NCBI GenBank assembly: GCA_015680685.1
Contig: MNCI01000593.1
Coordinates: 92,570 to 156,569, forward strand
Source of the DNA: Gnetum montanum
Taxonomy: Eukaryota; Plantae; Gnetophyta
DNA: 64,000 nt
Direction of reading: 5' to 3'
Below, in pieces: positions 1-64,000 of the stretch. The notes under the pieces were generated by a model. The model made no database searches, was not told the DNA's origin, and saw only the letters and a list, made by a program, of their open reading frames with translations. Both the position numbers and the translations under genes were made by a program. Position 1 is the stretch's first letter, and the number at the start of each line of letters is the position of its first letter.

Positions 1-62
1 ACATCAAATGCAACATAAAAGAAAATACAACAATTAATGTATTTGTCTTCATTTTTCCAACA
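1..62 (-). mobile_element. Terminus of an LTR (same family as the solo LTR at 11826-12397) inserted into the RT of the Ty3/gypsy element
   Basis: Reverse complement of 1-62 (TGTTGGAAAAATGAAGAC...) is identical to 11826-11887. Gypsy RT coding sequence (..YRFPIPRMDDIL) stops abruptly at 63. Confidence 0.9.
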
Positions 63-2268
63 AGAATGTCATCCATCCTAGGAATAGGAAATCTATACTT
101 GATAGTAATCCTATTAACAATTCTAGAATCTATGCACATCCTTAATTCATCGATATCTTTCTTTAGAACTAACATAGTTGGAAGGACACAAGGAGAGATG
201 GATTCCTTAATAAAACCATTAGAGAGTAATTGACTTGCTTGCTTCATTCTTCCCTTTGATTTGGAGTCATGTAGAAGGCTCTTTCATTTGGAATGGTAGC
301 TCCTGGCATGAAGTCTATTTGGTGTTGGATGGATCTCATTGGTGGAAGCCCTTCCAATTTTCCCTTGAAGGCATTTGCAAATTCTAATGCCAAAGGTTGC
401 ACTGCTGGAGGAAGTTCATTTGTATGCTCCTCTTGACTTGTTGCACGCGTTGACATGATGACAAAACCATGCCCAACCTCTTAATGTTCTTGTAGGTACT
501 CTTGCTCACTAAGCAAGATCAATGAAGCATTAATAAGGACACTTTCCTTGTACTACTACCAAGTCATAGGGATGTGTTCATGTATCCCATCTTCTCTTGG
601 GATAGACTAAACATTTCTTGCACCACTAAAAGAAACCTTGTTGTCAAAGTTCCAAGGTCTTCCCAAAATGACATCAACACAATCAATTGGGAGGATATCA
701 CAATGTACCTTGTCTCTAAAGGACCCAATTTTGAAAGACAATATATCTCTTTTACCTTTTGGAAATGATCCTTGGAAAGCCAATGGACTCTATAGGGCCC
801 AAGACGTGGAAATGTCTTCAACCCAAGCTTAGAAACAACCTTTGAAGAGATCACCTTTTCTTGAGCACCACTATCAATCAAAATGTGTATCCATTTACCA
901 CTATTTAGACACCTAGCTCCAATCTTAAAGAGCATCTTTTTTCTAGAATCCTCATTAGCATTCACATTTCCTATAAAAGTGCAAGAATTAATTTCATTGA
1001 TATCTTTAATCATTGGTGCAAGAGGATTACCTTCATTAGAGGATTTTTCCTTGTCTGAGGTCTGGAGCTCTTTCTCTTTGGAGATCCGTGGCTTTTTGCA
1101 CTCCCATTGCTTGTGTCCCTTTTCACCACAATTGAAGCATTGAAGTTTGGATGCATAGCCATTTCCTTGGCCATTTCCTTGACCCCTTTCATTCTTGGAG
1201 TAGTCTTTCTTGTAATCTTGACCCCTCCTTGAACTTCTCTTGCTTCTCCCTTGTGTCTTCTTTGGCATTTCCCTTCTCCTTGGCTCCCTTCTCACCTTTA
1301 GAAGCTTTGGGGTCCTTGCCTTTAGAAGATTGGGACCTCTATTGTAGCCTTGGGGTTTCTTCTCAGGCTTAAGAGCCAATTCAAAAGTCTCATCTAATGC
1401 TTGGGGCTCATAGAATGTCAGCTCTTGTTGGTATTCTCTCTCTAATCCTCCTTGGAAATTGGATACTTGTTCATAATCATCCCAATGAACTTTTGCAAGT
1501 TGAAAAGCTTTGCAAAAATCAATGTAAAAGTCTCTAACACTTTTTTCACCTTGCCTTAGATACTTCAATTTTTGAATTGCTTCTTGCCTATACTTGGTCT
1601 TCTCAAATTTTTGTTTGAGCATGAACTCCATTAGGGACCAAGCTTTGATAGGAGTTCCATTGCTTACAAGGTAAGCATGGCTCTCTTGCTCCCACTAGAT
1701 TTGTGCCATGGCATCAAGCTTGGTTTCAACATATGGCACCTTTTGATGATTTGCCACATCTTCTAGCTCAAAGTACTTATTCAAAGTCTTGAGCCAAGAA
1801 AGAAAAGATATAGTGCCTTCCATTCCATTGAAGGTCTCCACTTCTACATGAGGCATTCTAGAGGCATGCCTAAAAAGCCTTTGCAAAAGTAATCTCTAAT
1901 TCTTCCTTTGGGTTCCTTTGAGGTTTGGAAGTAGATCCATTGTTCATCCCTCTTGAAAATCTGGACCTATGGGACCTTGACCCAACAATTGGAGAATGAG
2001 GGTTTCCATCATAGTCCTCATCTTCTGCAATGTCTTCATCCTCAAAAGGAATGTCATCTTCAAGATCAGCCATGGATGGTTGCCTTGATGAAGAAGCCTT
2101 TAATAAAGAAAATTCAGAGTTGACATCTTGCCTAGGTGCCCTTGGTGTTGGAAGCCGATCTTTCTTTTCTTCAAGCTTTTCCATTTGGTCCACAAGAGTC
2201 TGGAGTGCATCCCTCAAGTCTTCCATGTCGTTGGCTAACCCTTGGACTGATTTCTTCTTGGGTGCCAC
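63..2268 (-). pseudogene. Degenerate gag-protease-RT polyprotein of the CRM-like element
   Basis: ORF pieces 1870-2268, 1695-1886, 564-1631 and 244-456 join through frameshifts and stops. CCHC knuckle, DSG protease motif and RT N-terminus are present. Confidence 0.9.
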
Positions 2269-2630
2269 GATTAGGTGGACCTAAATGACAAATTGAACAA
2301 ATACCCATATGGAATTGCAAAAGGACTAAGAGTAGCCACAATCCAAGGTGGAGTACCCAAATAGATTCAACAAGAGTCATGGAAATCACTAATAGGATTC
2401 AAACAATTCCCACAAACCCTAACTAAAGAAGGTTAATGGGTATCTTAAACAATGAGATTTCTCAATACCCAATTCAATTGATCACATCAGTTGACCAAAA
2501 GAAGGCTAATTAAACCCTAATTGAGTATGGAATTTAACATCAATAAAATTGCAAACCAAAATAAACTTTAAGAAGAGTGAATTCTTGTGGTGGATTCCTT
2601 TTCTTGAGGCAGTTGTCTTCAAATCCTATT

Positions 2631-2641
2631 CTTTGATACTA
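2631..2641 (-). promoter_or_regulatory. Primer-binding site (tRNA-iMet type)
   Basis: Minus strand reads TAGTATCAAAG (canonical TGGTATCAGAG, 2 transitions), 3 nt from the LTR edge. Confidence 0.75.
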
Positions 2642-2644
2642 ATC

Positions 2645-3369
2645 TGGTGAGGACCAATGCTTCAGTACTAAAAGTGCAAATCCAATCTTCAAACTTGCAA
2701 GAGGAATTGAAAAAAGAAAGTAAAACAATTCTTTATTCTTGCAAGATCATGACAGTAAAATTACAAAACTGAAAGCAACTTGCCCAAGGACAGACAAGGG
2801 CTCAAGAGAATCACACTCACAACTCCTCACACAACACACAACTCACAATGGCTAAAAGCCTTACAGCATGGAAACTCAATGGAAGCTCAATTGGAGCTCA
2901 ACCCTCTCTTCTGAACTCTTTTCCAAAAATCTCTCACAATTCACTCCTCTTTCCTTTTTTTTAAAAATGAAAGACTTGGATTCCTTTTTATAGCCTCTTC
3001 CTTTGTCTTCCCTCCAAATTAGAATTCAAATTGAAGTCTGTTATAATCTGTATGAGACGTCTTGGAGAAGCAGGAGACGTCTTGGAGTTGGGGGAGATTT
3101 CTTGGGTCAGCTGGAGACGTCTTCTTTCTGCATGAGACATCTTGGCCTGCTTGGAGACGTCTTGGCTGGCCTAGAGACGTCTTGACAGAGAGAACTGTCA
3201 AGACTGAAACTCTTCCCAAAAGTCCCACAAGTAGAATGCACTTCCAATTGGCTTCTCTTGCCTCTTGGACATGCAGAACAATACAAAAACACAAACAGAC
3301 CTAAGATACAAAGAACACATAAAAAATACAGTTTGAGAATGTTACATGGGCTGGGTGATGTCCTCATCA
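2645..3369 (-). repeat. 5' LTR (~725 bp) of the CRM-like element
   Basis: Terminal inverted repeat TGGTGAGGAC...GTCCTCATCA, internal GAGACGTCTT repeats, and an end similar to the LTRs at 6410-7239 and 16302-17146. Confidence 0.88.
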
Positions 3370-3976
3370 GTTGATTTTCAATGAGTATAGCCGTCAGACA
3401 TTTCGACAGACATTAATGTCTGACCTCTTACGAACATCTAACTCTTTGATTATTTTCTTGTAGCCAACTACCTTTGCTTTTGTTTCTCTTTCTTTTTAAA
3501 AAAATTCGTTTAAGTGTTGTTTTTGTTTTCCCCGTCAGATTTGTACAACAATATGTTACCGTATCCAGGTACTCATGAGCCTTTACTTTAACACCTAAGT
3601 AACCAGTTGAGTACCGTATGCCTTTTGTGTCTATTACATTGATTGTCTTAAGACAAACATATTTTCCTTAATTTTCAGCATTTGTTAAGCTTTATTGAAG
3701 TTAAACTGTTTTTCTTATTTCTTTTCTCAGCAAGATTATTAATTATTATGACCCCTCCCCTATGTTTCTAGTATTGCATCCTATTCATCTGAATGCATAT
3801 ATTTTAAGTAATCTTTTCATAGGAAATTAAGAATCTGTCTTTCATTTTTGTGTAATCATCGGAAATTAAGAATCTGTCTTTCATTCTTGTGTAATTTTAA
3901 GTTCTTACTTATGCACAAATTTTAGTTTGTTTATTATCAACTGTGAACCTTTGCTTAACTGTATAAATTTCAATAG

Positions 3977-4150
3977 GAATTGGACACAGAGTATGGGACT
4001 TGCGATCCTTTATGTTCAGTCGATAAAAGCTCCATAGACCTTGATTGTGATTACAATCCGAAAACAGATTTGCTTAAGGCACTTACAATTTTTGCCTCTG
4101 TAATTGTTGGAGTTGCTGCTGTTAATCATTCATGGGTAGTTGATCATCAG
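3977..4150 (+). CDS. NHD1: NHD1 exon (ELDTEYGTCDPLCSVD...NHSWVVDHQ)
   Basis: AG at 3975-3976, GT at 4151; 174 nt. Confidence 0.9.
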
Positions 4151-7100
4151 GTATCACTCCTATCTGTGGTCTTACCTAGACTATTTGAGATCCAATGTTT
4201 TTATTTTTTACATCTCCTATATAATTGCATGTTTATAATATTGTTGATGTTGCATAAGTTATTGATTTTCATTACATGTTCAAACCAAATGTACTATAAC
4301 ACTTGAAGTAGTATTTGTTGGATGACACAGAATTTGGCAATGGCTTTAGTCTTTGCATTTGGATATGCCGGCATTATTTTTGAGGAGTCACTGGCGTTCA
4401 ATAAAAGTGGCGTTGGATTATTGATGGCTGTCAGCTTATGGGTCATTAGGAGTATTGGGGTAAGAGATGCAATATGTACATTGTTGTTTATTCTCTTTAT
4501 ATTACTTTTATTCAGTCAAGACTTTCTGTATCCATATTTGGTTGGAATGTCTTTCTGCTAATAATTATTGTTTGCTTTTCTTTTCTTTTGGCATGTCAGA
4601 CTCCATCTAGCGATGTAGCTGTTGAAGAATTGACCATGAAATCTGCAGAAGTTAGTGAGATTGTATTTTTTTTGCTGGGCGCAATGACTATAGTGGAGAT
4701 AATTGATGCACACCAAGGATTCAAATTGGTTACCGATAACATTACAACGCGAAAACCTCAATACCTTCTTTGGGTGGTACGTCTTTAATCATCAAAGCTG
4801 TATTTTAGAATGGACAAGAAAATGTTGAAATTTTTCCCCCTTTTTGAAACCCTGTTACATAATAATTCTATAGACCTTTTTTTTTTAAAATTTTGAAACT
4901 TAGTAAAAATCAATACATTCTGCCACTTTTCAACTATAAAAATCGATGCTGGCTATTGAGAAAGCTCATGCCAAAGACATGGAATCGATGATTACAAAAC
5001 TTACTGTGATGGGAGAAATTAAAGGTTCTACTTAATGAAAGATGCTTGTAAGGAAATTGTAAGAGCAAATCCCAAAACTTTTTGACCTGAATTTAACATC
5101 CTTCAATTCATTTTTTTCTTCTGGTCATTGAAAGACTCACTTATTGAACTTTTTATTAGACACTAGCATCTCCCACAAGGACTCCTACTGAGCATAAAAA
5201 ATATTGGAAAAATTCAACATGATGTTATGTGCAGTGAACCTTAAAACTCTTTTTAGTTGATATAATCCAAGCAAAGAGACACAGATGATGATCTGTTCCT
5301 TTAAGAAAACAAAACAAGGAAAATGAAAGATTTAATGGTCTTGATCATTTGTAACATTCATTTGCTTCCTAACTCTAGCATAATCTTTGGCCATTAGGGT
5401 GTATGCAACTCATTTAAAATCACATTATCTGTGCTATAATCTCTAGTTGCAAGTCGTTGTTGGCATTCACACAGATACCCAAGAACCCAAGAATGTATGC
5501 ACCCTTGAGGTGCATGAATTATGAATTCATGATTTCTTGCCTCAATTAATTGAATACTTAATTTACTCCTTTTGGGCCCATGATTTTAACCACTCAAGTT
5601 ACTATATTGAAACTGATTTTTTATTTATGTCCACTGAGACCTTATTGATTCTATTAGACAGACAAAGTAGTTACAAAGTACTTTCAAATTTCCTTACTTC
5701 ATAATTTGGCGTTGCCTACTGGAATTGAACATGTGACATGTGATTTCTTGCCTCAATTAATTGAATACTTAATTTACTCCTTTTGGGCCCATGGTTTTAA
5801 CCACTCAAGTTACTATATTGAAACTGATTTTTTATTTATGTCCACTGAGACCTTATTGATTCTATTAGACAGACAAAGTAGTTACAAAGTACTTTCAAAT
5901 TTCCTTACTTCATAATTTGGCGTTGCCTACTGGAATTGAACATGTGACATGTGATTTCTTGCCTCAATTAATTGAATACTTAATTTACTCCTTTTGGGCC
6001 CATGGTTTTAACCACTCAAGTTACTATATTGAAACTGATTTTTTATTTATGTCCACTGAGACCTTATTGATTCTATTAGACAGACAAAGTAGTTACAAAG
6101 TACTTTCAAATTTCCTTACTTCATAATTTGGCGTTGCCTACTGGAATTGAACATGTGACATGTGATTTCTTGCCTCAATTAATTGAATACTTAATTTACT
6201 CCTTTTGGGCCCATGGTTTTAACCACTCAAGTTACTATATTGAAACTGATTTTTTATTTATGTCCACTGAGACCTTATTGATTCTATTAGACAGACAAAG
6301 TAGTTACAAAGTACTTTCAGATTTCCTTAATTCATAATTCGGCATTGCCGACTGGAATTGAACATGTGACATGTGGTTTCCATACCAAGGCTCTTACCAC
6401 TAAGCTAATTGTTGTGGAGCCTATCGCAATAGAGCCCAAAAAGATGCATTCCACAAGCTTTCCAAGCAAATTAAGCTTAGAAAATAAGAACAACCCAAGG
6501 AATTGGAGAAAATTCTCCTTTTTATTAAACAACTCTCAAAATATAGAGAAATGCATCAAAGATGAGGAGCCAAGCTCAACTCACACCTCTTCCAAGGATC
6601 TTAGAGGCCACACATGTGCCCTCTGAATCTTCAATTGCACACAATGGAGCCAAAGCTCAAGACAAGATACCATTAAGAGATTCTCCTAATTTCTATCTAG
6701 TGCTCTCCCTTGCCTTGCACTCAAATTCCTTGCACAAGCTCCCATGAGACCTCTCAAACTTCTCTCTCTTAACTCTTACCCAAACTTAGGCCTTGGACAC
6801 TTATTTATAGCATCTTGGAGTGACCTTTTATCTTCTCAACATTCAAAACACAAATTAACATCTGTTGGAGGCCACCAAAGAAGATATCTTTGGAAAGGAG
6901 AAGATGTCTTTCCCGAGCCAAAATTGCTACAAAGAAGACATCTTGGCTAAGAGCCTGTGATGTGTAGAAGACATCTTGGCTAAGAGCCTGTGATGTGTAG
7001 AAGACATCTTTCAATCTTGGAAGACGTCTTCAAACCTAGAAGATGTCTTTCCAGGCCTGCCTACCATTCATCTACCATCCTAGTTGAAGTCCTAAATGCC

Positions 7101-10100
7101 TACAACAAACTCCAAAAGCCCCAAAACATCCCAAATACATACTAAACTCCTCAAGATACAAAGGTAACACACACAAGAAGATACACATAGAAGACTATTT
7201 ATTGAGGATTACATGAAGGGTTGGGTGATAACGTCATCATCTCTCACACCCTTAAAAATGTTATGCTTAATGACCTTTCACAAGTTGGAAGGCACCATGC
7301 CCTCTTGACTCAAGGCCATCATACTTGGTGCAACAATCATGACTTAATGCATCAAAGGCACCATGAGAATGAATACCATTTGAGGTTTTGGTTTTGAGCT
7401 TCCCTTGCTCATGGAGGCTTGTCTTCAAGCTCCACCATGCTTCCTTCAATTGAGCATCTTCTTGGAATGTCTCTATTGCATCTCCTCAATGATTCAACCC
7501 TGCACAAAAGTGGCACAATAATCTGGAAAAATAATTGTTAGCATCAACCCATGGAGTAGGCCTCCTTGCCCAATGCCCAAATACAAATGGCATTTCTCCA
7601 CTTGTTGCCAACTGACCTTCCTTGTTCTTCCAGCATCTTCTTGCTAATACAAATATTAGCCTAACACTAACTCAAGTGCTCAAAAGCATCAACCAACATA
7701 CCACTGCCATCAACAACCAAGATTGGACAGTAGGAAAAACAACCTTCATCTCATTCATATGAGACTCCACAGAATCATGCATAGCATCTATCTCAAATGT
7801 ATCTTTAGCATCGATAGTGAATTTTGGGAACAATGGGAGCAGTGGGAATAGCGGGAGTAGCAGGAGCGATGGCAACTGCAAGGGGAGTGTCAGCGGGCGC
7901 TTCGGCAGATCATGTCGTAGGGGTGGAGCGGATGCTCAAAAAAGGGGGAGCCAATGGAAACACTGATGTGACCCCAAGGGGACATGGGGAGGGCGGTGGC
8001 GAGGAACGTCGGGTCAAGGAAAGCGAGGATGTGATGGTACAGGATCCTCGGCTCCAACTGCCTGGGTCGGAAAATGGAAGGCCCGCCTTCGACGCATGTG
8101 ATAGAGAGGGGATTGTGATGAGGATTAGGGTTGGGCAGCTACTTGAGAAGACTATGCAAGAACTCTAGAGCAGTCTACTTGAGAAATTTATTTCTGCAGG
8201 TGTGTAACCGAGGATGGAACTCATTCGCAAGTGGACCAAAATCACCTAGGGGTTGGAGATGGTTAGGGTCCAAAGCTTGGTGGATGATCCTTTGTTGTTT
8301 ATTTTCCCCACTTTGGCCGATCGGGAAAGGGTTTTGCTAGGGGGCCTATGGTTTTATGGTGTTCGTGGCCTGGCCCTGGCACCTTGGCGACCTGGAGTAC
8401 ACCGGGATCGACAGCATGTTGGTTTGGGTCCATTTGTTGGACTTGCCATCTGAATATTGGGAACCCGATTTCCTGAAGTCTTTGGCAGGTCTCTTCGGAG
8501 AGTTTATTTGATTTGCTGCATTTACTGCATCCATGGACTGGATGGGGTACACATAGTTTTGCATGTCGAGGTTGATGCAATTAGCAGAACATGTCGAAGA
8601 GATTATTTTCGATGCTGCAAGAGGGGAAGAACAAATTTGGGTGAAGTTTGAAAATCTGCCCATGGGGAGGTCGGAGGGGAACTGGAAGGATAGTGGGAAG
8701 AGTTGCCTCGTGTTGGACGGTTGTCAAGGGCTGATGGAGTCTGCCCAGGGATGGAATAAAGTTGGGCAGAAGGGTCAGATTTGGAAGCAAGGGGCTTCTG
8801 AGGGCCCTCAACAACTGCCTCACACAATTGTGGGAGGAGGGGATCAGGACTTGAAGCAGAAGAAACGAGACAACATAAGGATGGTGGAAGGCAAGGGATA
8901 GTCTAGTTGGGACATAGGCTACGGGGGTACTGGGGTCCCCTCGTACACCACTGATTCACAAGGCTGTTGAGCCATTGGGGGCTGTGTTGGAGCTACCCTT
9001 GCTAGGGGAATGGATCACTGTGGGAAGGGGCTCTTCTAAACTGAAAATGCAGGACATTAATCTTCGGAGGGTAGGGAGTCCAGTTGGAGAGGTAGTGTAT
9101 TGGCAGGAGAGCAAGCTTGGGTGCCTAGATAAGGCAGAAATGCGCAAGAAATCCACATAGTTGGATCTAGATTTGGGGATACAACACATGTTGCACGAGG
9201 TATACCACTGACGGGTGTGTACCTCGCCATGAAGATTTTATCCTAGAATTGTTGGGGTTAGGGTACCTTGTACAAAAGAAATACCCTACGAAGGATGGTG
9301 AGGGAGGTCAGTTGTGAAGTGGTGTGTTTGCAGGAAACAAAGGTTCAAATGGCTGAACAACAACTGCTGAATTGGGAGGGTGGGACTACCCACATTGTGC
9401 CCAGCAGGGGCTACGCAGGGGGGTTGGCCATCTTAGCTAAAGTTCCAGTTAATCTAGAGCATATGTTGGATTGGAGTTAGATGGTTGATATGTAGCAAAG
9501 GAATATCTAGCTTACAAATTATTATGGGGCACAAAATTGGGAGGCAAGGGTTCAGGAATTCCAACAGGTGGCTAGGCATATCCCCAATACGGCCCACTAG
9601 ATGGTAATGGGGGACTTTAACCAACAACTTTACTGTTGGGAAAAATTTGGTAATGAGTGCACTGATCCTTCGAGGGCTTAGGCATGTATTGAATTTCTGT
9701 AGCAATATGTAATGATCACCTTGGAGATCTTGGGCTGTAATTTTACTTCGAGTAACCGCTGGATGGGTCTAAATCATGTGTAGTCTCGGATTGACCGTAT
9801 TTGGGTTAGTGAGGGCTTAATGTTGGATTCCCAAATCATGGCAGAGGGGTAGGAGCGGTAGGCCTTAGACCACCAATCTATTCTATGTCATATTCAATTG
9901 CAGGGGAGGTGGGGGCCTTGGCCGTTTTGATTCGAGTGGGCTTGGTTGACTAAGGCCTAGCTCAAGCTGATGGTGGCAGATATTTGGCAAGGCTATAATG
10001 GGATGCAGGAGCCTTGACAGTTCCTTAGTGGGGGTTTGAGAGCTTTCAAATGTGCTATTAAGGCCAAAACAACGAAGGATAGATATAGCTTCAGGGGATA

Positions 10101-13100
10101 TTGGCAGCAAGTGTAGGAGGAATTGAGGGCAATCCAATAGTTGCAGGAGATGGGGGAGGCTTGGGATACTGAGGAGTAGGAACTTCTCTAGGAGCTACAA
10201 GACTTGGATAGGGAAGAGGAGGGTTATTGGAGACAGTGCTCAAGGGTGACTTGGATAAGGGAAGGGGACAAGAACACCAAGTTTTTCTTTGCCACGGCAA
10301 GACAGAATCAAGCACAAAAGAACAAGCTCTAGGACATCATTGAGAGCATGGGTGGGGGAGGCCCACACAGTAGCGCGAGCGGGCTGGAAGCCTTGCAAGA
10401 GTTTTGGGGGAATATCTGGCGGTGGTAGGCCACAGATCCCATCTCTCTACACATATCATGCATCCTCACATAGGCAGACAATGCACAGTTGTTATGTCCT
10501 TTCTCGTGGGAGGAATTGCTGCGGGCCTTGAAATCCATGCAAGCCAACAAGGCTCCAAGGATTCTTTAGGGAATATGAGGATCTCATGGAGCCCAATTTG
10601 TTGGATGCGTATAACAGTATGCTCAAATGGCAGCATGTTAGGAGAGAAATAAATTGTTCACGGGTGGTGCTTTTACCCAAAGTCCCTAATCCTTTTGTTT
10701 TGGGACATTTTCTGACTATTGGGGTTTGCAACATGTTAATGCAGGTCTTCTCCAAGATGCTAGTTGGGCGTCTCGCACCACTTATGGGGAAGTTGGTTGG
10801 GGAACATCAGGCTGGGTTTATTAAGGAATGTTTTTTACAGGACCATGTGTTGCTATTACAAGAGATTCTGCATTTGGTCCGGGTGGCTAGATTTCCTGGA
10901 ATGTGTACCAAACTTGACATCACTAAGGCTTATGACATGGTTAGTTGGGCAGTGCTACGAAGAGTGATGGTGGAGAAAGGTTTTGATACCAAGTTTGTCA
11001 ACTTATGTATTTAGATATAGCACAATGGACAATACTATTTGGACATTGATGGCAGGATATGCGGGTTTGCGGGCACAGGGCGTGGCTTAAGGCAAGGGGA
11101 TTTGCTGTCTTCATTCCTTTTCATTATTGTTATGGACCTGTTCCAAAGTTATTGTAGGAAGGAAAGGGTTCAAGGACTTCAGGTTGTTGGGGTGAACAGT
11201 TTAGTGGCACATTATGCAGATGATACTATGGTTTTTTCTCGAACCGTGATGCCATAGGTTGAGGTGCTATTACGAGTGATGACACGAATGCAACACAAAG
11301 TTGGTCTGGAGGTGAACAAGGGCAAATCAGCTGTCTACTGTGTTCACACAGATGGGTGGTGAAGGTCAGGCTCATATAGACACTAGGTATTCTGCCAGGA
11401 AACGCCTACGATACTTACCTTGGTATCCCTATTTTTGATTGGAATAGGTAGCAGGCTTGGAAAGGATTGGTTGAGCATGTAAAAAACAAGACTGCTCTTT
11501 TGATAGGCCGATTCTTATCCCGAAAGGGCAAGATAATACTGTCAATGGTGGTCTTGATGGCCATTGCTTGTTTTGCCACTTCTATGGCTACTCCGCTTGT
11601 CAGTATTATGTAGAAAATAGATAGAATAGTAAGAGCTTTTGTCTGGTCTAGCGGAAAAGGGGGTTGAAAAATGCATTTGGTCTCATGGTTGATAACGGCA
11701 AGACCTAGGCCGGCAGGGGGTATTGGGCTGTTGAGATTTGAGGACGAGGTTGCTTTGGGCCTGAATCGATTGTTGAATAGGTTCATGGGAATTGCGGCTA
11801 GAGGGGCACCATGGGTGCAGATTTTTGTTGGAAAAATGAAGACAAATACATTAATTGTTGTATTTTCTTTTATGTTGCATTTGATGTGAGGATGTGTTTT
11901 ATCCCACATGTATTAGGATTGGGGTTTGGTCCTCATGTTTCTTCATAAATAGAAGGCTTGGGGTAGCCTTTAGTGTGTGCTTCAAAGTGAAAGCATTGTA
12001 TCAAGGTTTTACCTTGGAGACGTGAGTCTTGTTGGTGTTGATTTGAGATCTGTTGGAATAACAGATTGTGTGTTTGAAAAGTTGCAAGGACGGCTTGTGT
12101 CCTTAAGATTTGAGAAGAATAGAAGTCAGATCAGCATTGTTGTGGAAGTAGGGTAAAAGGGGCCCGAACCACGTAACTCTCTGTGTTCTTGTGCTATTTC
12201 CTTTTTACTGTTTTTATTCTGTTATCACAGCAAATGTTTGCTAGAGTTTGGAATGTTTTGAGAGTGGTTTATAGTGTTTCTTACAGTGCAATATTTTGCC
12301 TCTAATGATTTATTCAGATCTGTAGGGTTTTTAATAATTTCTCTAGAGCATTTGTAGTGTGTTTTCAGATCTGTGTTTTTCAGATCTGATTATAACAATT
12401 TTAACACAAAAAATACTGTAGATGGGAGTCCTCATCAGCCAGCTCTCATCTCTAGAAAAATTTATGCTAGTTTGTGGCCAAAATCGAACCAATGGGCTTG
12501 CTAGGACAATAACTAAAGGAAATGATAAAATCCTTCTATCCATTGGTGGAGGGTTGGGCGGCGGTATGGAAAGGTTGTCTCCCAGAGAAAAGTAAGGCAT
12601 TTGGGTGGCTTATCATGCACCGGGTGTTGCCTGTGAAGGCCATGTTATGGGAGTGGGGGTTACAAATTGAGGATAGCTATCCATGTTGCCATGCGGCTCT
12701 AGAAACGCTTAATCATTTTATGGACAAGTGCTAGTTTTCACAAGCTGTGTGGCAGATAGATCAGTTTGCACAAGTTACAGGGATCCACGGGGACTCGGCA
12801 AGACTTGCCATGCTATGGATCATTTGGAAGAAGCGGAACTTGCTGGTTTTTGGAGGGTAGCAGCTCCCTATGATGCCCACGATGGTCAAGGAGGTGTGCC
12901 TACTGTGGTAGGAGGCAATGGCAGCCATGGAGCAAGGGTTGCTCTTTGAACCATCATGGATGGATTTCGCCAACATGCCCGAATTATGGGTGTTGGTGGA
13001 ATGCATGGGATGGGTAGAAATGTTCAAACGGTTAGAGGGAGAACCCAATTTGGCCACACAATAGTTTCACGATAATTGGGAGGGAGAGACTATGCAGTTC

Positions 13101-16100
13101 TGGGGCAGAAGGATTGAAGTCTTTGTGTAGGTGCTCGTGGAGGCATTGGGGGTGGAGGCGGCAGTGGAAATTGTGGCCCCTGTGGCAATGGCATAGACGA
13201 ACGCCATGGAGTTCTTTCGTGGGTTGGTTCCCAGGATGGCTAGTAGGCACATTCGGCATTTCGGGTTACAGGACATCTAGAAAGATGCGGCGTTGATGGT
13301 TGAAAGGTACTTTGTTTAGTTTGGGTACCCCCACAAACTGGTGGGGGTGCATTCCACTTCCTTGGAAGTACCTTAAACAGGGCTCCCATGTGAACTTGCC
13401 CCAGTTCTTTTGGGAATTGTTGAATAGGTGGCGGTCAGGGCGACACCCTGGGGTTATTCTTGCGTTATTGTGCAGGGGTATCCCCATTGCCTGCTCGGCA
13501 ACAACTATTGTTTATTAGAGGTGTAGGGGTTTTGGGTAGGCGGCTTGGGAAGTGCAATCGGATCAGCGGAAGTCACTATTTGATGACGTTGCTGCCTTTG
13601 GTTTGTCTTCCACTGTGCTGTCAGTACAGCTTGCTTGTGGGTGTTCTCGTGGTAGAACACTAATGGAGGGCTTCTCACACTACGGCTAAGCAGGTGAGGT
13701 TGGAGGAGGGCGTGAGATGGCAACATAGGTGGGAGGAGATGTGACAACAGGCTAGGCAGGAGGCAAATGAGGCATAGTTGTGGGACATCCAATGGATGGA
13801 GGATGTTCTCACAGAACACTGAGGGCTTGACCCAGCTTCTCGTGATTGGGTACGGGGTTGTGGTGCAATAGTTGATGATGACTACGATTGCATTGGGGAC
13901 GTTGGCGGGGGTTGAGGTCGGGGATTGCATCGGCCAACCAATTGGGCCTCGAATCTGGGAGAGTGGTGTATGACCTTTCGGGGCACCATGGGGAGGGGGT
14001 GAAAGTATGGCAAATTAATGGAGGGAAAATGTGGTTGTTTGGGGCACTTGTTGNCCGAGGTCATATTGTCTTTGGCTGTCAAACTTGTTTGAACTCCTGG
14101 TCTTCCAAGATCTAGGGATTGGTGGCATTGCTACTGTGATGGCACGTGCGCATGCACGACACGGGCATGTGGCTATGGCCCTCAGGTGATGGTGGGCATT
14201 GGCCTGTGATGTACAATTGTTCACACATATTTTGGATTAATATAAGCTTGAACATTACTCCAAAAAAATGTATCCTCTTTAGCATCAAAGAAAATTTCAT
14301 CATAACAGATAGCATCCACACTTAAAATTTCCTTACAACTAGGAAGCATCAATGAAAATTTCATATTACCAACATTACTCTCAACAATAGTGGACATCAA
14401 CCTAAACTTATGATTGCCTTGCTTCATATAGTCCAACTATTATTTTCTTGATAAAAAATAGCCTTATTATCATAATTCCATGGCCTACTAAATATGAGAT
14501 TTGAACAATCAATGGGCAACACATCACAATAAATCTGGTCATGAAAATCTCCAATGGAATAATCAATAAGGCACTGTTTCTTAACTTGCTTATAATGATT
14601 CTTCATTAACCAATGCACTTTGTATGGATTAGGGTGAGGAAGTGTAGCTAAATGTAATGACTTCACAGCTTTGGTAGAATTCACATTTTCTTGTGCACCA
14701 CCATCAATGAACATACTCAATAAATGACCTTGAACATCACAATGAGTCTTAAACAAACTCTTCCTCATAACATCCTCATTGGCACTAACATGCCCAACAA
14801 AAGTGCAACTATTCAACTCACTTTGATCAGCAATGTACAAAGGATCATATTCACATATCTTCTTTAAAGATTTAGGCTCATCCTCTTGCATAGTTTGAAC
14901 TTCCCTACCCTTATAGACATTCTTCTTTGGCTTAGTACACTCCCATTGTCTATGACTTGATTTACCACAATTATAACATATATCTTTACATTGATTTTAT
15001 ATTTTGGAGATCTTTCCCTTCTTCTTTCCCTCCTTGGAGAATTTGACTCCTTTTCTCTCTTCTTTTGCTCATATTGACCATCCTCCTTGGATGATTTCCA
15101 TGACTTTTGAATTATCTCTTCCTCATGCCTTTTCTTGTGATTTTTGTCCTTCTTTAAGCCAAATTTTGGAATTTTCATTTCAGCCTTGAGAGCAAGATCA
15201 TCGACTTCATCAAGAGTCTCAGGCTCACAGAATGCTAACTTTGGTTGATATTGCATCCTTAATCCACTAATGAAGTTAGAAGCTTGCTCATACTCAATCC
15301 AATGAACATTAGCCTTTTGTAACGCTTTACAAATTCAACATAATAATTTTTTAGCTCTTGATCTTCTTGCTTGAGAAATTTCAACTTTATGATGGCTTCA
15401 TGATGGAAGGATGTCTTCTCACATTTTTGCTTTAGCATGAATTTCATGAGTTGCCAACTCTCAATAGGCCCTCCATGTTCTTCAAAGTACTTGAGACATT
15501 TTTAGTCGCACCATTTGGCTGCCAATCCTTCAAGTTTTCTCTCAATAACATGAATCATTGACTCACTAAAGAGTGGCTCAACAATAAAATACTTATTTAC
15601 AACTGTAAGCTCAGAAGGAAAGAAATCTGTATCCTCAACACCCTTGAAGATGGGAATATCTACATGAGAAACTCTTAAAGCACTTCTTAAAATCTTTACA
15701 AACCTTTCATCATCATTTTCTTCATTATTATGAAGAAAATGAAACTTTTGCTCATACCTCTGAGTTCTAGTCTCTTCTTTCCTTGGAGTCCTTTGATCAT
15801 TTCTTCCTTTTGATCTTTGCATAGATGCAAAACAATTCTCTTCTTTAATCTCCTTTTCACTTCTTCTTGAAGTTTCTTCAAAATTTGGTGTTTGCTGGCC
15901 ATTACTTTGGGAAGGACTTCTTGCATTTCAGCAACAAAAGCCTTAAATGAGTCTTTAAGCTCTTGAAGCTCTTGATGTGTCTTCTTCTTAGGAGCCATAC
16001 CTTTCATAAAGCTAATGGTAAAATCTTAAACCAACAAGATGAGATCTTTAGGGCATACCTTTTAATTCAAGGCAACAAGGTACTAAACCCTAACACAAAG

Positions 16101-19100
16101 TGTAATGAAGATATAATTCACTTAAAACCCTAACATTTCAATCAAATGGGTGCTCAATTATCTAAAAGAAACTTGACCTTATGAGATTTCAGCAATCTTT
16201 ACCAAGCTTAGGTTCTCCAAACCCTAAGTGGCTATAAAGCTTCAAAATTTCATCAAAACTTATGTGTGGATTCCTCCAAACCAAGCACTCCGATACCAAT
16301 CTGTTGCAGAGCCTACCTCAATAGACCCCAAAAGGACCCATTCCACAAACTTTCCAAGCAAATTAAGCTTAGAAAACAAGAACAACCCAAAGAATTGGAG
16401 AAAATTCTCTCTTTTGTTAAATAACTCTCAAAATATAGACAAATGCATCAAAGATGAGGAGGCAAGCTCAACTCACATATCTCCCAAGGATCTTAGAGGC
16501 CACACATGTCCCCTCTCAATCCTCAATTGTTCATAATGGAACCAAAGCTCAAGACAAGACATGTATAAGAGATTCTTCTAATCTCTTTCAAGTGCGCTTC
16601 CTTGCCTCTCACTCAAATTCCTTGCATAAGCTCTCTTCTTGCACAAGCTCTTATGAGACCCCTGAAACCTCTCTCTCAACTCTTGCCCAAACTCAAGCCT
16701 TGGACACTTATTTATAGCTTCTTGGTGTGGCCTTTTATCTTTTTAGTATTCAAAATACAAATTAATATTTGTTGGAGTTTGCCAAAGAAGATGTCTTTGG
16801 AGAGGAGAAGACGTCTTTTCTGAGCCGAAACTCTTGTAGAGAAGACATCTTTGGACTGTGGAAGACATCTTGGCATGGCTGAGAGCCTGTGATATGCAAA
16901 GACATCTTTCAATCTGGGAAGACATCTTTCATCTAGAAAAGACATCTTTCAAGCCTGGAAGATGTCTTTCCAGGTCTGTCCATCAGTCATCTACAATCCA
17001 AGTTGAAGTTCCAAATACCTTCAACAAGCTCCTAAAAGCCCTGAAACATCCCTGAAAACATCATGAACTCCTCAAGACAGAAAGGTAACACACACAGAAA
17101 ACAATACATTGAAGATTACATAAAGGGCTGGGTGATGTCCTTATTGCTAACACCTTAGGGTTCGGTTGACTGTTACAATGTTCATCACTACCAAGCATTT
17201 CCTAGTATGAAGATTAGATGGTTCACTAAAAATTAGCTGTGATTTTGGGTTCATGAAAATAGTATTGCTAGTCATGTTTTCTAAAGATATGAAACTACAT
17301 ATGGACAGATAAGTGCTTCAATATTTCACTAGTAAATATCCGTTTAGCCAATTCAACATTTATTTGAATACCATCCTTCTTGTCTTTCTCTTTTGGTAAT
17401 AAATTGGTGCACCATGCCAACAATTACCCAGTTGGTAACTTAGCTAGAATTTAAATTCTGTATTAGCTATAAAAAAATATTATCTACAACAGCAATATCA
17501 AAGATTACCTTTCAAAATTAGTACATTACAGGATTCTTCAAATAGATATCTCTAAGATAAAACATATATATACATTTTGGTACATGCATGTTGCTAGGAA
17601 CTGTGTTTTTGGATTTTCTTATTTAGAGTATAAAATATTTATCAATTCTATGTATCACCAAGATGACATGCTATCTACAGAAAACATTGCATAAAAATGA
17701 TAATGTGGTAAACCTGGTTAACATTGTTATTGGGTGACTTTGAAGTATTTTATTTGCATTGAAAATCATCATTATCCTAGCCTTGTCCCAACTTGGCTAC
17801 ATGAGTTCTTTTTCATCATTTGCCTCTATGAAAAGCTAGATTTTTGTTTATTTGCAGTTTCTTCAAACCATCTTCAATTTTTTCCCATCTCTTTTTTGGT
17901 CTTCCTTTCGGTGGTTTTGTTGAAATAGTGATGGAGCAACTTTTTTTATAAGTTCATTGTCTAACCTTCTTTGCACATGTCCAAACCATCAAAGCCATCA
18001 TTGTTGTAGTTTATCTGAAATAGAAGGCACTCCAAGTCTTCCTCTACTGTCTATATTATGCACTTTATCTCTTTTGGTAACATTCAACATCCATCTAAAC
18101 ATTTGCATTTCTGCCACACTGATTTGTTGCTCATGCCCTTTTTGTACTGCCCATCATTTAGCATCATATAAGATAGCAAGCCTAATTGCTGTCCTATAAA
18201 ATTTTCTCTTCAATTTTATGGATATTCTTTTATCATATAGAATACCACTAGCCTATTTCCATTTTGACTATCCTACCTCAATTCTATTTTTTTACATCTT
18301 TATCAATTTCACCATTTGATTGGAGGATTGATCCTAGGGAGCAAAACTATTTATGGTGAGGGACTTCTTGGTCTTTATATTTTACCACTGTTTATGCTGT
18401 TATTAAAATTGCATTCAATATATTTTGTCTTAATTCTACTAATTTTTAAGCCTTTTGATTTTAGAACATGTCTTCACTTCTCTATTTTAGGAGCAATATT
18501 TTCTCGAGTTGTATCCATTAACACAATATCATTTGCAAATAGCTTACACCAAGAGATTCCATCTTGTATTTTCTTTGTTAATTCATCTATAATAATGACA
18601 AATAAGTATCGGCTAAGCACACACCCTTGATGTAAACCTACTATGACTGGAAAATCAAATGTTGTTCCACAAGCTGTTCTAATTTTAGTGGTAGCTCCTT
18701 GATACATATATTGTATCACTTTAATATATTTTCAGGGATGTATTTCCTCTACAAAGCCCACCAAATAATATCACTAGGCACAATGTCATATGCTTTTTCC
18801 AAGTTAATGAAGATCGTATGTATATTTTTTTCTATGTTTTCTGAATTTTGCCATCAATTGTCATATCAAGAAAATTGCCTCTATAGTGGATTCCCATGGC
18901 ATAAATCCAAATTGATTTTCTGATACTATTGATTCAAGACTCTCCCAAAGCTTCATAGTATATCTCATTAGCTTGATCCCTCTATAGTTTGTCCAATTTT
19001 GTACATCTATTTTATTTTTATAGATAAGAATAACAATGCTTTTTCTCCAATTGTTGGGCATTTCTTCATTTTTCAAAATTTTGTTAAATAAGTGTGTTAG

Positions 19101-22100
19101 CCAAGAAACTCTTGTATCTCTTGGTGCTTTCCAAGCTTCTATAGGAATATATTTCTTGTTTTTGATTTTTGCTAATTTATAAATAGGTTTTTCTCTTTTC
19201 TTTGTTCCTAATTTTTCATAAGAGTTGTCCAAGGCCTTATTGTTGGCATTGGCTACTCCTACTATTGTCTCCTTTTTTGCGATTTTGTATATCAGCCTAT
19301 TTTCTTGGCTATTGCTTCAGTATCATTTCTTAAAGTAGTTTTTCTTATTTTGGATAGCATGTTGTGCTTCATTAGTCCACCACCATGTCTCGTTTGGGAT
19401 GTATTTTTTGCATTTTGTTTTACCTAAAATACTCTTTCCAATTTTCTAAATGTAACTTTCCATTTGGCCCCAAATTAAATTTGCAGAGAAATCCCAATTT
19501 CAGGTGCCTTCGTGAAACAGTTATTCTCTAAATAAGGTGATGTTATCTTCCTTCAAATTTCACCACTTTATGCATTTAGTCTCTTTTCTCGTGCTACCTT
19601 TGAAGCTCTATATAGCTAAGTCCATGACCATTAGTCAATGTTGAGTTGTAAGGCACTCTCCAAGTATGACCTTGCAGTCTTTGCACATGGCCCAATCATT
19701 TTTGTGTAGCAAGAAATAATCAATTTGTGTTTTATTTTTTTTTCTTTGAGAAAGAGGTCGGGATTATATTAAAAAGACTCAAAGTATGTTACAAAAGATT
19801 ACAAGCGATTACAAGCGGTGGGCCATAAGGAATGTTCCCACCGAGAGGGGATGGCCCCCAAATCACAAAAATTGCGATCAAGACGGTCAAAATAGAAAAC
19901 GGCAGATACAGCAGGGGGGGCGCCCCCTCGGAAAGTGGGGGGGCACCCCCACATGAAGCCACCCAGCGAACTGGGGGGNNNNNNNNNNNNNNNNNNNNNN
20001 NNNNNNNNNNNNNNNNNNNNNNNNNNNNNNNNNNNNNNNNNNNNNNNNNNNNNNNNNNNNNNNNNNNNNNNNNNNNNNNNNNNNNNNNNNNNNNNNNNNN
20101 NNNNNNNNNNNNNNNNNNNGGGGGGCAACCACCCATTACGGGTTCGTTAGCAGCCGTCGGCAGGCGCAGTTGGGGTGCTCCAACTCATGGAGGATATCGA
20201 GAGTGTTCCGATGATCTTCAGTGTCCACGAAGCTGGCTGCCTGCTGGAGGCCCTGCATGAGCGACTCCCGTCTACCCCTGTCCTCCTGCGAAGCTCCCGC
20301 ATCTGGGTGGTACCGCGCCGAGGTTCGGCGGATGTGTCGTCTAAGTTCCATCCAGGAGCTCTCACAGTTGATGCCAAGAATAAGGTATGGGCATCGCCCC
20401 TCCCGCAGCCATTGTTGGGCATTATGCCCTGGTGGGCGTGGTCAAGTTGTCTCTGCCGCTGGTCTTCCTCCTCCTGGAGCCGCTCCTGCTCCGCCCGCTC
20501 TGCCTGCTCATGTCGTCTCTGGGCCTCCTCTTCCTGAGTTAGCTCTTCCCGAACCTGGGCCCTGATTTCATCAATGAGGCGGGCCCTGGCAGCCTTAGCC
20601 ATGAGCTCCTGCTGTTTGACCCGTTCCTGCTCGCGCTCAGTGACCTGGGCTTTAATGTCGGCCCGGGCCTGCGCGAGGGCTTCGTTCCATTTGGCCTCCC
20701 ACTCTTCCTGTACTTCGTCTGCTGCCCTTTGTGTGGCTTGTTGAAGCTTCTCATTCCAGTTCCTCCGGCCAGACGTCTTCGGCNNNNNNNNNNNNNNNNN
20801 NNNNNNNNNNTCGGACTATCAGAGCGTTCGGGGGAATGCCTCTCCGTTCACCCCTGTGGAACGGAGGAACCCCAACAGGGCCAATCGCCCCCCCGCCCAG
20901 GCACTGCCTCAGCCTGCGGCCTAGCCGAGGGGGAGCACTCCGGGGAAACCCCCCGCGGGGGGGGGGGGGGGGGGGGAGGAGGAGGAGGGGGGCTGCCCCC
21001 CCTCCGCCCCCTGCCAGAGCGCTAGAATTAGACCAGAGTGGCGGCTGCGGCGCTTGAGCCTAAGGGTCTCCTTAAAGAAGCGGGGGAGGTTGACCTGGCT
21101 ACCCAATCTGAGACAGCGCAGGAAGGCAAAGTGTAGGCCCTGCAACTTGGAGGCGTTGCTAGATTGGACGAAGAAACGGTCAACCAAATCTGCTCCCTGG
21201 GCCCATAGGCACAGCAAGGAAGATTTGGGCACTTGTTGGCTCCTAGTTCGGGGGACGGGCCCATCAAAGAACATTTCCGCATCCTGGAGGCCACGGGTGG
21301 ATGGCAAAATGATTTCTCCAGCGATCGGGGCCCCTAGACAGCTAGCAATCGAAGATTCTGTAATCCAGATTTCGCGCCCGCAGAAGAAGGTACGGTCGTT
21401 GACCCAGTTGGAGAAAAACGCGTCATCTGCCAGATCTGGATCCTCGACCAGCCGCTACAGAGGGTCTGACCAGTTGCACTGGGCCACCATCTGCCAAAGC
21501 ACCTCGTCCTCCTGGAACGCGGCGCAGTTCGGTTCGAAAGTGGGCGTGACTCCCATCGTCGCCTCGAGTTCCTTCCATGCGGCGAGAGCTTGGGAGACCA
21601 GCCGCTGCGGAGGGGGGTGCTGCTGCTATTGGAAGATTGCGTTATTCCGTGCCTTCCACGCTACCCATAAAAGGAGCGTGGCTTGGGAGTCACCCATGAG
21701 GCGCCTTAGGGGGGGCATAGCCGCCGCGTGCCACATGGTGCGCATGCAAGGGCACTCAGCCGCGAAGTGTTGTGCCGTTTCAGCAGCAGCGTCGCATGTA
21801 GGACACGTATCACTGCTTAGAATCCTGCACCGTCATAGCAGGGCCCATATTGGCAACGTATCAATTTGTGTTTTATTGATACCACTCTTATATGTAATTA
21901 AATGTTCAATCTTCTTCTTGAAATAAGTATTTGCATTTACAAGGTCATTGGAACTTGCACATTGCAGTAGTGAATCTTCCATATCATTATGCTCTCCAAA
22001 TTCATGTCATCCATGAATCTTGTCATACCTCATTTTCATAAATAAAACATGACCTTTAAAATCCCCTCCAATGAATATGCTTTCTTCTTGTGGAATTTCT

Positions 22101-25100
22101 TGAAGCACAATATCCCTAGAATCTCAAAAATCTTGGTTGATGAAATTTTCTAGGCTAATTTGAAAATACTTAATGATCTTAAACTGAAATTTTATTACAT
22201 CTGTAGACCCTATGGATTTATTGGATAGGAGAAATATACATGCTTTGAGTTTTGAAACCATCATTAATAAAATTGCCAATTGCCAAGGGTTCTTGGTAAC
22301 ATTTAGAGCAAATAAACCAAATTTGCAACTATAATATCCCATTTATGTCTAATGTGCTCAAATGTAGGATATTGCAAGAAAATGTGGTATTATCTTCAAT
22401 CTATTTGTATTGCAGAGTTAGCATATTCATTCTTCACAAGGAAATTTGAGCCATCTACATATTTCTACTCTCAGATGTTGAGATCCGAGTTGTGCTCTGG
22501 TAATTGTGCATTGCAAATAATGAGGAATAATGGCAGATAAATAGTTTGCTTAATATAAGTAAAGACATTGTGCTTTCCTCATTGTAAGCATAAGTGCTTT
22601 GGCAGCTTGCACATGAAAACGTACACTTAATGCTATGCTATTTGCTAAAAATTTAGATAAAGCATGTTTTGTTACTATATATTCCATATACTTGTGAACC
22701 CATTAATGTTTTTGGAGTTTCAGGAATTTATGCATGTGCTTTGAATGATAGCCGATATAGAGTTTAACTGAATATGTTTTAATAATCACACCATCTTGTG
22801 ACTTTCAGGTTGGAATCATGACCTTTTTCTTAAGTTCAATCCTGGATAACTTGACCACTACAATCGTCATGGTTTCACTCCTAAGAAAATTGATCCCTGA
22901 TCCTGAGTATCGAAGGTATAGCTTATCTCACTATCTTATTTTCAGGAATATCTAAATCAATGTCTCATTGTGCAAAGAGCTGCTGGCTATCAAATGATGT
23001 TGTTGCATTAAAAGAGTATTTGTAACGAACCACTTCTCCTTGAGTTTTAGTGTTAACAATTATAATAGTCTTTCTGTGTGTTTGTGTGCATGTTTTGTTG
23101 ACAAGTTGTGTGTGTGCTTAAATGTTTAAATACTTTATGCATAAGAAATATGATTTAAAATACATATTGGGAATGTTTTAAAATAATAATAATAAATAAT
23201 ATATGGAAAAACAAAATATTTTTTGTTCTACTTCAACAAAGATGTTGAGAAACAAAAGAAAAATAGAGAACAATGCTCTAAGGTGTGCCTCAAGAGCTAA
23301 AGCAGGTATGTTGAGATGCAAAAGAATGCTCATATTGAGGAACTTGACCTATGAATCAAGTTGGAGGAACTTGACCCATGAATTAGGGATATTGTGAGAA
23401 AATACTGTAGCTTTATATTTTATTTTATCTAAATGTGATGCATTGCTCTTTTTAGTTTAAAATAGTAGAGTATAAGTACCCTCTCCATGGCTGTAGAAAG
23501 GTCACGTGATGACTTTTCAAGGCTCATAAGATGATGAGAAAATTCACATTGCTGATGACCTAAAACAGAAGGTGCCTTATTTGATTATATATCCTAAAGT
23601 ACCCTAATCATGAATCTATTTTGAAAACTTTTTCCTTGCACCTTATGACAATTTTGAATGATAAAGAGATAGATATTATGCTGGAACGTTTTGTAATTAT
23701 CAAGAGGAATTGAACCTAAGATCTAGCAAAATCTAAATTCTAAAATATCAAAAATTGTTGATTTAGGAATTGAACCTGCAACTTGTGAATGTACATATTT
23801 TATTGATTTTTTTTATAGTGATCATGAAGAGAATTGAACTTATGACTCATTGCTGAAAAAAAAAGAGAGAACTTTAAAAGGAAAGAAAAGAATACAAACA
23901 GTTCCCAAGATGTTAGTTACAAAAAACCATCCATTATCCCTTATTCCACCTACAAATAGGGAGAGGAGGAGAGAAAAAAAAAAACACAAAGGCAAAAGTA
24001 GCTGATTTAGACAAAAACAAAAAACAAAAAAAAGAAAGAGATACAACAAGGAGTGTGGCTAAGAAGGGAGAGAAGATTGTGGCTGCTATAAGAGATAGCA
24101 AGGAGAAAGAAAACAAGTGTGGCATAGCAATCCAATATTTTGATAATTCCTCCTAGTAAGAAAGATATCTAAGCAAGGAGATAAAATGATCCATCTCTGT
24201 TATGTTTGATAATGCTCAGCAAGGGCTGATTTTCTCAAACTTCTCTCTTCTTGCTTGCCTAGCCACCTTCACAATGCTTGTATGAAATTATCAAGATTGT
24301 TGTTGTAAGCTTAGATTGTTGAAACCTTTATTACTTTTTTTGGATCTCTCCACCTGTCCTCTACACTCTCACACCTAAATAACTTGGATGAAAGTTGTTT
24401 CTGTAATGATTTAGAAACACTCATAACGATTTGGGGCATTTTTGGCAAAAGATTGCCAACAGGGGCCAAGGATCCCTGATATGAACATTGGTACCACCAA
24501 CAGAAAGTGAGAGTATCCTTGGGCCCATGGATAATTGTGAATGTTTTAAAATTGTTGAATTCTTGGGTGTTGGTTAGAATTTGGTTGATGAACCCTCCCT
24601 CTTTGAATGCATAAATTTTGGATCTGAATTTTGAATTATACTTTTTTTTCCTATACCTTCTCAAGTCTGATTTTGATATCTTTTTATAAGTTGATGGAGT
24701 GGGGGAAAACTTAGGATGTTAATTTATGGTTGTGATTTATCTATTCTCTGTTGTTGAACATATGAATCTCTTGATTAAATGATTAATGATAAAAAGGTTA
24801 CAAGAGTTAAATTAAGATGATCTTGTTTTGTGTGTTGCTGGAAATTATAAAATATTATTATGTGATTGAACAAATCTGAGATTATTAATTTATCCGCTTC
24901 TGTGGTCATTTCTTTGGTTTACAAATGTGTAAATGATCTTAATTAGATATTTCTTTTTTGGGCGAATAAAAAAAAAGCTTGATTTTTTTTAATTTGATGA
25001 ATCTTGCATAGATATTTTACTATGGCTATTTCTTTTTAAAATTATCTTTTAATTCTTAAAATTAATATTGATTGACCTGATTCAGAGCTAGATCTAGGTG

Positions 25101-27248
25101 CTGTTGATTTCGTTTTAATTTTATAGGTTAATGTTAGTTTGATTGTTGTTGTAAGAAAGCCATATATGCATTTGCTTCTTTCAACTAGCTTTCTTTCTAG
25201 GGGGGCTTCGGGTGTTAGCTCTTGCTCCCTATGAATAGGTATTACATCATTACATTGCTGTAAAAAGCTTGGTAGATGATCTTTGGACAACTGAAGTTAT
25301 TTAATCAAACTTGTGAGTTTGACATCCTTGTGGCTCATCAGGAGCTATGATTAATACTGTTAGCTAAGTGCTTAAGCAGTTTTCACATTGAAAACTTAAT
25401 GTGAATATAATATTTTCTAGTTAAAAAGCAAGAACAGTAATTTTGATCTAATTGAAAAAATATTTATGATTTGGGACTTATTTTATTTTTAGATTGTGTT
25501 TTTTCCCTTTTCTTTTTGCTATAAATCAAAAAAGCTGATGAGAGTTTTCATGTCCTCAAGATTTATTGGAGCAGCTGTTGTCATTGCAGCCAATGCTGGT
25601 GGTGCATGGACTCCCATTGGAGATGTAACTACTACCATGTTGTGGATACATGGACAGATATCCACTTTGCGAACTATGCAGGTCAATTGGCTTTCCTGAA
25701 GAATATGATGCACCATCATTTCTTTTTTTTTTTTCCAGTTTCTTATAAATGCTATATTTTCATGCAGGACCTTTTTATTCCTTCAATAATTTCATTGGCC
25801 GTGCCTTTAGCACTGATGACACTAACCAGGTTAGTCAGAGTTATACTTGGTGTAAATTTGCTATAATGTGGTAGCTATGTAGTATTTATTGGAATATACT
25901 TATCTGCTTTTCTATTCTTCTAGTGAAGTGCAAGATAAAAGAAACGAATTACCAGTTGTAGTTACATCAGAGCAATTGGCGCCAAGAGCACAACTTGTTT
26001 TTGCAGTTGGCATTGGAGCTCTCCTCTCTGTTCCTATTTTCAAGGCAGTTACAGGATTGCCTCCATATTTGGGCATGATTTTTGGGTTGGGAGTCTTATG
26101 GATATTAACGGATGCTATTCACTACGGGGACTCTGGACGTCAGAGGTTAAAAGTCCCACAAGCTCTTTCTCGGATTGACACGCAAGGGATCCTTTTCTTC
26201 CTAGGAATTCTTCTGTCTGTTGGAAGGTACTTCAAAAGTTCTCATTTAAAGAGAGATGTCTTGGAGTAGATTGTTTTTCTGTGTCTAAATTATATTCTTG
26301 CCTGCTAAATTAGTGCCCAAAGATTTTGATAGTTTTGTTTGGAACGTTTTTGTTCTTCTTGGATTTAAATGGTCACCTCCATAAACCTAAAAATTTTACT
26401 TCGTGAATATCTCTTCATGTTCCGTGAACAAAAGTTCAAAATTGGAGAAATAGAAGTCCCATATTTCAAAGCCACCAATTCTAATGAAATTCATATCCAA
26501 CTTGCCCAAATTGTAGCTGGTTAAACCAAAGGCATTACCAGAGTCATGGACTAGCGGTCAAAAAATGGAGTCACTATGAGATCAATCAAATGATATGTTT
26601 TTTCTAAGCCTGTGACATATACTGGATGATCTCTTTCATTCCCTGCTGATTTTCAGCGTGTATTGCTTTTGTGGTGCTGGGCAGTTTGGAGTCTGCTGGG
26701 GTTCTAAGAGAAGTAGCAGCTTATCTGAATTCAAGCATCCCAAGTGTAGAGCTGATTGCAAGCTCCATGGGCCTGGTTTCAGCAGTGATAGATAATGTGC
26801 CATTGGTGGCAGCCACAATGGGAATGTATGACAAATCGTCGTTTCCCATGGATTCAGAGCTGTGGCAGCTGATAGCATATTGTGCTGGCACCGGAGGCTC
26901 CATCCTTATCATAGGATCCGCAGCCGGTGTGGCCTTCATGGGCATGGAAAAGGCAGATTTCTTCTGGTACTTAAGCAAAGTAGGTCTCCCCAATTCATGA
27001 TATTTATTTATATATGTTACAAAACGCATTTCTATGGTTGACAAAATCTTTTTGTTTGAAGCAGGAACAATGAAAAGGAAAAACAAAACTCATACTAGAG
27101 TTTTATTAAAAATCTAACTTCTTTCATCTTTGTTTGAATTTCGCAGGTTAGCGGGTTTGCGTTTGCTGGTTATGCAGCAGGCCTTGCTGCATACGTGGCA
27201 ATCCATAATTTTCATTTGCCCTTACAAATGCCTTTTCTGTCCAGTTGA
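3977..27248 (+). CDS. NHD1: Plastid Na+/H+ antiporter, NhaD family (sodium/proton antiporter 1); 5'-incomplete in this window; 9 exons, 489 codons plus stop
   Basis: Exons 3977-4150, 4331-4459, 4600-4776, 22809-22915, 25561-25681, 25768-25829, 25924-26226, 26685-26979 and 27147-27248 splice GT-AG into one open frame. Motifs include CDPLCSVD, IIFEESLAFNKSG, LDNLTTTIVM, AANAGGAWTPIGDVTT, IDNVPLVAA and IGSAAGVAFMGME. Confidence 0.96.
4331..4459 (+). CDS. NHD1: NHD1 exon (NLAMALVFAFGYAGIIFEESLAFNKSG...RSIG)
   Basis: cag|AAT...GGG|gtaag; 129 nt. Confidence 0.93.
4600..4776 (+). CDS. NHD1: NHD1 exon (TPSSDVAV...FFLLGAMTIVEIIDAHQGF...LLWV)
   Basis: cag|ACT...GTG|gtacgt; 177 nt. Confidence 0.93.
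5530..6373. repeat. Tandem array, 4 x 211 bp
   Basis: Units start at 5530, 5741, 5952 and 6163. Copies 2 and 3 appear identical, copy 1 differs by about 1 nt, and copy 4 has several changes at its 3' end. Confidence 0.95.
6410..7239 (-). repeat. 3' LTR
   Basis: TGTTG...CATCA termini; adjoining TCTCTCACACCC is a PPT on the minus strand; contains an internal 33-bp tandem duplication near 6935-7010. Confidence 0.9.
9229..14230 (+). pseudogene. L1-a ORF2: APE endonuclease - RT - zf-RVT - extra domain(s)
   Basis: MKILS*NCWG*G, CLQETK, MGDFN, LDITKAYD, GLRQGD, YADD and CCHAALETLNHF motifs; many TGG>TAG/TGA stops. Confidence 0.88.
11826..12397 (+). mobile_element. Solo LTR (572 bp) inserted in L1-a ORF2
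   Basis: TGTT...AACA termini and a perfect 5-bp TSD ATTTT (11821-11825 and 12398-12402). Removal rejoins the L1 WVQIL-TQK segment. The strand given is arbitrary. Confidence 0.9.
14270..16007 (-). pseudogene. Degenerate gag-protease
   Basis: MAPKKK start, MKFMLKQK.EKT gag segment, FIDGGAQEN / PHPNPYKVHWL / CDVLPID protease; homologous to the 564-2268 proteins. Confidence 0.88.
16302..17146 (-). repeat. 5' LTR
   Basis: Collinear with 6410-7239 with many transitions; adjacent to the iMet PBS. Confidence 0.9.
19737..21859 (-). mobile_element. Young 5'-truncated L1-clade LINE (L1-b) with an extended ORF2 C-terminus
   Basis: Perfect 18-bp TSD ATCAATTTGTGTTTTATT (19719-19736 and 21860-21877), poly(A) tail, GC/CpG-rich sequence, zf-RVT CPTCDAAAETAQHFAAECP and WVAWKARNNAIF motifs. 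Confidence 0.92.
20136..20420 (-). pseudogene. DnaJ J-domain coding segment at the 3' end of L1-b
   Basis: CPYLILGINCESSWMELRRHIRRTSARYHPDAGASQEDRGRRESLMQGLQQAASFVDTEDHRNTLD follows the J-domain pattern with an intact HPD (20309-20301). Confidence 0.8.
22809..22915 (+). CDS. NHD1: NHD1 exon (VGIMTFFLSSILDNLTTTIVMVSLLRKLIPDPEYR), not in the ORF track
   Basis: tttcag|GTT...CGAAG|gtatag; 107 nt; fills the missing conserved segment with the correct phase. Confidence 0.93.
25561..25681 (+). CDS. NHD1: NHD1 exon (FIGAAVVIAANAGGAWTPIGDVTTTMLW...MQ)
   Basis: caag|A...CAG|gtc; 121 nt. Confidence 0.92.
25768..25829 (+). CDS. NHD1: NHD1 exon (DLFIPSIISLAVPLALMTLT)
   Basis: tgcag|GAC...AG|gttagt; 62 nt. 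Confidence 0.92.
25924..26226 (+). CDS. NHD1: NHD1 exon (EVQDK...TGLPPY...DTQGILFFLGILLSVG)
   Basis: ctag|T...AG|gtac; 303 nt. Confidence 0.93.
26685..26979 (+). CDS. NHD1: NHD1 exon (LESAG...DNVPLVAATMGMY...FFWYLSK)
   Basis: gcag|T...AAA|gtaggt; 295 nt. Confidence 0.93.
27147..27248 (+). CDS. NHD1: NHD1 last exon (VSGFAFAGYAAGLAAYVAIHNFHLPLQMPFLSS*)
   Basis: cgcag|GTT...TGA; 102 nt. Confidence 0.93.
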   Translation, partial: VSGFAFAGYAAGLAAYVAIHNFHLPLQMPFLSS

Positions 27249-28582
27249 GCTGAACCGTGCTCACTGTTCATCTTTGTTATGGGATCTCCCTTTTAAAGAA
27301 AGGCGGGATTTGCTGAAAATTGAAAATGCCACGATCCTTTCACATGACAGTAAATAGATTTGCATCTTTTGAAGAGCTAATACACCTTTGGAAGAAAAAA
27401 CAAAAAAGGAAAAGAAAAACACATTCTGTTTCAAGTTTTGGTATTTTTACTCACGGTAACGGGATCCATTTAAGTACGAGAATATAGAGACGGACAAACG
27501 TACAGGAAATTCGGTACATTCGCGTCTTGTGGAGAAAAAGTTCACGCTTTCACACATTCTTTGGACTTGTAACTATTTCACTTCAAAATTTGCTATTGCT
27601 TAGGAAATAGTGATATAAGAATGATGGAAACCAAAAACCACATTTATACGATGATGCTGAGGAAAAGAGATAAAGCAAAGAGAGAAAGAGGAGACTAGGA
27701 AGCAGAATAAATTATAATTAGAAATGAAAAATTAAAATAGAAATGAACTAAGAAAATTTAGACAAAGTAAACGGTAACAAAATGAATAATTAAATCCAAG
27801 TAGTTTGTAAAATCCAATTTTAGCTTTATTTTAAAATACTTTTACCATTAGGATTTGCAACTTAAAGTTGATTTTAGTTAACTATTTTAAAAAATCACGC
27901 GGACGTCATCATCAAGATAGAAGAGATAAAAGATGAAAATATTAGAACTTTAGATAGTTTTATTACTTTGCAAATCAAGTTTTAGTATATCATTGTTAAT
28001 GCAATGGAGTGTGCTTGCCAAAACTCTTAAGTGCCACTTGCAACTAGTTATAATATGGAACAACGTGTGTATTGGTGTTATTATAACATGTTTCAACATG
28101 TGTGATTTGTATTCAACGAATCACAATTTTGATGCAAATAGGCAATCATTAATATATACATGTATTATAAAATATTTGGGAAAATTAAATTGGTCCAATA
28201 GATCCATAGGGTTTTAGATGTAATTGAAAACAATTAATGTTTCATAATGAATTAGTTGTAGTAAATCATTACCAACTCTTTAAACTATTTTAATGGGTTA
28301 ATGGGTTAGCTCATCTATTACAAGAGAAACTTAAAACCTTTTGGTTTAAAAGATATTGTATTTAAACGAAACATATCTTACAAGCTTAGCTCAAACACAT
28401 AACCTAGTAGATGGTAAGCCATTCCATTTAAACAGTTGCCATTGAACTATAACACCATTATTATGAAATGAGCAAAATATGAGCTCTAAGTTTCACAAGT
28501 TTGATTTAGTGGGTAATGTTGAAGGGAAAATAAAAAAAAAAAGGTTGTTGGGGGTCCGGGTGGGGGTGGGTTGGTTAGTTGG

Positions 28583-28827
28583 NNNNNNNNNNNNNNNNNN
28601 NNNNNNNNNNNNNNNNNNNNNNNNNNNNNNNNNNNNNNNNNNNNNNNNNNNNNNNNNNNNNNNNNNNNNNNNNNNNNNNNNNNNNNNNNNNNNNNNNNNN
28701 NNNNNNNNNNNNNNNNNNNNNNNNNNNNNNNNNNNNNNNNNNNNNNNNNNNNNNNNNNNNNNNNNNNNNNNNNNNNNNNNNNNNNNNNNNNNNNNNNNNN
28801 NNNNNNNNNNNNNNNNNNNNNNNNNNN
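28583..28827. other. Assembly gap (further gaps at 19979-20119 and 20784-20810)
   Basis: Run of N. The true size is probably larger, because the left ends of several nested LTRs are missing here. Confidence 0.95.
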
Positions 28828-30049
28828 TAATTTTATTTCAAAAATTTAAGAATTGAAGGAGGGTTAATTAAAGAGGGCAGAAGAGGGGTACCTCATCAAA
28901 ATAAGGGCAGTCATATTAACTTGATAGTTCACTGTTTGAAGCTTATGAAGAAGTTAAATAGTATGAAAATGGGGGTATTAGAGATGGAATCCCTCTTTAA
29001 AAATTCAGAATGCTATCATGGATCATTTGTCCAGAGTTCATTTTCAGCAAGATTGTCCCTTGTAATGAAGGTGTGGTATTCTTTCATTTGTCCAGAGTTC
29101 ATTTTCAGCAACATTGTCCCCTTTTCAGCAACACTGTCCCCTGCAATGAAGAAGTTGCTAGTTGCTGTAATGTTGTTTACAGCTTTGAAACTATGGGACT
29201 TGGCATAATTTTATTAAAACAAATGTTTCACTGTGCTTGAAAGTCGGTCTTATTGCGATGAGGACTCACCGTTGCGTGAACAAGCTGCAAAGACAAAATT
29301 ACTTAATTTCATTGTGAGTTGGGACATTTTGGTGTATTATGTTTAATATGGCAGCAAAAGGAGATTAATTTAACATTGGAGCAATACTTTTAAAATGATA
29401 TCTATATTGTGATTTAGGAAAAAGGAGGATTTGGAAAAAAGACATTTGAAGAATTCTTGTAAGGTGGCTTGCTAAAGACATCAATTTAGCTGCTTTGTTT
29501 AAATCATGTGAGTTCAATTATTTCCATTTTGTTTTACTTTCTTAGCTAATGGTTTAGATAGTATCATGATTGACATTTAATTTTGAGATTTGTCTTAGGT
29601 TGCTTTTATAACTCTATTTTTAGGTAGTATTAGATTTGCTATAGAAGAGCTCACGTTGTTGAAAGCCTCAAGAGCAATTTAATAGTAATGTCTTAATGAA
29701 ATTACCTGTTTTAAGCATAAAGGATCTAGGAAAATCTTCTACCACTTTGTATCAAAAGATGAGCTATCTAGCGTTCATTATGCAAGCAAATCTTTTAACA
29801 ATGGATCTAGTGATACTTATTCCCTATCAAGTTTTGAAGAAGATATATCATCAAATAAGGAGTGTAATAATAATGAGGAAAATGAATATAATCTTTGATC
29901 AATAGAAAGATTAATTATTTCTAGGCCTCCAAACGTCATTTCTAATCCATTTACTAAGAGAAAGGTTTTTAAACCAAGTAGAAAAGAGAAAAATAAAAGT
30001 AAAGAAGATCAAGTAGAGCAAAGTACTCAAAATCAACCTCTTAATAAAT

Positions 30050-30971
30050 GGATGAAGAAACCAAGCTTTTATGGAGATGGAGATTATGATCTAGTTGAAG
30101 ATCTCAAGCATGTTAGAGTAAATATTAGCATATATTAATTACTACAAATTGGAGATTAGCAAAGGAAAGCTTTAGAGTTTATTAAAGGTAAAAAGAGAGT
30201 TGGAGAATCAGAGTTAAGCTATGTATCTAACATTGACAAGACAATAAAAACTAGCTAATGTACTCCTAATAGGGAAGCTCCTCCTTTTCTTTTGACAATG
30301 AAGTTAAAGGATGAGCATCTTTGCAATTGCTTAGTTGATTTTGGAGCTACATCTACTATCAAGTTGTTATCCATATGCAAGAAAACTTGGTTTGATCCTT
30401 GAAAAATCCAATAAAAATATCATCCAAGTGGATATAAGTAGGGTGAAAATTGTCGGTTAGCTACCCTATGTTTTCTTAGAAATCGCTTCTGAACCACGTA
30501 TCAAAAGTAGAGTAACTATTCAAGTGGCAGACATACCAGATTCACAGTCTCTTGTTGAGTAGAGGTTGGAGTAAGAATTTCTCAGGATATATATCAACAA
30601 ATTATTCTAACATGTGGTTACCTTGGAAAGGGAAACTGAATCAAATATACATATATAGTGAACCTTTAATGATGGAAAACGTTACTTCAAATGGGAAAAA
30701 CAAAGTTGATGAAACAAGCTCTTTGGAATCCAAAATTTGCACACTTCAAGAAGTTTATAACTTGGAAAACGAGAATTCTCAAGATGAGAGCAAGTGGGAA
30801 CTATACTTTGATGGTTCTTGTAACTCCAAAGGTGTAGAAGCTGAAGTAGTTTTAGTAAATGATGATTCCCCAAAAATTTTCAATGCAATGCCTCTATCTT
30901 TTCATTGTACTAATAAGAAGGCTGAATATGAAGCCTTGACTATTGAAATTAAAACAACATTTGAAAACTAA
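30050..30971 (+). pseudogene. Gag C-terminus, aspartic protease and archaeal-type RNase H fragment
   Basis: YDLVEDLK..ISI, PPFLLT..NCLVDFGA, LLSRGWS, WELYFDGS and CTNKKAEYEAL. Confidence 0.82.
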
Positions 30972-31330
30972 AAGGAGATATTTTCTAGAAATAATGCTGT
31001 AAAAGATAACGAGGACTGAAAAAGAGGGAACACCGTAAAAACAAAAGAAAGAGAAGAAAGCTTGGGTTACATCAAATATTGAGTACGATCAAATCCAAGA
31101 TAAGAAGATTCCTAAGTGTCTTTTTGACCACTATTTTCCCTTCTACTGAGTTAGTTCATGCTATGACTTCACTTGTATATTTTTTCATTTTTGTTTCTTA
31201 GGAATGTGGTTTTTATACAACCAAACCTTAAGTTTGATGGGAATTTTCCTCAAAAAGATTGTTTTTCACTTACACTTCGGTTTAAAATGGAGCTTGCATA
31301 AACTTCTTTAATCATTTGAAGGGGGAGAAA

Positions 31331-33889
31331 TGTTGACACATTTATGCCATTTCATGGAACAGTGATAGGCATTACCCAGAACATTTGGTTCATAATTTTA
31401 TTTCAAAAATTTAAGAATTGAATGAGGGTTAATTAAAGAGGGCAGAAGAGGGGTACCTCATCAAAATAAGGGCAGTCATATTAACCTGATAGTTCACTGT
31501 TTGAAGCTTATGAAGAAGTTAAATAGTATGAAAATGGGGGTATTAGAGATGGAATCCCTCTTTAAAAATTCAGAATGCTATCACGGATCATTTGTCCAGA
31601 GTTCATTTTCATTTTCAGCAACATCGTCCACTGCAATGAAGGTGTGGTATTCTTTCCAAGCACTTGACAACCTTGCATTGTCCTGCTCTTTCTGCAACGT
31701 GCTCATTGAAATTCAGGATACACTGAAATCACCCCTAGCCAAAGAGGGCTCATCCTGAGAAGGGCAGACAAGATAAGAATGAGTTTTATGATTTTTTTTT
31801 ATATGTCTATGGGCTGGGTTGGATATCCAGCATTTTGAAATGATGCTTCAGGAAACATGTTAACAGGGTTTGGCAGATATCGGCACTGTATGCATTGTAA
31901 TCCACATCGTGGGTGCAGATCAGGTTTTTATACAGCTCATTTTTAAGGTTGATGAAAGTACCATCTCCAATAGATGGCAAATAGCCGAGTTTCAAAACAA
32001 ATCAAAGTCAATCCTAACACCATTTGGACCAACTGAAACTGTCCGCATTTAGATAGTGCCGTCGGTGCAACAATGGTGGCAGATATTGCCCAGAATAGGG
32101 TAGGTAAAGGTGACGGAGGAGAAACAATAATGCCCAAGTGCCCAGCAGCAGAGCCACAAGTAACCGAGGGACGCCAGCAAGCACATGCCGGCCATGATGC
32201 TGAACGTGATCGGGAACAAGCCATCATCACCGATGGACGATGAATCCACCAACTACCCACTACATACGATCGTAACATATCTATGTGCGGCCATTATTCA
32301 ACCGAATTCCCTCTTGAATTTGAAGTAACAGTCATTTAAACTTAAAAAGGCAATGAAAACACTTGAGGTTGCAGTCCCAGAATTAGTTTTATTCCATATT
32401 GAAGATCCACAATTGCAAATGAATTGCAATGAGTTGCAGATACTCTGAGAAGCATCAGCGATGGGTAATGCAGCAGAAAGTGCAACAGAGGATGAAGATG
32501 CAGCGATCTACGCAACAGAGTTGTCAGACGCCAATCTCCTGAGTGATTTTGACTTGAATTTTGATGACGATGATTCCTTCTCAGACTTTCCAGAGTTCGA
32601 GAATAAACCATCTGTTCTGTATGTTCTACCCATCCAAGCAATTCTTCCTCCCATTTCTGGTCCTAATGATCCCATCTACAACCAATAGAAATTGAGAATC
32701 TGCAGGCTGCGGCAGGACCCCAATCCGGCAGGAATTGTTCCAAACGAGGAATTGTTGAATAGCTGAAGCACCTCCAGCTGCTGTAATTGGCCGATACGAG
32801 CATGAATAGGACCATCCAGAAAATTATCGGACAAATTCGGGGACCCCAGAAGGCTGCACTTCAAAATGGACTCCCGAATGGCTCCTGACAGTCCGTTATC
32901 GAATGTTACAAAAACGGCAAATAAAACAGGTTGTCGATATTTCGCAGCAGAGTACCAGAAGGTTGATTAGATTCGAGCATCAGGTACTGCAGAGACGTCC
33001 GTCCGTTTGCAGTGGCAAGGGTTAGGGTTAGGTTGCAGAATGCTTCTATAGCCTGCACTTTTCTTTGCCACATCCTCCTCGCCTGTCGTTTTTTCAGATA
33101 TTTCTCGTGTTGTTTCTTTGCCGCTTCCGCCTGGTCCTGCCGTTGCAGGCGTGCTGTTTGGGATCTTCTTGAACTTCTGCAGAAAACGCGAGCCTGAGCA
33201 CGTTGCTGTAAATTGGGGAAAACTGAGCGCGTAAGAAGCTGTACACCTCAAATCCGCGTAAATGCTGCCTCCATCGTTCCTCCATTGTTTGCCAGAAGCA
33301 GCTGCAGCTGCCGTAATGTTGTTTACAGCTTTGAAACTATGGCACCGGCCATAATTTTATTAAAACATATGTTTCACTGGGCTTGAAAGTCGGCGAGGAC
33401 TGGCCGTTGGGTGAACAAGCTAAAAAGACAAAACTGCTTAATTTCATCATCAGATGGGACGTTTTGCTGTATTATGTTTAATATGGCGGCAAAAGGAGAT
33501 TAATTTAACATTGAAACGATACTTTTAAAAAGATATCTATACTGTGATTTAGGAAAAAGGAGGCTTTGGGAAAAGACATTTGAAAAATTCTTAGAAGATG
33601 GTTTGCTAAAGACATTAATTCAGCGGCTTTGTTTTAATTCTATGAGTTCAATTTTTCCCATTTTGTTCTAGATTTTTAGCTAATGGTTTAGATAGTATCA
33701 TGTTTGGTATATAATTTTGGAATTTGTCCTAGGTTGCTTTTATAGCTATGTTTTTGTGCAATATTAGACTTCTATTAAGATTTACCATAGAAGAGCTCAT
33801 GTTGTTGAAAGCCTCAAGAGCGATTTAATAGTAATGTTTTAACGAAATTGCTTGTTTTAAGCATAAAGGATCTAGGAAAATCTTTGATA
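31331..33889 (+). repeat. 3' LTR (~2.56 kb) containing ~1.65 kb absent from the 5' LTR
   Basis: 31393-31656 matches 28828-29085, and 33295-33889 matches 29150-29744. Confidence 0.82.
32650..32845 (-). pseudogene. Captured plant LRR (LRR-RLK/RLP-type) gene fragment
   Basis: NLSDNFLDGPIHARIGQLQQLEVLQLFNNSSFGTIPAGLGSCRSLQILN gives two plant-specific LxxLxLxxNxxxGxIP repeats. Confidence 0.8.
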
Positions 33890-34575
33890 TTTTGACGGGA
33901 CCAAAATAGCTTCTTTATTTTTAAAGTGTATTGCCTTGGTATGTCAATCAAGAAATTGTCAAATTTTTTGAAAGTTTTGTTGAATGCAATCTTTGACAAC
34001 TATTAACTAGCCAAAATAGAGACTTGTACTTTGCAACTTATGCAACGATTTTTGGTAGTATAATAAGATTGTCTTTATGAAATTGCTTGTTGAGCTTACA
34101 AAGTTTGAACAATTTGTAGTTATTGAATTAGGAATAGCTTTATTGCGATGTGTTTACTTGTATCAATTTATTTTGCATAAATATTTGAGGTTTCACATAA
34201 ATCTGCTTTCTTTTCTTTCTCTCTCTCTATTTATAGTTTTCTTATGGAACTCTCTTTGGGGAAAATTAAGAGTAGATTGGCAGAATTGTGCTCACAGTAT
34301 TAGACAAAATTAGCTGAATCTCTTTTATGATGGCCAATTATAGTTTCATACACAACCCAACCATTCCAACATTTGCAACAGCAAACACATACTCATGATT
34401 AATTCGTTTCATAATCACTGAGTTTATTTGAGGGTATTTGGGCCTTGGTGTTGCTAGAGACTAGTAAGCACCTAAACCCTGTTTGAAGAACACTTTCGAT
34501 CTTGTGACCCCAATAGGTCACGAGACTCGGAGGCCCAACTCATGTTGGCAGTTTGGTCCTAAACAGTTGTCAACA
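33890..34575. mobile_element. Probable terminal part of another LTR, inserted in the Athila 5' LTR
   Basis: Ends in ...GTCAACA exactly where similarity to the 61418-62298 LTR begins. No coding signal. Confidence 0.5.
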
Positions 34576-35185
34576 CTTGTACTTGGGCACAAGTATGACC
34601 TACAATAAAGATCGAGCTATTTCATACTATTGTAGCATTCTCCTAGTTTCCTATTTTATTTAGAATAATATTTCCTATTTTCTAGCTTAATGATTTACTT
34701 TTCCAAAGTACACTTTACACTTGCTATTGTTAGTATGTGGAATGGATACAACTAATTTTGAGCATAAAGTGTGATCATTTGGTAACTCAGTAGTATTAAA
34801 GCTTGGTTTGCCCAGTAGTGAGGTACTTAGTAATCCCAATAATGATTACATAAGTCTAAGATGTGTATAGAAAATTAGGAACAGATATCCATAGCCTTAG
34901 GCTAGCATAGATTGGTTTACTTGTTTCATCTAGACTTAGGGACCATTTCCATTCTCATCATGTTCACTAAGAGTACTAATGGCCGAACAACATTAGATAT
35001 CATATACTTCACGGTGAGCTAAACCATACACATAGACTTCACTAGCATCACGTGGGAAGACAACGGTCATGAACTTAAACAATTACTAGCATATTCACAT
35101 TGCCTCATCCACGAATTACGATCAAGTCACGTGTGGATACTCATGACTTGTATGGTTGGGTGTTGGATTACTCCATTACTCATCA
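34576..35185 (+). repeat. 5' LTR (visible part) of the Athila-like element
   Basis: Collinear with 61688-62298; ends CATCA. Confidence 0.9.
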
Positions 35186-35186
35186 T

Positions 35187-35204
35187 TGGCATCGTTACTG
35201 AGGA
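35187..35204 (+). promoter_or_regulatory. PBS, tRNA-Asp type
   Basis: TGGCATCGTTACTGAGGA versus canonical TGGCGCCGTTGCCGGGGA; differences are transitions only. Confidence 0.75.
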
Positions 35205-35333
35205 TGTGTTAATGTATGCTAAGTAATTGATTTTATAAAGTTTGTTGTATCAAGAATCCAAGTTAAAATTCATAACCTCTTAAAAATTCTAAACAATTAA
35301 GCACACTCAACCAAACATTTGAAAACCATAACA

Positions 35334-38300
35334 TGGCTTCAAATAAAGATGTATCGTCACTTGCCAAAGAGACAAAAAGAGGCAATGATAGAATCAATGA
35401 CAAAGAAGAATGGAGTATGCCAATGCAAGCAAGGATATCATATGCTCATCATGATCCTTCTATCCTAACTTTACTTTCATGTTTTACCAGGATGGGCAAC
35501 TAAGGTGGAGAGATCCTCAAGGTAACATTGTTCTACCTCCAAAGCGCTCAACACCCATCGTGATTCAAACAACTTTAAGGGACATAATTCTAAGTAAGAG
35601 ACTTGACAGGTATCATGTGATCAAACACATGACAAGGCCCTATCAACCCACTAAGGAGGAAGTAAAGAGAGATGTTGCCATGGAGATTAAACATGTCCAT
35701 AATAAAGGAAAGTAGGTCAACTCTTTTGTTGTCTTAGAAGAGCTTGATGGTGATACATTCATCATTGAACAACTCCACCAAAATCATGAAGTCCATTTGC
35801 AAACACCTATCATCCGATTGGAGGAACATGTCAAAGTTCAATTGCATTCCACTTTAGCAGAGACACCTAAGAGGAAGGAAATTAACTCAAAGTATAGGCA
35901 TGACTCAGGCCAAGAGTTTTTGTTGGATCTCAAAGAGAAGAATATTAGAGTCATGGAAGGAGGACAAGTTGACACTGTTCTCCTATTGCCTCATCCTCAT
36001 CCTTACGATCATCAGTAGAATCTGATAGGAGAAGGCCAAGGCACCAAGATCATGATAGGGAGAAAGGAAGGACTCATGATCATCATGACTATTTCCTAAG
36101 GCATTCAAATGAGGAAGATGAAGACTATGAATGAAGAAGACATTAGGATAGGAGAGAAGACCGAGAACGACATGAGCACTAAAGGGGGTACCAGTACAAC
36201 AGAGCTCATGAATCCAATAATGATGATGAACCCCTATTGGCTACTTGAAGCATGATAAACATCAAGGAAGTTGTTTATATTTTGACCAGGAACATTAGGG
36301 ATAGCCATATTAAACAACTAGATATGAATAACATGCTTAGATTTGAGGGTGGTTATAATGTTGATCCTCAACACCACCTTCAAGCATTCCATGATGCCTG
36401 TGTCTTATAGAATATTGAGAGCGATTAGCCGAAATTGAAGTTATTTCCATAGACACTCATGAAAGATGTTGATAGTAGGTATATATTCCTTGAACTTGAA
36501 TCAATCAGATGATGGAGCACTATGCTAGAACCTTTCAACAATAAATATCAAATTTATTCTCATGTGTTCAACTTACAAAAACAAATCCAAGGATGGAAGC
36601 AAGGGATCTATGAATCCTTTGATGTAGTAATGGGTAGGTATTATTTGCTACTACACAAGTGCCTAGGCCATGTCTTTTCCCAGTAGGAAAAATTGAGGCA
36701 CAATTGTTAACAGGCTTTGAAATAAGACCAGAGAGACCCTTGGGGTTTATGCCCAAGGACAATTGTCTAAAATTTCTATCCATTAGATAAAATAATTGAT
36801 TGACCAAGTGGCAAAGGAGGAAGGATAATTAAGGAAAAGAGAAATAGTGGAAGAACATAATAGAGATCCATCTATTAGAAAGAGGGATGCAAGAGTTTGT
36901 GACACATAAGAAGAAGAAACCTTGGATCAGGTAATTCAAAAGAAAACTCTACCTATCCAGAAATATGTCACTGACATTGCAGCAAAGGTAGAGAAGATGT
37001 GGGACTTAGTTGATGAAAAATTTGCAATAGCATTGAAGATTGTGGAGAAGCGAATAGAGCAAGCCTTTGAAAAAGGTAGGGACAAGAAAAAGAAAAGATA
37101 ATTTGAATGGAAGGGCAAAGTAGCTTCAGTGGCTGAGTGTTCAGACACAAGCTCCGAAGATGAGAAATGATGTATCATATGTTAATATGAACATCCCAAG
37201 GGATGTTGTCCTACAATGGCACACTTACAAGAGATGAGGACATATGCACTTAACCCCAAATTTGTCAAGAAACAGATGCCCTAAAGGTTACCTTTCCCTC
37301 AGGGTAACTATAGGCAAAACTTCCAATCCACGTACTCTCCCAGTGGAGCTTACCCGTAACCACAAGAGCAATGCTATTAGTAGTGGTAACAACCCCAATC
37401 GTGGGCCATCCCACCACCATGGCAATAATATCCATATCAGTAGCCAGACCCATATGGATACTACATACAATATCCAATATCTCCTGGTAATGCCATAGTT
37501 TAGACTCCACAATATTATCCCACTAAGTACCATATACCAACACTACCAAGAATAGATTCAAACTTGTACATGCATCCATCCACAATTGGTTCTTCCAATC
37601 AACATCCAAATCCTCTCCCACTAGTACCACCTCTTGTCATGTAGGGGGAACTACCATCACAACCATAACTAAAAAATGCAACATGGATGATCAATATGTA
37701 GGAGGATGTGATCACGTGCAAACCACAATCTAGAAAACAACTGCTCTTCCAAATGAGTCTCGAAAAGTTTCAAAGAATGGAGATCACATCTACTTCCATC
37801 CATCCACATCCAATCCTCCAAAGAATAACAAACTTTCCTCTTCATTGAATCCCAATGTAACCATTGTCATGCTTACTTAAACAATCACCCATTAGATAAA
37901 GGTAGGAGTCCTTCAATGGAAGTGAATAGATTTGGGAAGTCCCTTAGTTTACCTTCAAGTAGCAGGGTAGAAACCATGCAAGGATCTACTTGATTCCGAG
38001 TCAAGGGTAAATCTGATCTCACAAAACATGTATCAAACCTGGAATCTTTCACCATTAAAGAAGAGCAACATTTGGTTAGAGCTTGTAGACCAATCAATCA
38101 CGATTCCACTAGGATAGGTGGATGATGTGATTACAACCATCAGTGGCTAGTCATACCCTACAAATTTTTTGGTAATTCATGTAGGTAAAAATAAGGGAGA
38201 GTTCCTAATCATCACGAGAAGAGCTTGGATTAGCACTATTGATGCTAAGCTTGGTATACGAGACATGTCCTTGGAAATTTCCAAGGAAGATGAAGCTGGT

Positions 38301-41300
38301 ATCATACAGAGCTGTAGAATTCCATGTATTGCATATAATGATAATGGATGCAATTGCACATAGAGGATATGGACCATCAAATAAAAAAATACCAAGGCAT
38401 GCAATAAATGTATAGAGGAGATATGTGTGCAAAAGTGTTTGTATGCAGTAGCCACATAGCAAGAGGGCACCTAGTGGTTGATCATCGATGAAGAAATTGA
38501 ATCTAATAAGTACATGGACCATTAGATCAAATTGTTAGTACCTACATTGAAGAAGCTAATAAGCTAGAGTAATTAAGGAGAAGGAACTCCTACCCATAGA
38601 TAAGTTAAAAATAAGAAATAGACTAGGGACAATTAGAGATTCTAGACACTATGAAGCTAGAACTGTTGGAATTAAAAGCCCTACTGGAAACATTGGAATA
38701 TGCTTTCTTAAACAATAAGAAGTTGGTAATAATCAATGCTAACGTAAAGAAAGAACAAAAGAAGAAGTTGCTAGAAGTAGTTAACAAGTGATCCATAACA
38801 TTTGCATGGTCTTATAATGAGATCAACATAATTAATATGAGGATTTGTCAACATCAGATATATATTGATCACATAATCAAACCATTACACCAACCTCAAA
38901 GAAGGCTTAATCATAAAATGAAAGAAGTAGTCAAGTAGGAGTTGGAGAAATTACTAAAGGTAGGATTCATCTATCTTATTGTGGATAGTGAATGGGTTAG
39001 TCCTTTAGTAATTGTTTCAAAGAAGATGGGCAAATGACAAGTCTACACTAATTTTCAAATGTTGAATGTTGCATTTAAGGATCACTTCCTTATGCCATTT
39101 GTTGACTAGGTCCTGGATACCATCACAAGACATGAGTACTACATTTTTTTGGATAGATACAGTGAATATAATTAGATCCACATTGCATCTAAAGACTAGG
39201 AGAAAATGATGTTCACCAGTTCATGGAAAATATTTGCCTACAAGCAGATGCTCTTTTGTCTTTGCAATGCACCACCCACTTTCCAAAGATTAGTACTAAG
39301 TATCTTCTAGAAATAGATTGGAAATGGTGTTGGGGTGTTCATGGATGATTACTTAACATATGAACTAGACTTCAAACAGGCATTGGATCAGCTAGAGCAG
39401 GTACTAAAAAGATGTGTGGGAACTACTCTCAAGCTCAACTGGTAGAAAGGTATTAAAGTAGATCTTGAAAAAATTCAGGTCATACAGAATATCACCCAAA
39501 GGCCATAGACAGTTAAGGATGTCAAATCATTTTTGGGCCATACATGATATTACCAAAGATTTATTGAAAATTGTTCAAAGATAGCAAAACCACTAGTGGA
39601 AATAACTAAGAAAGATTCATCTTTTGAATGGACAGAATCATGCAAAAAGACATTTGAAAGTCTAAAATTGAAACTAATCTAGACACTAATCCTTCAAGGT
39701 TTGGATTGGTCTAGCCCTTTTCACATTATGATCGATGCTTCCAAGTATGTGCTTGGTGTAGTATTAACATAACTAGATGATTAGAAGAGACCTTATTATA
39801 TACATTGTACTGGTAAAAGCATCAGTGGGGCATAATTGAACTACACCACAATAGAAAAGGAGTGATGGATATGGTGTACGTGCTTGAGAAGTTTAGACAT
39901 TATGTGCTCAGGTATCAAATTTATGTCCATACTGATCATAGTGCCATCTAATTTCTCATGAATAAACCAATGGTCAATCCCAAGATGATAAGATGGCTTA
40001 TTATCTTGCAAGAATTCAACATCACGATGATCACTGAAAAGGACATAGAAAATGTGGTAGTTGATCATCTATTAAGGCTAAAGTGGAATGCCCAAGATCA
40101 AGTAGAACCTTTATCTAACCAGTTCCTTGATGAGAACATGTTTAGTAAAATAGTGAAGGCTATAAATTCAATAGGGAAGCCATGGAAAACCGAATATCTA
40201 ACTTATCTATCAACACAAGAGCTTCATGTTGATTGGAGTAAGGAACAACGAGAGCAATTCCTTCATAGAGAAAAATGATATATGGAAATTAATGATAATC
40301 TGTACAAGATTTGTGCAAATGAGCTAGTCAGATGGTGTGTGCTAGAATGTGATCAACCAAGGATATCACAAGATGCTCATAAAGGTCCATGTGGTGGCCA
40401 CTATGTGGGATGTAGAACAACACTTAAGCTAATAATGGTAGGCTACTTTTGGCCTACATTTTTTAGAGATGCCCATAATTTTTTGCAATCTTGTAAATAA
40501 TGCCAAAGGGATGGAGGAATTATGACCAGATATGAAGGGCCACAACATTGGATACAACCACTTAAGCCATTTTATAGATGGGAAATTGATTTAATGGAAT
40601 CCATAACACCAATGTCGAATGGGAAAGTGTACATGATTGTGACTATGGATTATTGTACAAAATGGATAGAGGCTGCTGTAGTAAAAGACTGTATAGCAAA
40701 GACAACTACCAAATTCTTCCAACAGCAAGTGCTGAATCAATTTGGAGTACCGAGAATGCTCGTATCAGATAATGGGGCTCACTTCAATAGTGCCACATTC
40801 CAAAAACTTGAGCAACAACTTGGGGTGAATTGTAAGTTGACAAGACCATATCATCCCCAAGAAACTAGTTAAGTCGAAGTGACTAATTGAGAGATTACTA
40901 GGATGCTCACTAGGATGGTTAGTAGATTTAGAAAAGACTGGAGCACCAAACTAAATGATTCTCTATGGGCCTATAGGATGACATGGAAATTACCTATAGG
41001 ATACTCACCATATGAGTTAGTTTATAGTAAGTTACCAATGCTCCCAATCTAGGTAGAGCTCCACACTTTAGCTACTTCCAGTCAACTTGATATTGATTTG
41101 AGCTTAGTCCAACAAGAACGCCTCATGAATCTAAATATCTTAGACAAAAATAATCTTGTAGCACTCATGAACAATGAAGTCCACAAATGTTACTCCAAAC
41201 TTAGGCATGATACACGGATAAGGAAAGTGACTATACAATTGGGTGATAAGGTCCTTTACTATAATCCTAATCATTTACCCCAAAAGCCACATTTTAGACA

Positions 41301-41420
41301 CTTTGGAAGGGACCATACATTGTTCAAGCCACTTATCCATCATGTGCCTTTCATATCTACCACCCATCCTATCTACAGAAGCTCATTCTTGCTAACACCC
41401 AACAAGTCAAATTCTACTAT
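35334..41420 (+). pseudogene. Degenerate gag-pol (gag, PR, RT, RNase H, integrase)
   Basis: DPQHHL/KLFP gag; WVSPLVIV, KDHF.MPF and FMDD RT; DASKY and NYTTIEKE RNase H; CGGHY, GYFWPT, DYCTKWIEA, SDNGAHF and PYHPQ integrase. Confidence 0.9.
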
Positions 41421-43699
41421 GAATATCCTAAGGAATCTACTTAATTTTCCCAATAGTCTTCTACCTATTCTTTCTTTCATTTGAATGATCCTAATGATAA
41501 TCATGGGGGTGTCCTTTTGGACGTGCAAGCACTTTATTGAATGTTGTACTTTATTGAATTTTTCACTTTCCTTTACATTTTTACATTTCTTGATACATTT
41601 TTACTTTTATATTTTCTAATTTCTTAATAAATTCTTAATTCTTTAACATTTTTCTATTCTTTACTAATTTTTCTATTCTTTCCATCTTTTCATTCTTACT
41701 ATTTTTACAATCTTTCATACTTTGTTTTCATTTTACTTGTACATATTTTTTTTTTAAAATTTTAATGAAACACCAAGAATAAGGTGTGATGTAGTCACAA
41801 ATAAGGTGAAGATTTTGCTATGTTATTGATTCATACGGAACTGATTGTTTCTACAGTGTGATCACAACATCCATCCATCAATTCCAATAATAAGAGGATC
41901 TTACCATGGCCATAATGATATTCTTTCTCATCATAAAACTAAGAATAAACTTTTGATCATTATGCCTGGATAGAAAAGTGAAGAACTAAGGGGGTATGTA
42001 AAGGGTGTGACATCAAGGGGATTTGTGGAATCTCTTGGACCATTACTATATGTTCTATATGTTGTTAAGGTTGTAATTATATTCTTATAGATCTAATGAA
42101 AAATGGGAGTACGGGTACAATAAGTGTTGTTGTACCATGTATGAAGGTAGTCCTCTACTAAGGTTGACATAGATAAAAATAAAAATTATGCACAAAATAA
42201 ATTCCCAAGGGTCCCACTAGAAAGACATGTTACCCATGCCTAAAGATAGGTGACTTCTCAAGAATTTCAAAAATATAATCAAGTGCAATGCATAAACTCT
42301 TCCCTTGGACAAAACGCCAAGTGATGATACTCCTTACAACTGTGATAGTCTTATGGTTGTGCATTTGAGAGGTAAAGTGATGTGATGTCCCTAGACAATG
42401 GTCTAGACTTGGTTTGGAACTTGGAAAAAAAGGCTAATGATTTCTTTAATCACCAATAACACATAAGAATTCATTATGCCTATAGTAAGACACCTCACGT
42501 CTTGATTTCTACAATCCCTTTTAAGTCCATCTCATCTCACTGTATGATTAATCATGAATTGTGGTTTTGTATAGCATAGCATAATTTTCCAACTTGGTAC
42601 TACTAACATGTGCATTTTGCAAGATAGGTATGCATTACATTCAACTCCTTAAGTGCCTACAGACACTTTGTGGTGTGGTTATGTAAGGGCACTAAGGGCT
42701 AGAGCTTGCTTTGGGGAGAACCCACTTGTGTAACTCTTGTATTTCATACTTGACAAATAATACCACATCATATTGAGCCTTCTACGAACAATAAGTATCA
42801 ATAAATACTTCCCTTAACATCTAATAACTCCATTTAACATCTAAACATTCATGTCTTTCTCATCTATCTTATACACACTTAATAAACTTTCGTAGCCTGA
42901 GATTCCCTTATCATAGACTTTCAATAGTTATTGTTTACAATTGGAGCATCATATCCATTCCACGACCATCTAGACATGCTTCCTATCTTCCAAACATTTG
43001 TTTTGACTCACTCTTTTCCCAAAAAGTCCAAGGAAAATTTGAAAATTTCAATGGTGATATCGTAGCTACAATATTAGATTGCCTACGATATCATATGTAT
43101 AATATATGATCTATGATATTGTGCATATAAAACAGTATATATAGCATAGGTGAGTTGGAAAAATTTTTCATTTCTCATTTTCATAAGAAGGGAGTTGTTG
43201 CCATTTTTTTTCTTTGCAACCAAGAGTTCTCACATTGTAACTTCCAACACTCATAACTTAACCCTTGTAGCTCCAATTTTAGAAATTCGTGAACCTTATT
43301 GATCATAAGGCTCTCAACTTAGTCATTAGAAGGAGGAGGGGAAATGGTGTACTTTGCGTGATATCACTACAATTTGAGTTAGAATTTTTTAATGCCCAAA
43401 AGGTATCATAAGGATACATACAAAAGGGAAAACAAAAATTTTAAAGTTAATCAATCATAATAAAGATTCAATAAGACTCCTAAGGTACCATACTAACTAT
43501 TTAGGCCATAAAGAAGAGAAAAATTGACAACTATAAAGGGTTATACAAGAAATAACACTTTAAGGGGTTTCTTTTTTAAAATGTTTCTAACTCTGCAATC
43601 ATGATAAGCTAAGAACTTGATCTAACTAAGGGTACGAGTAAGAAAAAGAGCTATTAAGAATTGGTGTAAACATCTTAATAATTTTCAAATCCTTGATGA

Positions 43700-44909
43700 T
43701 TGCAAACGGCCTCGAAAAGAGAGCAAGTAAGAGAACAAAAGGCCATGGAAGGGGCTAAACTGGGGAACAAGCCTTGCAAGAAAAAATATGTAGAGTAGGA
43801 GGCATAATCTTTCAGCATTTATCAAGAAACTCTTGTCACAGAGAAATCTGCCCAAATAGAGGCAGAGGTTTCACCAGTGCCAGAACAAGGACAACAACTC
43901 ATGCTATCATTTGAATGCCTTTAAGCTATTTAGGAGAAATCCATCGTGTCTACCATGATTGTTGAGCTCAACTTTGGCCCATTCATGGCGTTTGCCCCAA
44001 ATACTATTAAGACCCAACTCTGGTAATCTCCCTTGTGGTCCACTTTAATAAGTGGAGATGGTACTTAGGAGGGACACTCCAATTTTGGATGAACAAACAA
44101 GCATATGCTACAGTCAAAATTGAAGGAGTCTTAGTATCCTATTCCATTAAGGTGATCGCTGGAGCCTTGAATATACCCAATGAAGGGGGCAAAAGTGGCA
44201 CAACTATCAGTAGATCTGACATAGATGCAAAGAAGTCATGGTTGCAGCAAGTGTACAAGAAAGATGATAAAGATTATAGTGAGATGACCCTAGAAGAGAA
44301 AATCTATTTTAAAATTGGCACATACCACATGTTTCCCACAAAAATATTGAACAAAATTTCAACATATGTAGCTAAAGGAAGTGTGATCTTAATGGGAAAT
44401 TTAATGTAAATATCGCACACCTCTACTTCATGGAAATCTAAAGGCAGTTCAAGGAGAAGAAGGCATAGAAATTAACACTTCATTTCCCTTACCTTATCAA
44501 GAAGCTATGTAAACAAGTTGGCATTCAAGGGTACAAAAATGATGTCCTCAAGAAAGCATAGAATGCCTCATATGCTAAAATGATCAAGTCAGTACCTTGA
44601 AAGAAGGATCAAGTGGAGAAACAAATAAGCACTAAGGAAAACACTCAAACTAGTGAGCAATAATAGCAAGCAAGACACAGTGGCCAGCAACAAGAGCAAC
44701 AACAATAACAACAGTAAGAACAATAGTAGCAACAAGTTCCAACACCACTGCCACAAGATTATAGGCCTTTAAGGAGTCATCTATAACAAATTGTAGAGAC
44801 TATTAGTTGGGGAACACACGAGAAGGAAAATCTTTATAAGATCATTGACAGTGCCATTCAATTAATTATTTCCATAGACCTTGCCAATGGCTAAATCTTA
44901 TTGCAGTTA
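43700..44909 (+). pseudogene. Athila extra ('env-like') ORF, 5' part, Transposase_32-like domain
   Basis: KW..YL..QFWMN..VKIEGVLVSYSIKVIAGALNIPNEG, then FPYLIKKLCKQVGI, then a Gln-rich tract. Confidence 0.65.
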
Positions 44910-46422
44910 TGAAACACCACAAAAATTTGCATGTTATAGTCAATTTTCATCATGTAGTTTTCATCCCATAAAACCTAAGGCAAAATTCATTGTAAATGTA
45001 AAGATTGTAATCCATAGTGGGAAATTTCAAATACTTTATACTTTTGGGATTGAAATATACCTCATGAGTGGCCAAAGCCTCATTCCCCAAGTGAAAAAAG
45101 TCACATAGTGTTTATATTTAGGCTTGGGGGTGGGGGGTAGTGGGAGTTTCCAAAAATGCCTTTTGGAATGCCAAAATGGTAATTTGATGGGTTTTATGAG
45201 GGGTATACATTTTTCTATGCTAGAAACACTTGCACGGCTGTATATCTCACCTAACCCCAGCATGGGCAGGTTAGGGATTTTCCCTCATCTTGGAAACTCT
45301 CCCCCCACACCCCCCAACATAAAGGCTACATGCTCAGCTTGGAAACCTTCTTCCATCAATATGGAAGTTTTTCCCCAGTGTGGAAATTGCATCCCCCTAT
45401 CATGGAAGCCACAAAAGTCAAATTTCAACACTTCATGCACTCCAACATTGACCAGCCATGTCTGTAAGCTTGGTGGAGAGCTCAATGTGGAAGATTCATC
45501 TCTAGCATGGAAGGTGTGCCCCAATTACTATTTATAGTAAATAGAATGGCCATGGGGAGAAGGCACTTACTATATATGGTAATCCCCTAATTTTGGGCAC
45601 CCATTTCACATGAACAAGAAAGAAATTTGTAGGAATTTGGTAGAAAATTTACAGCCATTGTGTAGCCAAATTACAGGCAAATCATAGCCATTTTTTAGCC
45701 TCATTCATGGCCTAACACCTATAAAAACTAGCCTCCAACATCATTTATAGGTTCCAAAATTTTTCACGGTTCAATACTTTGGTAGTTCCACACTTTTTCA
45801 ATGCAAGAGGATTACCATTAGTTACATAATTGAACAATTTGTTCATATTTTTACACTTGGGCATTTTCAAGAACTCAAGATTTCTTGCAAGTTTCCACAA
45901 TTGTATCCTCTTGAATCCTTTGTAGAAACCTTGTGAAACTATGAGCTTGTAACTCCCTTTGGGATTTGTGAGTTTCCAAGCTCTACGTTGCACTCTTGGG
46001 GTTTCCAACTCCTAGTGTAGAGCACTTAGGCAACTTGGATTCTTTACATCTCTCAACCCTCACCATAGCCAACATTACAGATTTGAGATTGCAACATCGG
46101 AGTTTGATAGCATCGAAAGTGGAAGGACATTTGGATCGTGGAGTTGACTGTATCAACTTCAATGGACCTTGAACCCTCGTCCAAGTGAACCCCCTTACTA
46201 CCCAATTAGGCACCATTTGTATACATTTCTCTAACTTATGATTTAGTTTTTCTTAATAAAGTTTTAAGTTTTGAATTTTGTGTGCAAGGTATATTTTTTT
46301 ATTTTCTGTGCATTATTTAGATCTATTATCCATTTTTTCATTCCATTTCATTACACTATTTTGCAAACCCTCCAAGTCCTTGGTTGATCTACTAGATTAG
46401 CCAGGGCACCTCGAATCTCACA
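44910..46422 (+). repeat. 5' LTR (~1.5 kb) of the Tat/Ogre-like element
   Basis: TGAAACACC...CTCACA termini, TATA-like CCTATAAAA at 45718, followed by the PBS-like motif. Confidence 0.75.
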
Positions 46423-47769
46423 TTTTTGTGGAGACCTTGGGGATCTAAGGTTGAGGACTATTGTGCACTAGATCCGTTAGTCTTCATTCCAGTGATTGAA
46501 TTTTCTGGTAGCAACAATTTTCTTGGCACTAGAAGGAGGACCTTCACCCAATTTCTATGCCAAAATTTGTTAGCCATATTACCAACATTATTTCCTAGTA
46601 CTAAATTTGCATTTTTTACAGCCAAAACCTTGGAAATTCAACGCTATCCTTACCCTCCCTACAGTAGAAATCCCAACGTGGAAGTTTCAAGTCATTTAGG
46701 TGTTGTAATTTCACAACACCTGCTGTGAATTTTTAGAACAAAGCCAATGTGGAAGCCTTAACAACCATTTAATTTTTGCTACCACAATTTTTACAAAACC
46801 AATGTTGGTTTCCATGCCAACCAAACCTACTTTCCCCTTTTTTTGTGGTAAAAGTTGGCAACTTGCCAAAATAATTTTTGGAAACTGCCAGGTTTCCATT
46901 TTGGCCTTCAAACTTTTTCCCCTCTCTCCAATGTTGAAATAGAAGGAGTGAGATTTCCTTTATCTCATCCTTGTTTCCCTTCTTGCCATACCGAACCTGG
47001 AAGCAATTCCAAGGCCAACATGGGAAGGGCTTAACACCAGCTTTTCCAAAGCCAACATTGTAAATTAAAAGCCTTTTTCCATATTTTTGTAGCCAAAGCT
47101 CCCAAAAGATCAGCGCTGCCCCTTCTCCCCTATGATTAAAATTGTAGTGTGGAAGTTGCAGGTGGTTGGATGGTGGCTTTTCACAATAACTACTATGATT
47201 TTTTTAGCCCCAAAGACACCATTTAAACCTTTCCCCTTTTTCTTTTTTGCTACTAATTTCAATCTTTTTTTGCTTCTAAAGTTGGTGGTGCAACCCTTCT
47301 GAAAACTACCAAACTTTTAGAAGTTAACTTTCCCCTCATTTTTCCAAGTTGAGAAAATTGGTAGCCTGCCAAGACCATTTTTTTATGGAAGAAACACCAA
47401 CTTTCCACTTTGGTCTTCAACCTTCCCCTCATCAATGTTGAGTTAGAAGGTGTGCAATTCCCATCATCTTATTCCCCTTCTTTCCCCCCTTGCCATACCC
47501 AGCGTAGAGGTAGTTGGAAGGCTAACTTGGATCACACTTGATACCAACGTTTGTAGTTTTTCATTTTTAGTAAAAGGGTAAGCCCCCTTTACTAATTTTA
47601 GTAAGTACTATATTTTTAGCTATTTTTGCTTCCTGTTAAACATTGTTAAATTCCATTCACTGGAATTTAATTTTATTCTATCATTTATAGCCCATTTTAA
47701 GCCATTTTCAATAAAAGAGCCATGTCTTTCCAAAAATCCACTAAATTGCCCCTCACCCTCCAATAAGCC

Positions 47770-50700
47770 ATGAGGGTCTATGACCCCAAAGACAATGCCA
47801 TCATCGAATGGAGGTGATCTTTGAGGGTCAAAGGGGAAAGTCCCAACTTTACCTCCATAAATGAAGCTTGTTATAATTACATTTGCACCAAAATACAAGT
47901 TGATGTCATGATTCCACATGTGGAAATTTGAGCTCATACATCGAGATGAAAAAGAGTATATCCCTTCCCCGGATGACCAAATACCTCTAACTGATGTTTA
48001 TGTCAACATCCTAGCTCAATTGATCACGATGGAAGAGGAAGATGACAAGCATATATTAGAAAAACAACAAGAGGAGGAGGATGAATTTAGGATAGAATCT
48101 GAGCCCAAAAACATCCTGGGAGGATTGTTCCAACAAACATCCCCCAAGGTCACAGTGCCTTCCTCTAACACTTTTGTTTTCTCCATGGAAATGGTGCCAC
48201 CATCTTACACTCCTTACCCTACCATGGCTAGTCCCACATTGGTCATAGCCGTACATCAAACTCAATCAACATGACAACCAATAATCTATATACCATCTAT
48301 GCCATTTACCACACAACCTCAATTTGTGCAACCATCAATGGTGGTTTTTACCACCATAAATCCATTAACTACCTATACAGGATCCACCATGGGACCTTAA
48401 GAAACTCACGGGTCATACACCTCCTTTGTCCCATTTGTGCCTCAAGTACTAACATAAACATCCTTTTCCTTGTTTGGTCCACAAGCTACAACCATGACAC
48501 AACCTCTTTCTTTCATCCTACAACCCATAGTGAGACCACAAGCCTCACACATGATGCCACAACCTTATGTGCAAACTCGACAACCAACTAGGCCACCACA
48601 AGGCTTGGATCAAGCCTTCTAGATGATCCAAGACCTGACAAAGGAGTTGAAAAGGCTTAAAGCCTCTACCTCACAAACTATCAAGTTTATGGACTTCTAC
48701 CAGGAAGATCCCATAAGTCCTATAGTCCCACCCTTGACACGTCCTTCTGGTGTCCCTATTCCATAATTTAGCAAATATAATGAAGAAGGTGATCCTAATG
48801 CTCACCTTATTACTTTTTGATTTGAATGCCTACTATTACAACCATGACCTCGTACAATCATGAGGATTTTTCCTATGTCCTTGACTGAGAAAGCACTTGA
48901 TTAGTACTACATATTACCCAAAGGATCCATATCCTCTTTAGAGGACTTAGTAGCCTAGTTTTTCAGCTGCTTCAAGTATAACTTGAAGCCTAACACTATG
49001 CTTTACCAACTCATGAAGGTCAAGCAGGTGTCCTTAGAACTCATACAGAAGTTCATCTAGCCATGGAATGGACTAATCAATGAAATAACATAGCCCATAG
49101 CTGAAGCCCATCTTTTGGCCATATTCAATGGAGCAGTTAATGACTTTATTAAGTCCAAACTCTACTACATTGACTTGCAATCCCTCAGCTAGAAATTTTC
49201 TTAAACTAAAAATATAGAAGATGCTGTGGAGGGCAATCAAAATCTAACCTCCATAGCATACAAAATTCAACATACATGGAGATACAAAGAGAAAAGTAAA
49301 CAAAACAATACAACTATAGCAACTACAACCAAAGAAACAAAGATCACAAGCTAGGGGCGAAGGGCCAACCCACCTAACACTCCCATTTATGATGGCAATA
49401 ACCAATCCTTAACCTCTAAGGCTACTACATTGAGAACATCTAGAACTAACTTCAAATGAAAGGACATGTCCAAATACACTACCTTACCTATGAAACCATC
49501 CAAGTTACTAGACCAACTATTAAAGAGTGGGCACATGCAACATAAATAAATGACCGAAGTCGCTCAAAAGAAACATGAGCGGTTATGCGAAATAGTTAAA
49601 GATCCCACTTGAGCAACAAAAGATGATCCCCAACTACCTAGGTACTTTAAACTGGATCATTTATGCCATTATCACCAATTTCCAAGTCATGATGTAGACT
49701 TCTACCTTGCATTGAAGGATGACCTACAGAGGATGATACATAGGGAGCTAGTCTTAGATGCTTCAAACCTAGTTTGACCACAAAACTAGTGGACGCAAGT
49801 CTACAAAGATCTGTTGAATACTAATGACATCCCTTATGTTATTTCAACATTCAACATTGATGACAATTGGAGACTTGCAAGAGAACCATTCGTGATTCAA
49901 GTGTTGTTCTACAATGAAATAGCTTCTTCAACTTCCCACAGCTCAAGATCCCCTTTTATGATAAGAGTATCATCACAAGTGACTTCAAGGAAAACTTTTA
50001 TCATCAAGGTAGCCTAGCCTAACATAACCCAACCTATTGTAGTCCAAACAACTACGCAACAACCACCTATGCTAGCCAATGCTATTACCTCTTCTACACA
50101 ACCAATAGCTAAAAACCAAAAAAATTCAACCAAACAAAGAAAAAAGCATAAGCAAAAGCTTGAAAACAAGGGTGACAAACAGATGGAGGCACAAAAGGAA
50201 GTAAGCCCACTGAAGCCCACTCCCATTTCGGCTATACCCATGACCTCCTCTACCTAACCTAATCTAGCCAACAAGCCATAGGAGGACACCATAGGCCATA
50301 ACTAGAACAACAAGCAAAGGCCTAAACAACCATAACCTGAAGACAAAATTCACATTTTGGGATGCATGGAGAAAGTCAAGTACAACTGGGGCGACAAGCC
50401 CACAAGCAATGATAGAAAATTTCTTAGTGTAATGGAACAAGTCAAGTAATCCCTCAAGTAGAAGAATATAACTTTAAGCCTTTATGACTTAATCATGACT
50501 TTCATCACACATCATGAGGTGTTAGTCAAAATGTTGACTTCCATCCCTATTAGTGAGGACATCCCCTCTAATGAGGAAGCCATCCATGTAGTGATGATTC
50601 CTCCCTTACCAAGGAAGGAGAAGTCAACACCTTTAACATTTTATGATAGAGAAATCAAGGGTAATCCCCAAAATGGTGAAGTAACTATAGCCCCTCTACT

Positions 50701-51330
50701 CATAACAATATGCATAGGATAGTTTAAAGTACATCAGGTGCATGTTGCTGATGAGGACAAAACTAATGTCATCCCATGCACCATCATTGAATGATTAGGA
50801 TTAACTGAGTAGATATAACCTATAGCCTTTACAGCTCTTAAGTTCTTCAATGGATCAAGAGTTGCCATCAAGCAGTCTATCTCCTTGGATTTTGTAGTCG
50901 GGGAGCAATTTCCCACAAGTGCCAATTTCTTGGTTATGGAAGAGACACTAGGATTCAACCTTATCTTGGGAAGGCCTTGGTTGGCTCAATTATGAGTCAT
51001 GTGCTCTCCCATCCATCAAGAAATTCACCTTCCTTACGAGGGAGGTGACATTATCATTCATGGTGATAACCCAATGCCCCTAGCTATCAACAATGTGAAC
51101 ATATGTCAGGGGTTCGAAGTGGGGCTCCAAGAAGAAGCTCCTAGTGATGAAGTCCAACAACCCGAAAGAGACAAATGACTTGACAATGATAACGATAAGC
51201 AACAGGATGCATTATGGGATGAACTCCCTTTTAGCATCATCAGTGAAGGTGATGGCAAGTACAAGCTTGTGCAAAACAAACCTTACTCATTCCCTAATCT
51301 AGCAAAGATTAGGAAGAATCTGTACAAGTG
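47770..51330 (+). pseudogene. Degenerate gag-protease of the Tat/Ogre-like element
   Basis: FSKYNEEGDPNAHL, IFPMSLTEKA, CHYHQFPSH (Tat-type knuckle) and FNLILGRPWL. Confidence 0.82.
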
Positions 51331-51549
51331 AAGTAATCTTTACATCACATACCCTTATAACCAAATAGCCAGATAGCCTAACTTTTCTTTTGCAATTTTT
51401 TATATCTTTTTATGCATTTTTGTTTTACTCTTTATGCACATGGGCTATGCATATAGCCTATGTTTCTACTTTCATTCACTACAGCTTTCTTTACTTGTAT
51501 TATAAACATTAAAAAACCTTATAAATATATTTCTTTTTCATAATTGGTC

Positions 51550-51775
51550 CACTAAGACCTTAAACTGGCATCATGGCCCATCATCGCCTTAAACTAGCAA
51601 AGATAATTACACAACATGGCCCGCTATGGCCTTAAACTAGCAAAATCACAGTCCGCTAAGACTCTAAATTGGCATCGTAATTTGCTAAGACTTTAAATTG
51701 GCAATATGACTTGCCATGGACTTAAACTAGAAACACAATATAACATGTGCTCGCGATGGCCTAAAACTAGTGAAC
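51550..51775. repeat. Degenerate short tandem repeats (~30-40 bp, core CTTAAACT(A/G)GCA)
   Basis: About 7 copies of (A/G)CCTTAAACTRGCA variants between the sense and antisense coding regions; such arrays are typical of Tat/Ogre 3' regions. Confidence 0.7.
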
Positions 51776-52097
51776 ATCTTCTCTATTACTATACTTCTTT
51801 TTGTTTAGCCTATTATTGCATTGATTAGCCATTTAATGTTATAACCAAAACATCAACATAGCCTTCTTAATGTTCAAAACATTTACAATGTTTACTACAA
51901 CTACAGATATGCATAGCCAAAATTAAAACCAATATTTAAATTTAAAGTTAGAATGTCCACAACATACACAGCCGTGGCCACACTGTGTGGCAAAAATCTC
52001 AAAAAATAATAATCATCTATAACATAATCTTGACTAATCATAGCCATCAACATAAAAATAAAGACAAATAGCCAACAAGCTAAGCTTATGGAGGCTA

Positions 52098-55000
52098 CTA
52101 AGTGGCATCCAAAGGAGGAAGTGGTGGATCATTTCCAACCTCACCGTTGGGACCACCAATGTCTCCTGAGGCCTAAAATGCAATAACATATAGCTAGTTA
52201 GTAACCCATATCCAAAATCATAACTTAAAGAAAAATATAAAATACATCTAACATATGGAGATTTCAGCTCCATTACTTCTAGGGATAGAAGTGGAAGGCC
52301 TTCCTTCAAACGATGGAATTTGGTCCTTTGTCATGTTGACCCAGTAAACATTCCCGAGATCAATGCTAGAGAGGATGTCGGTCCTATCTATAATTGTCCA
52401 AGTAGGAGGCTTCCAAGTAGTAGTAGTCATAGAGGTCTTGCCTATAGTAGTGGTAATCCAAGTAGTAGGGGATTGCTCCATCATGAGAGTACTTTCAAAA
52501 ATTTGATAAGAACTCTCTACTTGGATCCCTTGGATGAACCACTCTCTTTTGCGTTGTTCAACTAACTCCTCCTTGAGCCACTTAAGGTAGGCCCCACAAT
52601 TCACCTTGTACTATCACTTACCCCACTCTAGGGTCCAAGCACAGTGATCTTTTCAGTCCTCAACCTTCTGGGAGATGAGGTCCATCTGCATATGTTATTT
52701 GCCATATACTTTAGGATTGCTAATTAATCCTAAATTATTTGCTTTGTCATTTCATGCATGAACTCTACCTTGTATAGAGTCTCCACCCATGGTTTCACAT
52801 GAAATTTAGGGACAAGTGCTTACACTGGTGGCTCAGGAACTACTATAAGCATAAAAATCATCGAATTGTTCAGATGAAAACCAAAATTACACTATAAGAT
52901 ATAACAAAAATATTAAGGCATGAGCACACCTAGCTCCTCCTCTGGGATGATGATGGGAGATGTACCCGACGCCATCTCTCTGAATAAGGCATCTAGATTT
53001 TTTAAATCCGCATTGACAAATCCTTCAACCATAGGTTTCTTTAGAAGTGCCTCTTCTGCATGCCTTTGTTCTACCTTCGTGGCAGCTTAGGCTACCATAG
53101 CCTAATGTTTATCTACAACCATAACACATAGAAAATTGGTTAACACATGAAATCATAAAGTAGCCATAAAATAAAACATGAAATAGCAAAATTTAAAGAA
53201 AGCATACCTATAAATGCCTACTATGATGACCTAAGCTTAAACTTAAGCTTCTTTGGGGTAGGTTGGTTTGATGATGGCCTAAGCTTAAACTTAAGCTTCC
53301 TCCATAGGCCTCTTAAGTTTCTCTATGGTAGCCCCTTTTTCCTCCCTACATAGTTGTTTAGCCTCCTAGATGCTCACTGGAAATGTGAGAGTCTCCTCAT
53401 CATCTATGGTATCAGGATGCAGAAACTACTTGACATTAGCATCCGTAGCAGTAATGGATAATGTATCATCCATCCCTTCTGGTGAGTTCTGAGCCTATAT
53501 TATTAGATAAATGTGCTTTATCCAAGGGTCAGAAAGTTGGCTTGGGTCTTAGGGAATCTATTGCCCATTCTTATACACCACTAGAAACTCCACAAATATC
53601 TTCAGATTACCCACAAAAAATGCAAAGTGCATGTGGATTATTGTAGAGGTGTCTGCATGGAGTCTAAAGATCTCCTCTTGAAGCCCAATAGTCAAGATAG
53701 TCACTTAGTTGAACCTGGTGCCATCTACTAGGACCATTTTGAAGGTCCACCCTTGCACAATGCTAATCACCTTCTTTTGCGATAATAGTTTAGGAAATGC
53801 ATGAGACTTGAAAAAAGGATATGACTCCTTTGCATCAGGGTTCATGGAGACATCCATGGAAATTCCAAAGTGGCCCATGTTGGCACTAAGCCACTTCAAA
53901 ATTTCATCACAATGGACTAATTCTTTCACTATTCTTGTTGGAATTTTTGCCCTATCAGTAGGAACAATGACAAGTTGTGGAAGAGGCCCACATCAATATC
54001 CATGTTAACCTTCACATCCCAGATGATGATGCTGAAATGACCAGCCTTCTCATCGAAGGAGTCGATGACATGCAACATCTTTGTAGTAGGGATGGAAGGG
54101 ATATGTGCCATAAATACATTAAGCAAACTTGCACATTGGATGTTTGCTTGAACGTACCTAGGGACCTATCCCCTTAGCCACTCTTGTACTTGTATCACCT
54201 CTCCAAACTTTAGGATGAGGGTATCCTCATGGCGTGCCCCTAAAAGTGGTATGATGACATTAACAAAGGTGGAAGGTATTGCAAAGTAACAACCAAAATT
54301 TAGCATCAATACAAGTAAAATTTAATAACCAGTTAACGCAATAGAACACTTAGAGTTATAACCATGAAACACTATAAGCTATAGCCTTTATGTTTACCTT
54401 TCCTTTTCTTCTTTAGTGTGGTTTGAGCGAAGGTCCTAGCTACAAGAGTATGATCCATGCTATCAAAGTCTACCCACTAGTTGTGCATCATCACATCATC
54501 CTTACACTTCTTGTATACAAGGTTGAACCTTCAAGCATATACATCAAAGTCCTCTCTTAACTGTTGATACACAATAATTGTTATCCGATGACTCTTGGTG
54601 AACTCATTTAAAGTAGTTTGGGCCACTACCAAGATTTGATTATTGATGATTAAGCCTTGATCATTGGCCTTGTACCTGCAAGAAGTTTGTAAACCTGATG
54701 AAGTTAGGAAAGGTAGTCAAGCCAAAAGCATAAAAACATTACAATAATCATGCTTACCCTTGTAGATGATACACAGTGCCAGGAGGTTTCTGTAATAATG
54801 TGTGGGCTATATGCACCACCATCAAAGTATTGTCAACATTATACTAACTATACTCTGGCATCATCTAGATCTCTGTGAGCTAACATGGACTAATAGCATC
54901 TACTGATCCTCTTGCTAACAGCTTGTCGGTGATGAACTTGGAAACCAAGCTAGATGCTTGAGGTAGCAAAGACTCCACTACAGCCTCGGCCACATCTATG

Positions 55001-57086
55001 AACAAATGTGACCATAACATCACACTAAAGTTTTGTAGAATGTAGGTAAGGAATTCCCTTGCCCTAGGCCAAAACCATAGTGAAGCCTTCCCCAAAGGCA
55101 TATCAAGGAGTGGGGCATTGGTCTTGGGATGAACAATGTAGCACAAAATACCCACCAACTCCATAATGATGAGGACGGGCTTCAAAAAATCCTACATGAA
55201 GCAAAAAGAAAAGCATTATGATGAATTGAAATTGCTTAGCAAATCTAGAGAAAACATCTACTTGAGGTAAAATTAGCCTCTATAAAAAGCTCTAAGATGT
55301 TGATCTAAATTAGCTTAAGGAATTCCACAAGAAAACATTATTACAACCTTGCATCATGATGAATTGGGATTCCTTAGCAAACTTGGAAAAAAAATCTAGT
55401 CGGAGGTGAAATTAGCCTATGTAAAAAGCTCTAAGGTGTTTATCTAAGTTGGCTTAAGAAATTTCATAAAAGCATTATTACCATATTTTATAGCCTTTTA
55501 CTTCATAACCAAAATGTTATAGCCAAAACCATATAGAAAAAACTATCTCTTAGTCTAAACTATGCATAAATGTAGAAAAAAGCATTGAAACTATGCATAC
55601 ATTTAGAAAAAAGCATTAAAACGTATAAAAGCATATAGCCATAAGCCTTCTAAAAATAGAAAAGTTGTTGCTTTTCTTAAAAAAATAAATTTTAAACATA
55701 ATTTTTGCATGTTGACAAGAAAAGCTACACATATCAATCACTTCCATCCCCAAAGGGATAATGCACCACAACCATGATTTTGCCTTATTTACATAGCCAT
55801 AACCAAAAATTTATACAAGCTTTAAGTGATTTAAGTGATTCTAGCATGGAAAGAATCCTAAAATCACAAGCTTTGCAGCCATTACCATTGTAAATAAAAA
55901 TACATAGTCATTTTAACATGGAACATAGGAAAATTAGCAAAAATTGTAGTCGTCACCGTTAAACCTTTTTCACACAAGGCTAGTAAAAAATTTGCCAAAA
56001 TTTCATTTGAGCTCCAAATGGAGTGATTCCATCATCATTTGCAAGTATAAATCAAGCCCTACATACCCATGCTTAAAGAAAATTCAAAATCTTTATCATT
56101 TATTTAGAAAAAAATTACCAATGCAGACAAAATTCTGGAAATGGCACAAACCTCCTTTTAACATAGGCTTAATGAAAAATTTGTAAAAAAATGTTTTAAG
56201 TCTAATCGAAGTGATTCCACATCCATTGGAAAGTTGAAGCCAAGACGTACCGAACCATAAGAAAAAAAAAAGAAGCCAAAACGACTGCAGCTTACTTCAA
56301 AAAAATTTGTGAATTTATATGAAAATCTAAAGATGGCATAGAAACCTAATTTCATGACCTTAGGAAAATAGCCATAACTTAATCATTTCAAAGCCAAATT
56401 GAACAAACAAACGTCATTAGAAAGATTAAAAATAGGGCTACAAACCTATAACATTGGATTTGAAAATTATGTAGCCATTTTCTTAGGAAAAAATTCACAA
56501 CATTGCTTGCTTTTTCTATGTAAAAAGCTAAAAGGCTAAAACCGAACTTAACATAACCATAAAAACATAGCTAAAATAGCTAAAATGATTGATACTCATT
56601 ACAAAGCACACCAAAAAATGGGGTAGGATTTCATTGAAATTTAATTTTGATGAATACTTTGCCCTAGATCTGACAAAACGACCTTACCCCAAAAATTTTG
56701 GGAAAAAACCATGAAAACATCAAACTTGATTTTAAAATATCAAATCTATTAAGGCAAAAACAAAAAAATGACCATGGATCCATGTGGAAATGACCAAAAT
56801 AAGAGGTGGGATTTCACTGGAATTTTGATTTACCCCCTCTGTCAATGTAGATCTGAAAAAATTTCCCCACAAGTGACAAGAAAAATACAAGTAAAATAAT
56901 AAAAATAGCTAAAGAAAACCAAGAAAACATAGGTAGAATTCCCTACCTTAGAGTAGTGATAGATGAGGCCTAGATGGAGATAGGCCTAGGTAATTCTAAC
57001 AACTCCCTAGCATGCTCATCTACCTTCTGGATCCTTGGATTCTTGCTTTTGCCTCCACATTATTTTGACACCATAGTAGACTCCAT
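52098..57086 (-). pseudogene. Spliced antisense accessory gene: FCP1/NIF-like HAD domain plus PMD/Transposase_32-like domain
   Basis: Candidate exons are 57086-56947, 55191-54758, 54675-54398, 54278-53208, 53112-52930, 52842-52769, 52685-~52250 and 52172-52098. Most introns are short, 82-119 nt and GT-AG, and phases match at the exon 2/3/4 and 6/7 junctions. Confidence 0.72.
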
Positions 57087-57399
57087 GCTAGGAGAGTTTG
57101 AAGATGAGAAGGATGGAGGTTTTACGCTGTGTGAAAGGAAGATGGAAGGCTTCCATGCTGAGAATGGATTGCTTTTGCCACAAAAATCTATGTCAAAGCT
57201 GTCCTCCATAGTGTGGAAGAATGTGAATTATAATAAAAAACATACAAAATTTAGCATTAAAAACTACATCTAAACCTAAATGCCCACTTTTCAAATTTTA
57301 AAATTTTTGGATTATGGGCCCCACCATATGCCTTCCCTCCTATCCCAAAAACTACATCAACACTGAGTTTTAGCCACTTTTGACAATTAAAAAAATGTT

Positions 57400-59470
57400 T
57401 CAACCTTAACTCCCATGCATCCATGCTAGGGATGGCATGCCTAGCATGGATACATGCCTCCCATTTCACAAAATCATTAAAACATAGTTGTTTACAATTT
57501 TTAGTAACTTAAACCTACCTTTTTCAACCTTGGGATTACAAAAAGGGGGTGAAACACTATCAAAATGGAATAACTTGGGGTTCCACACTGGGGCAACACT
57601 ACCTAGCATGGAACAAAGGGGGTTAACACCCATTCTTATCTCCAACACTCATCTAGCCCAAGTTTGACCTTGAAGTGGACCCCACATGACCTAGAACCCC
57701 TCTAAACATCCTTGGCAACCCCAGAATGTCACCAAACCTAGTCAAAACTGATCAAAACTAGTCAAAACCTTGGGATTTGGTGTTTTCATGCTAGGGAAAG
57801 GCTTCATCCATGCTGAGCATCTCATTCCCAACGTGGAGGAAGGGGGAAAAGCCAAAGTAACCTAAATCAACTACATAGTAGCCATTTCTCAAAGCTTGGT
57901 GATCTGTAGACACTCTTGGAACCCTCTACAGCTTCCAAAAGCCTCAAAAGTGGTCAAATATGGCACAAAACTATCATCCCCCTCTCATCCATGCTGGGGC
58001 CTTCATGCCTAGTATGGAAGAAGGGGAAAACTACATGAGGCACTTAGGAGCCTCTAAACTATTGGATCTTGGCATCTAGTATTGATTGTCGACACTAGCA
58101 ACAACAAAGGCTAACATGCATGGTCGATTGGCTATTGAACTGGCTTAGCTATGACTTTCTTAGTTCTTCCATGCTAAGGGAAATCTCTTCTACACTTCCC
58201 AACATGGAAACTTAGGGGGATGGAGCTAAAAAAGTCAGTAGGAGATCTAGGAACAAGAAACAACCTCAAAATGTCTTGTTCCTAATACTAAAACCTTCAC
58301 AACCTTTTTGAATGCCAATAGAATGCAAAAAATTAACAAAAATCAACCTCCTAAGGTTTTTCCATGTTGAGGATGACCTTTTCCATGTTGGGAATTCTAG
58401 TCCCAACATGGATAGAAGGGGGAAAGCCAAAACTATTGAATTTTTCATGTAGTTTGACTTTCAGAAGTAACCCAAACCTTCCAAAAGACACTAGACTTTC
58501 AAAAGTCACCTAAAATGATCAAAACTACCTCCTCTTGGTTCTCCACACTAAGGGGGACCCTATCCATGCTAAGCCTCCCACCCCCAACATGGATGGAGGG
58601 AGGAAGCTTGAAAACCCTTTCACAGCCTTCAAAATGACTGGATTTTGACTTTAAACATTAACATCCAATGCCAGCAACTTTGTAGACACTCATTCATAGT
58701 CAAAATTGACTGAAGATAGCCAAAAAACCCTTCCCCCCAATCTTCCACATTGGGCATGAAAGTCCTAGCATGGGAAAAAGGGAGGGTGGGGGTGTGGAGA
58801 AGCTCAAAATTTGCGTAATAACCCTTGGAATAACCAATTTCAACATTAGGTATTAGCAATCAAGACTAGCTACCTTAGTAGCTTGCATGCATAGCTAGAA
58901 ATGATGGAAAATGAAGAGCTCCCTAGTATTATGAAAATAGCCTCCAAAGACCTTGAACAAACATCAAAAAGCCCTATGTGTGTACTAGAACCTTGTTTGA
59001 ACATCCTAAGACCCTCAGGCCTATCAAAATTGACAACAAATAGCTAGAAATCCCTTCCCCCAAATCTTCCACATTGAGCATGAAAGCCCTAGCATGGAAA
59101 AAGGGTGGGAACATCAAAAATCACTCACCAACCTTCGAAAGGATCAAATTTTAACACCAAGCATTGGTAATTGATGCTAGCAACCTCAGAGACCTACATG
59201 CATGGCCAAAAACAATGTAAATAACTAAAAAGTTGTTTCCCCCTAGTCTTCCATGCTAGGCATATTATCTGTAGCATGGAAAAAGAGGGGAAAACTCAAA
59301 AACTATCTAGGAAACCTCCAAATTAGTCAAACTTGACCTCAAACCCTAGTTCTCAACCCCAACAACTATGGAAGCATACATGCATGATCGATTAAGGTCA
59401 GAATTAGACTAGATATAAGATTCATGGCTCTTCCATGCTAGAGATCCCTTCCTCCATGCTGGGCAGTGTG
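57400..59470. repeat. Degenerate repeat array rich in CCATGCTAG/CTAGCATGG motifs
   Basis: More than 12 motif copies, often as inverted pairs (e.g. 57420-57450 and 59250-59280). Confidence 0.7.
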
Positions 59471-59644
59471 GAAAATAAGGGGGAGACTCATTTGAAATTC
59501 CTAAACACCTTAGAATGATGTCAAATGATCTTGCATGCATTCTAGAACCCTGTATCCAACTAATTGATAGTCACTTAGATGAGGGTTCAAGGTTCATTGA
59601 AGTCGATGCAGTTAACTCCATGATCCAGATGTTGCAACAAGTTA

Positions 59645-61201
59645 GGAGGAGGGGAAGAATGGTCATAATAGATTTTTAGGAATGTTGCATCATTCCAAGT
59701 GGTAATAGAAACTAGAGAAGAAGCCATAGTTGTGGTTATGTAGCACCAAGGCATAGAAGAATGCATAGAAGTGATAATAGATCACATAAAATAATCATTT
59801 AATATTCTTGCTATGCCAGCAACATATCTTTTTGGAGCCAGAGATGCTCAAATGTTATTTGCTACCTCAATGACTCTTGTAGATCATGAGAATGTGCTGG
59901 ATAGACTATTACAGATGGAGTAGATCATGAAAAATCTTTTTGACATCATAAGTGATGTCACTATAGTTTAGTCTGATCTTATAGCCATCAAAGGAAAACT
60001 AGTCATGATAGAAACCAAGGTAGAGCATGTAGAAAATAAAGTTCGTAGATTACAAGAAGAGCTTGCGACCTTAAGAGCTAAAGGAAGAGATCCTACTCAA
60101 TATATTGTGCCAGACCAACTGGAGCAGTTTAGAATAGAATAGATCAATCGCCTCATGGAGCATAACAAACATATGAAAAATGAGAAGGAGAAGGTAATGT
60201 GGGATGTTTTAATAAAAAAAACACAGACATATGCACATGCTAAGGCACTCACGGCATTATAGGAGGAAAATAAATAGTTGACTATAGATAATACTCAGTT
60301 GACCAACATTGAGAAAGAAAAAAAAATTCTTGAAGAAATCATCCATTAGTTACAAGAACAATTGATGAGGGTCAACCGGGATATGAGCCACCTTGGAAGA
60401 AAGAATAGAATCCTCTCCATAGAGGAGGTATGCGTAATCAGACAAAAATTAGCCATAAAAATAAGTGTGTGGTAGAATGAGGCAAAAAGGCATGAAAGGC
60501 TCAAGGAACACTTCCATGATCAAGTGGGAATGTATAAGCAAGTAAATGAAAATGAAATCCAAATGGCTAAAGCCCAAATCAACTCAAATTTAGCATAGAA
60601 TCCAGATTGGCAACCTATGTTAGATAGTATGACCCATGTCCACCAAGCAAAGATAAAAAATAAAGACCTACAAATAGAGGATTTGATGGAATACATGAGG
60701 TTGGCTAACCTCTATTATGCTAACATAGCCATGTTAACAATAGGTAGATCCAAAAATGAGGTAGAATAGTAAGTAGTGGTTGTGTATGCATTATATGAAA
60801 AGGAATTTGCTGATCAAAAAGATGCCTTGTAGAAGCTTGATGTGGCAAATTCAGAACTAGAAATAGTAAAGGTCAGCTACCATGGTTAGAAGGATGTTGC
60901 AGCCAAACTAAACAAAAGAATGTTAGATTATCAAGAGTTATGCAAAATGGTCAAAGCATTGAAAGAAGAAAGAAGGTAGTTTGTGGCATGGTCTGTAAAA
61001 GAAATTTAAATGTTTCTGCAACTACCATGTCCATGGGATGTGACAGCTCCATCACATATTTCCCAATCAGCATGGACAATGCATGATCCTAGAATGGAGG
61101 AAGAAAAACTTTAGGTGTTGCTTAACAGATACAAATTTCAGAAATCTAATGACAAGGAAAAGTCGTCGATGGAGGAGCCGTCACCACCAAGCACTACTTA
61201 A
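59645..61201 (+). pseudogene. Athila extra ORF, 3' part (coiled-coil rich)
   Basis: Frame rejoins across the AGTTA TSD (LQL|GGGEEW); heptad-rich IETKVEHVENKVRRLQEELATL segment; many CAG/CAA-derived stops. Confidence 0.65.
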
Positions 61202-61417
61202 GCTACAACAAGTTGTCTCAAGTTTTAATTCTATCTTTTTTTGTTTTTGTTTTCCACACAACCATGTCCAAATTTTGTAACACATCATTGCAACATTCAG
61301 TGTCTTGTATATAGTCAGTCAATCATGTATAGTCAAATTTGCCTCCTAATTTCATAAGGAGCAATATCCTCATTTTGTTTTAACTTGAGGAAGAGTTTCT
61401 AGTTAGTCGTAGGGGTA

Positions 61418-62298
61418 TGATAAAATTAATTTTTTATTAGTAATGATATTGTAACAATGATATCGTTTATTCAATATCGTAGCACATGCTATGTCATCAT
61501 TGATATGAGATCTTGGGATGTGTGCAACCCTATAAATACAACACTTGGGTGCATGATCCACATAGGTTTTCATTCCACTAGTAATAGAACTCTTGCAATT
61601 TTGTTTTGTGCACTTAGAATTAGCAATTAGAAGTGTGAATGCCTGTTGTGTAGTGTGATTTAGTGAACAACATCTTTGTTCGAGCATCTTATACTTGGAT
61701 ACAAGTGTGATAGGTAATAAAGATCAAGCTATTTCATACTATTGCAACATTCTCCTAGTTTCCTATTTTACTTAGAATAATATTTTCTATTTTCTAGCTT
61801 AATGACTTACTTTTCCAAAGGACACTTTACTTTTACTATTATTAGTATGTGGAATGGATATGGATAATTTCAAGCGTAAAGTATGATCATTTGGGAACCT
61901 AGTAGTACTATCGCTTGGTTTGCTCAGTAGTGAGATACTTGGTAATCCCAGTAATGATTACATAAGCCTAAGACATGTAACGAAAATTAGGAATGGATAT
62001 CCATCACCTTAGGCTAGCATAGATTCATTTACTTATTTCATCTAGACTTAGGAACCATTTCCATTTTCGTCATGTTCACTCGGAGTACTAATGGCTAAAC
62101 AACATTTAATATCATATAACTCACAGTGAACTAAACCATACACATAAACTTCATTAGCTTCACATGGGAAGACAATGATCATAGAATTAAACCAATTACT
62201 AGCATATTCACATTGCCTTATCCATGGATTACGATTGGGTCACACCTGGACACTCGTGACTTGTATGGTTGGGTGTTGGATTGCTCCACTAGTCATCA
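61418..62298 (+). repeat. 3' LTR (~880 bp) of the Athila-like element
   Basis: TGATA...CATCA termini, preceded by a purine tract; TATA-like CCTATAAATA at ~61529. Confidence 0.85.
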
Positions 62299-62302
62299 CT
62301 AG

Positions 62303-64000
62303 TGATAATAGTTTTGACATAGAAACTTAGATCACAAGTTCAATTTCAATAGAAAATGCTAAGTTATGAACAAATTGTATAAAAATTTTGAACATGTGAT
62401 TTGGATTTTTTGTTATGGTGTTATCCTTGAGAGCATTACATAGCACTATCCTTGAGTCCTAAAAAAACTAATCAATAGAGGGTAGATTCAAGATGGACTA
62501 TGTCTCTGATGGGGACATCAACTCACCTCTCTAATGTCTTCTATATCTTTAGTATCCTTAAGAGTCATAGAAGTCGAATATTGTGTTTAGTTTTTAGTTT
62601 GGAGTCATCTGTAAGATTGCTCTAGATCAGGCAGGCTACTGTAAGGTCATTGTGAGTAGCAATGAGGTTCGAGTTTGGGAAGTGCAAGTAATCGAGAGTC
62701 GTAGTTAACAATCTAAGTTTAAATCCTTCATATTATCAATGAATAGTAGGGAATCTATGAACATAAGAGGTTGCAATTTGAGAATGTAAGCTGTAGTTTG
62801 GTCAGAGGTAGCCAATTACGAGATAATGAACATTGTAGTCCTTCCACACTTTAAAGAAAATAGTGACTAGAAATCAGGAGAGTTTACTAGTATAATTGAT
62901 TGCAAGCCATAGTCCATCGTAGTTTGGGAGTTACAATTTGTTGCAACCTGCAGATACTCATAGTCTCTAAAAATAGAAGTTTGGTGTACTTTACTATTAT
63001 GAAAGGTTACACACTATAGTCCATGAGATGTGAGCTACCATGAACCATACACATTTGCAGTCTTATTAAAAATTGAGATTTTGAAAGCCACGAATTTTTA
63101 GGGGTAGACAAACAATCACTTAAGTCAGGTCTTACCTTGCACAACATTAGAAGCTTTACTGTAGAGTAGAGTGTCTCAATTGGGGTCCCTTGGTGGTTGC
63201 TCACATTGAGCATTGATCTTGAGGATTGTGTTAATGAGAGAGGATTTTCTTGGTTCTTGTTCCAAGTGCTATTTGAGTTGTGCTTCCAATCCTTATTGAT
63301 GAATTGTGATTCAGTAGGCTTCGATATCGGACCCACGATATCAGGTATGCGATATTGCGACCTAAGAAGCGATATCAGATACATGATATTGTGACTCCTG
63401 TACGAGCCTATAAATACACATGTAGGCACAAGGAGTTAGAAAGTTAGTTTTCAATTAGTAGATAAAAGTTAGTTCATTTTTAGTTCTTCTCAACCCTTTC
63501 CCCCAGTGCATGCTTGTAGTGTGATGATTGTAATTGTACGACATCTTTATTTGAGTGTGACATACTTGGACATGCACATGACCAAAAATAAAGATCGAGA
63601 TTACTTCATTATTACAGAATTCACTTAGTTTAATTATTTAATTATTATTGTTATTTATTGCTTTCGTAGTTAATATCTCTTCACCCTAAACTCCTTAAAT
63701 GTGGAATGAGTACGACTTAATCATGAGCATTCAAGTGTGACTACTTGGTATCCCAGTAGCGTACCTACGCCATGCACTTGGTAATCCTAGTGGTAGTCAT
63801 GCATGAGGTCCAAGATGTGTATGGATGATTAAGGGATAGATGCTCATCGCACTTAGGCTAGCTTAGACTCTCTTCACCCTTTCCATCCTAGCTTAATTAA
63901 AATTATTTTCCATTGCCTCTAGGAGTAGCACTAGGTTAGAAACCACATCATACACCTCACTCTAGACTAAACCATACGTGATAAAGCATATACTAGTCCA
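62303..64000 (+). mobile_element. LTR of a related Athila-like family, running off the window
   Basis: 63560-64000 is a diverged homolog of 34580-35040 (AATAAAGATCGAG, TTAGGCTAGC, CTAAACCATAC); TATA CCTATAAATA at ~63407. The start at TGATA 62303 is uncertain. Confidence 0.65.

Follow-up and report, generated by a model that had tools for sequence, protein, structure and literature searches.

The window analyzed here is a stretch of 64,000 nucleotides. It contains a truncated L1 element (L1-b) with additional coding sequence behind its ORF2 core. We give an even chance to the following reading. L1-b belongs to an old plant L1 lineage in which ORF2 runs in frame into a captured domain that is related to Transposase_32/ATHILA and predicted to be VANC21-like. 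Behind that domain lies a predicted coiled coil, to which two of three elements add a J-domain, and this tail is likely the element's own anti-silencing module. The features are listed in Table 1.

Table 1. Positions of the L1 elements, their domains, and the insertion site in the window
Feature	Position	Strand	Basis
L1-b, 5'-truncated L1 starting within zf-RVT	19737..21859	-	Boundaries and empty-site joints
Left target-site duplication of L1-b, 18 bp, exact	19719..19736	.	Sequence
Right target-site duplication of L1-b	21860..21877	.	Sequence
L1-b 3' UTR and A-tail, broken by N gap 19979-20119	19737..20135	-	Sequence
Decayed AT-rich LINE, host of the L1-b insertion	17800..22460	-	RVT_1, E 4.7e-12
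C-terminal part of zf-RVT (PF13966)	21731..21826	-	Pfam, E 5e-4 to 5.5e-3
WxxWxxRN motif, WVAWKARNNAIF	21632..21667	-	Sequence; present in L1-a and L001 too
Extra domain, ~183 aa, in frame with ORF2, starting at Met	21008..21556	-	Sequence, profile, predicted structure
Pro/Gly-rich linker with G homopolymer (within 20957-20992); reading frame breaks here	20811..21007	-	Sequence
Predicted coiled coil, open reading frame (E 20%, Q 15%, R 14%, A 15%)	20432..20783	-	Composition
DnaJ (J) domain, HPD intact at 20301-20309	20196..20390	-	Pfam PF00226
L1-a, older near-full-length L1: DUF4283 ORF1, APE, RT, zf-RVT	7815..14265	+	Pfam
Extra domain of L1-a, in frame with zf-RVT, one frameshift near 13360	12927..13479	+	Alignment; coiled-coil remnant after

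Boundaries and insertion of L1-b

L1-b is a member of a high-copy family. Its GC content was 60%, compared with 30 to 32% in the flanks, and it contains two N gaps. A 7-base A-tail (19737-19743) adjoins the left target-site duplication. Empty-site joints (19718 to 21860, 2141 nt skipped) were retrieved from four of four runs. The element sits in a decayed LINE, presumably RTE-like, whose reading frame resumes across the insertion. An assembly chimera was ruled out, as raw reads and contigs span the element except for the N gap. The extra domain as a nested unrelated insertion was also ruled out; a single target-site duplication surrounds the whole, and three families keep the same junction.

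Position and reading frame of the extra domain

One minus-strand frame of L1-b contains, in order, the end of zf-RVT, the motif WVAWKARNNAIF, a stop codon (21626-21628), about 25 residues, and the extra domain, whose first Met lies at 21554-21556. The zf-RVT score is under the curated Pfam cut-off because the copy is truncated. We take the WxxWxxRN motif to be the usual end of the L1 ORF2 core. A second stop (21455-21457) lies inside the domain. The domain frame contained 2 stops in 275 codons versus 8.7 in shuffles (P 0.008). This count and the L1-a alignment rule out a chance ORF as the origin of the domain.

Other copies of the family have sense codons at both stops. At 21457 the sense codon accounted for 406.6/418.9, 1529/1751, and 408/422.8 of contig depth and for 143/155 RNA reads. 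The corresponding values at 21628 were 245.3/269.9, 543.9/635.8, and 79.3/84.1, with 29/31 reads. Both L1-b stops are private to a single copy. No family-wide stop between zf-RVT and the domain was found among the contigs and reads of other copies. The matches listed included no RNA record of the exact L1-b stretch.

A sequence-only reading of this DNA had placed the domain in frame behind zf-RVT, and the peptides that it quoted do all lie in one minus-strand frame. TFEP does not directly follow the motif; about 30 codons lie between the two. The extent assigned to the domain needed revision. The domain is real and runs from the Met over the interval in Table 1, and the element goes on past it. 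The same reading overlooked the downstream coiled coil and J-domain and left the second copy in the window unused.

The same domain in other L1 elements

The domain was in frame with ORF2 in three of three L1s examined. These were L1-b, L1-a, which has a degenerate target-site duplication near 7795 and 14266, and L001, a full-length L1 on a metagenome contig with the domain at the same place. ORF2 of both L1-a and L001 encodes APE, RT, and zf-RVT, of which L1-b retains only the zf-RVT end. A DUF4283 ORF1 is encoded by L1-a (E 1e-7) and L001 (E 4.5e-21) and is absent from L1-b, which is 5' truncated. No target-site duplication of L001 was found when it was looked for, and its RT had no relatives in the viral contigs scanned.

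L1-a and L1-b aligned over 228 residues without gaps through zf-RVT, the motif, and the domain (32% identity, E 1e-37). L001 and L1-b shared 28.5% identity over 284 aa of zf-RVT plus domain, and the EN/RT regions of L001 and L1-a shared 29 to 35%. The domain has thus diverged as much as EN/RT, which fits inheritance with the lineage. Judged by these alignments, the extra domain is an old trait of a plant L1 lineage. The acquisition of an accessory domain by a LINE lineage, in frame with ORF2, had been proposed from L1-b alone. It is borne out by the same position in three L1s about 30% identical, two of them with DUF4283, APE, and RT upstream. In all three, the start Met of standalone homologs has an aligned counterpart. 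The copies show heavy C-to-T decay in the form of TAG stops, which means that they were methylated and incompletely protected.

Sequence relatives of the domain

The L1-borne copies had no match to PF20167 or PF10536 at E<=10. A match of the domain to any Pfam family was obtained for 0 of 4 rows in the L1-borne set and 1 of 9 in the wider set, a standalone protein at E 0.018. PF10536 matched none of the 9 rows at E<=10, and RVT_3 (PF13456) had no match after zf-RVT at the same threshold.

With hhalign, the L1-borne profile matched six standalone Ginkgo/Taxus-type proteins with probability 99.0 and E 3e-18 over 167 columns from the start Met; the link is partly circular, as these homologs were found via the L1 profile. 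When the six standalone proteins were made into a profile, it matched the domain in L1-b (1.2e-17), L001 (3.9e-10), and L1-a (1e-3), with no further match in the window. P0005, which ranked first in the profile search (E 6e-13), was dropped. It is an ankyrin-repeat protein that matched in six short stretches, and 6 of 7 matches were left. Standalone protein P0011 has a weak match to PF20167 (E 0.018 to 0.037, 14.3 bits against a 45-bit cut-off, profile positions 3-167 of 177), and 26 of its 30 Atlas neighbors belong to a PF20167 set. For the L001 piece, 25 of 30 Atlas neighbors were unnamed clusters and Transposase_32 appeared only at 0.88, which is a lead.

By profile comparison, the domain is homologous end to end to standalone gymnosperm-type proteins, one of which is Transposase_32-like. 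A relation to Transposase_32/ATHILA is supported at the superfamily level. The earlier label of PMD/Transposase_32 therefore stands at that level, via the standalone homologs and a moderate fold match to VANC21, and not as a direct match to PF20167 or PF10536.

Word-based searches retrieved no intact fused ORF2 protein on record, which is weak evidence. There were 0 of 342 candidates among longer proteins with the single-domain query, 0 of 566 at near lengths, and 0 of 6358 at 1039 to 2965 aa with a 10-row alignment. Used as a query in DNA scans, the domain had no relative in the metagenome, viral, and genome contigs scanned; the standalone homologs had none in the viral contigs scanned. PDB sequence searches gave nothing below E 0.06.

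Predicted fold

The AlphaFold model of the domain (pLDDT 86.3, pTM 0.85) is mostly helical with one beta hairpin. An earlier model from a 3-row alignment was unusable (pLDDT 38). In a search of 48,161 PDB chains, VANC21 was the only chain with Z of at least 2 (Z 5.6, rmsd 4.0, 166 aligned of 183, identity 10%); this Z is under the caution level of 8, and the match is moderate. Foldseek also retrieved VANC21 (TM 0.45, E 2.2), with the other matches listed at TM <=0.21. The viral fold library contained no match to the model, and no RNase H chain was among the fold-search matches listed.

Two outcomes had been named beforehand as counting against the label, and neither arose. VANC21, not ordinary L1 RNase H, was the best structural match, and similarity to PMD/Transposase_32 appeared through the standalone homologs and the VANC21 fold match. 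The domain is predicted to have a VANC21-like fold. A fold shared with VANC21 shows no function. VANC is described in the available text of two papers as structurally homologous to the PMD proteins MAIN and MAIL1 (PMC13547354; bioRxiv 2024.09.27.615353). The structural link between the domain and PMD is indirect, through VANC21 and these papers.

Linker, coiled coil, and J-domain

The reading frame breaks between the domain and the tail in three of three copies. The open frame downstream of the break is the -1 frame in L1-b and L001. The single relative contig that spans the linker is shorter by 22 nt, a difference not divisible by three. By eye, the linker contains what may be a -1 slippery site; this depends on homopolymer length and is not claimed. 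A sequence homologous to the start of the coiled coil is present in L1-a (score 47, against at most 32 in shuffles).

The PF00226 match was 26.6 bits (E 6.3e-6) in L1-b, just under the 27.8 cut-off, and 35.4 bits in L001, above it. Both cover profile positions 2-63 of 63. HPD reads YLD in the decayed J-domain of L001. No J-domain was found in L1-a by profile, tblastn, or frameshift-aware alignment (scores 28 and 25, within shuffles). In L1-b, the J-domain and the coiled coil are offset by 2 nt. They share a frame in most other copies covered, and other family copies show a 2-nt gap at 20430/20431. Up to the J-domain, the L001 tail reads in one frame, interrupted by 9 stops (each TAG) in 658 codons; shuffles had 45.6. 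Differences among family copies fell on third codon positions at 11 of 15 listed J-region sites (P 0.002) and at 24 of 39 overall. The J-domain lies inside the L1-b boundaries. It is likely, not certainly, part of the same polypeptide as ORF2.

Possible function and alternatives

The accessory ORF may have been captured whole, from its start codon on, probably out of an LTR-element extra ORF. In an anti-silencing module, the VANC-like domain would attach to the element's own copies, through DNA or chromatin, by analogy with VANC21 at VANDAL21 motifs. The coiled coil may oligomerize it. The HPD J-domain would recruit host Hsp70, which would loosen or remodel silencing complexes there, in the manner of host SDJ1-3 with SUVH1/3. 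ORF2p accompanies the RNA to the site of insertion, so the module would be delivered to every new copy. Tentatively, and with more doubt than belief, we extend this to a gymnosperm-type L1 ORF2 of ~1,900 residues. It would combine EN, RT, sequence-specific VANC-like DNA binding, and an Hsp70-recruiting J-domain, and each insertion would bring a self-targeted counter-defense with Hsp70 as host cofactor.

Several points count against the main reading. They are the lack of a direct Pfam match, the moderate VANC21 match, the partly circular link to the standalone homologs, the frame breaks, L1-a without a J-domain, YLD in L001, the methylation-type decay, and the lack of clear arrays. The non-coding DNA of the elements showed no clear tandem target arrays of the VANC kind. 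Tandem repeats there were only short (9 to 10 bp, at 7825-7866 and 19789-19817), and the 5' UTR of L1-b is absent. PMD-fold proteins can also promote silencing, as described for MAIN/MAIL1 in the available part of PMC5418596.

The same anatomy could do another job, which we consider unlikely. The J-domain would recruit Hsp70 to fold ORF2p or to assemble or open the RNP, the VANC-like domain would tether the RNP to chromatin for target choice, and silencing would be unaffected. Fusion to ORF2 would give a low-level product acting at insertion, unlike the free-standing VANC, and the copies did decay in the manner of methylated DNA. J-domains classically stimulate Hsp70 in folding and assembly, yet the same source, as far as its available text goes, documents plant J proteins at methylated chromatin (bioRxiv 2026.09.14.751395). 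The sole structural match is an anti-silencing DNA-binding protein. Ordinary plant L1s are mobile without such a tail, and RVT_3/RNase H are the sole plant ORF2p additions named in the available text of PMC5203782.

It is less probable still that all or some of the accessory part is made as a product of its own, either ORF3-like from the conserved Met or a coiled-coil/J protein made by frameshift or from its own ORF. Such a product could act in trans like VANC. The Met conserved in all three L1s and aligned with the standalone start Met fits this, as do the break just past the domain in 3/3, the open -1 frame in L1-b and L001, and the single relative contig, which loses the frame over the linker. 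The lack of a family-wide stop between zf-RVT and the domain argues against it. The L1-b break also lies at a long G homopolymer beside an N gap, and L1-a and L001 have several other decay frameshifts. We consider it very improbable that the resemblances arose by chance, with the domain being either a fold of L1s alone, without relation to Transposase_32/PMD/VANC, or a passenger without function. The lack of a direct Pfam match, the Z of only 5.6, and the Atlas result for L001 (mostly unnamed clusters, with Transposase_32 only at 0.88) would suit it. It is opposed by the full-length profile match to standalone proteins, by retention of the domain at ~30% identity in three families, and by VANC21, a plant transposon accessory protein, as the single match in the chains searched.

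Novelty and significance

The literature searched contained no LINE with these domains and no PMD/VANC/Transposase_32-type domain joined to a J-domain. Domains of this type have been described in Gypsy elements, MULEs, and host genes. With LINEs as carriers, the fold would reach a third major transposon group, which suggests its repeated recruitment for conflict with host silencing. The route by which VANC removes silencing, and its host factor, were left open in PMC5735166. A natural pairing of a VANC-like domain with a J-domain points at Hsp70 as that factor and makes the idea testable. An anti-silencing tail would offer a reason for the high copy number of this L1 family in a heavily methylated genome, and it may be a new sequence-specific epigenome tool. 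Should VANC-like domains occur in old gymnosperm-type elements, the dicot origin of VANC from MAIN proposed in the available text of PMC13547354 needs a wider tree.

Comparison with known systems

The elements share with plant L1-clade LINEs a DUF4283 ORF1, an APE-RT-zf-RVT ORF2 core, an A-tail, a target-site duplication, and 5' truncation. They differ behind zf-RVT. Plant L1-clade LINEs have RNase H or nothing there, whereas these elements have a Transposase_32/VANC-like domain, a predicted coiled coil, and a J-domain. The plant ORF2 addition named in the available main text of PMC5203782 is RVT_3/RNH, and DnaJ is not mentioned in it.

The extra ORFs of plant LTR retrotransposons, Transposase_32 (PF20167) and ATHILA ORF1 (PF03078), appear to encode a homologous domain, linked through the standalone gymnosperm-type proteins. 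A long helical region follows the Athila domain, as it does here (PMC13547354, available text). Unlike those ORFs, the L1 domain has a non-LTR carrier, is fused behind RT, scores under the Pfam cut-off, and is joined to a J-domain. In the available text of PMC5418596, descriptions of PMD are confined to Gypsy elements, MULEs, and host genes.

VANC21 (DUF1985), the anti-silencing protein of VANDAL21 Mutator-like transposons, is a predicted fold match to the L1 domain. It too has a coiled coil, for oligomerization, according to the parts of PMC13547354 available. VANC belongs to a DNA transposon, as a gene of its own, and is described as dicot-specific in the same text; VANC21 has 10% identity to the L1 domain. 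Host SDJ1-3/DNAJ1-3 (with SUVH1/3, anti-silencing) and SILENZIO (with MBD5/6, silencing) have a J-domain joined or bound to a DNA- or chromatin-reading module (bioRxiv 2026.09.14.751395, available text). These are host genes, likened here by their description in that source, whereas the J-domain of these L1s is encoded by the transposon.

Reading frame of L1-b

L1-b is a 5'-truncated L1 insertion. It is bounded by an 18-bp exact target-site duplication, its A-tail has 7 bases, and its surroundings are a decayed AT-rich LINE. The GC content is 60%, against 30 to 32% in the flanks, and the empty-site joint was seen in 4 of 4 runs. The whole stretch between the duplications was therefore copied as a single RNA.

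The peptides quoted in the sequence-only reading were all found in one minus-strand frame of L1-b. This frame leads from the end of zf-RVT (Pfam E 5e-4) through WVAWKARNNAIF, a stop, and about 25 residues into the extra domain, which contains a second stop. Over its 275 codons it holds 2 stops, where shuffled sequence has 8.7. Contigs matching the region amounted to 4684 and 6598 records over 19600-22000 in two DNA runs, some flanking LINE included. Other copies have a sense codon at 21457 (contig depths 406.6/418.9, 1529/1751, and 408/422.8; 143/155 RNA reads) and at 21628 (245.3/269.9, 543.9/635.8, and 79.3/84.1; 29/31 reads). Both stops are private to the L1-b copy, so zf-RVT and the extra domain form a single open frame across the family.

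Features of the window and of metagenome contig L001
Feature	Coordinates	Strand	Remarks
L1-b	19737-21859	minus	target-site duplication, A-tail, empty-site joint
WVAWKARNNAIF after zf-RVT end, L1-b	21632-21667	minus	
Extra domain, L1-b	first Met 21554-21556, end near 21008	minus	
Predicted coiled coil, L1-b	20432-20783	minus	open E/Q/R/A-rich frame after Pro/Gly linker
J-domain, L1-b	20196-20390	minus	intact HPD; Pfam DnaJ E 6.3e-6
J-domain, L001 3' end	about 7550-7750 (contig)	plus	Pfam DnaJ E 1.2e-8
L1-a	about 7815-14265	plus	DUF4283, APE, RT, zf-RVT
Probable LTR pair	6410-7122 and 16302-17041		about 85% identical, about 20-bp repeats; gag-like ORF on minus strand beside each
Tandem array	5530-6462		period of 211 bp; no differences among the first three copies
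Array of about 181-bp units	57800-59480		palindromic motifs
Dispersed repeat pairs	28828-29738, 31393-31656, 33306-33884; 34576-35185 and 61688-62298		81-99% identity

The array at 5530-6462 either arose by recent duplication or reflects an artefact of assembly. L1-a is split between RT and zf-RVT by an insertion of about 0.7 kb (11821 to about 12540), probably a young LTR family. The first 67 nt of this insertion match window positions 1-67 in reverse at 99%.

Extra domain in other L1s

L1-a, the older L1 of the window, aligns with L1-b without gaps over 228 residues spanning the WxxWxxRN motif and the extra domain (32% identity, E 1e-37). Its extra domain ends in the next reading frame. The L1 domain profile gave 7 matches at E<=0.001 among 1.84 billion proteins. 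One was dropped as an ankyrin-repeat artefact. Another, P0007, sits on L001, a 13.9-kb metagenome contig with a third, full-length, AT-rich L1. It encodes DUF4283, APE, RT, and zf-RVT, followed in frame by the extra domain. Identity to L1-a is 29-35% in EN/RT, and identity to L1-b is 28.5% over zf-RVT and the extra domain. Divergence in the extra domain is therefore similar to that in the core enzyme, consistent with one old capture by the L1 lineage. The proposal of a LINE lineage with an accessory domain fused to ORF2 is borne out by the in-frame domain in all three L1s, and we hold this anatomy with high confidence to be a lineage trait.

Identity of the extra domain

The remaining five profile matches are standalone proteins; Ginkgo biloba supplies two, Taxus chinensis one, and two are unnamed. 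Their domain typically begins MGG...EP. The Ginkgo protein Gb_10421 (P0008) has two copies of it, as two matched stretches. Going by the named relatives, the host is probably a gymnosperm. A profile of the five proteins and one cluster mate matched the L1 profile with probability 99.0 (E 3e-18; 167 columns starting at the first Met), a link that is partly circular because the proteins were retrieved with the L1 profile. The standalone profile detects the extra domain in L1-b, L1-a, and L001 and matches nothing else in the window.

No L1-borne copy of the extra domain matched Pfam at E<=10. The standalone P0011 matches Transposase_32 weakly (E 0.037; positions 3-167 of 177), and of its 30 Atlas neighbours a PF20167 set includes 26 and an ATHILA set 3. 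For the L001 piece, 25 of 30 are unnamed clusters, and Transposase_32 at 0.88 is a lead only. An AlphaFold model from 9 alignment rows had pLDDT 86.3 and pTM 0.85. The sole chain at Z>=2 among 48,161 PDB chains was DNA-bound VANC21 (Z 5.6, rmsd 4.0, 166 aligned, 10% identity); a sister VANC21 entry had Z 5.3. In Foldseek VANC21 again stood out (TM 0.45, E 2.2), with the other rows listed at 0.21 or below. This match of the predicted model is moderate and below the tool's caution level, yet it is alone, spans the domain, and points to a plant transposon accessory protein. We infer that the matched stretch of VANC21 (300-525) is DUF1985. VANC (DUF1985) is described as structurally homologous to the PMD proteins MAIN and MAIL1 (PMC13547354; bioRxiv 2024.09.27.615353). 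From the profile, Atlas, and fold matches, the extra domain is most likely part of the Transposase_32/ATHILA/PMD/VANC superfamily, below the cut-off for every single Pfam family. The suggested likeness to PMD or Transposase_32 thus holds at superfamily level, through the standalone homologs and the moderate fold match to VANC21, and not as a Pfam match of the L1-borne copies.

Predicted coiled coil and J-domain

The sequence-only reading did not include what follows the extra domain, a predicted coiled coil and a J-domain. The J-domains of L1-b and L001 stand at the 3' ends of these elements, outside the interval first described (21010-21541). Thus 2 of 3 L1s have a J-domain. L1-a contains the start of the coiled coil, and a J-domain sought there was not detected. 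The L001 J-domain has YLD at the HPD position, and in the 658-codon frame leading to it every one of the 9 stops is TAG, where shuffles have 45.6 stops.

In L1-b the coiled coil and J-domain are 2 nt out of frame. These 2 nt, at 20430/20431, are absent from most covered copies in three sequencing data sets (X5, 52.4/52.4 depth; X16, 15/22 reads; X11, 68.6/88.7), which places both parts in frame there. X9 had 0/2.1, and X1 was without depth at this position. Codon positions were counted for the best-supported 40 of 216 differences among family copies; one linker difference was left out. Third positions account for 24/39 overall and 11/15 in the J region (P 0.002), an excess that is a sign of selection acting on the protein. 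In two seemingly stranded RNA runs, relatives at no more than 95% identity contributed 33 and 54 reads. These reads lie mostly on the J region and nearly all in the same orientation, the sense strand by the usual convention. The reads of a third run had both orientations. The reads suggest transcription of some family copies and carry no inference for L1-b itself.

The frame is broken between the extra domain and the rest of the tail in all three L1s. The L1-b frame is lost at a long G homopolymer, next to a gap of 27 Ns. The sole relative contig spanning the linker is shorter by 22 nt, a length that three does not divide. Just past the homopolymer, a heptamer with the form of a -1 slippery site (20940-20960, minus strand) was read by eye in phase, opening into the open linker frame; this hinges on homopolymer length. 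A single ORF2 of about 1,900 residues is likely, as L001 suggests, and a separate or frameshifted tail product is possible. The Met at the standalone start is kept in all three L1s, which fits whole-ORF capture and would also permit internal initiation.

Proposed function

VANC21 binds short motifs in the transposon that encodes it and causes loss of methylation there (PMC5735166). For VANC, as for the Athila domain, oligomerisation through a coiled coil is predicted (PMC13547354). At methylated chromatin, host J proteins work both ways: SDJ1-3 counter silencing together with SUVH1/3, and SILENZIO promotes it together with MBD5/6 (bioRxiv 2026.09.14.751395). The favoured reading, at about even odds, is that the tail is an anti-silencing module of the L1 lineage. 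The extra domain would bind DNA or chromatin, the predicted coiled coil would be a helix for oligomerising the tail, and the J-domain would recruit Hsp70. The tail would be delivered together with ORF2p.

Against this stand the strong C-to-T decay of the copies, the lack of evident target arrays, and the fact that a shared fold does not equal function. A tail for RNP chaperoning or targeting, which could also employ a J-domain, is rather unlikely. A separate trans-acting product, for which the broken frames and kept Met would leave room and a single ORF2 would not, is distinctly unlikely. It is very improbable that the domain resemblances arose by chance.

Comparison with known elements

Known carriers of PMD are Gypsy elements together with MULEs and host genes (PMC5418596); among the atypical domains that Gypsy elements contain, PMD ranks first in frequency (PMC9289625). 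Transposase_32 is known from Athila extra ORFs (PMC11728184). No LINE with the extra domain or J-domain was found in the searched literature, whose coverage stopped short of subscription journals and Repbase. The main text of an L1 survey is without DnaJ, and its supplement, covered in part, may bear on it (PMC5203782). The addition to plant ORF2 named in that survey is RVT_3/RNase H, whereas in the lineage described here the extra domain follows zf-RVT. The present analysis ties the accessory/J tail to a LINE, as a variant of L1.
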